The notes beneath the pieces were generated by a model. The model was not told where the DNA came from. It worked only from the letters and a program-made list of their open reading frames with translations, and did no database searches. A DNA stretch of 60,970 bases, taken from the IMG/VR virus record IMGVR_UViG_3300033986_000160. One strand, given 5' to 3'. This stretch comes from an uncultured virus (IMG/VR IMGVR_UViG_3300033986_000160). Taxonomy: Duplodnaviria > Heunggongvirae > Uroviricota > Caudoviricetes. Made by a program: the position numbers and the translations under genes. Position 1 is the stretch's first letter, and every line of letters starts with the position of its first letter. This document shows positions 1 through 60,970 of this stretch, piece after piece.

Positions 1-2
1 GA

Positions 3-1385
3 GTAGGAAAGGAAAATGAAGATGACTTCTCGCCTGCCGGTGTTCATGCTCGTTTTACCGAAGGTGAAATCAGATTCGGCAAAGTATGGGAGAAATTCGC
101 TCACTTGAATACTATGTTCCATATAAAGTTCTTGCAGGTAAGGTCTGCACTTGAGAGTTATGAACGCAGGGATTTATACGGCAAAGACTTTCAAAGATGG
201 GAGCATCCTATCCGGGACTTCCTCCGCCCAGCAATCGACCAGAATATAAACAACAAGTATGGAATACTGGTTGGCGGTTTGGTCGGCTCATTGTTTGGCC
301 GTACACTTTATGGTAAAATTATAGGAGCAACAGTTGGTGTTGCAGTAATTGGTTCAGGTAAGGCATACAAGAAAGCATATGAATTAATTTCAGGTGAGAA
401 ATGGATACCTGAACGCAGGGAAAAAGAACGTGATTTAAACGAATACATTGACATCCTGAAATTTATCAAATACAAGCGATTGTATGTTGAGTATGCACAG
501 AAATCAAAACTCAAGGAGAACTTTGATGTTCAGAAGTTCCTTGACGCTCAGAAAGCTCGTGGTGAAAAAAATAAAGCAAGAATCAAGGATCTTGAAGAAG
601 CAAAGAGGTTAATAAAAATCAAGGGCGACAGTGCAATACGGTCGATGTATAAACAGTATAGACCAAAATACGGCACCCCAGGAATGAACGTGGACGAGAT
701 GATATCTGCAATCAACAAAGAAATGACAGAACTCATGAATGAACGAAAGGCCGTTAAAGTTCCAAAGATTGCACAAAAGGCCATTGCATACTACAACTTA
801 TCAGAGAAGACCATGTACGGATACGATGTCGGAGAGCCTATCCAAAACATCCTGGCCGCAATGCCAAAGAAGGATAGACAGTATCTCAGTTACTTTATGA
901 AAGCTCCGGAAGAAGAACGCATGAAGATTCTTGAGGTGGCTCCACGGTATGTCCGCAGGGTTCTCGAACAAACATGGGGGCTGCCTGTTGAGGGCAAACC
1001 AGATCTTATTCAGTATTTCAAGCACCATCAACTTCCAGGACCTGACTGGGAAGGATGGGATGAAAACATAAACCTGGATCTGGTTAAAGTTAAAATGGTT
1101 CGTAATGAAGCCCTTGATATTTCAGATTTTAATATCTGGGAAGACGACGTGCAGCAGGCAAAAGCAATGGGACCTATTCCGCTGCCTAAACTATATATAA
1201 GTGACTATGCAGAGAAGGTAAAGGCAAAACTCGAAGATCTACTGCACGGAATAGGACTAAACGACGTATCTGTAAGCTATTCTCTATCATCAAAGGATAT
1301 TGATGTAGATATAGACCTGCAAAGAGACAAAAAGAAAGAGATAGAGAGGTACATTAACGAAAAAGGTGCATCTCTATTCCAATAG
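3..1385 (+). CDS. C-terminal part of a large virion protein (tape-measure-like or internal protein), 5' truncated by the window
   Basis: Frame is open from position 3 (VGKENEDDF...). Gly-rich hydrophobic segments (GILVGGLVGSLFG...IIGATVGVAVIGSG), Lys/Glu-rich helical region, directly upstream of the structural block. Confidence 0.55.
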   Translation, partial: VGKENEDDFSPAGVHARFTEGEIRFGKVWEKFAHLNTMFHIKFLQVRSALESYERRDLYGKDFQRWEHPIRDFLRPAIDQNINNKYGILVGGLVGSLFGRTLYGKIIGATVGVAVIGSGKAYKKAYELISGEKWIPERREKERDLNEYIDILKFIKYKRLYVEYAQKSKLKENFDVQKFLDAQKARGEKNKARIKDLEEAKRLIKIKGDSAIRSMYKQYRPKYGTPGMNVDEMISAINKEMTELMNERKAVKVPKIAQKAIAYYNLSEKTMYGYDVGEPIQNILAAMPKKDRQYLSYFMKAPEEERMKILEVAPRYVRRVLEQTWGLPVEGKPDLIQYFKHHQLPGPDWEGWDENINLDLVKVKMVRNEALDISDFNIWEDDVQQAKAMGPIPLPKLYISDYAEKVKAKLEDLLHGIGLNDVSVSYSLSSKDIDVDIDLQRDKKKEIERYINEKGASLFQ

Positions 1386-1396
1386 GGGGTTAAAGC

Positions 1397-4300
1397 ATGG
1401 CAATTAGACCGGTAATGAGTGCTAATATGAACAGTAACCTGAAGATGAACAGGTATAGTGATTTCTTCAATGGCATGGATGAAGAAAAGATTGACGCATA
1501 TAAAAACGTCCGTGGAATGATAGATGAGTTAAAAGGTACTGAAGCCGACGTATCATTAAAGGACTTTTATTTCAAGTCATTCAATGCAGGAGTAATGGAT
1601 TATAACATTCCTGCACTTGAGCAAGGCATGAATATGTTTAATGATATGCTGGACGCCGGTGCCGGTTCTGTGTACGCAATGGACCTTGAAACTCTCGGCA
1701 ACCCTTTTGGTGATGCATCAGAAAAGGGTTTGTTTGCCATTACAGAAATGACTCTTACCAAGAAAGATCTCGCAACAGGTACTGTCCTTGACGTACAAAA
1801 CGTCCTGTTCGGCCTTACTGAAGAACAAAGGCTTGCTTACGAAAATCTGATTGCCAGAGCTGAACTCGGATACAACTCATTGACCAGTTCAGAAAAGGCA
1901 ACTATAGAACGTCTTGCAAGGTATGGAGCAAAGGATACTAAGATTATTAACAGAGGAGGCAAAGCAATACTTGCCAACCTCGGTATAGCTAATCCTATGG
2001 ATCTTACCGCAGCAAAGAAGGGTTTAAATAGACTTGTAGATATAGGTCCCGGGCAGGCATGGGGTAGCCAGTTTGCCCGTGACCAGCTAATCATTGCATC
2101 AAATCACTTAAATCAGATAAAAGGCCCAAACAATATTTTGTTCACACACAACGGCAGCAAGTTTGATATGCCTGCTTTTAACGAAGCATTACGTATGCAT
2201 GGTATTAGCAATACAATTAACGACATAAACCATGTTGACTTTCAAGCTGCCATTCATACAGCATATGGTGGAGATACACTGAATCTTCACTTAACAGCCC
2301 GTGAAACAAACGGTGTAAAAGGTAAGATTAAAGGGGCTCTTGAAACTCTTGATAAACTTGCAGAATCTTTTGGTATAAGGACTCACGCCCATGTTGCCTC
2401 AAACGACAACAGGACGTTGATTAACCTTTTAACTGCTCCGTACAGGAAAACTGAGCATGGTACAATCAATCTTGGCCAGGACTTAAAGTCCAGACTGAAT
2501 GCATATTCAGTTCTGTCAAAACACCAGGACATTGATCCAAGCACTGTTGCTGACAAGGTTATATTCGTAAAGAATGCCGTATATACAAATGGTCTTGACT
2601 ACATAAAAACAAGTGAAGGAATCAAACCTTACGGAGACTGGCCATTACAAAGGAATAATTTCTATAGGATTGAAAATGTCGGGAAAGTAAATATCAAAGA
2701 CACCGCTTCTTTGCGGAAGATAGGCATAAATGTGCCTGCCGGAAGCACTGGAAGTGATCTTTATTATATGACACTACGCAATGTGGCTACCGGTAAAGAA
2801 GAAGAAACAATAAATATAGTACGTAGTTCAAGAGAAGAACTTCAGGCATTGTTCCAGAAAAATCTTGAGGTGTTCCGGTACACTAAAGACCTTAAAGATA
2901 TAAGTTCAGACCTTGACGCAAAGATGGCATTGCAAAACCAGATTGTAAGCCAGGCAATGATTGATGAAACGACAAGGCTTGCCACAAGGGACAATGCAAG
3001 ACGTAAGTTTGAAGGTATGTTCCAGACTTCAGGTAAAGGGTTTAATTATGCCAAAGGAATGTACCAAACCTATAATAATTTATACCAGAACGGCATTACA
3101 ACAGCGGAAGAAGCGGCACTCTATATCCAAAACAATCCTACAAGTGAATTGTTAAGAGGTCTTCAGTATAAAGGAGATATTATACCCGAACGTCGTAGTG
3201 ATTTCCTTGAGATGTTCAACCTCATCAGAGATACTTCAGACACGATGACTACTGTAATCAACAGAATTGAATCCAACATCCCAGTCAAAGGAGAAGCTGG
3301 AACCGTCAAAAGGACTGTTGCTCTCGGACGTGCGTATGAGAATCTTCAGAATGCAATTATGCAAGCCTCCGGTGTTGCTGAGAACATAGCAAAGAACAGG
3401 AAGCTGATAACCCCATATCCAATGGATATTGACGTTATTAATATAGGTGTTGATGACATTCATAGAATCACTGTAAGGGCTCGTTCTGTTGAAGAAGCAA
3501 GGATTAACATATTAAATGGAATAGACAAACTGGTAGGTACAGAGAAGAACAAGAGGGCAAGAGAAAACAAACGAATGTTCTATCTAAGACGGCTTGCAGA
3601 GAATGTCTATGGAAAAGATTCAGAGAAGCTGGAACGTATGTTTGGTCAGCTTGACAGTGCATACTATACTGCCGGAGAAATTGCAGGCGACCTTAACAAA
3701 CAGTTCCTTGACGGAACATTAAATATCGGCCGTGACGAGATATACGCTACAGATCTTGATAGTTATGTCATCAATTCATCTACATTTGACCAGTTCATGG
3801 TTGATAATAACATTAACGTTCTTGGCTTGACCGACGCTGCAAGTGCCCATATCGGGTCTTTAACCGAGGCTTCTCTTGGCGATACAGTTGTCATGGAAAA
3901 AGGCGTGTTTACCATTAAGGATGAAAACCTTAGAAAACTCTTGATGGAGGATTATCACTATAGTGCAGATAACGTGCACGACCTTATGAGAGGATTATAT
4001 GGTAAAAGTCCGGATGGTACTGAGTACGGCCTTGTCAATAAACATGGTTTGGTTGCCGAATTGTTTGTTGACGAAGAAGGGTATCTTTCTATAGCATTGA
4101 CAGACAAGAAACATGCAACAGAATTATACGAATCTCTGGCAAAGAACGAGGTTCCAAAGAATGCGGCCATATCAAGGCTTCCGCAGGTAAGCTATTATGG
4201 CGATGACACTGACCTGTTAAAGAAGGTGTCATTTGGAAGCGTTGAGAAACAGGTAACTACTGAACTTAATACATATTATTCTCCTGGTTCGAGCGAAAGC

Positions 4301-7300
4301 TATTATAATAACATCAGGATAGCTGCAAGGGACACAACCAGCGAATCGCTAAACTCCCTTGTTAAACTCCACAGGGTTCTTCCTGACCTGATAGAAGCAG
4401 GAGAGTACGACAGAGCTTCAAGGCAGCTTACAAATACAATGGCTGCTCCTATATTTGGAGGTTCTGGTTTCTCAGGAAATACAACAGTAGCAATTGACGA
4501 TATTCTTGCTGAAAAAGCTCTGCGTCCGAACGTATCCGATATTATCACGGCATCGACCGTAGATATGACCGGACTTGTAAACTTCATCCCTGAGCTCTAT
4601 AAAAGAGACGAAGAAATAAGAAATGACCTTAACCGCATACTTGTAAACAACAAAGCGATCGACGACAGATTTATTGATAACTGGATAAGGGATATCCAGG
4701 CAGGAAACCTCAAACAATTCAGTGACATGGACATCGAGTTACGTGAATGGTACACGATGAATATGTTTGAAGGTCATAAGATACTGCATAAAATCCGCGA
4801 CCTTAAAGCTGAAGGAGGACGTTTATTCCAGAAGGAAGTCTCATTACTTGACAGCTTGATTGCAAATGGAGCTTCGTTCTTTAACAAGGCTGAAAAAGTA
4901 TCTGAGGGTATTGCTGTATTGGAAAATCCATTTGAGTATGTAACATATGGATTCATGAATGAGCTTTCCCGTCCTGTCGCAAGGCAATCACTTGCATTTC
5001 ACGCCCTTGACCCAAGAGAACTTACAGGTGCTTCAGTTAAGCTCGAAGCGGCCGGTATGAAACTTGGACAGACTGTAGTTACAGACAAAATGTATAACAA
5101 GTATCTGAAAAAGTATAGGTTTGAAACAGGAATTACCGGTGACATAAAGAATTTGAATGACACCGAGATACTTGATGCAATAGAATCTCTTGACAAAGAA
5201 GAATTATACAAGAAGTATGGTAGGTCAAGAGTTGATAAGGTTATAAATGAATATAAGACAATCGGTAGTACATTCCAGCAGCACTCATTGATTAATCCGA
5301 TGCTGACTGCTGACATATACAACAAACCTGAGCTTATAAAATTTGATGTGACAGGCAATAGTTTTGAGTTTGCCGAAGGGCTTGGTGTTGGTAAAAAAAT
5401 CAAATCCGGTTCTTTACTCGGATACGAAATAGACGGAGAAACAAGAAGGGCTGTTGTATACAATGGTCAGGATGGAATAATCTCTGGATTTATCAACAGA
5501 AAGAACGCACAAAAAGTTGTCATAAAACCATTTAATGCACAGATAGATGAAATAAAGCTCATCATGGGAGGTGTTGAAAAATCTGTTGCATCTGTTGTAA
5601 ACCGAGATGCCGAAATGCTTCCTATAGCTCAGGAAATCTGGGATAAACTATTTGGTAAGAGTACAGCGGTCGTAGGGCGATTTGAAATAGGAAAGCACGA
5701 AGCTGCAAGCATCGCATACGGTAGCACTATTACCAGAATGGCTGAAAGAGCTCTTGAGCATGGAGAAGCTGTACAGAATGAATTCGCCAATCTTTTAAAC
5801 CAGAACCTTCCCGAATGGAATGGCCGATGGGAAGGAAACAAGTTTGTCATTTCAGGGAATCCGAATGCTGCCGGAGGACATTTCAGCGGCATACGAAACC
5901 TTGTTGATGCAATGAGAGATAAGGGTATTTATGATGATATCATAGCCGACTTTGACAATCCGAACACAAATACGCTGCGTACTTTGATATCTAAAGGTCA
6001 GATGTCCGAAATGTTTTCTGTCATGGAAGACGAAGCGGATATTTACGGAAAAGGTCTCAAAATTACAGACCGTGAGTTACAGATTGCAGGTATTAGATCT
6101 GGAGAACAACCGACGGATTTCTTTTTCCAGGATGCCAACGGTAAATGGCAAAAGAAATTACAACCTGTTATTGACGCATGGCGTGAGGAAATCACACGAG
6201 AAAATATCGAGCTTGAGAACGGTAAATTACTTGAAACCAATTACAGCAAAGCAAAGAAAGACCTTAGAAATATAACCAACACATACAGTGCATTGCGTGG
6301 CGAAACACCGACAGCAGCTATTAAAGAACTTCATTTTGATGATGTAAAACCGATATTAAAAGGTGTTGATGCTGCAACACTCGAAGATGCTTTAAAAGGG
6401 ACTGTGTTTGAAGATGTTGCCGATGTGTTTAAGATTACCCTTCCAAATAATATGAAGGTCTTAAACATGGTTACAGGCGAAATGGATGACCATATTTATA
6501 TACCGTATCTGCACTCATACGATATTGACGGCAAGGTTATTACACATAACGCCCACAGAAAATCAGCAGACCTTCTAAGGATGCTTGACAGTATTGCCGA
6601 AGGCAAACTTCCTAACGGCGTAAGAAGCATGAGTCAATTACAGAGTGCATTAAATGACGCTTATGCTGAAGCTATGGCCGCATACGGGCGTGAACTGTCT
6701 GATGACAAGAACAGTATATTAAAGAGACATCTGGTGTCCGGAAGATTATCACATTCGGGACAGGGACTTGCTGGTGCTGTTGTTTCACCTGAATTATTCA
6801 AAAACGGCGAAGTAGATTCACGGCTTGCCGGAATTGTGCATAGCGATGTTGTAGAGAAGGTCGGAGATAAAATACTCTATAAGGATGTTGCTTATACATC
6901 TGCTGAGATGCTCGAAGACATGGGTGTTAACTTTGCAGAGATAGGGCGGCAGGTTCTTGAAGACAAGAAAATACGTTCTCAGATTGGTGACGTGGACGCA
7001 TTTATTGCAAGATCCGGATTTAACCGCTATGATCTTACAAAGGCACCTATAGACATTGACATGCTCCATGAGATCATCAAGCAGAAGATACTGAAAGACA
7101 ACAATCCTTATACAATAGATGATGCAAGGGAAGCCCTTGAGAACCTCACTCAGCTTGGTAAATATTATGCAAGAGAAAAGGGTATCATGAGTATAATGCT
7201 TCGTTATCCGTCATTCTTGCAAACATCTCTTGGAGTAACAAATATCAGATTGTCTCCTTACATGCATGGTCGTAAATTCAACATCATGAGTTGGACGGCA

Positions 7301-10291
7301 GCAGGATTAAACGCCGATATTGACGCTGACAGACTTTCTGTATGGCTCAATCTTACAAAAACCGGAGGACTTCAAGCTGATACTGAAGTTAAACAGAAAG
7401 CACTGATAGATGTATTTAACGCTCAAGCAAGAAACAATGCCAAGCTATTTAAGAAGGCTCTTGAAGATTATGCCGACGTAGAGCCTGACGGACTCAAGGC
7501 TTATAGTGCAAAAGGCTTCGATGAATTTCTTGTCAAGAAGATTTCAAAGAAGTTAGGGTACACCGGAACAGATCAGGAAATCTTCGACCAGTTTGATGCA
7601 AGATCCAACAAACTGATGGACCCTGAAAGAAGAATGACAGCCGTAAAGGCCAACTTTGACAAGGCCGGTATCGGTTATATATCAAACACTAATGTGATTG
7701 TAAGGGATATAGCTTTTGAACAATTCAGAGATTCTGGTGATATATATACACTTTCAAACATCCTTGAGTTTACAGACAAGACAGAGCAGAAACTGATTGA
7801 CGTTAAGCATATGAAAACAATGGGCGATGGAGGCGGCAATATTGATGATATCATTATCAAAGCCGGACGATACAGAACTGCAATAAACACCCTCGCAACA
7901 GGTGACGCAAGGCAAAAAGACGAAGCAATCAACAAACTTCGTGAAATTTTGTTCAATAGTGATGTTTACAAGAGAGAGCAGTCCGTAAGGGTTGATGAAG
8001 TTCTCGGTTCGCTCCGTCAATTGTTTGACAGCAAGTATGCAAAACAATGGACAAACCCAATCAGAAGCAAGATGTCAGGAAAAAATTATGCCGAACAGAT
8101 TAAGGACGTCAATAACTTCCTGAAGAATCCCACAGCATACGGCGGGACTGAGTTAACAAATCTTTCTGTCAATGAAGTGATTCATGCAAATGATATAGAC
8201 ACTATAAGCATTGACGATACAGCTCTTGTTCCTCCATCAAAAGGAACAGAATATCCCGTCTTGCTAAAGGACAGTGCTGGCAAAACATCTCCACCAATAG
8301 GTGCATATGTATATAGTGGTTCAGGTGTTGGTGCCAATACCAATATGAAGTATGTTGAGCTTGAAGAATTCATCACAGATCCTTCTGTAAACAAAGCAAG
8401 AAGCAAACGTTACAGGATATACGGCAATACAATGGCTGATATCCAGCGTCAGATGAGAGATGAGTTCAGAGTAGCAACTGACATCAATGATGTCCAGAAT
8501 TTGATTGATGTTGAGAAGGGTAGAATCCTTGACTCGGCGATGTCAAGCGGTTTTGAGTTCGAGAAAGAGCGTATTACGGCTGAATTCTTAAACGGTGGAA
8601 GTATTGATGATATTTTGGCCAAATCAACCATAGGGGTAGAGAACCGTCAGGATATCATCGATCATCTTACCAATCTTAACCCTACTCAATATCAAAGCGA
8701 AGCATACAGGCAATTGGCTTCAGAGTTCTTTGACAACGAAATGACTGGCCGGCCAATGCGTAGATTCTCTGCCGCAGTATCAGAACTGGCTGAAAGAAAT
8801 TACATTGGAAACCAGGCAAGTCTTATACAGGCATTTAATAACTATATACGGCAACGTGGTGCTGAAGGCCCTTCAGACAAATGGAATCCTGCAATGATTT
8901 CAGATGTCCATGATGAATTAATCCGAAAGGCATTGTATCAGGTTCCAGGTCTTCCATCAGCACAGATAGAAGGAATCCTAAACCAGGTTAACACCGTAGC
9001 GGACGATATGATAGCCCGTAAAGGAGAAATACGGTTAAGACCTGCTAAAGTACAGAATGTTGCCGAGACTATTGCAAGAATACAGGATACTCCATTGTAT
9101 GACATGAAAAGTGCCTTCTCTCAACTTGAGAACATGGCAAACGATATGTTAGGCAATATAACAAAAACTCAACTGGAAAGTTTTGCTGAAGCAACACGGC
9201 TTAGTCCCGAAGATGCTATCGCAAAACTTAGGCATACTGTAAAGAACGAGAATATCCAACTTCCATTCAAGGCAATCACTCAGGCTGAAAGCGTTAAGAT
9301 AGCTTCGCTTAACCAAATGTATTCAGAGCTTCTTGCGTCAAAGAACCAAGAAGCAATGGATTTCCTTGGCTGGAAACCTATAAATGAAGTTGTCAACGCA
9401 TACAACCCAAGTGCGGCAGCAAGAGCTGTAGGTGAAACTTACGACCCAATTGCGGCCATACGTGAAATTGGCCAATCCAAAGTTACTTATGGAAGATATG
9501 CCGGCATGGAGTTCTCGTCATTATCAATCGGGGAGCTCAAGGAAATTATGAATCTCCGTCCTGAAACTGCAAAGACCAGGATTGAAGCAGACAATATTGT
9601 AGCTCTCAAACAAAGAGTAAATCAATATTTCTCATTGCTTGACCAGAATACATCAGCAGTAAGAGCTGAAGGAATTAGTATAAATATTCCTGAAGCTGTA
9701 CGCAAATCGAGGTATGTTGATGTAGATATAAACGAACTTTTAAAGTCCAATGGTATAGAGTTAAAGAACTTGGACGATTTATTGGATACAACCAAAAGGG
9801 ACTTAAAATTTGATATGGCTCGTGGTACAATAAAAGAAGGGGCAGAAAATGCTGTCAAGCGTTCCGAAGATTTGCTTGGAAGCAGTAAGTTCGGAAAGAT
9901 AGCTCTTGCCGGTTTGGCTCTTGGTCTTGCAGGATATATTGTTGGACAGATGAGTGCAAAACCAGGACCGCTACAACCGGAGCATAGACCTTCAGGCGAA
10001 GGAGCTCCCGCACCAGATGGAACTTACGAACCGAAAGTCAACTATAAAACACCACAACCGCAGATGCCAAAGAAAGCAGTAATGCAGGAAAACAATCCTG
10101 GAATGCGGATAAAGATAAGTGCAAAGAATGGAACCAGCATGTCAAACAGTGATGTTGCTGGAGCAGTAAACAAAGCCATCGCTGATTCCTTGCCAAATAG
10201 AATGAATGTCAACGTGGTTTCAAGAGACGACACCAGTGCAGTCAATGACAGTTGGTTGGAAGAACAGTTTAAGAGGCTTATAGGAGGGTGA
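1397..10291 (+). CDS. Putative virion-packaged single-subunit two-barrel (beta/beta'-like) RNA polymerase with N-terminal DEDDh 3'-5' exonuclease
   Basis: DEDDh motifs DLET (D96,E98), HNGSKFD (D257), HVASND (H332,D337). Beta-like motifs RPVARQS, KLIMGGVEK (K1387/K1395, same spacing as beta KMAGRHGNK), GKGLKITDRE. Beta'-like motifs ILKRHLVSGRLSHSG, LRYPSF, GLNADIDAD (aa 1970-1978). C-terminal hydrophobic helix IALAGLALGLAGYIVG. RBS GGGGT. Confidence 0.75.
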   Translation: MAIRPVMSANMNSNLKMNRYSDFFNGMDEEKIDAYKNVRGMIDELKGTEADVSLKDFYFKSFNAGVMDYNIPALEQGMNMFNDMLDAGAGSVYAMDLETLGNPFGDASEKGLFAITEMTLTKKDLATGTVLDVQNVLFGLTEEQRLAYENLIARAELGYNSLTSSEKATIERLARYGAKDTKIINRGGKAILANLGIANPMDLTAAKKGLNRLVDIGPGQAWGSQFARDQLIIASNHLNQIKGPNNILFTHNGSKFDMPAFNEALRMHGISNTINDINHVDFQAAIHTAYGGDTLNLHLTARETNGVKGKIKGALETLDKLAESFGIRTHAHVASNDNRTLINLLTAPYRKTEHGTINLGQDLKSRLNAYSVLSKHQDIDPSTVADKVIFVKNAVYTNGLDYIKTSEGIKPYGDWPLQRNNFYRIENVGKVNIKDTASLRKIGINVPAGSTGSDLYYMTLRNVATGKEEETINIVRSSREELQALFQKNLEVFRYTKDLKDISSDLDAKMALQNQIVSQAMIDETTRLATRDNARRKFEGMFQTSGKGFNYAKGMYQTYNNLYQNGITTAEEAALYIQNNPTSELLRGLQYKGDIIPERRSDFLEMFNLIRDTSDTMTTVINRIESNIPVKGEAGTVKRTVALGRAYENLQNAIMQASGVAENIAKNRKLITPYPMDIDVINIGVDDIHRITVRARSVEEARINILNGIDKLVGTEKNKRARENKRMFYLRRLAENVYGKDSEKLERMFGQLDSAYYTAGEIAGDLNKQFLDGTLNIGRDEIYATDLDSYVINSSTFDQFMVDNNINVLGLTDAASAHIGSLTEASLGDTVVMEKGVFTIKDENLRKLLMEDYHYSADNVHDLMRGLYGKSPDGTEYGLVNKHGLVAELFVDEEGYLSIALTDKKHATELYESLAKNEVPKNAAISRLPQVSYYGDDTDLLKKVSFGSVEKQVTTELNTYYSPGSSESYYNNIRIAARDTTSESLNSLVKLHRVLPDLIEAGEYDRASRQLTNTMAAPIFGGSGFSGNTTVAIDDILAEKALRPNVSDIITASTVDMTGLVNFIPELYKRDEEIRNDLNRILVNNKAIDDRFIDNWIRDIQAGNLKQFSDMDIELREWYTMNMFEGHKILHKIRDLKAEGGRLFQKEVSLLDSLIANGASFFNKAEKVSEGIAVLENPFEYVTYGFMNELSRPVARQSLAFHALDPRELTGASVKLEAAGMKLGQTVVTDKMYNKYLKKYRFETGITGDIKNLNDTEILDAIESLDKEELYKKYGRSRVDKVINEYKTIGSTFQQHSLINPMLTADIYNKPELIKFDVTGNSFEFAEGLGVGKKIKSGSLLGYEIDGETRRAVVYNGQDGIISGFINRKNAQKVVIKPFNAQIDEIKLIMGGVEKSVASVVNRDAEMLPIAQEIWDKLFGKSTAVVGRFEIGKHEAASIAYGSTITRMAERALEHGEAVQNEFANLLNQNLPEWNGRWEGNKFVISGNPNAAGGHFSGIRNLVDAMRDKGIYDDIIADFDNPNTNTLRTLISKGQMSEMFSVMEDEADIYGKGLKITDRELQIAGIRSGEQPTDFFFQDANGKWQKKLQPVIDAWREEITRENIELENGKLLETNYSKAKKDLRNITNTYSALRGETPTAAIKELHFDDVKPILKGVDAATLEDALKGTVFEDVADVFKITLPNNMKVLNMVTGEMDDHIYIPYLHSYDIDGKVITHNAHRKSADLLRMLDSIAEGKLPNGVRSMSQLQSALNDAYAEAMAAYGRELSDDKNSILKRHLVSGRLSHSGQGLAGAVVSPELFKNGEVDSRLAGIVHSDVVEKVGDKILYKDVAYTSAEMLEDMGVNFAEIGRQVLEDKKIRSQIGDVDAFIARSGFNRYDLTKAPIDIDMLHEIIKQKILKDNNPYTIDDAREALENLTQLGKYYAREKGIMSIMLRYPSFLQTSLGVTNIRLSPYMHGRKFNIMSWTAAGLNADIDADRLSVWLNLTKTGGLQADTEVKQKALIDVFNAQARNNAKLFKKALEDYADVEPDGLKAYSAKGFDEFLVKKISKKLGYTGTDQEIFDQFDARSNKLMDPERRMTAVKANFDKAGIGYISNTNVIVRDIAFEQFRDSGDIYTLSNILEFTDKTEQKLIDVKHMKTMGDGGGNIDDIIIKAGRYRTAINTLATGDARQKDEAINKLREILFNSDVYKREQSVRVDEVLGSLRQLFDSKYAKQWTNPIRSKMSGKNYAEQIKDVNNFLKNPTAYGGTELTNLSVNEVIHANDIDTISIDDTALVPPSKGTEYPVLLKDSAGKTSPPIGAYVYSGSGVGANTNMKYVELEEFITDPSVNKARSKRYRIYGNTMADIQRQMRDEFRVATDINDVQNLIDVEKGRILDSAMSSGFEFEKERITAEFLNGGSIDDILAKSTIGVENRQDIIDHLTNLNPTQYQSEAYRQLASEFFDNEMTGRPMRRFSAAVSELAERNYIGNQASLIQAFNNYIRQRGAEGPSDKWNPAMISDVHDELIRKALYQVPGLPSAQIEGILNQVNTVADDMIARKGEIRLRPAKVQNVAETIARIQDTPLYDMKSAFSQLENMANDMLGNITKTQLESFAEATRLSPEDAIAKLRHTVKNENIQLPFKAITQAESVKIASLNQMYSELLASKNQEAMDFLGWKPINEVVNAYNPSAAARAVGETYDPIAAIREIGQSKVTYGRYAGMEFSSLSIGELKEIMNLRPETAKTRIEADNIVALKQRVNQYFSLLDQNTSAVRAEGISINIPEAVRKSRYVDVDINELLKSNGIELKNLDDLLDTTKRDLKFDMARGTIKEGAENAVKRSEDLLGSSKFGKIALAGLALGLAGYIVGQMSAKPGPLQPEHRPSGEGAPAPDGTYEPKVNYKTPQPQMPKKAVMQENNPGMRIKISAKNGTSMSNSDVAGAVNKAIADSLPNRMNVNVVSRDDTSAVNDSWLEEQFKRLIGG

Positions 10292-10298
10292 GGTCATA

Positions 10299-13200
10299 GT
10301 GGCAGACTATAGAAAAAGCACTTCCCTGTTCTCTAAATACAGAGATCCGGGAGGTATTAGCACAGGCGAGCTATTAGACAGATATTACAACATTCCCGAA
10401 GGCAGGACTACAGCTCCCCTGTCTTACCTTGATAATGTCGATTTTCCGCATAGGATATTCGATTTCCATTATAACTTCAGACTTGGCGATTGTCAGTTCA
10501 AGATCCCTCCGGAATTCATACAGGTAAAGACAATTACCGAAACAAATTCCGTTGTAGGAATTAGACAGTCTACTTCGCTAAAAACCAAATCCGGGTATAG
10601 CCGTAAACAGATCGTTATTACTCTGTTTTTCAACGGACTTAACCAGATCAACGGATATAAATGTGAATCGCCTTTTTCATATCCTTACTACATGGACGGT
10701 CTCCGGAGTCTTCTTGCTCAATTCAAGAGGACCCCGTTCCTTCCTGTTGTAAATGAACTTATTAATGGAGTACATGGAATATACAATGTAGCATTATCAA
10801 ACATTACAATCAACACCGTACAGGGGTTTCCTGAATGTCTCCAGGCGGAACTCACGTTGCTTGACTTTAACGTCGTACCGTTGATTGAAGCTCCTCCTTT
10901 TATGTATCATAACATGATAGACTGGGATATGTTCAGATGGTACTATCAGCAATTACTTCGCCCTGATGACAGGGTATACGACAGGAACGAACATGCTACA
11001 ACAAGACTTCAGCCGATACAGAATACAAACCTTACAGGTAAGTTCGGATTGTATATATTAAGCGAAGAAGCTCTTGCTGCAATGAACGACGGAAAGTACA
11101 AGCCAGACCTAAGCGACAGCAGTAACTATATACTGTGTGTTGACGACGAAACCGGTATACGCCTGACAGATATATTCTGCGGTTACTCAAACGTGCTTCC
11201 TGCAATACAGTTAAGCAAAGAAGGGACGCCTACGTATCAGTATCTTGGAGGTACAGATGCGACGTTTACCTTTATATTTGAAACTCAGGACAGAGATGTC
11301 GTTACGGCTCTGGTTGACTTAAATGAACGATGCCAGAGGATGGTAAGGGAGTACCGCAAACTTCACGGCCTCGGCTTCATCAAAATAGAGAACGAATTAG
11401 TGCAAATGCTCGGTGCACAGTATGTCATGTTCAATACAATGGACATCACTACTGTGCCCGACTTCCCAGATTTGTTTAGAATACAGATAGAGGCTGTAAG
11501 TTACGATATTGACCAGAGTAAGAAAGAAACATTGACTGGCATGAAGCCTTTCGATGGCGATGGCACATTGCTTGCCAGAAAAGTAGGTACAACCTATGAT
11601 TGGACTGAAGTCGCAGAACCAAACACAACCATCACTAACACTTATATGGGTCTTATCACAAAGATCCGGCAGGACAATTACATAGAACACAAGATGAAGC
11701 TCATGGACCTTTATCCGGACCTTCAGCTACCTACGTTTGAAGAATTGGATGATTTTATCACAACCATAAGAGAATGGAGAAGGAGTAAGGGGCTTCAGGC
11801 ATATCCTTTGTCTGGACCGTACCCGAAAGACGACGGTAGAATTAAATTCTCAGATCCTGATTTCTACGTTTTCTACCCTATTAAATACGGAGACGCACAG
11901 AATATTATAACAGGAACCGGAGGAAATGTAGGAGGAGAAACTTACGATCCTGATGACGGTGCAATTTCAGTTGCCGGTATATTCAAGTCTGGATTGTATG
12001 GTGCAACAGAAACTACGCCCGGACAGCACCCAAAGACACAAGAATTGCTTAAACTTCTTGAGAGCAAAATAGGATGCGGATATGTATGGGGTGCTGAAGG
12101 AGAGATTCTTACTCAGGAAGGTCTTGCTGCCTTAAAGAAGCAATTTGGAGCAAGTCATTATGATTTTGTTGATGATGATGGCACTCGTGTTCTTGCAAGT
12201 AAATGGATAGGTAAACAGGTGTTCGACTGCTCTGGATTTATTAACTGGGGGCTTATCCAGGTTGGAATTGCTCCAAAAGGATACAGAACCACACATTCAA
12301 CTACTTTTAATGACTGGTGTATCGAAATCAAAAAGAGCGAAATACTCCCTGGCGATATAGCCATGAATTCAACCCATATCGCAATGATATCTGATCCTGA
12401 CAAAGATCAAACAATCGAGGCTATGGGTACACGGTACGGTGTTGTTCACGGAAAGATAGGGAATAGATTCACAAAGTTTGGAAGACTAAAAGGCGGAAAG
12501 ACAAAGAGCTCAACAACTCCAACACCGAATGCCGCAACTCAACAGGTTAGCAAGGCACAGACTACAGATTACAATGCAAAGCGTGATGCTTATAACCCGA
12601 CATACCAGGCAATTTACGATTATGCAAACATACAGTGCACAAAGCTCGGCGTTCCAATTCGTCTAATGTGTGCAATGATGGAGATAGAAAGTAATTGGAC
12701 ACAATGGTGGACGACAGCAGGGAAGAAAGCGGATGGCAAGTACCATAACGCAGGAGATGTTGTAAGGTCTTACGCAAATGCTGTTGGTATCTGCCAAATT
12801 GTGCACCATAGTCCTAACGGTACTCCTGTCAATAATCAATACGATTATGACAAACTGCAAAATGACTGGAGATATAATATAGAGTGCGGGGCCAAAGAAC
12901 TTTATGAATGCTATAAGGGGGCATCACAAAGATTTACAAATGAAGAAGACCGAGCAAGAGCTGCATGGTGTGCATATAACATGGGGCGTTATGCAAGTCA
13001 GAGCTATACAAGATGGAGAGATAACCCTAACAGGGATGATATAAAGTTTAAGGAATATTATGAGAAGCAACCCTGGTTATCGAGAATTGACACCGCAAAG
13101 ATTCCGACTTCCAATGGGACAGATTACACTGGAAGCGTAGAAGTTCCAGAAACCGACCTTAGTGTTACAAACAACTTTGCAAGTCTTAACTTCAACAGGG

Positions 13201-15929
13201 AGGAATTCGGCAAAGATATACGCAGACTGTCCGACATCCACGGCGGTGTAAAAGAAACCAAGAACTTTAACGGCCATAAACAAGACAAATATCCTATTGA
13301 GCATATGTGTCATGATATGACCCAGTACAATAAACGTGGAAGACTCCTTAGAGCATTCCCGACATTTATATTTATGATGCTTGATGAAAACGGGGATTGG
13401 CTTGATGGAAAGAAATTGTGGACTAACTATTATTTCTATAGATCCATTATGGATATCCAGATTCATCAGGACAGGAAACAGCCCGTACATACTGCTATAA
13501 TTAAGATCAGCAATGTGTACAACAACCTGGGAAAATCACCACCAAGGGAGTACGACTGGGTAAAAGAACAGATGGGTGGAGGTATACAGGGATGGTTGTA
13601 TGAAACCTTTGGTATTCAGGTTGGAACACCAAAGGCAACACAATCAATGGTTGAGAACAAGAACAAGGTTTTAAAACATGTTTACCTTGATGCAGGATGT
13701 AGAATTCATTTGAGAATTGGATACGGAAATGATGCCGAGATGCTGCCAATAACATTTACCGGCCAAATAACCGAAATGGATACTGCTGAAATCATTACAT
13801 TTGTAGCCCAGAGTGACGGTGTCGAACTTATTAATAGAGCTGTAGGGACAAACAACAAGAGTCAAACCAACACGCTGTTTAACATAGGCACAGAGCCTTC
13901 AAATATCATTAAGTCCTTGCTGTGTGACCGTGAGAGCGATTTCATATCATGGTGTAACCACAAATGGTACGAGAACAGCAAGTATGGTATTCAGCATTTT
14001 GGAACTCCTACATTGGTTGATGACACCGGTTTTGTCAAGTTTAACATTGACAGGTTTGTTGATGTTAGTATGAACATGGCTTTTGATACTGAAACAATGA
14101 AAATGGTTCAGGCAATTAAGGCCGAGAAAAATCCTATGGCGGCTATAGGAGAATACTTTGAACAGACATTTAAAGACTGGAAATGGACAGATCCTTCTAC
14201 ATGGTGGGAATCGTTCAAGAACATGTTCAAAGTTTTAGCCGCACTCACTCTTGAAGCCGGTATGAAGTTGGAGCTCAGTGTCGGACAGGCGATAGTTGAT
14301 TTTGTTGCCGGTAACTACAAAAACATGTCGTGGCCTGAGTATTATGACATCATCAAGAACATTTATCTTGGAGGCGTCAAGGGTGATGAAAAAAGGATGG
14401 AGGACTATGCCGCTATCCATATGAACCTTAATGGTAAATTGGCGATTGATCCGTTTGACGGCGAGGAAAATTTACGTGTGTTTATTTATAACAAATGTGT
14501 ATGGGATATCATGCAGGTTGTAACACAGTCAATTCCTGAATTTGTATGCCAACCAATGTATCATCAGTTTGAAACAAGAGTATTCTTTGGTCATCCTTTT
14601 TGGCTCGCAAAATACAAATACTATTACGATGCCAAAGATAGGAAGATATACGAACATGAGAAACCTTTTACTCAGTTTCATCTGTATGATTCGTTGAGTG
14701 ACATTATAGATAACCAAATCAAGGCTGATGGCAGGGGGCTTGCTACTAACATTATTGGTATGTATACACTTGGCCATAGCTTAAAGACAACACCCACTAT
14801 ATTCGCAGACAAGACGATTGCGTGGGACTATCAGAAAACAAGGGTTATTGATACATCGTTTGTTCAGAACTGGTTTGGGCCGGATATGTTGTACGAGTTT
14901 TTTGACGACTATAAGGCAGAGCGTACAGCAATCAGGATATGCACATCAAACCTGATAGACGGCTTCCAGTGTATTTACAAAGGCCCACTGATAGTAATAG
15001 GTGATTCCAGTGTAAAACCGTGCGATATCATAGGAATAACCGATAGCTACACTGGTATGTACGGATTAGCAGAGGTAAGGGAGGTATCACACTCGTTTAG
15101 TGTGGATACAGGATTTGTAACATCCATAACTCCAGACCTATATACAACCGGTGCTGGGTTTATGATGAAGCAGGATGCTCAGAGCGTATTCTTATCTCTT
15201 GCGATGGGATTTGGTGGTATTGTAGCACAACGTTCAGCAGGTATATTTGCTGCAAATACAGCCGTAAGATATGCGGCTGCCGGTACTGGAGTTGCTATAG
15301 GGCTTGTTGCAATACGGGTTGGTGGACTGATAATCGATGGGTTCAGGACTGGGCGAATACTCCTTAATGTCAAGGATTTTGCAGACACATTAAAGACAGC
15401 CAAAGAGATAAAGAACCTTACGAAAACGATTAAAGAAGTCAAGAACATAAAAACAGCCGTCAATGTTGCAAAACAGGCTGGCATGGCAGCAAAGTCAATA
15501 CAGGCTGAAGCTGCATTGCTCGGCACTGAGATACTCCCAGGTATAGGTACTATCGTCCTGTGGCTTGCAGCTACGATCGCAACCGAATGTCTATTAAAGG
15601 CAGTAGTTGACTTCTTTAGCTATCAGAACTGCATTAAGTGTTTCCCGCTCTTATATAATGGCAAACCATTTATAGCAGGAGTTAAAGGACACACACAACT
15701 CATACCTGGATACAACGACATGGGTATGCTGGCTGACGACACAAGCAAGCCAATAGAAGAAGGTATTGAGATTGAAGGCGAATATGCAAACAGCTCTGCC
15801 GGCACAGCATCTGGTGGTTATGACGATGGACTTGGTTATACTGAAGGTCCTAAGATGAGCGGCGGCCCAATTGATGGTGCAAAGCCTGGAGAAGATGGCT
15901 ATATGCCTGGTGCAGGATTATACGCATAG
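10299..15929 (+). CDS. Baseplate hub / tail-associated lysin with NlpC/P60 peptidase and lytic transglycosylase domains
   Basis: NlpC/P60: KIGCGYVWGAEG...FDCSGFINWG...PGDI...THIAM. SLT: MMEIESNW...AVGICQI...YNIECGAKEL...AYNMG. Hub-like segments GCRIHLRIGYG...FTGQITE and IGDSSVKPCDII...VSHSFS. C-terminal hydrophobic segments. Confidence 0.8.
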   Translation: MADYRKSTSLFSKYRDPGGISTGELLDRYYNIPEGRTTAPLSYLDNVDFPHRIFDFHYNFRLGDCQFKIPPEFIQVKTITETNSVVGIRQSTSLKTKSGYSRKQIVITLFFNGLNQINGYKCESPFSYPYYMDGLRSLLAQFKRTPFLPVVNELINGVHGIYNVALSNITINTVQGFPECLQAELTLLDFNVVPLIEAPPFMYHNMIDWDMFRWYYQQLLRPDDRVYDRNEHATTRLQPIQNTNLTGKFGLYILSEEALAAMNDGKYKPDLSDSSNYILCVDDETGIRLTDIFCGYSNVLPAIQLSKEGTPTYQYLGGTDATFTFIFETQDRDVVTALVDLNERCQRMVREYRKLHGLGFIKIENELVQMLGAQYVMFNTMDITTVPDFPDLFRIQIEAVSYDIDQSKKETLTGMKPFDGDGTLLARKVGTTYDWTEVAEPNTTITNTYMGLITKIRQDNYIEHKMKLMDLYPDLQLPTFEELDDFITTIREWRRSKGLQAYPLSGPYPKDDGRIKFSDPDFYVFYPIKYGDAQNIITGTGGNVGGETYDPDDGAISVAGIFKSGLYGATETTPGQHPKTQELLKLLESKIGCGYVWGAEGEILTQEGLAALKKQFGASHYDFVDDDGTRVLASKWIGKQVFDCSGFINWGLIQVGIAPKGYRTTHSTTFNDWCIEIKKSEILPGDIAMNSTHIAMISDPDKDQTIEAMGTRYGVVHGKIGNRFTKFGRLKGGKTKSSTTPTPNAATQQVSKAQTTDYNAKRDAYNPTYQAIYDYANIQCTKLGVPIRLMCAMMEIESNWTQWWTTAGKKADGKYHNAGDVVRSYANAVGICQIVHHSPNGTPVNNQYDYDKLQNDWRYNIECGAKELYECYKGASQRFTNEEDRARAAWCAYNMGRYASQSYTRWRDNPNRDDIKFKEYYEKQPWLSRIDTAKIPTSNGTDYTGSVEVPETDLSVTNNFASLNFNREEFGKDIRRLSDIHGGVKETKNFNGHKQDKYPIEHMCHDMTQYNKRGRLLRAFPTFIFMMLDENGDWLDGKKLWTNYYFYRSIMDIQIHQDRKQPVHTAIIKISNVYNNLGKSPPREYDWVKEQMGGGIQGWLYETFGIQVGTPKATQSMVENKNKVLKHVYLDAGCRIHLRIGYGNDAEMLPITFTGQITEMDTAEIITFVAQSDGVELINRAVGTNNKSQTNTLFNIGTEPSNIIKSLLCDRESDFISWCNHKWYENSKYGIQHFGTPTLVDDTGFVKFNIDRFVDVSMNMAFDTETMKMVQAIKAEKNPMAAIGEYFEQTFKDWKWTDPSTWWESFKNMFKVLAALTLEAGMKLELSVGQAIVDFVAGNYKNMSWPEYYDIIKNIYLGGVKGDEKRMEDYAAIHMNLNGKLAIDPFDGEENLRVFIYNKCVWDIMQVVTQSIPEFVCQPMYHQFETRVFFGHPFWLAKYKYYYDAKDRKIYEHEKPFTQFHLYDSLSDIIDNQIKADGRGLATNIIGMYTLGHSLKTTPTIFADKTIAWDYQKTRVIDTSFVQNWFGPDMLYEFFDDYKAERTAIRICTSNLIDGFQCIYKGPLIVIGDSSVKPCDIIGITDSYTGMYGLAEVREVSHSFSVDTGFVTSITPDLYTTGAGFMMKQDAQSVFLSLAMGFGGIVAQRSAGIFAANTAVRYAAAGTGVAIGLVAIRVGGLIIDGFRTGRILLNVKDFADTLKTAKEIKNLTKTIKEVKNIKTAVNVAKQAGMAAKSIQAEAALLGTEILPGIGTIVLWLAATIATECLLKAVVDFFSYQNCIKCFPLLYNGKPFIAGVKGHTQLIPGYNDMGMLADDTSKPIEEGIEIEGEYANSSAGTASGGYDDGLGYTEGPKMSGGPIDGAKPGEDGYMPGAGLYA

Positions 15930-15973
15930 CATAACTATAAAATTTATGGTATGATGATTACGGGGGTGTAATT

Positions 15974-16354
15974 GTGAGTTTAAAAGAATTCATTCAAAAA
16001 GAGATTGTTCAACCACAACTCGATAATTACCATCAACCTGTCAAAGCTAAAGTATTAGGCTACAATGAAGTCATGAACCGTGCGACGATCCAGTACAAGG
16101 ATTCATTTCAGCCGAACGGTTATACAGTATTAAGTGATGTGCCAGTCCAGTTAGGTTCCGGCGGGGTTCATTCCGCCGGACCATTCTACGGGGACGAGGT
16201 ATGGGTAACTTTCCTTGGAGGAGATGTTAAGCGACCAACAATTGTTGCTCTTGTTGATGAAGGTTATGCACAAAGAACAAGAGCTCAAAGATATAAACAT
16301 TCACGAAAGGGATCTTATATTGCAGATTCCATATGTGGCAGGGAGGATTGGTGA
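15974..16354 (+). CDS. Baseplate spike OB-fold domain protein (gp5/gpV/VgrG N-terminal-like)
   Basis: Motif DVPVQLGSGG...PFYGDEVWVTFLGGDVKRPTIV; follows the hub gene. Confidence 0.7.
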   Translation: MSLKEFIQKEIVQPQLDNYHQPVKAKVLGYNEVMNRATIQYKDSFQPNGYTVLSDVPVQLGSGGVHSAGPFYGDEVWVTFLGGDVKRPTIVALVDEGYAQRTRAQRYKHSRKGSYIADSICGREDW

Positions 16355-16355
16355 T

Positions 16356-16910
16356 ATGGGTGTGTACAAGTCAAGTAATACAATTCCAGGAACAAGTGAC
16401 TGGTTGCAACCATCCAGCAACTTAATTCGTGGAAAGGACGATAATCCTTTAGCCGATCTTGACGCAAAGACTTCCTGGATTGGCCACCATTCACAATCAG
16501 AACCCGGTCTTGTCCATCCTTTTACAACATCTGTTGTAAAAATGAGGGATAATGGAATGATTGATATATTTGTATCAACAAACCAAGGAATCAGGGTAGA
16601 TCCAAACACACGTTCTATTACAATTATGGTTGACAACACAAAGATTAGAACACATGATTACAGAGCGTGGGTTGAGAATCACAGCATCACAAACGTAAGA
16701 AAGAACTTTGAAGCCAATGCTGATGTTAATATTAACCTTAATGCAAAGAAGGATATTAACATGAAGGCCAATGGTAAATGGAATGTAAACATTGTTGGTG
16801 ATGTCAATATCCATACAGACAGCAACTTGAATGTAAGTGCTAACGGAAAGATGACATTCAAGGCCGGAGGGGATATAGACTTTAGCGGATCAAGGTATAT
16901 CTGGAGGTAA
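16356..16910 (+). CDS. Baseplate spike beta-helix protein
   Basis: ATG at 16356 with GGGAGG RBS (ORF track start 16215 is probably too long). 8-residue beta-strand repeats (VNINLNAKKDINMKANGKWNVNIVGDVNI...). Confidence 0.7.
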   Translation: MGVYKSSNTIPGTSDWLQPSSNLIRGKDDNPLADLDAKTSWIGHHSQSEPGLVHPFTTSVVKMRDNGMIDIFVSTNQGIRVDPNTRSITIMVDNTKIRTHDYRAWVENHSITNVRKNFEANADVNINLNAKKDINMKANGKWNVNIVGDVNIHTDSNLNVSANGKMTFKAGGDIDFSGSRYIWR

Positions 16911-16912
16911 CC

Positions 16913-17281
16913 ATGAGTTATGCGTGTGTAATTGGTGCCGGCATGAGTGGTTCTGTTCCTCATCATGCCGAGCACATTATAGGATGGACCGGAGGAAAAT
17001 ATCCAAGTCCCATATATTGCAACGGACATAGTGTTACAGGAAACAACGACACAGCAGGACAAAACAAAATGACTATTGAAGGTAAACTTGCAATTGTCGT
17101 TGGAGGATCTGGCCCGTCAACAGATCAGTGTGACGGAAGTCGATTCAGTAATACCGAAGGGTGCCCGTTCATGTTTATTCAAGGCAAACCTCTTGTGCTT
17201 ACCGGGAATAAGGTAGACCTATACCCTGGCACAGGCAAGATGGTGTCCGCAAATCAAAGTAAATTCATTGTATTGAGGTGA
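16913..17281 (+). CDS. PAAR-like spike tip protein
   Basis: 122 aa, His/Cys-rich, with repeats TIEGKLAIVVG and FIQGKPLVLTGN; sits between the spike and gp25-like genes. Confidence 0.7.
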   Translation: MSYACVIGAGMSGSVPHHAEHIIGWTGGKYPSPIYCNGHSVTGNNDTAGQNKMTIEGKLAIVVGGSGPSTDQCDGSRFSNTEGCPFMFIQGKPLVLTGNKVDLYPGTGKMVSANQSKFIVLR

Positions 17282-17285
17282 TATT

Positions 17286-17684
17286 ATGTCAAGAGATGCT
17301 GTAGACTTATTCCTTTCTCCAGACGGTGACCTTGTAATATCAGGATCTGATTTCAAACTGGCTGAAGGCGACGAGTTCCTTTTACAGTCTGCACGGAATA
17401 GAATAAAATCGATTAAGAAAGATTGGTTCTATGACAATATTGGTGCCGATATGGAGGAAATCCTCGGCGAACCGAATACAAGAGAAGTTTCAGAAGTCGG
17501 AAAAGGTAAGATTATAGAAGCCCTTACATGCGACGGATTGTTCAGTTCGGATGAGATATACATTAAAGCTGCACCGACAAGCAGGAATGCAATTTTATAC
17601 ATTGTAGTCCTAAAGACAAAATCAGGTTCGCCAATAGTGTTAAACGTAACTCTTGACCTTGCAAAAGGTGTAACCTTATTATAG
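17286..17684 (+). CDS. Baseplate wedge protein, gp25/XkdS-like
   Basis: DGDLVI...LLQSARNRI...DWFYDNIGADMEEILGEPN pattern, size and synteny. Confidence 0.7.
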   Translation: MSRDAVDLFLSPDGDLVISGSDFKLAEGDEFLLQSARNRIKSIKKDWFYDNIGADMEEILGEPNTREVSEVGKGKIIEALTCDGLFSSDEIYIKAAPTSRNAILYIVVLKTKSGSPIVLNVTLDLAKGVTLL

Positions 17685-17695
17685 GGGGTTAAAAT

Positions 17696-18517
17696 ATGCA
17701 ACTGTTAATGAAAAAGTCAATGGAGGACTTAATGGCTATATCGATGGAACGATTGGCCAAAACTCCAATTAACGAAGTCAGCAAGGGTGGAGTAGCAAGA
17801 CTGTTTCTTGCCGTTATCAATGAAAATACGGCAGGATTTTACGAAGCCCTTGAAGTAAATCATCTTAGGGCATTTCTGTCTACAGCAGATGATGAAGGAC
17901 TTGACGCTATTGGTTACACGCTTTCATGCCCAAGAAACAGCGGCGAAGATACAGAAGCGTACAGATTTAGAATAAGCCAGCAATGCTTATCGCTTGCTTC
18001 CTCAAATGAAACTGCTGTTCGTCTTGCTGTCCTCTCCGTTCCTGATGTACAAGATGTTGTAATGAAACGGTACACGATGGGGACTGGCTCATTTAGCATC
18101 TTTGTAGTTACAGCGACCGCAATTACTCCGCCTGAAACCATTAAGGCAATTGAAGCTGCTGTAGATAAAGCAGTAGGATATGGAATTAAATTCAACGTAT
18201 CTGCTGCCGGCTATGTGCCTGTAGAAATAAAGGTTAAATTGATGTTTTCAAGTTCAACAGACCTTGCTACCCAGCAAGCAGCAAAAACCCAGGTAACTAC
18301 AGCATTAAGGGACTATTTAAACTCCAGAAGTATAGGTGAACCTCTCATAATCAACGAGATCACCCAGAGAATTATGGATGTTTCTGAGGACATTATCAAT
18401 TACCAATTATACGAGCTGTACGTAAACGGCAAGAGAGTATTGAACAAAGACCAGAACTGCAAATGGAATGAGAGATTCTGCGAAAGTCCTAAACCTAACG
18501 CCATAGTAGTGTCGTAG
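17696..18517 (+). CDS. Baseplate J-like wedge protein
   Basis: FLSTADDEGLD...EDTEAYRFRI...AVLSVPDVQDV...GTGSFSIFV motifs; follows the gp25-like gene. Confidence 0.8.
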   Translation: MQLLMKKSMEDLMAISMERLAKTPINEVSKGGVARLFLAVINENTAGFYEALEVNHLRAFLSTADDEGLDAIGYTLSCPRNSGEDTEAYRFRISQQCLSLASSNETAVRLAVLSVPDVQDVVMKRYTMGTGSFSIFVVTATAITPPETIKAIEAAVDKAVGYGIKFNVSAAGYVPVEIKVKLMFSSSTDLATQQAAKTQVTTALRDYLNSRSIGEPLIINEITQRIMDVSEDIINYQLYELYVNGKRVLNKDQNCKWNERFCESPKPNAIVVS

Positions 18518-18529
18518 GAGGGATGCAAG

Positions 18530-19618
18530 ATGGATACTAAATTTGCAAAGTACACAAAGAAGATCATCAATGCTTTGCCTTTCTGGTTTTCAATAAAGAA
18601 GAAACCACAAGAGGCTATAGGATCTTACTTTCTTGAAGTTACAGGTCTTGAAATGGATGAAATGGAATACATATTAAACTATGCATATCAGCAGACAAAC
18701 CTACGCACTATTGATGAGAAATTTCTTGATATTATTTATAAAGGAGTTCTACCTAAATACATAACTGCTGATAATGAGCTTGAAGTTTATACAGAATCCA
18801 GCGTCGTATTAAAATACGCACCGACTGTTACCGATTTTTATTTATCAGCCAATTCAAGCACAATGATCAATCCAGAACTGTACTGGGACGACCTATACTA
18901 CATAGATTATGAACATCAGTTTATCTATAGCAAGAAACAGTATAACGGCACGTTGCTGATGAAAATTGACGGCGGTGAGGAGTACGAAATACAGCTACAA
19001 CTTCATAATGTATGGAATTTCTTTGATGAGTTTGGCATGCTGTTATGTACGCCAAGGCTGTATGGTGAGAACAACTCCGAATATAAACAAAGGCTTCTCG
19101 ATGTATTCAAGAATAAAGCCAATGCCTCAAAGGACGGACTGCTAAACGGTATCGCAAGAGAGCTTGGTTTAAGACGTGAGATTATGATAGAAGATGCGTC
19201 GCAGCCTACATTGATTACAGATCCAATGATTGTCCTGAATGAAATCAAGTTAAATGGCCAGTTCATTGACCTTGATAGCGTGTACATCACAGAAGACAAC
19301 TTTGTCTATATAGAAGGCAATCCGTTGTGGATTGGAACCCCGGCAACGATATCCTATGTAAGCGGCATAGAAATGCATACGCTTCATAATCATGACGACC
19401 ACAAGCTCCGACAAAGGCTGTTCAACGTTGACAATACAGGTACAAATTTGTTAAAATATTATGCAGGAAGAATCAGATCTGAAGTTCCTATCATGTGGGG
19501 GCAATGGAGATGGAACGAAGGATATTGGGATATAGCCGACGAGGATATGAGCGGCTATGGATATATACCGAACATTATAGACTCAAAAATAACAGGGTTT
19601 AAAGCATACAGCAAATGA
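18530..19618 (+). CDS. Baseplate wedge/tail protein (gpI-like)
   Basis: FDEFGMLL...RLYGENNSEYKQRLL...KDGLLNGI motif and synteny after the J-like gene. Confidence 0.55.
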   Translation: MDTKFAKYTKKIINALPFWFSIKKKPQEAIGSYFLEVTGLEMDEMEYILNYAYQQTNLRTIDEKFLDIIYKGVLPKYITADNELEVYTESSVVLKYAPTVTDFYLSANSSTMINPELYWDDLYYIDYEHQFIYSKKQYNGTLLMKIDGGEEYEIQLQLHNVWNFFDEFGMLLCTPRLYGENNSEYKQRLLDVFKNKANASKDGLLNGIARELGLRREIMIEDASQPTLITDPMIVLNEIKLNGQFIDLDSVYITEDNFVYIEGNPLWIGTPATISYVSGIEMHTLHNHDDHKLRQRLFNVDNTGTNLLKYYAGRIRSEVPIMWGQWRWNEGYWDIADEDMSGYGYIPNIIDSKITGFKAYSK

Positions 19619-19637
19619 TGTCTAAACGACATCGCAC

Positions 19638-19665
19638 AAGACTGTCGTTACCACATGACAGTCTT
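19638..19665 (+). terminator. Intergenic hairpin, possible terminator or processing site
   Basis: aagactgtcgt-taccac-atgacagtctt stem followed by an AT-rich tract. Confidence 0.4.
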
Positions 19666-19691
19666 AAATTTTATTAGGGGGTTAAAAAGGT

Positions 19692-20771
19692 ATGTTTGTT
19701 ATAGAATACACTCTTAAACTAACCACCTTTGTGAAGGCAACCCTTGAAATGCATTACTTCACAAGGACTGAGCAATTCGAGGTTAATAAAAATATCGAGG
19801 AAGCATACAATAACGAAATCCTCTTAAAAGCCGGAAACATTCTTAATTACTTCGAAAACGAGATAAAACAATACCTGGAAGAAAACTGGCTTACAATAGA
19901 GCAAATTGAAGTTGAAACTTATGAAGTAATATCAAACACTCCTGGTGTCGAAGTTTACTTTAAAAATCCAGAAGGCGACAACCTATTTACTTTGTCCCCT
20001 AACCTTATAGGATTCGTAGTAAAACCCCCTGTCGTAATTCCTGTACCAACAAACTTCAAAGGTACGCTTATTGACGACACAACTATACAATGGACATGGG
20101 ATGCAGATAGCGAAGCTAAATACGGACATTTCTTGCTTAACGACAAAGGAGAAATCATAGCTCAGATACCGGTAAGTATCCATTCGTATATCGAAAGTCT
20201 TTTGGAATACGACACAAATTATACAAGGATGCTTGTTAAGTACAACGACGAAGGAACGTCCGAGCCAGCCGGCCCCATAACCGTAAAAACAAACGAAAAA
20301 AAGACTGTACCAAGCAACCTGAAAAGGTATATAATAAAACCAAGGGACGAATATAGCGAGGAGATATTGGAAAAGGTAACGGAAAACATTGAAGCATTTC
20401 AGTCCGGAATTGGTCATGGACTTGATTTAATGGTTGACAAGACAAAAGATGATACCTTTCACACTGTCTTCACATTGAGTTCGTATTTGTACGGAACAAG
20501 AACTTATCAAGAACCAGTATACGGTCCGATCCCCTTTAATTATTCCATAACGGCAAAAGGAGAAAAACCTGAACTTCACAAAGAAGGTAGCGTAAGATTT
20601 GTGTTATCTGCATATAAATTCTGTGATATTGACATCTCCTCCGTTGGAAAGATCTATGAACCGATAGATGTCAAATGGAGAGCTGGAGTAGATATATCAT
20701 ACGAATATGTAGATCCTGCCAAACTCCAGGCATTACAGTCACAAGTCGACGAATACTACGAAATAAGCTAA
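19692..20771 (+). CDS. Structural protein with an FN3-like domain
   Basis: PVPTNFKGTLIDDTTIQWTW...YIESLLEYDTNYTR...YNDEGTSEP...VKT is an FN3 pattern. Confidence 0.6.
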   Translation: MFVIEYTLKLTTFVKATLEMHYFTRTEQFEVNKNIEEAYNNEILLKAGNILNYFENEIKQYLEENWLTIEQIEVETYEVISNTPGVEVYFKNPEGDNLFTLSPNLIGFVVKPPVVIPVPTNFKGTLIDDTTIQWTWDADSEAKYGHFLLNDKGEIIAQIPVSIHSYIESLLEYDTNYTRMLVKYNDEGTSEPAGPITVKTNEKKTVPSNLKRYIIKPRDEYSEEILEKVTENIEAFQSGIGHGLDLMVDKTKDDTFHTVFTLSSYLYGTRTYQEPVYGPIPFNYSITAKGEKPELHKEGSVRFVLSAYKFCDIDISSVGKIYEPIDVKWRAGVDISYEYVDPAKLQALQSQVDEYYEIS

Positions 20772-20786
20772 TGGAGGTATAGATAG

Positions 20787-23700
20787 ATGTATTTTGGCGA
20801 GAACTCAAGAATTGTTCCGGAAAGGAAATTAGAAATCATCCAGCAGCTTCATAACAATCTTATTGACAGATCAAAGGCAAAATACATAACCGTCGAAGCT
20901 GTTGAAGGAACAACACAATTCTATCCTGAAAAGATAAGCACTGTTTCCAGTCAGATTCATAGATTATATGAATCTGAATTTTACGCAGGTTGGAAAGCAG
21001 ACCCAGATACATTTATACACAAAGACTTATATAAGACTTATATTCTCGGCAAGAAGTATGCAACAATACCTTACCTGTCAGACAAAGACCGTGGAGAAGA
21101 TAGTGGCATTGTGTCTTGTGTTTTGGACTGTGTATGGCTATGGTATGACAACGACATTTACAATAGCACTTCATGGGCAGACATACAGGCATTCATAAAC
21201 CGGCACAAATCCGATAATCCATCGTTAAAAGTGCATGTAGATAACGGACCAAATGGCATATATATTGCCTGGGACGGATATATTACCTATAACCGGGCAA
21301 CCGGACATACAGTTGTCAATCCTGATATCCTAAAGACAAACAAGATCATTTATAAGCTCGGTTTAAGGAATGATGCTGAAAGTGTCGTTATTGACATGAA
21401 CATGCACTCCACATATTATAAAATACCTGACTGTATATACTTTGACAGAGGTAATTCCGTTGTCAAGACTTTAGACCCAGGACTTGAATATATTGGAATG
21501 ACTGCCGGAACTCAGTGTTGCTATGAGATGTCAGGAAACTACTATATCGATATATATTGCGGCGAGAATGTTTCAACTATTACTCTCCCTCATGGCGGAG
21601 ATTTTAGGTTGGTTCTCCATAATACCGGTATTGTTGATGTAATCTATAGCGATGACGAGCAATATATAGGTTATACTGTAGTTACGTTACCTTCTGCAAA
21701 AGACGATGCCATTGATATCGTGTTTTCAGTATACAGTGATGCCATTAAAACTGATATATATAGCATTACACCTACACTTGTTGAGGAAGGTGTTATCAAA
21801 GAATATATTAAGAAAGATCATTATGCTACATATTACAAGACTACAACAATGATCCATTACATAAAAGACATTAAGGCATTTGATGCTTCTGGACACGAAG
21901 ATACGAGCCTTTTAATTCCTCATATCGCATATAGGCAGAAAATATCACCTATATGGAATAAATCATTGATGTATACCAACTACTCTTGGAGGACAGGAAA
22001 TGACGCATTAGCTATTGCTTCAGAGCCTTATGTGGCCAATAACGATCTAATTATTTGTGGTAACAGGATATTTACATCAGGCGTGTCTGTCCATAATATC
22101 TTATATGACAAACTGCAAGTAAATTTTACAGCATTACAGAATGGTACTTTTAATTTATACGAGAATGCCGGGTTCTACTTTAAAGGGGTTCCTACTTGTC
22201 TTATAGACAATGAACTGTTTAAGAAAGTTGAACTGCAATTTGACGCATCCACAAAGGTTGACGTTGTAAAGAGTACAGACTACAGGCTCTGCTTAATTAA
22301 TGAGTTTGAGCTTTCTCAGAATGCTGCAAAAGTATCATACCGTTTTAGTGTAAAAGGCGGAATGCTTGCTGAAGACGTAACAGTACCATGTACAGTAGCA
22401 CAGTACGTAAACTGCATCAATGAATCACAACTGCTTGACTGGTCTGGGCATCCTGCAAACAGCTACTATTGTATAAAGATTGCCAACGCATATCTGCCTG
22501 TTAAAACTGCATATACCAAGAACGGTTATGGTGTATTTGAAATTAAATGGGCAAGTAAAAGATATATCGTATTTGGCAAAATAACAGGATGCAGTAATGG
22601 TATACTGGAACTTGAAGAAAAAGGATACAGAATTTGTGACATATCGACACACTCATTGCCAATCACATTCCAGGCGTTAACTGTCGATACTGACGGTAAT
22701 CCTCATATTATCTTCGGAGAGACCGATGATGTTCCTGTAACATATACCGATGTATCTTACATTGATGCTAACACTAACTTTTACCAGAATGTAAGGTATA
22801 GAGTTGGTGACGGTACAGGTATGCCTTCAGGCAGCATGCAGACATATGACAAACTGTACTATCTTGGAGTTAACAATGAAAACAGGTTTGCTCCAGTTGC
22901 ATTGCCTGACAACAAGAAAACTGAAGATTATACATACTGTAAGTTGCCAAGAAGAAAAAATCCTGAGTATATACCTCCTTATATTCCTAACCCTGGATAT
23001 GATCCTACAGCATCAAGGTTTTATTATCTTCCGAAGCCAGAATCGTACAAATTTAAATGGGGAACAGGCGATGGAACAAGCCCGTATACCGGAAAAGATG
23101 GCGGTGGTGAATATCTGTCATTTGAATCGAGTGTAAACATAGAACATTATATCATTTTCAAATGCACAAATCCGAATGCTGTATTGAAAGTAAATAGTTC
23201 ATGTTATTCGAGAAATTATCTGTCTGGCGGGTCAAGCTATGAATCTGTGTTCCTGCATAGCCATAGCTATACACTTAATCCTGACGGATATGTTGAGATT
23301 GACGAACATGGTTATGATGTACGCATATCTTTTAGCGTTGAAGGATTAAACGCAGGAGATAAGTTCACTGTCTTTCATGCAACTTACAACAAAAAAACAT
23401 ACACATGGTCCGGAAGCATAAATCCAAACGATTATGTTGAGGATACCGAAAATGTTCCAGTACATCCCAACCCAGCATATCCGCCTTCTCCAATTATGCC
23501 GAATCCGGACTACGATCCAAATGCTCCAGCAATGATTGACGACCCGAATTTTGTACCTACAATGGAGCCTATAACAGTGTATCTGGAAGATATTTATTAT
23601 GCTAATAGCCTACACGGAGACGACGGAAAACCTGCAACGTATGAATATGCTATCGATCCGTCATACAGTAAGTTATACTTTGATTTTAAAGTATACGATA

Positions 23701-26700
23701 ATAAAATTACATCTGCAATCCGCACAAAGATACTCATAACTCTTAAACGTGATGACGGATCAGGAATCACGGTGTTTAACAAGGAAGCATTTTCAATAGG
23801 TGACAATAATCCATACAGGGTGGTAATAAACAACGACGGAACATACACTAAAGTACGTGTAGAGTTAACATGCTTAAGTTCGTCGTTTGACGGTATCTCT
23901 GTTCTAAACGGTTCCTCTACTATAACCGGAACAATTAAACAGGCCCCAAGCCAGATTCCAAATCCTGATCCTGCATCACAGGAGTATATACCAAATCCGA
24001 ATTATGAATCTCAGTGTACCGAGTGGCTCGAACCGGTATTTGAAACTGTAAAGATACCTTCAATTAACACACAGACACTGTTTGTCAACGGGCCGTTGTA
24101 TAAAACAATTGACAAAGCCAGCGTTCCTGTATATATGAAAGGCACTTATACATTCAGAAACATGGACTTTGACAACTGTGCTGTAGAGTTTATAAACGGG
24201 AAGGTAAGGGTTTCTGGAACCGGTGTTTGGTATTATAACAGCAGCACCCCAGGAAGTGTAGACACAAGAAGTCTTGTATTTGCAAAGGCTATAATATACT
24301 ATGACCCGGCTACAGGCAAATGGTCATGGGATTCCGACTCCGTAAACGGGACAGAGAAGCCTTATGAAACAACGGACACAGTCTATAATCTCGAAGCTGT
24401 TACTAATTTTGACAGCTTGGTAAATCCAACAAATATCGTAACAAGGGATGTCAACGCTGTATTCAAAGCATCAAATGGCCCTGCTTACCTTGAGGTCCAT
24501 GCTTTCGGTAATTTAAAAATCATGGATATATCCACTGATATTACAGCGGACACCAACATCGTAATAGAGGCTACGAAATCAACCATTAATATTAACGTGA
24601 ACGGAACTTCGTATCCTTTCTCTCTTGGTGAGAATCCCGAGTCTGCAATCAACAACTCATTCAAGGTAATATACTGGAACAGAAATATCGAGTTTATAGC
24701 AGAGCCGATAGAAGGAGCAAAGGTTTCTTTCAAAGGTTATACCGAAGAAACATTGACAGGATTTGATCTACAGGTGTTTGACGTTTCCGGCAACAGAATC
24801 AACAACCCGGTTGTTGATATAAGGCCGCTGAAAAACTACGAATTGGAGGATTTTGATTCAAACTTCCTTGACGGATGTTTTGATACAGATGTATCCTATG
24901 CATTAGTGCCAAGAATGGAGAAAATCTCTCCATATGGATTAAGTGCACAAGGAGCAGTTGAAGCTATTCAAAATGCACCTTCGATTGCAGCTCCAATTGA
25001 TTGTACCCCAAAGAGCACAATCGTTGTAGAGTTTGATATCAAGGCAAAAGCAAATATTGCCGGCAACAGTTTAATATTCTCTACAACTCCTGGTGTAGGT
25101 AGTGTCCCTGCTGATATAAACCTGCACATCAACGGATATAACTGCCCTCAGTTGTCAATGAACGTGCTGATGAACGATAATTACACACATGTTGTTGTAA
25201 AGTATGACTTTGACGCTATGACAGGTTATATAAAGGCATATGGGCAGGCATCGCAGTATCCGTTAACAAAATATACACGGATATCGTCAGGAGAGGACTG
25301 CTTTGGGTCGCTTGTTGCAACTTTCTTTGCTGGAACGAGATTTTCTGGTATTCCTGCTTCACATGTGTTTAACTCCATCCATGTGAAGAACATTGATATC
25401 TATGAAGAAGTTGCAGGCGTAAGGCGTGAAATTGTTGTTAGAAAGAAACCTAACGACACAGGAAAATGCCTTATAAATGACTTTACAACATTGCTCGATG
25501 GTGCAACGACACCATATCCTGCTTATGGTTTCTACAAAGGTAACGACAAGTTGAGTAATTACAAAGGTAATTATCATAGTACCTCAAGAACTATGATAGA
25601 TGAACTCAGAATGTTTAAAGACAAATATATAATCAACAACGATGAGTTCGGGTATAGCAATATATCATCAGAGTTCTATCCGAAGATAGGAAGAACAAGT
25701 ATGGTAACCAACTCTCCGGATGTAAATGCGTTTGCATACATCGATGCAAGGTATAAAGAAAGCGAATACAGAACACCCTGGTGTGCAATGTTCTTTACAG
25801 AACAGAAAACGTCCAGAAGCTATGGCTTCAAGATAGCGGATGATCACGAAGTCACATTAAACTACAAGTTGAAGAACCTGTTTACTGATTCTTCAGAATA
25901 TACAAAGACTTACTTGTATGATGGCGACAAATGCTACGAAATTACAAGCGACGAAAGCGACATGTGCATTACTGTAAAAACCGGTTCTAAAAGAATTGAA
26001 GTATCCAAGGACGGAATTGTGTCAGAGATTTTCCTTGACACACCTGTACATGTAGGTCGTGAGTTTACATTTGTAATCGAAGCGACGTCAAAGAATATTG
26101 AGAGACGTGTGTCGATGCTGTATTTCTACTTTACAGGAACAGTAAAGCCTGCCGACACGGTAAGTGACTTAATGATTACGCCATTCATTGCCGACGAAAG
26201 AGATATCGTTCCTGAAGTTGAAGTATTGCCTTTTAGACGAGTAGATTGCAGTATAGATGACTACAACCTTACTTCAACTGTAAGCAGTTTTGATGGCGGT
26301 TACACTCGCCATATCTATAATGACGGAGACATGGCTATCGTTGCTGGAAGTGTTTCTGGAGAAAAGAACACACTTGTTCTTGGCAACAAAAAGATCTTTG
26401 AGGACAATGGTGTATTTGGAGGTCATATATTCAACTATGAATTCATAGTTGACGCAAAAGGCCCTGGTGCGACATTGAAGTTCGCACATATAACCATACC
26501 TTTACAGGAAGGTAAACATTCATACAAGTTAAAATTCTATAACATACCCGACAAGGAAATGTTGATGGGAAGAACCAAACAGTATGGAGAGTTATGGTAT
26601 GCCGTTTCTGTGGATGGCGGAGATTTTGTTCACAACCTGTTTACTGATTTTACCGAAAGCACAATGCTTCATGATGGAATCATAATGCCTGGTTGGAATG

Positions 26701-29700
26701 AAAGTGGGTGGAACACAGCTCCAATGTACACCAACTTCATATTTGAGGTTGAAGACGGAAATGAAATTGTCCTCTACAAAGGACGTATCATTGAGAATGA
26801 GTTCAATCAATCATGGAGAATGCGTTCGCAAAATCCCGTATTGAACGCCATCGTAAAAGATACAAGGAATCTTGACCTCTATCTTGTGATAGACAATGAC
26901 AAGCTACTGTATGGGGAAATAGCCAACACTATCTTAAAAGAACTTCCAGTTCTTCTTGAGAACGCAGATAGGTACGATATAGACCTCAGAGTCTGTGTGT
27001 ACACTTACTGCGATACATTAAACTCAATAGATAGTTCTGGTGTTCCCAAATCAAGCCCGCAATGGTATACAGGATACGAAGACATCATGAACGTACTGAA
27101 GAAGATGCCTCTGCGTGATGGTGGAGTAAGTCCGGAAGCCAATGTGTTTGGTGTATTGCAGACTATGCCTGATATTATAAACGCAGAATCGGCAGGAAGA
27201 AACAAAGTAATGTTCCTGTATAATTCCAGCCGGATGGTTGATTATCCGTTAACAGCTCCTGAGATGAACGCTGCTGGCGACGAGATACGGAAACTTGATC
27301 TTGACACTATAGATGCAGTAACCACCAAGTATATTGAATATGGTATATACCTGCACATGGCTTATAACCAGAACTATCACCCAAAGGATTACATGTACGG
27401 CGTGTTCTACAGGATGGTTATGAAACGGGATCTTGTCGACGACAAGTTAAGTACGGTTTACCATTATTACAATGACAAGATTGTGATAAGCGGAAGCGAA
27501 GGTAATATGGATATAGACGGTCCTGTTAATACAGACGGATATCCTGTGTATATCGACTATATGAAGTTGACAGGAAGACCGAATTATAATCTGATTTCAG
27601 ATTTTGATGATGTTGACAGCTTTGTTACGGTCAACAATAGTATTTCGGCCGCCAATATTTTTAGACACTTTATAAAGGACTCTACAATATTGGCAATGCC
27701 TGTCACCTATTATGAAGACAAAGCGTACTATATCGCTTCCCGTGGTGGAATGTATAAAATCTCTGAGCATACTCCGGTTCTTGAATCTGTGAGGTTCACA
27801 ACTCAGACACAGGTCATCAATCCAACACCTGGTTTTTACCAACAACGGTATGATGAAATAATCTACAGAGCCTTCGGAACCGATGTTCCATATGCTCCGT
27901 TTGACACCATTGGCAGATGGAATGCTGACAACCTTGTGAGAAAAGGTGAGAACTTCAAGGCATTCTATAGAACGACAAGAAGGGTAGACAAGAACATAAA
28001 GAATTACTACCATGTGCTGCTTGCCGTAGCACCAAGCGATATTATGCTTTTTGGTAAAAGCGAAAAGCAGATATTAAAGGATATAATAAACAAGGCACAA
28101 TACGGAGATATCATCTCTGTAAGTTGTATTACAAGACAGAATAATGCATACGACACATGGTTCTCAATCAGGCCGACGCTTATATATAACCAGACAAAGA
28201 AAGAGCGGCTGCTTAAAGACATCGACGATATGCAAATTTACCCTGATTATCAAGAAAAGACGAATGCCTTGATGTCGATGTACTTTAACAAACTCAAGAA
28301 TTATTATGCTGCAAATAAAGGCATATTCTCTGTTGAAGATATATCGTATTCATCGGAGGATTATAACGTCAATGTACTGAACCTGGTAATGGGTAGGTTC
28401 GACAATGAAACAACGCACTTTGACATAAAGACTATACCGAGTTATTTCCCTATCAATACAAGGGTACAAACTGTTGTTCTTGAAATATCAGATAATGACA
28501 GTAAAGCCTATAAGGATATGAAAGGCTATTTCCCATACGGTGTTGCAAAGACCAAACATCCGGAAGAAGCCCGTGCAGTTATAGAACGTGAGCTCGAAGT
28601 GTTCAACAGGAAACGTTGTTCGTTCGGTCACATAGCTATGGAGCTTATCGGTACTTCCGATAAAATGTCTGAGGTCAATATCATAAGGGACGTAAAGGAT
28701 GCATCAAACGTACAGGGGGCTGTGTATACGTTTGTTGGATATACAAAGATCAATAATCCCGATCAATTGTATGATGTTGGGTTTATAATCTTCGGAAGAC
28801 TATACGGACTGAAACTGACAACAGAACCTATGCAGTATACTCTGTACTTTAGAAATGATAAGACTTCACGCACATTCAGCGACAGTCAATGCTACGGAAG
28901 ACAGGATGTTGTGTTTGAGGCGTTTTACGAACCTGAAGACAACTACGATCCTACAAAGATTCAGCCTTGTGAAATGCTGATTGTCGACAAGTTCGTATAT
29001 TGTGAGGAAAAGTATTCTCCTCATATGATTTACTTCTACGCCGATGGAGAGAACTATGTGATAGACCGGTTGAACATATCAGCCATGAACGCTACGCCAA
29101 ACATGAGGTATGTAAGGCCGCCTATCAACATGATCATTGACATCGACAAAGGATACGAAAAGGATGCTGAAGGAAAGTATACCGACTACATCGGTTCGAC
29201 TGGAATGTTCATTGGTGTTCCTTCAAGCGGGGGCAACACAAGCCACTGGTGGGATAGACCAAGTGACGACAAGGAACCAGTCACTGGTATTGGTACAAGT
29301 TCACCATTTGATGGAACTCCAGGCGGCAGCAATACAACAGGAGACCATGAATATAATCCTCCGGACAGGTTCTATACAGATTCGATTCCGGAATGGCCAA
29401 CCCCAACACCGAATTGGCCATCTACTCCTGATTTACCTCAGCTTCCACCTAAAACACATCCTCCGGTGTCACCGCAGGTGTGCGTAAGAGACTGGATAAA
29501 GAACCTTGTTCTTGCGTCAGCAATGAAACAGTTTACGCAGGAAAAATGGGACGAAATCATTGCAAACTACGGCAGCATACAGTCATGGTTGTCGTTCTAC
29601 TGTAATGACATAACCAAGTGGACGGTAGTTGATGAGAATGGAACTGTAGTAAATTACGTAATTGATGAAACGCTCGGATGTCCGACCCTTGGAATAACCT

Positions 29701-32700
29701 ATAGCAGCATAAAAGAGGTAAGACATAAAACGTTGTATAGTGACGTTTATGAATATACGCTGAAGAAACCTACAACCCGTGAGTTCATACAGCCTGAAAA
29801 TGCACAGATGATGTTAAAAGACCAGATAGATAGCGATGCAGACCTGATTAACTGCAAGCTGAACGGACTGCATTACAGTTTCGACAGATACTTTATTGAA
29901 GATGACTATGCATTTGTCGACAGCACATCTGACCCTGACTATAATCCTTATGACAGGAATGCAGCAAGGACTCTTGATGCGGCGGAAAAAGGCGACATTG
30001 AGGTGTATAATGCTGCTGACGGTATTTGGATCAGAGGTGGATGGGTTGGACAGGAATACTCCGGGACTGTAAGCAAGTCTGTAAGGATAAGCCACAAGAC
30101 ATCCTGGACTCCGGTTCTGTTCCGTGACGATTTGGCTTATGTATTAAAGAACTGTTATGACGAGCTCTATACTGGTCTAATGGATACATTGACAAATTAC
30201 ATCACGGTCGACAATATGGATTCAGGTGTGTTGCTTGACTGGACAGTCCGTGATAATGTACTTCTTACAGCTAAAGCAACGGATATATCAGATTCGATTG
30301 TAGTACATCAGACATTCAATGACGCAGAACCATCTAAGACTTTTGCCATTGCTGATTTGGTAACTCTGCTTCCTGATGAATCTTATGATTTCAGGCTGTT
30401 CATTGTTGACTTCACTGGCAACATCAGTATCAACGGAACAGAATATCATGACGGTGACAGTATTTACTTTAATTCAGACAGCGATACAGAATTCACCATT
30501 GAAGCGAACGATATTGTGATATACAAACCTTGGGAAGAAACAAAGACCGGATTTAGCGGTATCGTAAATGGCAAAGAACCTTACCGTAAGGCTTACGACG
30601 GCAAACAAGACTATATTGTCAACCTTGAACCGTTTGACCTCCCGGATGGACTCATCAATCTCCGTCAGACCGTTGAGATTGAGAATACGCCTGAAATCAT
30701 AATCGTAAGGTTCGAACACGAGGTAGAGCCAGGAGTAAGTAATGTAAACGGAGATCTTGCGTACTTTACATGCGGGTCATTGATGCCTTGGACATTCGTT
30801 ACGGACTGGGTAAGTACGTCAGTTGAGAGTGATTTGTTTACACTGGATTCAGTTCTTCCTTCTGTAGTAAACATAAAGGTATACAATCCGAAGTACGAAG
30901 ACTATAAAGATAGTGTAATATCAAACATTCACGCAGTAATAACCTCAAATGACCCGAATGTAAAAGTCATCAGCTATGACAAGAGTGAACTCACATTTGA
31001 ACCTGAAGAAGACTACAGGGAGATACCGGTAACCGTCAAAGCGTTGCCAAGTGCAATGAGTCAATGGTATCCGGTAATCCACAATGGTTACTACTACATC
31101 AATAACCATGAATACTTCCTGTACTCAAAGAATACGCCGGATGGTGAATATAGCGAAGAAGACCAGATCGTCACAAAAGATTTGGTATACGCTATCGACA
31201 TAATTATGAAATCATCTTCTCCGGAAGGTGTTATGGCATTTAATGATTCAACCGCACCAGACTTCACGAAGGGGACTAAAGACGGGGTTGTATTCAGGAA
31301 TGCCGGGCTTGAATGTGCATACATTTCAGACACTCAGTATTACAAAGAGTTTGCAAACGGCACTTATACATCTGAAGAAATACTGTTAGACAAGGAGACT
31401 CCGGTAGAGTACCTAAATACAACTTACCGCAGTAACACTCCTGACGGTACAGAAATAAGGCTGTATATGTCAGCATATGATTATACCGCAAAGACTTGGA
31501 CTGACTGGGTGTATGTACAAAACAATACCGTTCCTCAGATGCTGGTTTCAAAGAGGATAAAGTACAAGGTTACATTAAAACCTCTTAATGAAATCGCAGA
31601 AATGCAGGTAACGGAAGTAGATGACGATTTGTATGATTTCTTTGGAATAGACGGAACCTTGGCACGTAACGTCACAGCAACATCAGGCTGTCTTGAGAAC
31701 CTTGACAAGAGCACAACAGGCGAATACTACTCTGTAATTAAAGATTACAACACAGCGGTTCTTAGGTATACTCTCGAAGTCGAAGGCACCGGCAATTACA
31801 CAGTAGAGTTCGCAACTTCCGACAATAAGACGGACCTTACTGAAACTGCAACCTGGATACCGGCTGCCGATGCAGCTACTACTGAGATGAAGCAGTTTGT
31901 TAGATACAAGGTTACATTAAATGGAGATGCCACTGTAACCAAGATTACAAGGACCGCCAGCATAAGGTCTACGCACAATGTAACGCCAAATTTCGGAGAG
32001 CTTACAATTAGATACGTAATAGGTGGAGACAGAGGTGTTGGTGAAACCATAACACAAACCGTTATAGGTAAACTTCCAAGAGACGGAGAATGGCATGACC
32101 TGATTGATACTACACTTCAGGCAAAACTGTATCCTTCCATCGTTAGCAATGGATTTAAGATTACAGATTTGTTGAGACTGTCTGTAAAGACGAATGATAG
32201 TACGGTAGAGTTTGATTACCAGCCTGATGGAAAGAGCGGACTTAAAGCAAGGAGTTCTAAGATAGAAACCGCTGTAGGACCAACACCGTACATTAAGTTT
32301 ACAGATAATACATGTGTGGTAACGCCGATTCCACAGCAATTCGATCCGGTTATTGTGTTTGACGAAGCAAATGGCAAATACTTCACAAGGGTGAATTTTA
32401 CTGACAGCGAAGGCAGACTTACCCTGACGAACGTCGAAACGTTTACCGGAGAAGGCCGAAGCGGAATAGCACTTAGTTACACCGATATCGACCCTGCATC
32501 GCTAAAGATAACAATTGACGAAACAGAGGTTGATGCTGAAGACTATGATATATTAAACAACATTATCCGGTTCAAGTATGCAATCCCTGAAGGTGCAAAA
32601 ATTACAGCAGAGTACAGCATCAAAGACTCCTTCATTGTAGATTACAACTATAAGCCGGAAGAAGACAAGGCACAGATAACAGTGCACAGCGACAGTGATT

Positions 32701-33119
32701 TGAAGAAGATCAAGATATACTACGAAACGAACAAATCTTCCGCAAACCTGATTGCTGATGTAATCAACCTCAATACATTATACTGCCCTGAGAACCACGG
32801 TTTCATCTATATCACAGACGACATCAATGAGTGTGAATCTGTAGAGATAATGATGAATCCGACAACACTCTGGGGGAACGGATTGGACAGCACTACAGTG
32901 TACGTCAGGGCTCTCGACAGTAATCTCAATCCAGTAGCTGGAGAAAAGATGATTATTGATGCGATTTATGGTAAGATAGTATTGACGGACAATGTATCGG
33001 ATCAGTTTGGCGTAGTCTCATTCAAATATATAGCACCTAACGCCAAAGGAACTGACACGATTACAGTAAACGTGTACGGAAAAGATATTACAAATACCGT
33101 AAATGTTACTTTGAGATAG
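20787..33119 (+). CDS. Giant (4110 aa) tail fibre / adhesin-like structural protein
   Basis: Beta-rich and Tyr-rich. PNPxYDP linkers, LamG/ConA-like segment (~25000-25430), vWA-like domain (LDLYLVID...GGVSPEA...KVMFL, ~26870-27400), Pro-rich linker, C-terminal Ig-like domain (GNGLDSTTVYVRALDSNLNPV). GGAGG RBS. Confidence 0.65.
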   Translation: MYFGENSRIVPERKLEIIQQLHNNLIDRSKAKYITVEAVEGTTQFYPEKISTVSSQIHRLYESEFYAGWKADPDTFIHKDLYKTYILGKKYATIPYLSDKDRGEDSGIVSCVLDCVWLWYDNDIYNSTSWADIQAFINRHKSDNPSLKVHVDNGPNGIYIAWDGYITYNRATGHTVVNPDILKTNKIIYKLGLRNDAESVVIDMNMHSTYYKIPDCIYFDRGNSVVKTLDPGLEYIGMTAGTQCCYEMSGNYYIDIYCGENVSTITLPHGGDFRLVLHNTGIVDVIYSDDEQYIGYTVVTLPSAKDDAIDIVFSVYSDAIKTDIYSITPTLVEEGVIKEYIKKDHYATYYKTTTMIHYIKDIKAFDASGHEDTSLLIPHIAYRQKISPIWNKSLMYTNYSWRTGNDALAIASEPYVANNDLIICGNRIFTSGVSVHNILYDKLQVNFTALQNGTFNLYENAGFYFKGVPTCLIDNELFKKVELQFDASTKVDVVKSTDYRLCLINEFELSQNAAKVSYRFSVKGGMLAEDVTVPCTVAQYVNCINESQLLDWSGHPANSYYCIKIANAYLPVKTAYTKNGYGVFEIKWASKRYIVFGKITGCSNGILELEEKGYRICDISTHSLPITFQALTVDTDGNPHIIFGETDDVPVTYTDVSYIDANTNFYQNVRYRVGDGTGMPSGSMQTYDKLYYLGVNNENRFAPVALPDNKKTEDYTYCKLPRRKNPEYIPPYIPNPGYDPTASRFYYLPKPESYKFKWGTGDGTSPYTGKDGGGEYLSFESSVNIEHYIIFKCTNPNAVLKVNSSCYSRNYLSGGSSYESVFLHSHSYTLNPDGYVEIDEHGYDVRISFSVEGLNAGDKFTVFHATYNKKTYTWSGSINPNDYVEDTENVPVHPNPAYPPSPIMPNPDYDPNAPAMIDDPNFVPTMEPITVYLEDIYYANSLHGDDGKPATYEYAIDPSYSKLYFDFKVYDNKITSAIRTKILITLKRDDGSGITVFNKEAFSIGDNNPYRVVINNDGTYTKVRVELTCLSSSFDGISVLNGSSTITGTIKQAPSQIPNPDPASQEYIPNPNYESQCTEWLEPVFETVKIPSINTQTLFVNGPLYKTIDKASVPVYMKGTYTFRNMDFDNCAVEFINGKVRVSGTGVWYYNSSTPGSVDTRSLVFAKAIIYYDPATGKWSWDSDSVNGTEKPYETTDTVYNLEAVTNFDSLVNPTNIVTRDVNAVFKASNGPAYLEVHAFGNLKIMDISTDITADTNIVIEATKSTININVNGTSYPFSLGENPESAINNSFKVIYWNRNIEFIAEPIEGAKVSFKGYTEETLTGFDLQVFDVSGNRINNPVVDIRPLKNYELEDFDSNFLDGCFDTDVSYALVPRMEKISPYGLSAQGAVEAIQNAPSIAAPIDCTPKSTIVVEFDIKAKANIAGNSLIFSTTPGVGSVPADINLHINGYNCPQLSMNVLMNDNYTHVVVKYDFDAMTGYIKAYGQASQYPLTKYTRISSGEDCFGSLVATFFAGTRFSGIPASHVFNSIHVKNIDIYEEVAGVRREIVVRKKPNDTGKCLINDFTTLLDGATTPYPAYGFYKGNDKLSNYKGNYHSTSRTMIDELRMFKDKYIINNDEFGYSNISSEFYPKIGRTSMVTNSPDVNAFAYIDARYKESEYRTPWCAMFFTEQKTSRSYGFKIADDHEVTLNYKLKNLFTDSSEYTKTYLYDGDKCYEITSDESDMCITVKTGSKRIEVSKDGIVSEIFLDTPVHVGREFTFVIEATSKNIERRVSMLYFYFTGTVKPADTVSDLMITPFIADERDIVPEVEVLPFRRVDCSIDDYNLTSTVSSFDGGYTRHIYNDGDMAIVAGSVSGEKNTLVLGNKKIFEDNGVFGGHIFNYEFIVDAKGPGATLKFAHITIPLQEGKHSYKLKFYNIPDKEMLMGRTKQYGELWYAVSVDGGDFVHNLFTDFTESTMLHDGIIMPGWNESGWNTAPMYTNFIFEVEDGNEIVLYKGRIIENEFNQSWRMRSQNPVLNAIVKDTRNLDLYLVIDNDKLLYGEIANTILKELPVLLENADRYDIDLRVCVYTYCDTLNSIDSSGVPKSSPQWYTGYEDIMNVLKKMPLRDGGVSPEANVFGVLQTMPDIINAESAGRNKVMFLYNSSRMVDYPLTAPEMNAAGDEIRKLDLDTIDAVTTKYIEYGIYLHMAYNQNYHPKDYMYGVFYRMVMKRDLVDDKLSTVYHYYNDKIVISGSEGNMDIDGPVNTDGYPVYIDYMKLTGRPNYNLISDFDDVDSFVTVNNSISAANIFRHFIKDSTILAMPVTYYEDKAYYIASRGGMYKISEHTPVLESVRFTTQTQVINPTPGFYQQRYDEIIYRAFGTDVPYAPFDTIGRWNADNLVRKGENFKAFYRTTRRVDKNIKNYYHVLLAVAPSDIMLFGKSEKQILKDIINKAQYGDIISVSCITRQNNAYDTWFSIRPTLIYNQTKKERLLKDIDDMQIYPDYQEKTNALMSMYFNKLKNYYAANKGIFSVEDISYSSEDYNVNVLNLVMGRFDNETTHFDIKTIPSYFPINTRVQTVVLEISDNDSKAYKDMKGYFPYGVAKTKHPEEARAVIERELEVFNRKRCSFGHIAMELIGTSDKMSEVNIIRDVKDASNVQGAVYTFVGYTKINNPDQLYDVGFIIFGRLYGLKLTTEPMQYTLYFRNDKTSRTFSDSQCYGRQDVVFEAFYEPEDNYDPTKIQPCEMLIVDKFVYCEEKYSPHMIYFYADGENYVIDRLNISAMNATPNMRYVRPPINMIIDIDKGYEKDAEGKYTDYIGSTGMFIGVPSSGGNTSHWWDRPSDDKEPVTGIGTSSPFDGTPGGSNTTGDHEYNPPDRFYTDSIPEWPTPTPNWPSTPDLPQLPPKTHPPVSPQVCVRDWIKNLVLASAMKQFTQEKWDEIIANYGSIQSWLSFYCNDITKWTVVDENGTVVNYVIDETLGCPTLGITYSSIKEVRHKTLYSDVYEYTLKKPTTREFIQPENAQMMLKDQIDSDADLINCKLNGLHYSFDRYFIEDDYAFVDSTSDPDYNPYDRNAARTLDAAEKGDIEVYNAADGIWIRGGWVGQEYSGTVSKSVRISHKTSWTPVLFRDDLAYVLKNCYDELYTGLMDTLTNYITVDNMDSGVLLDWTVRDNVLLTAKATDISDSIVVHQTFNDAEPSKTFAIADLVTLLPDESYDFRLFIVDFTGNISINGTEYHDGDSIYFNSDSDTEFTIEANDIVIYKPWEETKTGFSGIVNGKEPYRKAYDGKQDYIVNLEPFDLPDGLINLRQTVEIENTPEIIIVRFEHEVEPGVSNVNGDLAYFTCGSLMPWTFVTDWVSTSVESDLFTLDSVLPSVVNIKVYNPKYEDYKDSVISNIHAVITSNDPNVKVISYDKSELTFEPEEDYREIPVTVKALPSAMSQWYPVIHNGYYYINNHEYFLYSKNTPDGEYSEEDQIVTKDLVYAIDIIMKSSSPEGVMAFNDSTAPDFTKGTKDGVVFRNAGLECAYISDTQYYKEFANGTYTSEEILLDKETPVEYLNTTYRSNTPDGTEIRLYMSAYDYTAKTWTDWVYVQNNTVPQMLVSKRIKYKVTLKPLNEIAEMQVTEVDDDLYDFFGIDGTLARNVTATSGCLENLDKSTTGEYYSVIKDYNTAVLRYTLEVEGTGNYTVEFATSDNKTDLTETATWIPAADAATTEMKQFVRYKVTLNGDATVTKITRTASIRSTHNVTPNFGELTIRYVIGGDRGVGETITQTVIGKLPRDGEWHDLIDTTLQAKLYPSIVSNGFKITDLLRLSVKTNDSTVEFDYQPDGKSGLKARSSKIETAVGPTPYIKFTDNTCVVTPIPQQFDPVIVFDEANGKYFTRVNFTDSEGRLTLTNVETFTGEGRSGIALSYTDIDPASLKITIDETEVDAEDYDILNNIIRFKYAIPEGAKITAEYSIKDSFIVDYNYKPEEDKAQITVHSDSDLKKIKIYYETNKSSANLIADVINLNTLYCPENHGFIYITDDINECESVEIMMNPTTLWGNGLDSTTVYVRALDSNLNPVAGEKMIIDAIYGKIVLTDNVSDQFGVVSFKYIAPNAKGTDTITVNVYGKDITNTVNVTLR

Positions 33120-33131
33120 TGGGGTGCCAAA

Positions 33132-35657
33132 ATGTTCTTAAATACCAGACCGCACAGCAATATACTCAATGGATACCAGTACAGCATACGTACTGGTATC
33201 CGTTTACCTTCAAACGCCGTCAATTTGGCGTATTATTATAACAAGCCACTGTCACCTGCGGACAACGTGGTTATTTCAGACACCTCTAAATTTGTTCTGG
33301 AGAACGTAAACCAGGAATACGACAATGAACTTATCATGTATCCTGACACAAACGGGATTCTTTCTGTTGACGGGATTTCTGATCTCGATAGTGAACTGTT
33401 TGAAGTAACAGATAAGTTTTGCGACGGAGTTCCGTTATATTATGGGTACAGACTGTACTACAGGCATTATGATAAGGTTGGCCCAAACAGCCTTGGTGAA
33501 TACACAGGCGACAGTATATATTTGATAGGTCTTAACAATAAGCCTATCAGCAAGAACCGGTATAAATATTCTATATACCTAAAACCGGACCCTGCAAATC
33601 CAGGAATGTATTATGTCTACATATACACCGCATTCCTTCTGAAGAATGAGAATATTATGCGGTGCGTTTACAATGCAATTGTCGAGAAGACAGTCGGAGG
33701 GGTGACAGAGTATGACGTTATACCGGCATACGAGGAACGTATAAATCCGCAGCCGTTTTTTAATTCTTACCAGGTGCTTCCCGGAAGTGTCACAGGAAAC
33801 ATACAGACCAACGTAATTAAGATAGACAGCCCTTTAAGGATTCAAGATACAAGGCAGAAGATTAACTTTAGCTATATTGTCAGAACAAGCGACGGTTCAT
33901 TCTCATCCAGTCCTGTAACTGCATCTGTCGTTAAAGTAAACTACGCACTTCCGCACGAAAAGGAATTATTTATTGGCAAGAGCATGATTGTCTCACCAAG
34001 AAACAGCGAAGGGAAACTCATGACTGCAAAGGAAATCATATTACGTGACAATCCAGGAGCGGACCTGAGCGATAAACTGTTCGTTGTATCATTTGATACT
34101 GATATAGATACGGCTGCAAATAAGAACTATATAAACCTGTCAACCGACCCTGATGGAAATTCCGGAATCATTGCTGAAACAACAAAAGATACCGGTATAG
34201 GATCTGATGGCACAGGAAAGATCGATGTCCCAAATATGTACAAGATAGAAGGTTCTGATATTGTTGCAGCTTACGGGGTAAAGAAAAAAGACCATAGACA
34301 GATCTTGGTTAAACTCCCAACCCAGGAAGGAGTGTTCGAGAACTGGTATCCGAGAATCCAGTATGGTAGGTTCAGCGTAATTACCACTGAAAATGGAAAC
34401 CGTGTAAAATACTATTACACACTCCCTGAATACAACCGTGAACTGTATAGTGCAAAATACGGGAAGCCTTACGTTGATATAGTCGACGAGAAACCTAAAG
34501 TTCTTAATTCAAGGGTAATCAAGACGAAATTCTATCCGCTATATGTTGAACTCGAAGATATGAAGTTCCCAAAGAACCTTACAGTAAACAAGAAGGATGC
34601 TTATGGCAACGTTATATCTCTGTCTATTGCTTCATGGAACTGTACAGATGGCATCATCGAACTTGACAGTATAATCAAGGAGAACGACGAACTTACTGTT
34701 TCCTATACCTACGAGGAACAAACATTTACATATCGTGGGTTCATAGACGAAACAATCAACGACTTTGTAAACCTTGATTTAAACCCTATGCAATATCACA
34801 TGGTAAAAGTAAAGACCGCAGGTATCTATAAAGACATCCCTGCATACTACCTATTTAATTTTGTCATCAATATCTGGATGAGACCTGTTGCAATGGCCTA
34901 TCTTGACAATGATGACAATGAAACTCTGAATACATCTTTCCCGAATGTTACTAACGCCATCTATCATCGGTTTGATAACGACGATCCGATAGGACCAAAT
35001 GACATTCTACTTGGGAAGATATATGTAAGGCATAACACAACAGTAAACAGTATTCAGCTTACAGATACACGGGTGCGTGGCGGTGGCGTTATCGAAAGCA
35101 TGTATGAACCTTTAAGAAAACAGCTTGAACCGGAATCTGACTACTACTGGGACATTGGATACTGGGATGGCGAGCCTTACTCAGAGAATGCGGTTGTAAT
35201 TATTCGCCTTGACAGAAGAATTCTGAAGGATTACGGAGGAAGGTTTACTCCGCAGGAAGTCGAGAAGGCTGTTAACAAGTTCATAGCATATGGGGTACTG
35301 CCGATTATAGAATACGTTGCAACATATAGTTCAGACAATGCTGTCAACAGAGACATCAAGGTTGAAAGCACTTATAAAAACAAGCTCAACTTCAGACCTA
35401 TATTCTCAGTTGACTTGTTTAACCAGGTTGTTGTTCCAGATATATCGATAGATTCTGTATATAAATCCGCACCAGCATGTGGTATAATTAAACTGATTGA
35501 AGAAGACATGAGGGAAAACATTATCTGCGGAGAACAATACGAGACAAGCCACAGGCTTGATACTGCCGACATTATCGGCATTCACGTTGAGAGAAAATTA
35601 ATGAAACAGCCAGTGGGAATTCTCAAGATTGTTGACACATCAGAATATATGTATTAG
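33132..35657 (+). CDS. Virion structural (baseplate/tail) protein
   Basis: 841-aa ORF in the structural operon with DTRVRGGG...YWDIGYWDGEPY motif. Confidence 0.5.
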   Translation: MFLNTRPHSNILNGYQYSIRTGIRLPSNAVNLAYYYNKPLSPADNVVISDTSKFVLENVNQEYDNELIMYPDTNGILSVDGISDLDSELFEVTDKFCDGVPLYYGYRLYYRHYDKVGPNSLGEYTGDSIYLIGLNNKPISKNRYKYSIYLKPDPANPGMYYVYIYTAFLLKNENIMRCVYNAIVEKTVGGVTEYDVIPAYEERINPQPFFNSYQVLPGSVTGNIQTNVIKIDSPLRIQDTRQKINFSYIVRTSDGSFSSSPVTASVVKVNYALPHEKELFIGKSMIVSPRNSEGKLMTAKEIILRDNPGADLSDKLFVVSFDTDIDTAANKNYINLSTDPDGNSGIIAETTKDTGIGSDGTGKIDVPNMYKIEGSDIVAAYGVKKKDHRQILVKLPTQEGVFENWYPRIQYGRFSVITTENGNRVKYYYTLPEYNRELYSAKYGKPYVDIVDEKPKVLNSRVIKTKFYPLYVELEDMKFPKNLTVNKKDAYGNVISLSIASWNCTDGIIELDSIIKENDELTVSYTYEEQTFTYRGFIDETINDFVNLDLNPMQYHMVKVKTAGIYKDIPAYYLFNFVINIWMRPVAMAYLDNDDNETLNTSFPNVTNAIYHRFDNDDPIGPNDILLGKIYVRHNTTVNSIQLTDTRVRGGGVIESMYEPLRKQLEPESDYYWDIGYWDGEPYSENAVVIIRLDRRILKDYGGRFTPQEVEKAVNKFIAYGVLPIIEYVATYSSDNAVNRDIKVESTYKNKLNFRPIFSVDLFNQVVVPDISIDSVYKSAPACGIIKLIEEDMRENIICGEQYETSHRLDTADIIGIHVERKLMKQPVGILKIVDTSEYMY

Positions 35658-35803
35658 ACAACTCCAAAAGCTATTGGCGAAGTCAGTACCGGTACGTCAA
35701 CGGAAGTGCATGCAAGTATTGGTGTGGAAGAAAATGATGCATGAACAGCTCCTACTGTATTTATATCTGTCGATGATAATTAAGACGTAAAGGAGATGGC
35801 GAA

Positions 35804-37288
35804 ATGAAACGAATCAAGTTGGGGATTAAAACAAGTGAGAATATGAATTACACCTACAATGTCTACAGGTCAACATCTCAGCAGGACCTGCCTGACAGTC
35901 TTGAGGTTCTTTCTCAGTTAAATCCTTTAATGGTAGTGCAAGAGTCACTACTTCAGAAGGAAGCTACAAACGTACAGGAGGATATAACCCCTGATAAGTC
36001 AAAAGCACCAAGGGCTTTGAAGACTCCATACAAACTAAGTTACGACCCTTTGTGCAGTTCTATACATAACTTTGTGCTTAGCATAAAGGACATTGACACA
36101 CAGGTCCTTGCTCAGTACAATATTAAGTTTAACAACTCAGGAGTAATCCAGAGTGTTACCGAAACCATTACAGATGGGTCAACTGTAACAACAAATCTGC
36201 ATATAAACGGAGACTTTGAGATACTCGGGTCTAACATATTTATTGCAGAAACACTGTTGAACGGTCATAAAGCTGTATCTGCAAGCTATTACATCAAGGT
36301 CATAAATGTATATGACGACAATGAAAAGCTCTATGACGGAATTGACTACAATGGACCGGTAGCCACCGGGCTCAGTAAACCTTCTGTGGTAAGAGATATA
36401 CAAGAATACCAGGTCGCAATGAACACAAAACTGCCTACATTCAAGATTGTATGTAGTGGCAGCGATCAGGGAGTTGTTTATTACTATAGGATTGTAGCAG
36501 AAGATACAATAGGCAATGTATCAGAACCGTCACCGCTTTTCTCCATGCTGCTAAAACAGAACCCTGCCAATATTATATATAAGCTGGAAGGTTCGTTTGA
36601 TGTAGGTGTAAAACCCGATGATGAAGTAGTATGGAAGACGCTGCTGCAAGACGCTCACCACAATATAGAGTACATATTCGGACAGCCTGGTACTGCTGAG
36701 TTCGATTCTGTTGGACCAATAGTTCCAGAAACCGTCCCTGCGTTTAATGCAGCACAGGTAAATCTTGATACATCCCATGTTGTGTCTGACAATACATTGC
36801 AGATTACCATACCTAATGTATGGATGGAGAATACGCCGGTATACAATTCCAGGAAGACTCTTGCGTTAAGAGCTATTGCTACCGACATGTTTGGTAATAT
36901 CTCTGATATCAGCGACATCGTTCCGTCCGTTGATGTTGATGTTCCTATTGAAAGAATGGTCATCGTCAAGAAGGATGTGTCCATGCTGGTAGAAAATCAG
37001 GCTGCTCCTGTTGCACTGGATGACGCAAACGCCACAATAATTAAGGATTGGGTAAAAGTTGACGGAAGATATTATGACGCTTCAGTTCATACCGGATTCC
37101 CCACAAATTTGCAGCTTACAAACTCCCCAATATGTCTGATGACTACAGAATCAACATTTAATACGTTAATTACTGTTGATGATTCTGTTGCAGCCGGTCA
37201 GATACTCAACTACACAATCCATATCTTCGATGCATATGGAAAAGTTGCTACGGTGTCAAAAGTTGTTGATACAACGGTGACTCCATAA
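35804..37288 (+). CDS. Structural protein with FN3/Ig-like strands
   Basis: YTYNVYRS, YYYRIVAEDTIGNVSEPS, LRAIATDMFGNIS and YTIHIFDAYG motifs. Confidence 0.55.
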   Translation: MKRIKLGIKTSENMNYTYNVYRSTSQQDLPDSLEVLSQLNPLMVVQESLLQKEATNVQEDITPDKSKAPRALKTPYKLSYDPLCSSIHNFVLSIKDIDTQVLAQYNIKFNNSGVIQSVTETITDGSTVTTNLHINGDFEILGSNIFIAETLLNGHKAVSASYYIKVINVYDDNEKLYDGIDYNGPVATGLSKPSVVRDIQEYQVAMNTKLPTFKIVCSGSDQGVVYYYRIVAEDTIGNVSEPSPLFSMLLKQNPANIIYKLEGSFDVGVKPDDEVVWKTLLQDAHHNIEYIFGQPGTAEFDSVGPIVPETVPAFNAAQVNLDTSHVVSDNTLQITIPNVWMENTPVYNSRKTLALRAIATDMFGNISDISDIVPSVDVDVPIERMVIVKKDVSMLVENQAAPVALDDANATIIKDWVKVDGRYYDASVHTGFPTNLQLTNSPICLMTTESTFNTLITVDDSVAAGQILNYTIHIFDAYGKVATVSKVVDTTVTP

Positions 37289-37299
37289 AGGAGGTTGCC

Positions 37300-37770
37300 A
37301 TGAATATAGTCAAGGAGAACAGGATTGTATTCAAGCGGCTGGCTGACATTAACGTGACGGCATATAAGATATTAGGGAAACAGACTATAAATGGCGAGAG
37401 TGTTACAACCACTCTCGCAACCATCCCAAATCCTTCTTCGCCGACACCTGTTAAAATCAGAAAGAAATTTGATTACAACCCGAAACTGGAGTTTGAAATA
37501 AAAGATGAAGTGTTCTACAACGACGAACACGATGTCGCAGCATACATCAATGGACGCAAACTCATAGATGTAGTTACCTTGTACAACCCAAGCAAAAGAA
37601 CTGTTACATTATTATACCAAGGAATTACAGAGTTTGATATAATAGAAATTGAGTATTACTACGACGGTATTGAGTTCATCCACGACACAGACAAGCCGAC
37701 AGAGTATATCGTGGAATTGGTTGTAGACTATACCTCAAATAACGTGGGGGATCATAATATCTTAATTTAG
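37300..37770 (+). CDS. Hypothetical structural protein
   Basis: GGAGG RBS; beta-rich ORF inside the operon. Confidence 0.5.
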   Translation: MNIVKENRIVFKRLADINVTAYKILGKQTINGESVTTTLATIPNPSSPTPVKIRKKFDYNPKLEFEIKDEVFYNDEHDVAAYINGRKLIDVVTLYNPSKRTVTLLYQGITEFDIIEIEYYYDGIEFIHDTDKPTEYIVELVVDYTSNNVGDHNILI

Positions 37771-37785
37771 GTGGTGAGTGGGTTC

Positions 37786-38727
37786 ATGGCCGATCAATTC
37801 AGGACATATACAAAGTTCACAAGACATGTCGACAACGCAAAAGAAGTTATAAGTGCCTCTGATATAAACAAGATTCAGAGTGCTGTAAATACAGGTGAAA
37901 CGCACATTATAAAGCTAAACGCCAACGATTTTTTGCAAAGGGCGTTATTTGCGTTTGATAACAACTTTTACGTCAACAGCATGTTTGCCGATACGCTTGA
38001 GAACTTACAGTATATTGACATGTCTCGTTCCACCAATATACTGTACAATGAAAAAGAGAAGTCACTTTATCTGGGAGACATGTCGGACAAGGGAAGCGTT
38101 ATTACAGTACCTATGAGTTCTACAAACGAAACCCCAATGAACGACTTTGTTCTTCTGGTTGATGAATATATACCTGTCGGGGCAAGTATTAAGTATTTCC
38201 TGTCTGTCAACAACATAGACTTCTATCCTATCAAGGCAAACGATGTCAATAACCCAAACCACTTTAATGTTGAATATGACCCTGGTTCAATTCTGAACCT
38301 CATATTAAGGATAGAGCTTACCAAGAACTTTGCCGGCGAATCACCGAGAGTATCAGGATATGTTGTGATGTACAACGACCCTGTCGTTGAAAGATCTTAT
38401 GGCCTCATAAATCCGGATCTTGAACGATTCCAACAGGAAAACCTTGGTGATATTATCTTGATCAGAGATAGAATGCAGGGTGACAAACTGGTCAAGGTTA
38501 TTGAGCCAAACATGGTAACAACGCTTGAATACAATGAAGATGGTTCGTTAAAGAATGTTATCACAAACGACGGCTCTACAAAAGTTATTGAAACATTGAT
38601 ATACGGCAACTACATAAACAGCCAGGGACAGATTGAAACAGTGTTGTTACAGGTTAGTAGAAAGCAGGAAACACTTGCCTCCCAGTTGAGCGAAACCTCA
38701 GTTTTTGAAGGAGGTAGCAGCTCATGA
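37786..38727 (+). CDS. Structural protein (paralogous tail-appendage family)
   Basis: ISASDINKIQ motif and LILRIELTK...SPRVSGY motif shared with downstream paralogues; ATG at 37786 (GTG at 37771 is an alternative start). Confidence 0.5.
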   Translation: MADQFRTYTKFTRHVDNAKEVISASDINKIQSAVNTGETHIIKLNANDFLQRALFAFDNNFYVNSMFADTLENLQYIDMSRSTNILYNEKEKSLYLGDMSDKGSVITVPMSSTNETPMNDFVLLVDEYIPVGASIKYFLSVNNIDFYPIKANDVNNPNHFNVEYDPGSILNLILRIELTKNFAGESPRVSGYVVMYNDPVVERSYGLINPDLERFQQENLGDIILIRDRMQGDKLVKVIEPNMVTTLEYNEDGSLKNVITNDGSTKVIETLIYGNYINSQGQIETVLLQVSRKQETLASQLSETSVFEGGSSS

Positions 38728-39314
38728 GAATAGAACAACAGTCAAAGAACGTTTACACCAAGAAGCCCGATAAAATTGAGGCTCACATACTCAGGATTAT
38801 CGAGCGTTTCTTTGAAACCAATAAAGAAGCGATAGAAGGCACGAGAGAGGAGATTATACAGGAGACTATAAGAAGAATCCGCCAAGATACAATCAACTCT
38901 TTACGTCAGATTATCATTGAAGAAATCCGGTCTTCAGTAAACGATGAGTTTGGTGTGCTGATTGACAAACGTATCAACGACATCATCCTTTCAATATATC
39001 AGGGTGTATATACCGTTCCTGTAATTAAGACTCACGAGTACATGGTTACCGTGGACGAATACACTCATGAAATACCGATTGAAGGTCAGGAAATAGCCGC
39101 TCTTAAAGACAATGACGTATGTGATGTATTTATCAATGGCCTTCTTCATAAAGATTTTACAATAGAGCAGGATGATCTTGGGTTTGTCAATAAGATTGTC
39201 ATGGCTGATACCGACCAATTGGTTCCAGGAGATCAGGTATGGATTAGGTTTATGTCACTGTACAATCCTAAGAGCAATCAGACCAGCACAACGACCGAAG
39301 GAGGTACGCCATGA
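38724..39314 (+). CDS. Hypothetical structural protein
   Basis: Helical N-terminus plus DVFINGLL...LVPGDQVWIRF beta module; ATGA overlaps with neighbours. Confidence 0.5.
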   Translation: MRIEQQSKNVYTKKPDKIEAHILRIIERFFETNKEAIEGTREEIIQETIRRIRQDTINSLRQIIIEEIRSSVNDEFGVLIDKRINDIILSIYQGVYTVPVIKTHEYMVTVDEYTHEIPIEGQEIAALKDNDVCDVFINGLLHKDFTIEQDDLGFVNKIVMADTDQLVPGDQVWIRFMSLYNPKSNQTSTTTEGGTP

Positions 39315-41464
39315 ACCAAAAGACAATATCTCTTGATGAAGTAAAAATTGCTGTTATAAAGAAGATCTTGGATGACAAAGTTGCTGCCGGAGAGATACAA
39401 TCACAGGAGCAGTATGATGCAGAATATAAGATCTTATATAACAAAGTACAGAGTACAAAGACAATCACTACTTTGAAAGAACAGTCCGGGTTAACAGACG
39501 CAAAATCATTCAACGAGAATATCGTTGATTTGTATATAGATTTGCTTACCGCCTTCGGAGCTATGAATGAACTTGACCAGGCAGTAAACAGGCATAAGAA
39601 ATTAAACGAATCCATTATTAACTCCTTGAAGACACAAGTTGCCAAGATGAACGACGAGGTTAGTAACTACGAACAAATCATCAAGGAGCAATGGAACTCT
39701 GACAATTATACTGAAGGATTTAGGGATGTAGGATGCTTCGAGGAGAATAACAATCTCTATACAGAAAGGGACGGGACATTGATGTCATCGTCCTATAAGG
39801 CTGTTTTGGACAAATTCAATGAGAGCATTAACTTGCCGTACATAACAAAAACCAATGTTCTCATTCATCAGAACGGAACTCCGCTTGCTACAGCGTCGCT
39901 TCCAAAACAACTTGGAAGCGGACTTATTACAATAAAGAATGAGAGAAATTCTCTTGACAAGGCAATTGATACATCTACAGATACATACTGGGCTGAGTGT
40001 ATACTGTGCGACACACCGATGCGTGTCGAACTCAGTGACTATTACTATAACACGAATTTTGGAGCTGTATGCGAGATTGAGATTTCACTACAGACACCTA
40101 CTGTAGTGAATGAAATATCTTTGCTTCCATACGGACCATATCCTATGGAGATTATCGCTATAAGGTATTTTGAAACTGATGAACCAAGTGAGCCTATAAA
40201 AGAAATTGTATTCCCAGGGAATACAGATAAAACACTTGACTATCAGCATATCACAGGGTCAATTAGTTTTAAATTTACAGACCGGCTTTGCAAGAGGATT
40301 AGAATACTGATAAACCAGATTCATTACATAAAGAATAACTTTATTGTAGATAAGGAAGAACAGTCTAAAAATGAGTTGTGGTTTAATTCAACCGGTACAG
40401 TGATTCCGAAACTGGAAGGCCATGAAGTATTTAAGCCGGTATATTATGACAAGGCTCTAAAAGACAGGGCATGGGTAATATTTAACAACAGTATCGGCGA
40501 CGTTGCCAATATTGATGTTACAAAACTAATGGAAACAAAGAAGTCTATGAAACCGGTAAGTAAATACCAATATGTATACGGATTCTATAATATCGGGGTA
40601 TACTATAATGACTTTCAGGATACAGGAATTTTTGTTAGCAAGACGATAAAGTCCAGGGGAAACATCAAGACGGTTACATTGGAGTCAAAAGAAATACATC
40701 CCGGGAACCAGAACTGTTGTGATATAGAATATTACATCAGTTACGCTGACAACCCGCAAGCTGAGGATTGGATTCCGCTGCTTCCAATGGATAAGGAGGT
40801 TATCCACAACGAGCTGTTGACAGTGTGGGTAAATGAGGGTCTTCCCTACTATTTACTCAGGTTCCCGGCAAAAGGTAATATCATAGTGAAAGCAAACGGA
40901 ATTGTTCTTAGTCCTATGTATTACAACACAAGAACCGACAGCAACGGCAATATAAACAGGGTGGCTATATTACCCTACAAGAAGCCTAATGTCAAATACA
41001 CTGTTGAGTATACTCCAGTTGATAAAGCAAAACGCATTGACTTTATTGACTCCAATGTAAACCCTATCGTGTCTGCTGATGTTATCCCTGGAACAAACAC
41101 TAATTATTATTCTCTCTCGAATATTCCGTTTTTATACGAAGGTATGGTGATGAATGTTCAAATCACAACCAAGGACGGAAACCTTATCACGCAACAACGT
41201 GGAGATATACAGAATGTGACTGACATCTACAGTCCAAGTGAAAGTTATAAGAATTTTACAACCGGTAAATTACAATATTACGTTGACAAGGATAAATTAT
41301 ACTTCAATCAGGATATAGCTGCTGGGAATACTATAAAGATAGAATATAGTCATTTTGTAACCCAGATTAGAGTCAAAGCTATCCTTAGAAGGAATTGCCA
41401 AGGTAACAATTGGATTACGCCATCAATTGACGAATTCAGAGTAAAATTCCAGGTTATAGAATAG
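39311..41464 (+). CDS. Structural protein, paralogue family member
   Basis: N-terminal coiled coil, discoidin-like segment LDKAIDTSTDTYW, C-terminal IRVKAIL...TPSIDEF. Confidence 0.55.
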   Translation: MNQKTISLDEVKIAVIKKILDDKVAAGEIQSQEQYDAEYKILYNKVQSTKTITTLKEQSGLTDAKSFNENIVDLYIDLLTAFGAMNELDQAVNRHKKLNESIINSLKTQVAKMNDEVSNYEQIIKEQWNSDNYTEGFRDVGCFEENNNLYTERDGTLMSSSYKAVLDKFNESINLPYITKTNVLIHQNGTPLATASLPKQLGSGLITIKNERNSLDKAIDTSTDTYWAECILCDTPMRVELSDYYYNTNFGAVCEIEISLQTPTVVNEISLLPYGPYPMEIIAIRYFETDEPSEPIKEIVFPGNTDKTLDYQHITGSISFKFTDRLCKRIRILINQIHYIKNNFIVDKEEQSKNELWFNSTGTVIPKLEGHEVFKPVYYDKALKDRAWVIFNNSIGDVANIDVTKLMETKKSMKPVSKYQYVYGFYNIGVYYNDFQDTGIFVSKTIKSRGNIKTVTLESKEIHPGNQNCCDIEYYISYADNPQAEDWIPLLPMDKEVIHNELLTVWVNEGLPYYLLRFPAKGNIIVKANGIVLSPMYYNTRTDSNGNINRVAILPYKKPNVKYTVEYTPVDKAKRIDFIDSNVNPIVSADVIPGTNTNYYSLSNIPFLYEGMVMNVQITTKDGNLITQQRGDIQNVTDIYSPSESYKNFTTGKLQYYVDKDKLYFNQDIAAGNTIKIEYSHFVTQIRVKAILRRNCQGNNWITPSIDEFRVKFQVIE

Positions 41465-41474
41465 GAGGTCGGAC

Positions 41475-43232
41475 ATGTCGAACTTGATGCAATTATTGAA
41501 TAAATCAAAGACCATAGATGAAAAGGCTTCAGCTATATTCAGCGAACTTATCGGCCAATACAATCATGGCGAGATAAAGACTGAAACCGAGCTTTTATAC
41601 AAAGTCTTCAATGCTTTGAATGATTTCTATGCGTCTATCGGCAAGCCAACATACAAGTTTCGTCCAGCAAAAGGAACACCTGTGTCCGAACACTACAACT
41701 CAATGATAAAAGAAGCTGTTGCTGATATATCGTCAATATTGGCTGAAAGTGACAATCTATCCGATATTCTTGACCAGTCATTCACCGAAATAGAGGTTGA
41801 CAGAAAGATGCTCCAGAACAAAATCAAGTATATCGGAAAACTCCTTGACAAAGTAAAGATTGCAGCACAGGACTCCAGGAACAGATTGGTTTTTGGAGAT
41901 TCGTTTGTAAACACGAAACAGATGGATACAGACATGATTAAAGGCATTCCGGCATCTATCAACATCACCGAAGGTGTGTTGACATTAAACAAACTTCAGG
42001 CAGAAGACTACTCCAGCACATGTGATGTTGAGATACTTTCGGACTCCAATGGGTTTCCTGGTAATACCCATGTTGCAGACATTCTTGATGGTTCATTGCA
42101 TTTTAGCGGAGAAGACAATCTTCATATAAACTTAAAGGACATCATCGACGGGAACAATGATACATGGTTTGAGTATGAAATCTTCTCAGTTACCAACGAA
42201 GTTTACGAACAAACTGTTGGTCTTGGATTTAATTATAAGGAAAATGTAAGCTGGATAACCGAAGAAGGACCATTAAGGCTTGTTATCAGACTGACACTTA
42301 AACAACCAAAAACATGCAATTGGTTGTCGCTGTCCCCGTTTATCCCTGAACATAAAGGCGTTAAAGCACCACAGATAAGCAGTATCATAATATCTGACGG
42401 TAAAGGTACAGTCCAGAATATAACCTCTGGCAAACGTAGCTTTGACAGTGATATCATATATATCTTCCAGACTCAGGTATGCAAGACTGTTACAGTTGTG
42501 TTTGAGCAGCCTTTATCCTATGATATTGACATAGGCCACTTCTTTTTTACAGAGGTATCGTCATCTAATGAGAACTATTTTGATACCACTGAATCAAAAG
42601 GCGGCCGTGTAGATGGACCAAGCCCATCTATTGAACTGCTCGGATTAAAATACGACAGCAAGGCGAAGAAAGTCGTTAATCCTTCCTATACCGAAGGTTC
42701 TAACTTTATTGACGACGCAAAAGTTAAGAAGGAACTATTTACATTTCCTTCAGATACAGCCAATATAAAGGCCGGAAAAGAGATACTGCCTGCATCAAGA
42801 TATCACATAGGCATCAAGGGGATCAATATATCCTGTTACACCTTTGACCAGTCAAGTGAGTATATATCCACAGCATATGAGTCTGATGAATCTATAGCTA
42901 CGGTTTCCCTGGATGTAACTGAAATGATACCACGAAGTTATGGTGAAGGCGAATGGATCAAATATAGTATCTCAGTTGATGACGGACAAAACTGGTATCC
43001 GATTGTTCCTACATTCAAATCATATGCCGGCAAATCCGTTTATTATATCAACAGTAATACTCCGGTAGAGCTAAGGCACCCCGCAAATGGCTATATTGAA
43101 ACCGGGAGCGACGTATATTCGTTAAGGCTCAAAATAGAACTATCAAGACCTACAGGTGTAAATGATGTATACACTACTCCTATTGTTTCGGGATATAATA
43201 TCAAAGTAACCACTGGAGGGAAGAAAAAATGA
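41475..43232 (+). CDS. Structural protein, paralogue family member
   Basis: PVSEHYNSMI...DI, IIDGNNDTWF, SVDDGQNW (Asp-box) and LRLKIEL...TPIVSGY motifs. Confidence 0.55.
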   Translation: MSNLMQLLNKSKTIDEKASAIFSELIGQYNHGEIKTETELLYKVFNALNDFYASIGKPTYKFRPAKGTPVSEHYNSMIKEAVADISSILAESDNLSDILDQSFTEIEVDRKMLQNKIKYIGKLLDKVKIAAQDSRNRLVFGDSFVNTKQMDTDMIKGIPASINITEGVLTLNKLQAEDYSSTCDVEILSDSNGFPGNTHVADILDGSLHFSGEDNLHINLKDIIDGNNDTWFEYEIFSVTNEVYEQTVGLGFNYKENVSWITEEGPLRLVIRLTLKQPKTCNWLSLSPFIPEHKGVKAPQISSIIISDGKGTVQNITSGKRSFDSDIIYIFQTQVCKTVTVVFEQPLSYDIDIGHFFFTEVSSSNENYFDTTESKGGRVDGPSPSIELLGLKYDSKAKKVVNPSYTEGSNFIDDAKVKKELFTFPSDTANIKAGKEILPASRYHIGIKGINISCYTFDQSSEYISTAYESDESIATVSLDVTEMIPRSYGEGEWIKYSISVDDGQNWYPIVPTFKSYAGKSVYYINSNTPVELRHPANGYIETGSDVYSLRLKIELSRPTGVNDVYTTPIVSGYNIKVTTGGKKK

Positions 43233-45226
43233 GTATTAGTCAAAGACAAATCCAAACGGTAACCGATAAGGCGGTGGAAACTTTGCTAAAGGCCGGACAA
43301 CTGCCTAATACTGCTGATATTAACAAGTATGTCGATACATTCTTTGCCGGTAAAACTCCCGGGCTGCCTTATTACAGACCAACAGAAGTTGCAGAAGGAG
43401 AAGTTTCAGATCCTGATAGCTACAACAGAATGTTTCAGGATCTCAAAACAGACCTTGATACAATTTTTTCTGAGAACATATACCAGAATAATAGAATTGT
43501 ATCAATGTTTGATTACTATGCAACTGAGAAGGAACGCCTGGATGCAGCGGTTGAAAAACTGCAACTGAGAGTTGACGGTCTGCTCGATTCCCTAAAGTCC
43601 AGTAAAGCAACTGAAGGATTCATTGAATCATTTAATAATTTCTATGGAGTTGAGCTATACGGCGATAAGGCCCGAAATATTCCGAAGACTTCTGCTTTTG
43701 TCGACCTTGTGCAGAGAAAAGTATATAATGAGAAGCTGACACGACCGCAAGATAAGATTGATATTTCATCAGCCTCAATAACTATAACTCCTGTAACAAC
43801 CATTAACGGCTCAACTGTCCTTGGTGCTGCCGAGAATATATTAAAAGATTCAACCAATGAAACCTGTACGTGGATATTCACCAAAAACGGAGACGGAGAA
43901 TGTATTATAGAGCTGCTTGTAAAGATGAAAGATGCTGCAACGGCAAGTTCTGTTGTAATTAACACCAAGTCAACAAAGGCTGCCAATATTAGCCTTCAGA
44001 TATCTGAAGATGATGTTAATTATAAAGACTTAATGGATATTGATACAGCTTCGTTTGCTGAATGGAATTTTAACAGAACGCCTGTGAAATTTATGAAGTT
44101 CAGAATTAAGAAATATGAGCCTGATGGCGATACCGGTTCTTCAAGTGAATATTACTTTACAATCTGCAATATATCGCTTGTAAACGACAATTTCATGAAC
44201 AAGAATGTATTTGTCAGTAAACCGATAACCATAAACAAAATCCCCGACAAGGCTACATTGATAACGGAAGACGTAATCTATCCAAATACCGATATCAAAT
44301 ATTATCTTGGGATAGACAACGGGATCGACAAAGTTGACTGGAGATTAGTTCAAAGCGGAGTGCCATATGACTTTGGCCTTCTTACTCCAAGACGTGAGAT
44401 TGTTACCAACAATGTAAGTCCTTACAACTATGACGGCAAAGTGTCGAGGATATGCAAACTTCATGAGAATACGGACAAAAATACAATTAACCTTATGCTT
44501 GGATACCAGATGTGGTTTCATGAAAGGTTCAGTTTGCCTGACTCTGTAGTAAATGAAACCGACGCTTCTGGGAGAAATATCTTCGAACCAGGAATTGGCC
44601 AAATGATTTACCCAAAGATCGGCAATTCATTCTATGATTGCGAGATATACGATCTCAATGTTAAGGCTGGAGAGCTGAACGTATATACACAGTATGTAAT
44701 ATGCGGTCAGGATGTTTCTATCAGTCATAGAAAAATCATTGGCAGCGTGAAGCATTCGATTTATGTCAATAATATCGTAGTGCAGCCAATAGACGGGAAG
44801 TATACGATCAATCTGGTAAAGGGTATAAATAAAGTCCAAATGTGCATTTATTCATATTCAGACACAACAGTGTCCCACAATATCAATATGAAGAACGCTT
44901 CATTTGATATTTATTGCAGGCTTGCACTCAGGCAGGTTACAGAACACAACCTTATATCCAACACCAAGGACGAGGATCTGAATTTCTTCGCTGTAGATTC
45001 AGAAGGGTATATTATTGTGAAGTACGACCCGAAAAAAGCCGGGTTGTGTTACAATATAAATAATGATGATTTGATTCGTTATGTAGTTGAGTATAAATAT
45101 ATACCGAACGATGTATTAACTGCCTACCCGGATAATACTCTGAAGATCAGGGTAATGGCGACGCTGACAAGTTCGTATGACGACATTTCGCCTCAAATCA
45201 TGAACTACAGGATTATATCTGAATAG
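43229..45226 (+). CDS. Structural protein, paralogue family member
   Basis: SDPDSYNRMF..L.TDL and IRVMATL...SPQIMNY motifs. Confidence 0.55.
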   Translation: MSISQRQIQTVTDKAVETLLKAGQLPNTADINKYVDTFFAGKTPGLPYYRPTEVAEGEVSDPDSYNRMFQDLKTDLDTIFSENIYQNNRIVSMFDYYATEKERLDAAVEKLQLRVDGLLDSLKSSKATEGFIESFNNFYGVELYGDKARNIPKTSAFVDLVQRKVYNEKLTRPQDKIDISSASITITPVTTINGSTVLGAAENILKDSTNETCTWIFTKNGDGECIIELLVKMKDAATASSVVINTKSTKAANISLQISEDDVNYKDLMDIDTASFAEWNFNRTPVKFMKFRIKKYEPDGDTGSSSEYYFTICNISLVNDNFMNKNVFVSKPITINKIPDKATLITEDVIYPNTDIKYYLGIDNGIDKVDWRLVQSGVPYDFGLLTPRREIVTNNVSPYNYDGKVSRICKLHENTDKNTINLMLGYQMWFHERFSLPDSVVNETDASGRNIFEPGIGQMIYPKIGNSFYDCEIYDLNVKAGELNVYTQYVICGQDVSISHRKIIGSVKHSIYVNNIVVQPIDGKYTINLVKGINKVQMCIYSYSDTTVSHNINMKNASFDIYCRLALRQVTEHNLISNTKDEDLNFFAVDSEGYIIVKYDPKKAGLCYNINNDDLIRYVVEYKYIPNDVLTAYPDNTLKIRVMATLTSSYDDISPQIMNYRIISE

Positions 45227-45228
45227 GA

Positions 45229-45492
45229 GTGAGGTCAGTGATATATCCGATTGGGGTAAAAGAAAACAGTAGATACCGTGGTCCGATAGAAAGCATTAAA
45301 ACACTTAGAACCAACGGTGATATTGAACAGAATATCAAACTGCTGTATAATAAATTTATGGAGCTTGAGGAATTAAATACCTATATTAAAACAGTCCTTG
45401 ATGATAACAACATATACAAGTCTCACAGGGATATCAAGGTAATAGACGGCAATACGAGCTCATTTATAAAGGAGGCAATGGTCAATGGATAA
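45229..45492 (+). CDS. Short structural protein (N-terminal module of the paralogue family only)
   Basis: RYRGPIES...DIEQNIKLLY resembles the N-terminus of the neighbouring genes. Confidence 0.45.
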   Translation: MRSVIYPIGVKENSRYRGPIESIKTLRTNGDIEQNIKLLYNKFMELEELNTYIKTVLDDNNIYKSHRDIKVIDGNTSSFIKEAMVNG

Positions 45493-46717
45493 CGTACCAT
45501 CCTTTAGAAAACAAGAAGTAAAGTTCAGATCAACTGCATCCAGCGAACAATACAATCAGATGCAGGACAGTGCACTTTATGATATCCTGAATCTTTTCAA
45601 CAAAGCAAACAAGCTGGAAAGCGATCTTTTAGACACAAAAGACATTGTCTTTACTGAGAATCAGTATATGCAGTTGAAGATCCAATCCCTTGAAGCAAAG
45701 TTGGCCACGATGGCACAGCTATATAAAGATCTGACTACTGCCGGGAATAAATTAATGACGCTCAACGTATATCCGAACCAGATGTATATAAACAGCTCAT
45801 CCAGCGTTCCTGCATTTGTAGATACTGCCTGCATGGATGTAACGCTTCCGTTTGCCTCAAAAACAAGCAAGGTTCATGTATATGACGACGTATCCGACAC
45901 TGTGTTTATTCCTGATTCATTGGTTGCTGAGAACAGTATAATAACACCGACCAAAGGAATCATCGAAATTACAGAGAATGATATCATGAATGCGTTCAAC
46001 GGAAACAACAGTTCTTACTGGAGAAAAAAAGTAATTACCGACAATACTGTAAACGAAGTAAACATGCAGATTGTCATAGGGCTTCCTGAAGACATTATAT
46101 CAAACAGGGAAATCAATGCAGTTATCTTCTCTCCATTTCCATATGGCTCACTTGATCTGGTAAATATCGAATACAAATTGTTCGGCGACTGGACCCAGAT
46201 TCCTTCATTTAGCGAGCACTCCGAAGGAACGCTCGAATCATATTCCGATGTTTTCGGTAATATAAGTTATAAACCGATTATTCCAGGAGTAGGTAACATT
46301 AAGTTCTGTTTCAATGACATCAGTGCATCTGAACTCAGAATCACTGTAAGACAAAGAAACTACACACAGGAGAATGGTAACCGGGTATTTTATCTTGGTG
46401 CCCGTGAAATTGAAATAGTCAATTATAAGTACAATAAAGATGTAGCTACATTCTATACAAAAGTTATATTCCCAGGCAATCCTGTTAAGGTTGTGTGTGA
46501 TATACAATCTATATTGAATAACCAGGGAGAAATCGGGAAGAATGTTGTACAGTATGAAATGTTCACACTGGACGACTATGATCGGCCATCAAAGATAACA
46601 AAGGGATTTCCCTTTGAAATATCTAACGGTAAAATGCTTGTCAAGTGTGACATTTACAAAAATAATACTTCGCCGGCATTAAATAAGATAAAAGTTATTT
46701 ATAAAGAAAAAATATAG
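45485..46717 (+). CDS. Structural protein, paralogue family member
   Basis: KFRSTASSEQYNQM...DI, NAFNGNNSSYW and SPALNKIKV motifs. Confidence 0.55.
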   Translation: MDNVPSFRKQEVKFRSTASSEQYNQMQDSALYDILNLFNKANKLESDLLDTKDIVFTENQYMQLKIQSLEAKLATMAQLYKDLTTAGNKLMTLNVYPNQMYINSSSSVPAFVDTACMDVTLPFASKTSKVHVYDDVSDTVFIPDSLVAENSIITPTKGIIEITENDIMNAFNGNNSSYWRKKVITDNTVNEVNMQIVIGLPEDIISNREINAVIFSPFPYGSLDLVNIEYKLFGDWTQIPSFSEHSEGTLESYSDVFGNISYKPIIPGVGNIKFCFNDISASELRITVRQRNYTQENGNRVFYLGAREIEIVNYKYNKDVATFYTKVIFPGNPVKVVCDIQSILNNQGEIGKNVVQYEMFTLDDYDRPSKITKGFPFEISNGKMLVKCDIYKNNTSPALNKIKVIYKEKI

Positions 46718-46728
46718 GAGGTGCTCTT

Positions 46729-47673
46729 ATGAAAAAGACGCTATGTTTGCTGCTTGTTCTTGTTATTGCTTTTGTTTCAATACCTGTTTTTGCTGTGTAT
46801 GACAATTCTAAAGTTTACACTGTGATTGGCAATGACAAGTATTATATGAATGGAACAAAGCTGATGAAGGACGGAAAAATGGTCGTTAACTTCCAGGATC
46901 TTACCTACAGTTATGGAGGCATCGAAATCACCAAAGAGATGATGAAGACACTCCTTGTTACCGACCTTACTCATGACAAATGGAACGGACATGATATTAT
47001 CTATGCTGTAGGATTGGTATTTGAACCTGATCAAGATATATTGAATGATTCATCGAAGTTCAAAGACCAGAAAATCAAGATAGGGTATCCGTACATGCTT
47101 GTTATGTCATATTGTATAGGAGGTCCGACCAAAGATATTTACTGGTACAAAGATAACTATTTAATGATGGAGGCCATACTAAAGTATGATGCACTATGGG
47201 ATGCTGCACACGATGTCATACTTGATGAGAGTAAAGACCCAACGGAAGATGAGAGTTATGATACGCTCTACAACTTCGCAGCAAGAATTGTACATCCAAG
47301 GATAATCATGAGCCAGCATTACTCACATAAGGCATACTTATTAGTACAGGATACAAAATCCGATGAGGTAAACGCAGATCATATCAAACTATTTACATTC
47401 AATACTGACAGGACATTGAAGCCGGAATACAAGTTCACTCCGGAATTATTTGCAACATTCTGGTGGTTAAACGAGCAAGGGCAAAAGTACGGAGATTATG
47501 AAGTCAGATTAGATAGATTCTATCTTAAGGAAACCCAGAAAGACCATGTTGTAATATATAACTTTGGCGACGAAATATCAATTGCACTTGATAACGATAT
47601 TAGCATTCATACACAGCCAAGGTTGGCGGGTTTATACTGGCAGTATACTGAACAATTAGATCTTGACGAATAG
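46729..47673 (+). CDS. Secreted protein with Sec signal peptide
   Basis: MKKTLCLLLVLVIAFVSIPVFA signal peptide; AGGAGGT RBS. Confidence 0.6.
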   Translation: MKKTLCLLLVLVIAFVSIPVFAVYDNSKVYTVIGNDKYYMNGTKLMKDGKMVVNFQDLTYSYGGIEITKEMMKTLLVTDLTHDKWNGHDIIYAVGLVFEPDQDILNDSSKFKDQKIKIGYPYMLVMSYCIGGPTKDIYWYKDNYLMMEAILKYDALWDAAHDVILDESKDPTEDESYDTLYNFAARIVHPRIIMSQHYSHKAYLLVQDTKSDEVNADHIKLFTFNTDRTLKPEYKFTPELFATFWWLNEQGQKYGDYEVRLDRFYLKETQKDHVVIYNFGDEISIALDNDISIHTQPRLAGLYWQYTEQLDLDE

Positions 47674-47679
47674 AAAATC

Positions 47680-47714
47680 AAATGGGTATTATACACAAAG
47701 TATAATACCCATTT
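47680..47714. terminator. Bidirectional intrinsic terminator between the convergent arms
   Basis: Perfect 15-bp stem aaatgggtattatac/gtataatacccattt with 5-nt loop, between stop codons at 47673 and 47719. Confidence 0.8.
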
Positions 47715-47718
47715 TGAA

Positions 47719-47913
47719 TTACTCGTCACCTTCGTCGGTATGATCTTTGGCAGCTCCCTGCATTTCACCGTCAACACCGAATCTCTTATTCAGTTCATCC
47801 TGTGAAATAGTGCCGTGATTGGCTGCTTCAGGAACAACCTGTCTACCATAAACTTTACCGGCCACAGCAGAACCGCTGAAGCCCATTGCTACATTTGAAT
47901 TAACTATTGGCAT
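47719..47913 (-). CDS. Small hypothetical protein
   Basis: AGGAGG RBS before MPIVNSN. Confidence 0.55.
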   Translation of the reverse strand: MPIVNSNVAMGFSGSAVAGKVYGRQVVPEAANHGTISQDELNKRFGVDGEMQGAAKDHTDEGDE

Positions 47914-47943
47914 TGTTGCATCCCTCCTGGAATTGATTATCAC

Positions 47944-48216
47944 TTATTTAGTGATAGTGAAATATATAATGGCTTCATAACCTTTCACCCGCACCTCAAG
48001 CGAATTTTCATCAAGCTGAACATACTCACATAATATTTCCTCTCTGCGTTTTATGGCCCATTTATGCATCTCTGTTCTCCATTTAACAACATCAAGGCCG
48101 CAGATATCCTTGTTTGTGTCAATTGCTGTTTTTAGGCTGTCATAATATTGAGCTTTACGCTCATCTCCGTTAATGAATTCATCTAATTTTTCTTGAAATG
48201 GCCATAGAACTTTCAT
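47944..48216 (-). CDS. Hypothetical protein
   Basis: AGGAGGAGG RBS before MKVLWPF; the longer ORF-track start overlaps the tRNA. Confidence 0.6.
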   Translation of the reverse strand: MKVLWPFQEKLDEFINGDERKAQYYDSLKTAIDTNKDICGLDVVKWRTEMHKWAIKRREEILCEYVQLDENSLEVRVKGYEAIIYFTITK

Positions 48217-48243
48217 ACAACCTCCTCCTAAGATTTGATAAAG

Positions 48244-48318
48244 TGGCAGGAGAGGCAGGATTCGAACCTGCAACCGACGGTTTTGGAGACCGGCGTTCTA
48301 CCACTGAACTACTCCCCT
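48244..48318 (-). tRNA. tRNA-Trp (CCA)
   Basis: Minus strand AGGGGAGTAGTTCAGTGGTAGAACGCCGGTCTCCAAAACCGTCGGTTGCAGGTTCGAATCCTGCCTCTCCTGCCA: cloverleaf, TTCGA T-loop, encoded CCA end. Confidence 0.95.
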
Positions 48319-48320
48319 AC

Positions 48321-48725
48321 GCAAGAAGGGCGAAACCATATTTGCTTGAGCTAAGGTTACCGCATTGATCTTTCAGATCCATCGGCCTACCTTCCATTCC
48401 GGAAGGTCTTAGACATCAAGGCACAGCACGTTTACTTAGTTGCGGGGCCGTAACACCCGCTGGCTACTTGCGGCTACTCACTTACATCCGTACTTGTATC
48501 ATATAATTTGACAGGATAGTGTTGGCAAGGCTGGTACTCCAAATCGTATAAATTTTCAGCAGCAGGATATATCATTTCACCTTTCTGTCTAACCAGCAGT
48601 AAACACGTCCTCATCCCGTTCACCGGCGGGAAACCCGTTTTCCTTCTGTAGCTTTCTGCCTTAACACCAAAATTTCAGCCACCCTTCAGCCTGGGCCGGA
48701 TAGGTTCCGGCGGACCTTGACATAA
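48321..48725 (-). ncRNA. Candidate large structured ncRNA (ROOL/GOLLD-type context)
   Basis: About 400 nt with no ORF in the track, abutting the tRNA 5' end, with nested long-range and local helices (see findings). Boundaries are approximate. Confidence 0.6.
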
Positions 48726-48757
48726 AAGAGACGTGATAGAATAGATTTGTATATTTC

Positions 48758-49132
48758 TCACAACTCCTCAATCTCCCTGTAACACATTCCGACAACTCCA
48801 GGACTTTTATCGGAATCGGTTGGTTCGTAGTGTGCTTTGGGATGTTGTGGATACATCTATTCTATCATAGCGAAATTCGCAATGTCAATCAAATATTCCT
48901 TGTTGCCGGTTTCTTTGTATTTTTGAAGCCTTAACTCAAGGCTTGCAATTTCACCAACCAACTTATCACCAGAGTTAATCCTTAATGGTCCATACTTATA
49001 GTATGACATAACCTTTGCTTTCTTGCTTGACACTCCCCATGACTAAAGTCGTTTGGATGAAGGCTAAGTTTCATGTAAATCATCAAACTGTTCTGAATAC
49101 TCAGTAGCTAATATGTCCTCTGTTCTTGCCAT
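48758..49132 (-). pseudogene. Disrupted small phage protein gene
   Basis: Removing 49027-49074 gives MARTEDILATEYSEQFDDLRKKAKVMSYYKYGP...IANFAMIE*MYPQHPKAHYEPTDSDKSPG...; there is also an in-frame TAG at 48857-48859. Confidence 0.7.
49027..49074 (-). mobile_element. 48-bp IS200/IS605-family mini-element
   Basis: Inserted 3' of TTAC, ends in TCAA, contains a gactttagtc hairpin, has no target duplication, and precise removal restores the reading frame. Confidence 0.7.
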
Positions 49133-49141
49133 AACCCACCT

Positions 49142-49591
49142 CTACATATCTATCTTGAGCTGAACAACCTCGACGCCGGCTTCTTCTAACATATCAAGAG
49201 ATAATGTATCATCATACCCTTCTATGTACACAACCTTCTTTATGCCTGCATTAATCATCATCTTTGCACATATAACACAAGGTTGGCATGTTACATACAT
49301 GGTACTGCCATTTGTGCTTGCACCGAAGAATGCTGCTTGTGTGATTGCGTTCTGCTCTGCATGGACGGCTCGACATAACTCGTGTCTCTCACCTGAAGGT
49401 ATATTAAGCTGCTGTCTTAGACAACCAATATCTTCACAATGAGGTGAACCTGACGGAGCCCCGTTATATCCGGTTGATACGATATATTTATCTTTTACCA
49501 GCAAAGCTCCCACCTGTCTGCGAATGCACGTCGACCGTGTTTGTATTAGTTTGGCTATGGACAAAAAATATTCGTCCCATGATGGCCTCAT
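49142..49591 (-). CDS. dCMP deaminase (ComEB-like)
   Basis: [29 protein letters not shown] and PCVIC motifs; AAGGAGG RBS. Confidence 0.92.
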
Positions 49592-49721
49592 TTCTTTTGC
49601 CTCCTTAGAATTTCCTGCACTGTTATGCAGTCCCCTCAATCTCTATGTAGACCGGGAGAGGTGAGAGTCCTCTTATAACTTTTTATTAACTATAGTGAAC
49701 CCCCATATCATCTTTTTATGC

Positions 49722-50306
49722 CTATAATTTCTTAATACGATGTCCTGTTGAGTTGTTTTTTAATGCCTGGAATTCTTCATTACTAAGTTCGCCAAGACCA
49801 CGAGTATCCTTTGCTGCTTCTGCGGCAGCTTTTTGTGAATTTCTGTAACTTGCATTTGTTACATTCTGTGCTCCGCCACTTATCTGAGCTGTCTTATGCT
49901 CCATAATCTTTCTGGCTGTATCCATGTCGCCTTTGGCATCATTGAATATCGTCTGTGCTATATTCTGTGCTTCTTTCTTTGAACCAGCTTCTGCAAATCC
50001 CGTATACCCTATTTCATCTGCTATATCCTGCATCTTAAACATGTCTGCTTTTGACATTATAGACTTTGTACTTGTCTTTGCAGTAGCTTCTGCACCTTTA
50101 GCGACGCTTGCTGCCGCAGCTTTGCCTTCGGCCGCTGCAATTTTCTCAGCACCTTTTGCTGCTTCTTTAACGCCTTGTTTGGCACCTTTCTTAAACAAGC
50201 CTTTAGCGGCACCAACACCAAGGAAGATAGCACCCGCTGCGAGAGCTACGTTAAATAACCCGTTCTCGCCTACATCTTTGTTTGACTCAATTTGACTATC
50301 AGCCAT
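49722..50306 (-). CDS. Ala/Lys-rich protein with N-terminal membrane segment
   Basis: LFNVALAAGAIFLGVGAA followed by low-complexity A/K repeats; AGGAGG RBS. Confidence 0.55.
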   Translation of the reverse strand: MADSQIESNKDVGENGLFNVALAAGAIFLGVGAAKGLFKKGAKQGVKEAAKGAEKIAAAEGKAAAASVAKGAEATAKTSTKSIMSKADMFKMQDIADEIGYTGFAEAGSKKEAQNIAQTIFNDAKGDMDTARKIMEHKTAQISGGAQNVTNASYRNSQKAAAEAAKDTRGLGELSNEEFQALKNNSTGHRIKKL

Positions 50307-50800
50307 TATAATACCTCCTTTACTATCTGCTTGAACTGATCAAGCGTAATAACTGTGTGTGGAACCTTGAATAATTTAATTCCCTTGGTTCTTAATATTT
50401 CTTCCTTAAGTTTATCACATTTCTGGAGATATTGGAATTCCTCCTCAGTCTGGAAATATTGCTTTGTATCGTGTTGCTGGCCTTCTACTTCAATTGCGAA
50501 ATGCGGTTTATTTCCGTATACAAATACGTCAAGTTGCATCGGATAACCTTTTGGAGATGGCAGCCATGAATAATATCCGCCAAATATAACAGGTCGATCC
50601 GGAAACAACTCTCTTACAAACATTTGTATTCGAAATTCCAGTTTACTGCGTTGAGGTATCGGTGCACGTTTTGGCTTCCTATAAACAGAAGCCGGCGAGT
50701 GTTCCTTGCAATATCCCGGTTTCTTTGTAGTATATTCAACAACCTTCCCGCACTTCTTGCATGTTGTAGTCTTGATCCTTATTTCCTTCTTCTTGGCCAT
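50306..50800 (-). CDS. Zn-ribbon plus Vsr/DUF559-like PD-(D/E)XK endonuclease
   Basis: CKKC...YCKEH, then QLDVFV...FAIEVEGQQH...DKLKEEIL..KGIKLFKV. Confidence 0.7.
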   Translation of the reverse strand: MAKKKEIRIKTTTCKKCGKVVEYTTKKPGYCKEHSPASVYRKPKRAPIPQRSKLEFRIQMFVRELFPDRPVIFGGYYSWLPSPKGYPMQLDVFVYGNKPHFAIEVEGQQHDTKQYFQTEEEFQYLQKCDKLKEEILRTKGIKLFKVPHTVITLDQFKQIVKEVL

Positions 50801-51626
50801 GAATAATCGCCTCCAGCTTGCGTTGTGCAGCCATCCTGCGACGGTTAATCGTAGCACGACATACTCCACATTGCTCACCGATGTCTTGATCCCTCAGTTT
50901 GTCTACATAGTAGAGCTTCAGGATTTTCCGTTCAAATGAGGTTAACTTCTTGAACGGCTCACAGCACGTATATCCATCTATCCATGCAATATCAAATATC
51001 GCATTGTCGTATGGATTCTTGCATATCACTGGTTTTAACCTAACGTCGGACTCATAGAACTTTTTTATTGTATAATGCCAATCTGCAATCTCCAATGCTT
51101 TGTCAAATTGGTCTTCTATACTTTCATCGCTTTCAAACTCGTCTTCATAACTAATTAATGATTTGCTTACCGGATCAGTAAAATACTTTGTAGTCTTCCA
51201 CCAGAACCATTTGTAGAAGCATTTGTCAACATAGTTATGAAAACTTGGTTTAGTATCCTTGTAGCATTTAGCCATTTCAAGAATGACAGCTATTGCTTCT
51301 GCCTTCATTTCTTCGTACCCGTACTGTGAGAGCAGATATGAAACGACTTTACTTGTTTCATATAGCTGCTCTCTTACGGTATATCTCTTTTTATAGTTGT
51401 TAACCTGTGACCGAATGCTCTTGTCAGCAATAAACATGCCTACAAAATTCCTTAGCGTAAAGTCATTTATATTGAAAGTTTCATTCATAATGAAATCCAG
51501 AAACTTCTCAATAAACCATGAAAATGACTCTAATATCTGTATGGCAGCATCCATATTACCGGCTTTATATTGAAAGGCCAAGTTATGAATTTTTTGATAA
51601 TCTTCCTTTGTAAAATTTGGTGCCAT
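50736..51626 (-). CDS. Phage sigma-70-family sigma factor
   Basis: YKAGNMDAAIQIL (region 1.2-like), ILEMAKCY...SFHNYV (region 2), LTSFERKILKLYYVDKLRDQDIGEQCGVCRATINRRR (region 4 HTH). Confidence 0.8.
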   Translation of the reverse strand: MAPNFTKEDYQKIHNLAFQYKAGNMDAAIQILESFSWFIEKFLDFIMNETFNINDFTLRNFVGMFIADKSIRSQVNNYKKRYTVREQLYETSKVVSYLLSQYGYEEMKAEAIAVILEMAKCYKDTKPSFHNYVDKCFYKWFWWKTTKYFTDPVSKSLISYEDEFESDESIEDQFDKALEIADWHYTIKKFYESDVRLKPVICKNPYDNAIFDIAWIDGYTCCEPFKKLTSFERKILKLYYVDKLRDQDIGEQCGVCRATINRRRMAAQRKLEAIIHGQEEGNKDQDYNMQEVREGC

Positions 51627-51630
51627 ATTA

Positions 51631-52125
51631 TCAATCCTTATATGAGTATACTGCTGCCACAGCATCATAAATATCGCTGGTCTTTTGTTTATTTGATTTG
51701 TCGCTAAAAGGTCCTATGTTTTGCACCTTCTCATTATCCTTATAGATTACAAGAAGCGTTGCTGCAACATCTTCTTTCTCTGCTTTACCATTACCTGTAA
51801 CGGCCTGTTTAATTTCAGAAGGAGATATGTACTTAACAGATATATTTGCCATCTTTAGCAGAACAACAATTCCGCCACGAAGTCTTGATAACTGTAGAGC
51901 TGTCTTGGCGTTTCTGTATACGAATTGAGATTCCATTATGACGGCATCTATCTTGTGTTCTCTTGCTTTCTGAAGAATCTGTACTGCAATTTGAAATATG
52001 CGTTCATCTTCTTCTGATTTATTCGTTGTTGTTATCCTGCCTAAATCAACAATATCTCCGTCTATTTTGATCGCCCATCCTGTAGATGAAATGGATGGGT
52101 CCAAGCCCATCACCCTATTTGCCAT
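51631..52125 (-). CDS. ruvC: Holliday junction resolvase RuvC
   Basis: MGLDPSISSTGWA, VIMES, PSEIKQAVTGNGKAEK and DIYDAVA motifs. Confidence 0.9.
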   Translation of the reverse strand: MANRVMGLDPSISSTGWAIKIDGDIVDLGRITTTNKSEEDERIFQIAVQILQKAREHKIDAVIMESQFVYRNAKTALQLSRLRGGIVVLLKMANISVKYISPSEIKQAVTGNGKAEKEDVAATLLVIYKDNEKVQNIGPFSDKSNKQKTSDIYDAVAAVYSYKD

Positions 52126-52258
52126 CGTCCTTTACCTCACTTATTTTGACGTTAGCAGGCAATTCCTTGTCTTTCAATTGTTCTGCCGCCTCTTTGTCCT
52201 TGATGATTGTGTCACCATTCTCATCGAGAATAATCTTACCGAAGTCAATTCTGTCCAT
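52115..52258 (-). CDS. Small hypothetical protein (47 aa, not in ORF track)
   Basis: AGGAGGTG RBS, MDRIDFGKIILDENGDTIIKDKE...; stop overlaps the ruvC start region. Confidence 0.55.
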   Translation of the reverse strand: MDRIDFGKIILDENGDTIIKDKEAAEQLKDKELPANVKISEVKDDGK

Positions 52259-52355
52259 GCTTACACCTCCTCTACAGTAACGTCAGCTCCCCATATGGCT
52301 TTAAGCTGAGTCATTCATTAACTGCAAACCGCTTATCGATCCAGGTTTTAACTGA

Positions 52356-53177
52356 TTACCTCTTGGTTGCATTAATGGCATTAAAATCACTCCCTGGTTT
52401 AATTATACCATAATCCATATTGGTATTACACACCAGTCTATATGGGCATGTATAGCACTTGCTGTCAGGGTTGGCATAGAATAGATTATGGTTTATTGCA
52501 TAGGCGACGCACTTCACTGTGTGCTCCAGAACTTTGAAATCTCGTTCAGAACGAGTAGTTTTGTGTACTTTCTTTTTATCAAGTCCAAAGTATACAATGA
52601 CATCCTCTTTTGTATTGAAAGTCTTACGAAATGCATAGCTTGCCGCCGTAATTTCAAGATCATTACCTACAGCAACTTTGTTATGAACCTTGTCATTGTT
52701 CTTAAAATCAATGATCTCAATAATTGGAATATCTTTGTCTTTTATTTCTCTTATAAGTTCCCATGAGCCTGTAAGGAATATATTATCACCAAGATCTACT
52801 TTGTAAGGATGGTTTATTGCAAGTAAAATACCAGGGTCTTTCCTGTAATAGTTGAATACATACACAAGGGTATCGACCCCACGTTTTCTACGTTCGTTTT
52901 CAATAACTCCCCATGATAATGACTTGGAGTATACGATATCATATTTGGTTTTGTTCCCGAGCCATAGCGACCCCCATATCCTTGTCACTTCCCGGAGTGT
53001 CACGCTCTCATTGTTCTGTAAAGCATTGAAGAACGAATAGATCGCTCGATGGATGTCATATTCATATTTTTCTATAATGCTGATCTTCTTTTTCTTCTTA
53101 GACTTGTTCAGATACTTGTGTTTGTACATCATTGGGCAGAAGCAATAGTCAAGAACTTCCCTGATATCGATATCCAT
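52356..53177 (-). CDS. Cas4/RecB/AddB-like PD-(D/E)XK nuclease-family protein
   Basis: N-terminal CP and C-terminal CYTCPYRLVC (Fe-S staple arrangement), IIDFK motif. Confidence 0.7.
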   Translation of the reverse strand: MDIDIREVLDYCFCPMMYKHKYLNKSKKKKKISIIEKYEYDIHRAIYSFFNALQNNESVTLREVTRIWGSLWLGNKTKYDIVYSKSLSWGVIENERRKRGVDTLVYVFNYYRKDPGILLAINHPYKVDLGDNIFLTGSWELIREIKDKDIPIIEIIDFKNNDKVHNKVAVGNDLEITAASYAFRKTFNTKEDVIVYFGLDKKKVHKTTRSERDFKVLEHTVKCVAYAINHNLFYANPDSKCYTCPYRLVCNTNMDYGIIKPGSDFNAINATKR

Positions 53178-53524
53178 TATCTTCGCTTCCTTTCGGTAAG
53201 CAGACCAGGTGTACTTCTGTCAGCCAAATCAAACATCTGTTGCATACATGCATTGTGCATGTGCCATTTGAATTCACGTTTTCGTGTTGCCGGATCTTTA
53301 CTGAATGCTTCCGGCGGCATTGGCTGTCCGCAGATCTGACAATGAATGATTTCTCCAGGCTTTGGTAGAGGTGGAAGCATGATGTTCCTTTTTGTCTGGT
53401 CGACATTACGTATGAAATTTTCAGTTTGCTCTGTACTTGAGAAATTAGACAGATGTTCTTTTCTCTCCTCGTCAGACATCTGAGAAATATCAATTTCTTG
53501 CCGGCTGTACCTTTGCTTTTCCAT
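53177..53524 (-). CDS. Hypothetical Zn-finger protein
   Basis: CQIC...HNAC; GGAGG RBS before MEKQR. Confidence 0.55.
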   Translation of the reverse strand: MEKQRYSRQEIDISQMSDEERKEHLSNFSSTEQTENFIRNVDQTKRNIMLPPLPKPGEIIHCQICGQPMPPEAFSKDPATRKREFKWHMHNACMQQMFDLADRSTPGLLTERKRR

Positions 53525-53717
53525 CTCTATAACCTCCATTTATAATTACGGTAAACGACCTTCCTGTGTAATTGTAATACTCAAATACATGGTTGGCCGT
53601 AATTTCTATTATACACGAATTTGATATTATGGTTTGCCCAAGAGGATTGCTTCCTTCTTTTACAATGGAGTCAACACATTCCATTAGGTATTCATCAAAA
53701 TTACTTACCCTTCTCAT
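53490..53717 (-). CDS. Hypothetical protein
   Basis: GAGGT RBS; fills the gap in the operon. Confidence 0.5.
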   Translation of the reverse strand: MRRVSNFDEYLMECVDSIVKEGSNPLGQTIISNSCIIEITANHVFEYYNYTGRSFTVIINGGYRDGKAKVQPARN

Positions 53718-53725
53718 AGGCTACC

Positions 53726-54559
53726 TCACATGACTTGGTACGGTTCTCCGCACGACATTTTGCCTTCTGTGCATTGACCTCTTGTACAGGGTGCACCGGC
53801 ATATTTGAATAATACTGGTGAAACTTCTCTGCATATCTCCAGTATTTTTGTTGCTACTTCCCTAATTTCCCACTGAGCACGTTTACAATGGCGTAGCTTT
53901 AAGAAGTGAAACAATTCCCTGACATTCATTGTCATGATAATTGTTGTTTGAATTCCGTTAGGTAGTATGTATCTTGCATCTTCAAATGCCTTTTTCTCTA
54001 CCTTCCTGGACATGGTTTGATATTTGTCTGGCATATATTTTTTAAGCATCTGTGCGAATTTGATACCTCTGTCGTGATCTGGAACCATGCCGATCAATTC
54101 TTTTATGAGTCCCATGTTTGAGTGTTTGCTTAGTTCTAATTCTATATAATCGTCAATCAACAACGCTACAACTTCCCTGTAGGTTTCAAGGCACATATCC
54201 ATTGCTCTGTCAAATTTGAATCTGGCCAGGGAGTTATTCTCAATCACAGGAGGTAAACGAAGTTTCCCGTTTGAACGGTTTGTATATCTTCCTGACTGGA
54301 TTGAGTAGCTTGCAATTCTGTGCCTTGTTAGCTGTTGCTCTGTAATTCTTGACACACCTTCTATCGCAAACGTAAACGACGCATGTTCAAAAGGTGATTC
54401 GTGTCCCATGTCATGAAGTGTTTCGATAAACTTGTCAATATCACTGTTTTCTATCTTCTCCATCAGTTCATCTATCGTAGATGAACTGTAACAGAGCTTT
54501 GCAGCAGAAGCAATAAGTTTATCAGGATTTTCTGTATGTGCAAGTAGCTTTACTATCAT
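53726..54559 (-). CDS. thyX: FAD-dependent thymidylate synthase
   Basis: GHESPFEH, RHRIASYSIQSGRY (ThyX motif), EDARYILP, RAQWEIR. Confidence 0.95.
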   Translation of the reverse strand: MIVKLLAHTENPDKLIASAAKLCYSSSTIDELMEKIENSDIDKFIETLHDMGHESPFEHASFTFAIEGVSRITEQQLTRHRIASYSIQSGRYTNRSNGKLRLPPVIENNSLARFKFDRAMDMCLETYREVVALLIDDYIELELSKHSNMGLIKELIGMVPDHDRGIKFAQMLKKYMPDKYQTMSRKVEKKAFEDARYILPNGIQTTIIMTMNVRELFHFLKLRHCKRAQWEIREVATKILEICREVSPVLFKYAGAPCTRGQCTEGKMSCGEPYQVM

Positions 54560-54927
54560 TTTTCCGCCTCCTTTGCCATATTTCTAATGGCTTCTTTGAT
54601 TTCAGTAGTCGCATTGATAGCAAAGTTATTACGACGGATCATAAACTTTCTGTCCTTGTATGTATGAACACATATAGGAATAGTGCAAGTTTGACACCTA
54701 ACGTAAAGATGACTTGCCTTATTGCGGCATTTGCTACATATAGGGCAAGGGTCATACAATGCACATGTGTGGAATTTTGGTTCTTCCTTGAAAAAATCTT
54801 TATTATTAGCGAACAGACGTTTATTACCTTCAAGAGCTCTGCGAAGTTTTTGTTCATCAAATACAGTAAGCCCTTCGTCATTTGTTGTTGTTGCCATGTC
54901 GTAAAGACCTTGGATTAAACTATTCAT
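54556..54927 (-). CDS. Cys-rich (Zn-binding) hypothetical protein
   Basis: CALYDPCPICSKC...CQTCTIPICVH. Confidence 0.55.
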   Translation of the reverse strand: MNSLIQGLYDMATTTNDEGLTVFDEQKLRRALEGNKRLFANNKDFFKEEPKFHTCALYDPCPICSKCRNKASHLYVRCQTCTIPICVHTYKDRKFMIRRNNFAINATTEIKEAIRNMAKEAEK

Positions 54928-54946
54928 ATTTTAACCCCCGTAAATT

Positions 54947-55327
54947 CTATTCTTCTTCTTCTACAGTTATAACTCTGACCGGTATTGTTGCACCTTCTGC
55001 TATATGCCACGTAAAATTATCGATTGGCTTGTCAGAAGATAGCGTAAATATCAGCTCAGGTATTTCATCGGCGACAAACAGAGGTTTGTCAATAACCGCA
55101 TCGATCCTTACATTGTCCGGAAATCCGAGCTTCATAGCAACAAGCTCATACGTCAGCACAGAAGCCTTCTGCTGTACGCTTTTGCTGGTATGAATAGACT
55201 CATGCAATTGAATCGTTTCGTTCCCTGAGTCAACAGAAATCTTGTATGTAGTCGTTGGCTGTTTACTCTTTCCGAATGCCCGATGAATAAGCGAATAAGG
55301 AACCGATATTCTGCCTTTGCATTTCAA
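54947..55327 (-). CDS. Hypothetical protein
   Basis: AGGAGGT RBS before a TTG start. Confidence 0.5.
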   Translation of the reverse strand: MKCKGRISVPYSLIHRAFGKSKQPTTTYKISVDSGNETIQLHESIHTSKSVQQKASVLTYELVAMKLGFPDNVRIDAVIDKPLFVADEIPELIFTLSSDKPIDNFTWHIAEGATIPVRVITVEEEE

Positions 55328-55460
55328 GCTGACTACCTCCTTTCAACATCTAAGTTAATTTTACTACATTTTGTTACAAATGTCCATCAGTGATGCATAA
55401 TATGAATGTAAAACGGGAACCCTAAGTTATTATACCAAGGTTCCCGCCCCATTGCCGACA

Positions 55461-56192
55461 TTATATCGTATACCCTTTAAACACTAAGCCTTTGAGGTCA
55501 CCATTCAGTTCGTTCAGAGTCATCTGGGCATCTTGTATCGTGTTGATAAATTCCGATAAATATGTATCCAGGATAACTGCTGCCTTGGTCTTAACGTCGG
55601 TATAAAACACGGAGTTACATATACTGACGAGCATCTGTGGTGTGTTTTCGATACGCTTGTAATGCCATTTGTTAAACTTCTCCATGACAATACTCAGAAC
55701 ACGTTGCTCCTCGGCTGTATACCGTTGAGTCACATAGTAGCTTGCGTATTGTTCAATGGCAGCCTGAAAGAGTTTCATGTGCTCATTATAGAGCTCCGTT
55801 GAATCCTCAATCTTACCTTCGTCTACGTTATCACAGAGTTCCATCAATAAGTTCGACCATATATCCATCTTAGCTATCAGAATATCCCTGAACACTTCTT
55901 CTTTTCCCTTATTCGGTAAAGTAAAAGAATAATTCAGATGTTGTTTCAGTGCCTGGATTCTGGTGAAGAAAGGGTGGTCTGTGAGATAGACTTCAGAAGA
56001 AGGTTGCTTCTTTTCGCTGTCTTCCGAATCTGCATCTAATTCAGGGTCAGCGTCCGGATCATCCTTCGGTAGTTTACCATTGGTTGCTCGACGTTTGATT
56101 ATATAAGCTGTTGCACCGATTATAGGAGCGGCTGCACCAATCACAGCAATCAATACGTCAATGAAAGTCTTTGAACCTTGTTGATCAGCCAT
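55461..56192 (-). CDS. Membrane-anchored hypothetical protein
   Basis: GAGGGGG RBS before MADQQ; one transmembrane segment VLIAVIGAAAPIIGATAYII followed by KRR and an acidic linker. Confidence 0.6.
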   Translation of the reverse strand: MADQQGSKTFIDVLIAVIGAAAPIIGATAYIIKRRATNGKLPKDDPDADPELDADSEDSEKKQPSSEVYLTDHPFFTRIQALKQHLNYSFTLPNKGKEEVFRDILIAKMDIWSNLLMELCDNVDEGKIEDSTELYNEHMKLFQAAIEQYASYYVTQRYTAEEQRVLSIVMEKFNKWHYKRIENTPQMLVSICNSVFYTDVKTKAAVILDTYLSEFINTIQDAQMTLNELNGDLKGLVFKGYTI

Positions 56193-56399
56193 GTTTTGAG
56201 CCCCCTCAAAACTATAGATGACCGCTGTTACGGCCTTTGGAGCAGACGGCTCCTTCATGTACAAATTGTACAAATTAAAGTAGCACAGTGTTACCAATGC
56301 TACTTTAATTATACTTCATTTTAGGTAGGATTTACAATATGGATATGCATGTTTTAACATATGACCTCCTAACGCTTAAACCTCTTTATATAATCGTTC

Positions 56400-57527
56400 C
56401 TAACTGCCAAATACCACACTTGCATATGCTTTTGCAGCTTGTGGATCAGCTTCTTCAAATCTGGCCATCTCCGGGTAAAACTCAAAGAACAGTCGTCCCT
56501 TAAATGTATGGAATTTGTTCTTTGCAAAGTGAACTTCAAATACTGGCTGTTTTAACGGCTCGTTTGCACGTAGAAAATACACGCCAGCTGCTTCTCCTTT
56601 GTAGTGCACTTCATTATAAACCAGGAGTACAGCCTTTGCTTCGTACTTGATTTTTACAGTTTCCCTCAAATCATCAAGGGATGGTCTCCTGATGCCGTTT
56701 AATTTCTTTAGCTCGGCAGAACAAATCATGACCAGATTGTACTTTATAGCCGTATCCGAACACCATTGTGCAATAGTATCATACTTTAATTTATCGGTAA
56801 GACCCGGTTGGTTCTTTAAGTTCAAATCATGCATGTTATCAATGCAGACGACGATCTGTTTCTCAAGACAGGCAGCGTCAAGCATAACCATAATTCTTTT
56901 GATTTCATCTTCAATATCTTCTACGTATGTACTGAAATTGGCATCATACACATTGTATGAATTACACATTGCCCTAAGTTTATTAAGTCCAACTTCACGA
57001 CGCTGTAGCATTAACGGAATATGCTTGTAATTTTGTGGACACTTTACTGCATTTAGCATAACCCTATTGATAGAACCTACAATCCTTGGAATCTTATCCT
57101 GTAATGGATCGTCAAGACTGAAGTCCATAACATAAGCGTTTGAATTCTCATGAGCAATCTGTTGGGCAAGTTGTGTAATAAAGCCCGACTTTCCAAGGTT
57201 TGAGTCGCCACCGATAACAATAAACCCTGGAACCAACCCGCCATCAAATGCGGCATCAATTGATTTCCACCCTGTCTTCAGCCCCTGGTTCTTTTTGCTC
57301 CAGGCACGTTTTTCGAATGCTTCAATCTTGTCCCACATCTCTATCTCATGGTCAAGACTCGGCTTTGGTGGTGCAGCACTTCTTATCTTCTGTAAATCCT
57401 GATCTATGTTAGTAAGATCCGGAAGGTCCGGGTCACCAAGAATGTCTTCCGGCGACCCAACATCCGGCTCGGTGCTTGTAGCTTCCTCAAACGTGAGGAA
57501 ATCTTCTATGTTATAACCATCACTCAT
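56400..57527 (-). CDS. DnaB-like (SF4) replicative helicase
   Basis: GLKTGWKSID, Walker A GGDSNLGKS, DFSLDD, VCIDN, RPSLDDLRE, AKNK; adjacent to the primase gene. Confidence 0.8.
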   Translation of the reverse strand: MSDGYNIEDFLTFEEATSTEPDVGSPEDILGDPDLPDLTNIDQDLQKIRSAAPPKPSLDHEIEMWDKIEAFEKRAWSKKNQGLKTGWKSIDAAFDGGLVPGFIVIGGDSNLGKSGFITQLAQQIAHENSNAYVMDFSLDDPLQDKIPRIVGSINRVMLNAVKCPQNYKHIPLMLQRREVGLNKLRAMCNSYNVYDANFSTYVEDIEDEIKRIMVMLDAACLEKQIVVCIDNMHDLNLKNQPGLTDKLKYDTIAQWCSDTAIKYNLVMICSAELKKLNGIRRPSLDDLRETVKIKYEAKAVLLVYNEVHYKGEAAGVYFLRANEPLKQPVFEVHFAKNKFHTFKGRLFFEFYPEMARFEEADPQAAKAYASVVFGS

Positions 57528-58567
57528 CTTGCAACAACCCCCGCTTGCCTATTTTTCATTAACTTGCAGTTCTTAAAGTCACACTCGCTTAGGACTTTTA
57601 ATGTAGAACATCCATAACTTGCGTGTCCTGCAAAGATACTTCTTACGCTTCTCTCTAATTCCTGTTCTTTTGTAGGAGGTGTATTCTTCGTATCATTCCA
57701 TTCCTTTATCTTTTCAAGTGCCTGTACATATTCCATTCCACAATTCTTATAGTAACTTGCCAATGCTACTATTGAATTGTTTCGTCGTCCTTCCGGAGCT
57801 CCTGTTTTGAGCAGATGACTAACGCATGGAGGCATGTACCGTAAATTCCCTGTACCCTTCAGTGTCACTTTCTTTTGTGATTCTTTTATATATAAATCTA
57901 CAAGGTATTTGTATTGTTTGTTTGCCAGAGTATTAAACGACGGCGGAGCGACCGCTATAGTTCTTGGCTGTCTGGCCAGTTCAAGTATTTCCTTGTGGCT
58001 TATGTCCCTGAGTTCTTGTTGTGTGATAGGGATTTTGTATAGTCTTGTTTTTTCGTGAATGGTTCCAGGGATTCTGAATAGCCTTTTATTGTCATAGATA
58101 ACCAAATCAAGCGTCTTGTTTGGTGTGTGTTTTATTACGTCACTTGCAATAAACTTGTATATCAAGTTCAGTTTCTTGTGTGGCTCAACTCCCAGGATTT
58201 CCGAAGGAACCATTATATGTACTCCCTTGTTTCCAGAGAAGTATATCTGTAATTCTTCCGGTTCAATATGCATGATTGTTTTCAGATATGATATACTTCG
58301 CAAGGCATCGATCCTTACTTTCTCAAAGTCATTCTGGTCGTCGAAATCCAAATACAAGTCACTAAACAGATATGCTTCATTCAAGTCGGTCGTGTTGTAC
58401 CTGTACGGAGTAATGAATAAACCGAATCCGTTATGCTTTTGTATGAATTTATCGACCTCATCTTCTTTGATGTAGATATTCCTCTTAAAATACTTATTCC
58501 CCTTGGCGATTGTCCAGAACCCGGTTTCTACCAGGCAACACTCTTGCTTTTGGCACAATCTTATCAT
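57524..58567 (-). CDS. Archaeo-eukaryotic primase with PriCT-like C-terminal domain
   Basis: DLYLDFD (motif I), FSGNKGVH (II), DLVIYD...RLFRIPG (III), PPC...GRRNNSIVALA. Start position uncertain. Confidence 0.85.
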   Translation of the reverse strand: MIRLCQKQECCLVETGFWTIAKGNKYFKRNIYIKEDEVDKFIQKHNGFGLFITPYRYNTTDLNEAYLFSDLYLDFDDQNDFEKVRIDALRSISYLKTIMHIEPEELQIYFSGNKGVHIMVPSEILGVEPHKKLNLIYKFIASDVIKHTPNKTLDLVIYDNKRLFRIPGTIHEKTRLYKIPITQQELRDISHKEILELARQPRTIAVAPPSFNTLANKQYKYLVDLYIKESQKKVTLKGTGNLRYMPPCVSHLLKTGAPEGRRNNSIVALASYYKNCGMEYVQALEKIKEWNDTKNTPPTKEQELERSVRSIFAGHASYGCSTLKVLSECDFKNCKLMKNRQAGVVAR

Positions 58568-59210
58568 CTCCCGCCGCTTTAACATCGGTAACCCTTTGGT
58601 TAAGGGCATTCTGTGCGAATCTCAGATAATTCTGCAAATCCATGATCGATGTCAACGGAGGTAAGTCATTTGCAGCTATCATATCATTCGCTATATCTAT
58701 CATATAGAGCACAAGCTCTAACGAATACTTATCCATCAACCATTTGAGTCCACCGATATATTTCGCCTGATTTATCTCCATCTTGTCATAGAGATTTTCA
58801 TGACGTAAGTAATAATCGTAGAGCTCCTCAATGGTATAACTGCACCTCATCTCAAGAAAATAAGGCTGTACTTCACGTTTTATCTCACCGGTATTATAGT
58901 CTACTGTTACCTTTGGCGGAGGAGGTGTTATTCTGAGTTCATTGTGATAATAATATTCAAATGGCTTCAGAATGTTCCTTCTCTTTGGCGTTCGTCCGTC
59001 AAAATAAGTGTTCAGATCAAGCACCTTATCAGGATATTTGTTCTTGAAGAAATCCATATTCAGTTGTATTTCTCCTGAAGTCCACCCTTTGGACAAGAGG
59101 GAGGCCATAGAATTTACGGCCTCTTTCTTAATGTCCTTAGTGATATCAGGAACAGCGTAGAACATAATGACATAGTTGAAAGCCAAGTCATATATACTCA
59201 TAGCGTCCAT
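58494..59210 (-). CDS. Hypothetical replication-module protein
   Basis: AGGAGGT RBS; lies between the annealing-protein gene and the primase. Confidence 0.5.
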   Translation of the reverse strand: MDAMSIYDLAFNYVIMFYAVPDITKDIKKEAVNSMASLLSKGWTSGEIQLNMDFFKNKYPDKVLDLNTYFDGRTPKRRNILKPFEYYYHNELRITPPPPKVTVDYNTGEIKREVQPYFLEMRCSYTIEELYDYYLRHENLYDKMEINQAKYIGGLKWLMDKYSLELVLYMIDIANDMIAANDLPPLTSIMDLQNYLRFAQNALNQRVTDVKAAGDDKIVPKARVLPGRNRVLDNRQGE

Positions 59211-59222
59211 AGTGATACCTCC

Positions 59223-59837
59223 TTAATCTATTTGCATAAAATCAAGGAAATCATCAATATTGTCCGGAGTCAACTGGCTCTTGGTCTTGATGTTTGCGTT
59301 CCACCTCTGTAAGTATTTATTAAATTCTTCGTCAGTTTTTATATTGAGTTTTGCTTTGAGCCTGTTTACTCTCTCTACCTGTTCTTTGGAGAATTTCTTT
59401 TTCTCTCCTGTTGTATGACGCTGTTCCTCGGTTTGATGTGTCACCGGAGCGTTGTTTACAGGGCTTATATGAGCCTGAGTGAATGTGAATTCATTGTACT
59501 CCATTCCGAGAGTAGACAGTGCATTATTGATTGCGTCTTTTATGACGACTTTACGGGCAATCAGGTCTACTTCCTTCTTTGTGAGTTTGGAGCTTCCTAC
59601 TCCAATCCTTACAATCTGCGGCAAATAGACTGCGACTGTGATATGGAGACTGCGTGGACCAAGGTCTTCAGAAATTTCTTCTTTTAGTATTTCATAAGAC
59701 CAAGGGATACCTTTAGAATTGATGACATCGATAGGATTTTCTGTCTTGATTTTTTCTGCTGCGATTTCACGCAGCTCTTTTGCGTAGTTTTTATACATAT
59801 CTCCGCCAAGATATGTGTTCAACAACAATTCATTCAT
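59223..59837 (-). CDS. Rad52/Sak-like single-strand annealing protein
   Basis: WSYEIL...VRIGVG...KVVIKDAINNALSTLG pattern plus a C-terminal SKEQV helical domain. Confidence 0.55.
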   Translation of the reverse strand: MNELLLNTYLGGDMYKNYAKELREIAAEKIKTENPIDVINSKGIPWSYEILKEEISEDLGPRSLHITVAVYLPQIVRIGVGSSKLTKKEVDLIARKVVIKDAINNALSTLGMEYNEFTFTQAHISPVNNAPVTHQTEEQRHTTGEKKKFSKEQVERVNRLKAKLNIKTDEEFNKYLQRWNANIKTKSQLTPDNIDDFLDFMQID

Positions 59838-59869
59838 GACCTTTCCCCCTAAATCTAATCTGTACTTAA

Positions 59870-59898
59870 ATTATATCTTCACGAGTTTGTTATGTCAA
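59870..59898 (-). promoter_or_regulatory. Consensus sigma-A promoter for the replication operon
   Basis: TTGACA-N17-TATAAT on the minus strand, 33 bp upstream of the 59837 start. Confidence 0.85.
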
Positions 59899-59924
59899 TA
59901 ATGTTTGTAACATGATGACACTTA

Positions 59925-59949
59925 AAAATGTAGCATTTTGCTACATTTT
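59925..59949. promoter_or_regulatory. Perfect palindrome, candidate operator or terminator
   Basis: aaaatgtagca-ttt-tgctacatttt just upstream of the -35 box. Confidence 0.45.
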
Positions 59950-60157
59950 CATCTGAACATCTGTTTGTTTATCCCTGTCTTTCCCCATTGTACGAGGCCC
60001 ATGACAGCTATACCAACTTGAACCACTCCAACTTTCGCTTCGCTTAGAAGTGGGAGTCTTCTCGCCTTAAACTAATAAAGCACCATCGCTTTTTGTAAAC
60101 ATTTGCGATGGTGCCAACAAGACTTGCTATTGTAATTAGTATTGTCCAATCAAACAT
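59949..60157 (-). pseudogene. Disrupted small PnuC-like membrane protein gene
   Basis: MFDWTILITIASLVGTIANVYKKRWCFI / insertion / VGIAVMGLVQWGK; the expected middle helix appears to be missing. Confidence 0.5.
60018..60066 (-). mobile_element. ~49-bp IS200/IS605-family end remnant
   Basis: Minus strand ggcgagaagactcccacttctaagcgaagcgaaagttggagtggttcaa: subterminal hairpin and GTTCA(A) terminus; left boundary uncertain. Confidence 0.6.
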
Positions 60158-60177
60158 CTTCTTACCGTTATAAGAAT

Positions 60178-60208
60178 AAAGCCACCTGCTATTGGCGGAG
60201 GCGGCTTT
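60178..60208 (-). terminator. Hairpin/terminator closing a candidate small RNA
   Basis: Minus strand aaagccgcc...ggtggcttt followed by attctt, about 35 nt downstream of a promoter -10 box. Confidence 0.5.
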
Positions 60209-60244
60209 GACTCTTTAGGCGAAAAGGTTGTTGTTGTTAATTAC

Positions 60245-60273
60245 ATTCTACTCTATATGTAGTATAATGTCAA
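60245..60273 (-). promoter_or_regulatory. Sigma-A promoter
   Basis: TTGACA-N17-TAGAAT on the minus strand. Confidence 0.75.
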
Positions 60274-60305
60274 TATTTTTATGCTACATTGTGAGTATCA
60301 ACAAC

Positions 60306-60584
60306 CTATACAAAGTATTCTTTCCATTCGAGTTCTATATCTTTGAGCTCTTTTGCAAACGTGAAGTTTACAATCTTTATACCAGGCGAGAACTTGTGAT
60401 TGAGTTCTTCATCATAAGTCTTCTGGTAGTATGCCAGTTTGGCGTCGATGTTCTCAGTTGTGTTAATAATCATTTCTGGTTTTGGGAAGCCGGCCATCTC
60501 GACCAAAATGGCGACGTACTTCATATCAAGTTCTTTTGCTCTCAGGAATATCTTGATTAAATTCTCCATGTTTACATTCATCAT
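60306..60584 (-). CDS. Hypothetical phage protein
   Basis: AAGGAGGTG RBS; PEMIIN...KLAYYQKTYDEELNH. Confidence 0.6.
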   Translation of the reverse strand: MMNVNMENLIKIFLRAKELDMKYVAILVEMAGFPKPEMIINTTENIDAKLAYYQKTYDEELNHKFSPGIKIVNFTFAKELKDIELEWKEYFV

Positions 60585-60939
60585 CTTCGTCACCTCCTTC
60601 CAGAAGGTCACGCAGAGCTATTCCCTTGTTTGGTATCACCTGGACACAACGATCATCCCACAGTTCGATCATAAAATAATCTTTTTCTGCCGTTACCGGG
60701 AGCACTTGTCCTATGTGTTCCTTGCACCATTCCTGGATAGCTCTCATGGACTCTGTACGTGCCGGATTATTGCTTGAAACTCTTGCCGTAAAGATTCTCA
60801 CATCTTTTCCTTCGGCAAGCCACATCAGGATTCTTTTAACCATCGGCATAATAGGTTTACCTATATGGCTTCCTCCCTGCCATCCGTCGTACTCGGCAAG
60901 TGTTCCATCAAGGTCCACTCCAATCCAACCTTTATTCAT
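60526..60939 (-). CDS. HAD-superfamily phosphatase (polynucleotide kinase/phosphatase-like)
   Basis: IGVDLDGTLA, IFTAR, EKD and LWDDR motifs; AGGAGGAG RBS. Confidence 0.85.
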   Translation of the reverse strand: MNKGWIGVDLDGTLAEYDGWQGGSHIGKPIMPMVKRILMWLAEGKDVRIFTARVSSNNPARTESMRAIQEWCKEHIGQVLPVTAEKDYFMIELWDDRCVQVIPNKGIALRDLLEGGDEDDECKHGEFNQDIPESKRT

Positions 60940-60970
60940 ACAACTCCTCCTATGAACCTCTCCAACCTAC

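Follow-up and report, generated by a model that had tools for sequence, protein, structure and literature searches.

The window, a stretch of 60,970 nucleotides from an uncultured virus (IMG/VR record IMGVR_UViG_3300033986_000160), carries an open reading frame of 2,964 codons, P0001, with a Shine-Dalgarno-like GGGGG run 9 nt upstream of its start (Table 1). The gene is the central one of three giant genes in a row within the tail module. It lies 11 nt from the upstream gene and 7 nt from the next one, spacings of a late-type operon. The upstream neighbor encodes a 1,863-aa orthologue of gp145 of phage 0305phi8-36 (38% over 855 aa), and the downstream neighbor encodes a 1,876-aa gp147-like hub/lysin (31% over 503 aa); gp145 and gp147 are both virion proteins. 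Nearby lie a tail sheath gene, baseplate genes and a tail chaperone-like pair. The sheath, the baseplate and the 0305phi8-36 orthologues bear out the first-pass annotation of this DNA, which had assigned the gene to the virion set of a phage with a contractile tail; the virus is related to Firmicutes phages. Flanked by the gp145 and gp147 orthologues, the gene takes the slot that orf146, a "hypothetical tape measure protein", has in 0305phi8-36, and the three-giant arrangement was found in all three contexts seen (the window's own record, L003 and pCBJ). According to the 0305phi8-36 record, gp146 was identified in virions by mass spectrometry; its "tape measure" label was based mainly on length, as stated in the excerpted text of PMC2147016. 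A neighboring giant protein carries a Cas4-like nuclease.

Table 1. Features of P0001 and their positions in the window
Feature	Position (nt)	Strand	Residues and remarks
Whole ORF P0001	1397-10291	+	2,964 aa; stop-free under table 11
Predicted DEDDh (DnaQ-like) 3'-5' exonuclease domain	1649-2521	+	aa ~85-375
Conserved alpha/beta region without fold assignment	2522-4903	+	aa 376-1169
Beta/Rpb2-like module, containing the second double-psi barrel	4904-6046	+	aa ~1170-1550
TFQQH strand, place of the beta-side acidic residue	5270-5284	+	aa 1292-1296
SBHM (barrel-sandwich hybrid, flap-like) insert within the beta-like barrel	5330-5545	+	aa ~1312-1383; contains GLGVGKKIKSGSLLG
KLIMGGVEK, catalytic-site lysines	5555-5581	+	K1387 and K1395 (aa K1387-K1395)
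Beta'/Rpb1-like module	6287-8176	+	aa ~1631-2260
First double-psi beta-barrel (DPBB-A)	6749-7426	+	aa ~1785-2010
NADIDAD metal-binding loop	7310-7330	+	D1974, D1976, D1978; A1977 replaces Gly
Long conserved helices KAGIGYISN ... TEQKLIDVKH	7661-7810	+	candidate bridge-helix region
Variable C-terminal region	8177-9886	+	aa 2261-2830
Predicted C-terminal membrane/anchor module	9890-10288	+	hydrophobic aa 2832-2852 and a conserved ~110-aa end with DDTSAVNDSWLEEQF

P0001 is a multi-domain giant protein made up of an exonuclease, a conserved region, a complete single-chain RNA polymerase (RNAP), a variable spacer and a membrane/anchor module. The N-terminal part was modeled with AlphaFold2 at a pLDDT of 81.7, and all 50 listed matches of the VIA structure search on residues 83-375 of this model were DEDD exonucleases. 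Pol III epsilon (1j53_A) aligned over 169 of 174 residues with a Z of 13.1 and an rmsd of 3.0, and 9qpc_A, an exonuclease domain borne by a polymerase, reached Z 13.7; the profile of the P0001 family described below also found PDB exonucleases (E 3.4e-5). Foldseek with the N-terminal model returned weak exonuclease matches only, at E 0.014 and up. The motifs D96-x-E98, N252...D257 and H332...D337 supply the ExoI DxE, the ExoII D and the ExoIII HxxxxD of DEDDh enzymes on an RNase H-like fold. Among the 26 full-length family members, E98 and D337 were invariant, and D96, D257 and H332 were each conserved in at least 90%. Judged from the alignment and the model, the DEDDh 3'-5' exonuclease of P0001 is intact, with its catalytic residues complete. 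The conserved region behind it is predicted to be globular, with a pLDDT mostly of 75-93 and no long coiled coil, and D401, D532 and R535 were invariant in the same 26 members. No Pfam or PHROG family matched this region, and the Atlas gave no usable match; the structure-match lists, filled by the exonuclease, say little about it. The first-pass annotation had noted neither the exonuclease nor the location in the tape-measure slot nor P23-45 gp96 as a published precedent.

The polymerase core was modeled with AlphaFold2 as a fragment of aa 1150-2349, to which the model residue numbers from here on refer (pLDDT 82.1, pTM 0.82). In the VIA structure search of 48,161 chains, two-barrel polymerases filled ranks 1-18; model residues ~20-400 aligned with second-largest RNAP subunits at Z 10.6-12.5 and residues ~482-1111 with largest subunits at Z 7.9-9.6. 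A second VIA search, of the PDB, gave Z of at least 8 in 848 of 994 chains, the best 50 all being RNAPs, and the highest values across both searches were 12.8 to beta/Rpb2 and 12.7 to beta'/Rpb1. The beta-like half (model 1-450) aligned with 8qma_A (Z 12.5, rmsd 3.5, 214 aligned), with the nonvirion RNAPs (nvRNAPs) of AR9 (7s00_C, Z 12.2) and phiKZ (7ogp_C, Z 11.9), with Pol I, III and IV and with bacterial beta (6j9e_C, Z 11.0). The beta'-like half aligned with the largest subunit of Pol IV (8xme_A, Z 12.7, model 628-1075), Pol II Rpb1 (9mu7_A, Z 9.6), archaeal A' (2pmz_A, Z 9.1) and Mycobacterium tuberculosis beta' (6edt_D, Z 8.7), while isolated DPBB domains matched model 636-861 (7dww_A, Z 6.9; 7dbo_B, Z 6.6; CDC48 N-domain, Z 7.4-7.7). 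The whole core model could also be aligned with the single-chain enzymes RDR2 (Z 9.2), QDE-1 (Z 8.8), P74 gp62 (Z 8.5) and P23-45 gp96 (Z 6.5), and the pTM of 0.82 together with the whole-model alignments to QDE-1 and RDR2 speaks for correct packing of both barrels in the prediction.

Foldseek with the core model agreed, with 165 matches at E <= 0.001 (best E 1.9e-5). All 49 matches listed for the beta'-like module were RNAP-complex entries, nearly all of them chain D or J of bacterial RNAP, which we take to be beta', as the output gives no subunit names. By sequence, the relationship was faint: the family profile picked up beta' in the PDB weakly, at each of the two expected sites (E 0.009-0.07), structure-based alignments to multisubunit-type phage RNAPs and cellular beta/beta' showed 8-13% identity, and the whole of P0001 matched nothing in Pfam, PHROGs or PADLOC, RNAP families included, or in a PDB sequence search. 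PolD DP2 and phi14:2 gp66 (6VR4) were not among the best 50 matches of either VIA search, which is no argument against kinship. The first-pass annotation had read a hidden single-chain two-barrel RNAP, beta-like and then beta'-like, from short motifs, and the fold searches and the conserved catalytic residues described below agree with that reading.

Fold alone cannot distinguish the use of NTPs from that of dNTPs, and joining a DnaQ-type exonuclease to a polymerase is the textbook layout for proofreading, with polymerase-borne exonuclease domains (9qpc_A, Z 13.7; Pol III epsilon, Z 13.1) among the best matches. The core might accordingly be read as a DNA polymerase or primase-like enzyme, comparable to archaeal PolD, with the exonuclease as its proofreader. 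However, we regard this as very improbable: the best 18 structural matches were all RNA polymerases; the SBHM flap, the R-x-P and the NADxDGD are RNAP signatures; the window has its own DnaB-like helicase and primase genes, on the opposite strand; and the gene lies within the tail module.

Within the RNAPs, the insert in the beta-like barrel is informative. It occupies model 160-234, between the TxEQ strand and K1387 in the core model, and it aligned with NqrA (4u9o_A, Z 7.9), a biotinyl domain (1bdo_A, Z 7.1) and the Escherichia coli beta flap (3tbi_B, Z 6.5), biotinyl and lipoyl domains together spanning Z 6.6-7.9. Such an SBHM insert is missing from RdRPs, YonO and NCgl1702-like enzymes, according to the portion of PMC7824862 available to us. 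Because of the flap insert and because the best Z values were to beta and beta', the modeled polymerase looks to be of the cellular/multisubunit type, not YonO/crAss-like, and the resemblance to YonO/crAss-type enzymes suggested in the first-pass annotation did not hold. Membership of the YonO/RdRP family (PF05183) was ruled out, as P0001 gave no PF05183 match and the family showed no relation, by hhalign, to the YonO-like RNAP that a sister genome encodes (Prob 0.1%). The KAGIGYISN/TEQKLIDVKH region, on which that suggestion had drawn, forms predicted helices at model 943-964 and 967-989 that we propose as a candidate bridge helix; K2089, S2096, E2130 and K2137 in this conserved-helix region were invariant in the 26 members.

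A HMMER search at E <= 0.001 across 1,835,955,588 proteins yielded 33 matches, of which 26 are 2,512-3,172 aa long; identity within the family is 19-43%. This exhaustive search was needed because a word-index protein search with P0001 returned only two proteins. Every member seen comes from a metagenome or plasmid record, and all 10 cluster look-ups for family proteins led to metagenome proteins without names. Megablast and tblastn with P0001 against 50,697 phage records gave no match, nor did tblastn with P0014, a further family protein, and of the pattern matches in genome contigs (15) and metagenome contigs (269) none was confirmed. Conservation was counted in alignment A1, which comprises the window and 31 of the 33 matches (the two shortest, P0033 and P0035, omitted; counts include the window), and in the 26 full-length members. 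These alignments are small, at 27-32 sequences, and the counts below are from A1.

In the beta-like half, RPVARQS begins at R1192 (nt 4970), which was kept in 29 of 30 sequences, and YGKGLKITDRE begins at about nt 6044; NMQRQA and GGQRFGEME, respectively, are their putative counterparts in cellular beta. K1387 was kept in 29 of 30 sequences, and E1394 and K1395 were kept in all 30; the two lysines are spaced by eight residues, the same as K979/K987 of Rpb2, which the consulted section of PMC2919709 lists as invariant. In the beta'-like half, ILKRHLVSGRLSHSG begins at nt 6716, and R1783 was kept in 27 of 30. DPBB-A comprises SGRLSHSG, R1936-Y-P1938 (nt 7202-7210) and the metal loop. R1936, at nt 7202 in RYPSF, and P1938 form the R-x-P ahead of the metal loop, a counterpart of the invariant R446/P448 of Rpb1, and were each kept in 30 of 31 sequences. 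The loop itself reads aac gcc gat att gac gct gac at 7310-7330, and its three aspartates, D1974, D1976 and D1978, were each kept in 30 of 31, the triad being lost in a single member, P0026. The motif positions, like that of KLIMGGVEK at 5555-5581, match both translation and DNA as the first-pass annotation had given them. As the motifs are conserved columns of a protein family, they go beyond chance; a chance cluster of motifs was ruled out by fold and conservation.

Two departures at the active site, both already pointed out from the window alone along with the retained aspartates, proved to be real in the family alignment. At loop position 1977, 21 of 31 sequences have Gly, 9 have Ala and 1 has Ser; on this alignment, DxDGD is the family norm and DxDAD is a variant of the window's clade. 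The beta-side strand is TxEQ in the family, with Glu in 22 of 30 sequences, Gln in 5 and Leu, Met or Lys in 3. The window has Q1294 at this place, and Gln is also found in P0003, P0004, P0009 and P0020. The strand (TFQQH in the window, model 147-150) lies directly ahead of the SBHM insert, and its equivalence to Rpb2 D837 is putative.

With both Q1294 in place of the family Glu and Ala in the metal loop, the window protein's own activity may be lowered, and P0026 is without the Asp triad altogether. Moreover, the gene occupies the slot of an annotated tape measure, and the 0305phi8-36 protein in that slot has no DxDxD motif, so that a polymerase would be dispensable for building such a tail. 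P0001 could then be a tape measure or other structural tail protein in which the polymerase-like core has lost catalysis and survives only as a scaffold or a DNA-binding plug. We consider this unlikely, however, since the catalytic residues of both enzymes have been retained at 19-43% identity (Asp triad and R-x-P in 30 of 31 each, Lys pair, exonuclease residues), as they would be under selection for catalysis. Additionally, DxDAD-type loops exist in phage RNAP-family proteins, an example being the DADAD of Vibrio phage pTD1 under profile "Pseudo.1" (PMC10770324, supplement 8, in the part consulted).

The stretch behind the polymerase, aa 2261-2830, shows the lowest conservation and the most gaps in P0001 (per 100-aa block, mean identity to the query 0.10-0.15 and gap fraction 0.20-0.35), and no Pfam or PHROG family matched it above the cut-off. 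Atlas look-alikes of aa 2261-2964 scored at most 0.80 and serve as a lead only; the nearest named cluster was Tape_meas_lam_C at 0.76, a score often due to chance. Kyte-Doolittle hydropathy exceeded 1.5 in P0001 solely at aa 2832-2852. Comparison of the family with 0305phi8-36 gp146 by hhalign matched P0001 2839-2964 to gp146 2409-2531 (Prob 92%, E 6.6e-7, 116 columns) and aligned nothing outside this C-terminal module; by blastp, the similarity to gp146 was 28% over 114 aa (E 2e-5). By these sequence comparisons, a putative C-terminal membrane/anchor module is common to the P0001 family and gp146. A classical tape measure was considered for P0001 and rejected: aa 1-2260 are predicted to be compact alpha/beta (pLDDT ~82), similarity to gp146 is confined to the last ~125 aa, and no tape-measure domain of Pfam or PHROGs was found. 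With ~2,260 of 2,964 residues predicted to be globular, the protein is a poor fit both to an extended tape measure of the classical kind and to a cargo that passes a tail tube while folded.

Two near-complete relatives encode a second, predicted YonO-like RNAP (PF05183; E 1.8e-34 in G002, which is complete, and 3.5e-24 in G003/pCBJ), and these genes carry GGADxDGD. The window's own record, which is ~57% complete, yielded no YonO-like gene. This second enzyme bears on whether P0001 is packaged at all. P0001 could instead be an active RNAP that stays out of the particle: produced late, together with the tail genes, it would act within the cell, on late genes for instance, or associate only loosely with the tail. 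This would suit the late-type operon with its 11 nt and 7 nt spacings and a family known from metagenome or plasmid sequences alone. Nevertheless, we find this account quite unlikely. An intracellular enzyme would need neither a membrane segment nor a C-terminal module common to a proven virion protein, and a separate YonO-like RNAP is already present in the nonstructural region of the relatives. The known giant fusions, P23-45 gp96 and crAss gp66, are all virion proteins, as far as the accessible text of PMC10770324 describes them.

We therefore favor, as likely, a reading in which P0001 is a tail- or ejection-module exonuclease-RNAP of a 0305phi8-36-like jumbo myophage that is packaged, ejected and tethered to the membrane and transcribes the first genes. 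Virion delivery would probably serve to start transcription upon infection, and for packaging, ejection, catalysis, template and timing we infer the following course. P0001 would be incorporated into the tail or virion via its C-terminal module and would exit the particle along with the DNA during infection. Tethered to the membrane, it would transcribe the first phage genes without requiring the host polymerase, and later gene classes would fall to the YonO-like nonvirion RNAP and to host RNAP guided by a phage sigma-like factor. Beside the polymerase, the exonuclease would work on nucleic-acid 3' ends; its substrate could be the end of the entering phage DNA, host DNA or RNA. We also entertain a bolder version, rather doubtful at present, in which P0001 is an ejected nuclease-polymerase machine. 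The exonuclease would trim back a 3' strand at the DNA end that enters first, or clear host nucleic acid, and so expose a template or promoter in single-stranded form. A factor-independent, membrane-tethered RNAP would use it, and its transcription would help to pull in the ~200-kb genome, with the Cas4-like nuclease alongside; this cellular-type RNAP would have been captured by a tail protein independently of the P23-45 lineage. If this were true, long-tailed phages would have converged on placing an RNAP on a tail cargo protein, and the gene in the middle slot would be an exchangeable cargo cassette upon a common C-terminal anchor.

Virion-delivered RNAPs allow a phage to start its program without the host enzyme. 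To our knowledge, they have so far been found in N4-like, phiKZ-like and crAss-like phages and in one Thermus siphophage. The P0001 family would extend virion-type RNAPs to 0305phi8-36-like jumbo myophages and Firmicutes-related phage-plasmids; in the 0305phi8-36-like lineage, the gene was previously labeled "hypothetical" or, from its position, "tape measure". It suggests that a cellular-type beta-beta' enzyme can fit in ~1,100 residues of a single chain and joins such an enzyme to a proofreading-type exonuclease, a new fusion that was not found in the literature searched. The same slot is free of a polymerase in 0305phi8-36 while the anchor is shared, which bears on how cargo is loaded onto phage tails. 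Additionally, the confidently folded core (aa ~1150-2300) and the natural Gly/Ala and Glu/Gln variants make effects on a two-barrel active site directly testable.

The closest precedent is gp96 of the Thermus siphophage P23-45 (PDB 8h2m), a tape-measure-fused virion RNAP that is active in vitro, according to the consulted text of PMC10770324. On the same source, a tape-measure-fused RNAP is already known and P0001 adds a variant; the accessible parts of its supplements mention none of 0305phi8-36, Clostridium, baratii, ME3 or Microcystis. Like gp96, P0001 occupies the tape-measure slot as a giant protein of the tail module and has a single-chain two-barrel RNAP, a DxDGD-type loop and membrane segments later in the chain, and its genome line likewise has a second, nonvirion RNAP. 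However, the RNAP of gp96 is N-terminal, whereas that of P0001 is central (aa ~1170-2260) and preceded by the DEDDh exonuclease and ~800 aa without an assigned fold. P0001 also differs in its SBHM insert and in belonging to a contractile-tailed virus, and the metallopeptidase domain of gp96 was not found in it with Pfam or PHROGs. In structure, P0001 is closer to cellular beta/beta' (Z 12-13) than to gp96 (8h2m_A, Z 6.5, rmsd 4.5, 317 aligned). The two RNAPs of P23-45 are described as paralogues in the text available from PMC10770324, in contrast to the P0001 family, which has no sequence similarity to its partner YonO-like RNAP that hhalign could detect.

Compared with gp146 of 0305phi8-36, P0001 shares the slot and a homologous C-terminal module, but gp146 has no DxDxD motif, exonuclease or polymerase. 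In crAss-like phages, the RNAP-bearing giant protein is packaged in the head. P0001 resembles this virion RNAP (phi14:2 gp66 type) in holding an RNAP module inside a giant protein, although crAss-like phages are podovirus-like and the virus of P0001 is contractile-tailed; pieces of crAss-like giant proteins in BFVD matched the core model weakly (cr50_1, E 2.1e-6, TM 0.20). Both barrels lie on a single chain, as in YonO/RdRP-like RNAPs (0305phi8-36 gp99, QDE-1 and RDR2). The nonvirion RNAPs of phiKZ and AR9 (7ogp, 7s00), together with cellular beta/beta', were the best matches to the beta-like half (Z 11.9-12.8), and P0001 shares with these enzymes the SBHM insert located between acidic strand and Lys pair and, in the beta'-like half, the R-x-P and NADxDGD. 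Unlike them, P0001 holds all of this on one chain, within a 2,964-aa tail-module protein.

The giant protein P0001 (2,964 aa) is encoded by a single open frame that is preceded by a G-rich ribosome-binding stretch and lies 11 nt from the upstream gene and 7 nt from the downstream gene. The first-pass annotation had read RNA polymerase (RNAP) motifs in this frame, and all of their positions were borne out (see table). Searches of Pfam, PHROGs, PADLOC and the PDB sequences with P0001 gave nothing above threshold, and BLAST found no match in 50,697 phage records. The AlphaFold2 model of aa 1150-2349, built from a 32-row alignment (mean pLDDT 82.1, pTM 0.82), yielded 165 Foldseek matches in the PDB at E <= 0.001 (best E 1.9e-5). 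All 49 matches listed were RNAP-complex entries, and nearly all were bacterial RNAP chains labelled D or J, which we take to be β′, although the hits carry no subunit name. In a VIA-align search of 48,161 chains, independent of Foldseek, ranks 1-18 were two-barrel polymerases. Model positions ~20-400 resembled second-largest RNAP subunits, led by plastid β (8qma_A, Z 12.5, rmsd 3.5, 214 aligned) and the nvRNAPs of AR9 (7s00_C, Z 12.2) and phiKZ (7ogp_C, Z 11.9) and followed by the second-largest subunits of Pol IV, I and III, bacterial β, ASFV and vaccinia. Positions ~482-1111 resembled largest subunits (Rpb1 9mu7_A, Z 9.6; A190; archaeal A′; M. tuberculosis β′, Z 8.7). The whole core model also matched the single-chain enzymes RDR2 (Z 9.2), QDE-1 (8.8), P74 gp62 (8.5) and P23-45 gp96 (6.5). 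Upon structural re-alignment of Foldseek's 994 best chains, 848 reached Z >= 8, and the best 50 of these were RNAP, including a largest subunit with Z 12.7 over model 628-1075; model 636-861 resembled isolated double-psi barrels (Z 6.6-7.7). The family profile gave weak β′ matches in the PDB at both expected sites (E 0.009-0.07). The matches thus fall in the order that had been proposed for a single-chain two-barrel enzyme, β-like and then β′-like, and we regard the RNAP fold of the core as near certain.

The type of polymerase was a different matter, as a YonO/crAss-type resemblance had been suggested. Model positions 160-234 resembled biotinyl/lipoyl domains and the E. coli β flap (Z 6.5-7.9), which marks a predicted flap-like barrel-sandwich hybrid (SBHM) insert that separates the TxEQ strand from the Lys pair. 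As Iyer et al. describe them, cellular, killer-plasmid and phiKZ-type β subunits share an SBHM insert, and RdRPs, YonO and NCgl1702-like enzymes are without it (PMC7824862). Given this distribution, the modelled core looks like a fused cellular-type β-β′ and not like a YonO/crAss-type enzyme.

With aa 1150-2349 as query, HMMER searched 1,835,955,588 representatives exhaustively and retrieved a family of 33 proteins (E <= 0.001), 26 of which are 2,512-3,172 aa long; the seven shorter ones we take to be fragments. The family alignment comprised the window segment and 31 of the 33 proteins, the two shortest (P0033 and P0035) being left out, and its column counts include the window sequence. D1974, D1976 and D1978 were each conserved in 30/31 sequences, so the triad is retained across the homologues, with loss in one member, P0026. 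R1936 and P1938 were conserved equally well (each 30/31); also conserved were K1387 (29/30), E1394 and K1395 (both 30/30), R1192 (29/30) and R1783 (27/30). Ruprich-Robert and Thuriaux describe eight residues as invariant across all two-barrel RNAPs, seven of which are matched in the family, namely the three Asp, R-x-P and a Lys pair eight apart (PMC2919709). The Ala of the DxDAD loop is real in the window, but it is not the family norm: at position 1977, 21 of the 31 sequences have Gly, nine have Ala and one has Ser, and therefore DxDGD is the norm and DxDAD a clade variant. Where FQQH had been noted, the family consensus of the strand is TxEQ; the column of Q1294 holds E in 22/30, Q in 5/30 (the window protein, P0003, P0004, P0009 and P0020) and another residue (L, M or K) in 3/30. 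Judged from the sequence, Q1294 and A1977 would speak against full activity of the window protein.

A second AlphaFold2 model (aa 1-1190, 27 rows; pLDDT 81.7, pTM 0.58) showed compact alpha/beta domains and no long coiled coil. Residues ~85-375 adopt an exonuclease fold: all 50 matches listed by the wide structural search were DEDD exonucleases aligned to model 83-375, among them 9qpc_A (Z 13.7) and the epsilon subunit of Pol III (1j53_A, Z 13.1, rmsd 3.0, 169 of 174 aligned), and exonucleases in the PDB were also matched by the family profile (E 3.4e-5). Of the DEDDh motif, D96, E98, D257, H332 and D337 are invariant or at least 90% conserved in the 26 full-length members. The region aa 376-1169 is conserved and has no fold assignment, and aa 2261-2830 shows the lowest conservation and the most gaps in P0001. 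The sole strongly hydrophobic segment (aa 2832-2852) begins a C-terminal module, reaching to the end of the chain, that is shared with the C-terminus of gp146 of the Bacillus jumbo myophage 0305phi8-36 (hhalign Prob 92%, E 6.6e-7, 116 columns; blastp 28% over 114 aa). The rest of gp146 gave no further hhalign alignment with the family, and no DxDxD motif was found in gp146.

In reverse complement, the window corresponds to bases 1-60,951 of a virus record that is 122,948 bases long and has an estimated completeness of 57%; the last 19 bases of the window (60952-60970) lie outside that contig. The closest cultured relative is 0305phi8-36 (30% identity at the gp171 orthologue). The gp145 orthologue carries a Cas4-like PD-(D/E)xK nuclease domain at aa ~1091-1229 (PADLOC Cas4, E 8.2e-8; PHROG Cas4-domain exonuclease, E 1.2e-5; PDB 4ic1_A, E 0.014), so that, together with the P0001 exonuclease, each of two adjoining tail-module giants contains a nuclease. 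The hub/lysin giant matched PHROG 20474 'endolysin' (E 1e-286), and the 4,110-aa ORF, probably a long fibre protein, also matched PHROG 21285 'virion structural protein'. Near 48 kb there is a strand switch, at which both the GC skew and the AT skew reverse.

Features of P0001, of its neighbourhood and of related loci
Feature	Position	Strand	Remarks
P0001	1397-10291	+	
R1192	from nt 4970	+	
KLIMGGVEK	5555-5581	+	
ILKRHLVSGRLSHSG	from nt 6716	+	
NADIDAD	7310-7330	+	codons aac-gcc-gat-att-gac-gct-gac
Tail sheath gene	upstream of P0001		PHROG E 4.8e-229
Tube-like genes	upstream of P0001		
Two small genes	upstream of P0001		position of the two-gene tail chaperone of 0305phi8-36
gp145 orthologue, 1,863 aa	upstream; 3-1385 (C-terminal end); whole gene L009:568-6159	- (in L009)	gp145 is a virion protein; 38% over 855 aa
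Hub/lysin, gp147 orthologue, 1,876 aa	10299-15929	+	31% over 503 aa; SLT transglycosylase, weak NlpC/P60
Baseplate genes	downstream of P0001		
4,110-aa ORF	20787-33119	+	last ~90 aa resemble Ig-like Invasin_D3/Big_1, below Pfam cut-offs
Replication and nucleotide-metabolism module	beyond ~48 kb	-	dCMP deaminase, HNH endonuclease, RuvC-like resolvase, thymidylate synthase, DnaB-like helicase, primase
Sigma-like factor gene	50736-51668	-	same module
YonO/RdRP-like RNAP genes	L007 (G002:C1:62850-67682); L008 (G003/pCBJ); L006 (0305phi8-36)		GGADxDGD

Because orthologues of gp145 and gp147 flank P0001, its gene lies exactly opposite orf146, which is annotated as 'hypothetical tape measure protein' in the 0305phi8-36 record and whose product, according to that record, was identified in virions by mass spectrometry. 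According to Hardies et al., the tape-measure label of orf146 rests mainly on tail length, and the BtI1/BwK1 gene at the same position aligned over its last 60 residues only (PMC2147016), a pattern matching that of P0001 and gp146. About three quarters of P0001 is predicted to be globular, and such a chain would argue against a classical tape-measure role. The arrangement of the three giants was seen in all three available contexts, namely the window's own record, locus L003 (whose record spans 199,804 bp and has terminal repeats) and pCBJ, a plasmid of Clostridium baratii str. Sullivan whose 2,939-aa P0001 homologue is annotated 'hypothetical protein'. The pCBJ gp145 orthologue (L005 9032-15994; 2,320 aa) is annotated 'LAGLIDADG family homing endonuclease', which suggests an intein within its gene.

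PF05183 (RdRP/YonO-like) matched one ORF each in G002, a complete sister record (E 1.8e-34), in pCBJ (3.5e-24) and in 0305phi8-36 (1.1e-20), where it is the published orf99; no match was found in G001 or in the incomplete record (about 57%) to which the window belongs. Profile comparison detected no similarity between these ORFs and the P0001 core. Two relatives therefore encode a tail-module RNAP and, in the non-structural region, a second RNAP that looks unrelated to it; 0305phi8-36 has the non-structural one only. We consider it fairly probable that P0001 is a virion-delivered, active polymerase. P0001 would be packed into the particle by means of its C-terminal module and, upon infection, would be released, remain tethered to the membrane and synthesize the first transcripts, after which transcription would pass to the YonO-like enzyme and to host RNAP redirected by sigma. 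The exonuclease might process the entering DNA end, degrade host nucleic acid or trim transcripts.

Full-text literature searches returned a sole precedent for a tape-measure gene that includes an RNAP: in 2024, Chaban et al. described gp96 of the Thermus siphophage P23-45, a tape measure of 5,002 aa (PMC10770324). Its N-terminal, clamp-less two-barrel RNAP (DFDGD) transcribes pre-early genes, one of which encodes another, non-virion RNAP. The authors regarded the fusion as previously unsuspected and pointed to crAss-like and N4-like phages as further cases in which virion RNAPs are joined to large proteins (PMC10770324). Supplement 8 of that article contained no 0305phi8-36-like or Clostridium elements. 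In BFVD, the core model matched a piece of an unnamed protein (A0A7R7G2L5_2, E 4.6e-16, TMq 0.49), an uncultured siphovirus protein annotated 'minor tail protein' (Siphoviridae sp. ctnpt50, E 2.6e-14), uncharacterised proteins of the Acinetobacter jumbo phage ME3 (vB_AbaM_ME3) and of the Microcystis phage MaMV-DC, and pieces of crAss-like giants. The look-alikes other than the crAss-like giants may be further unannotated tail-borne RNAPs, and RNAP cores within giant tail or virion proteins may accordingly be commoner than annotation implies. The P0001 family is unannotated and represents a new architecture, consisting of an exonuclease, a cellular-type core and an anchor, in a new phage lineage. 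In the slot where 0305phi8-36 encodes a polymerase-free protein, the lineage of the window encodes the polymerase-bearing P0001.
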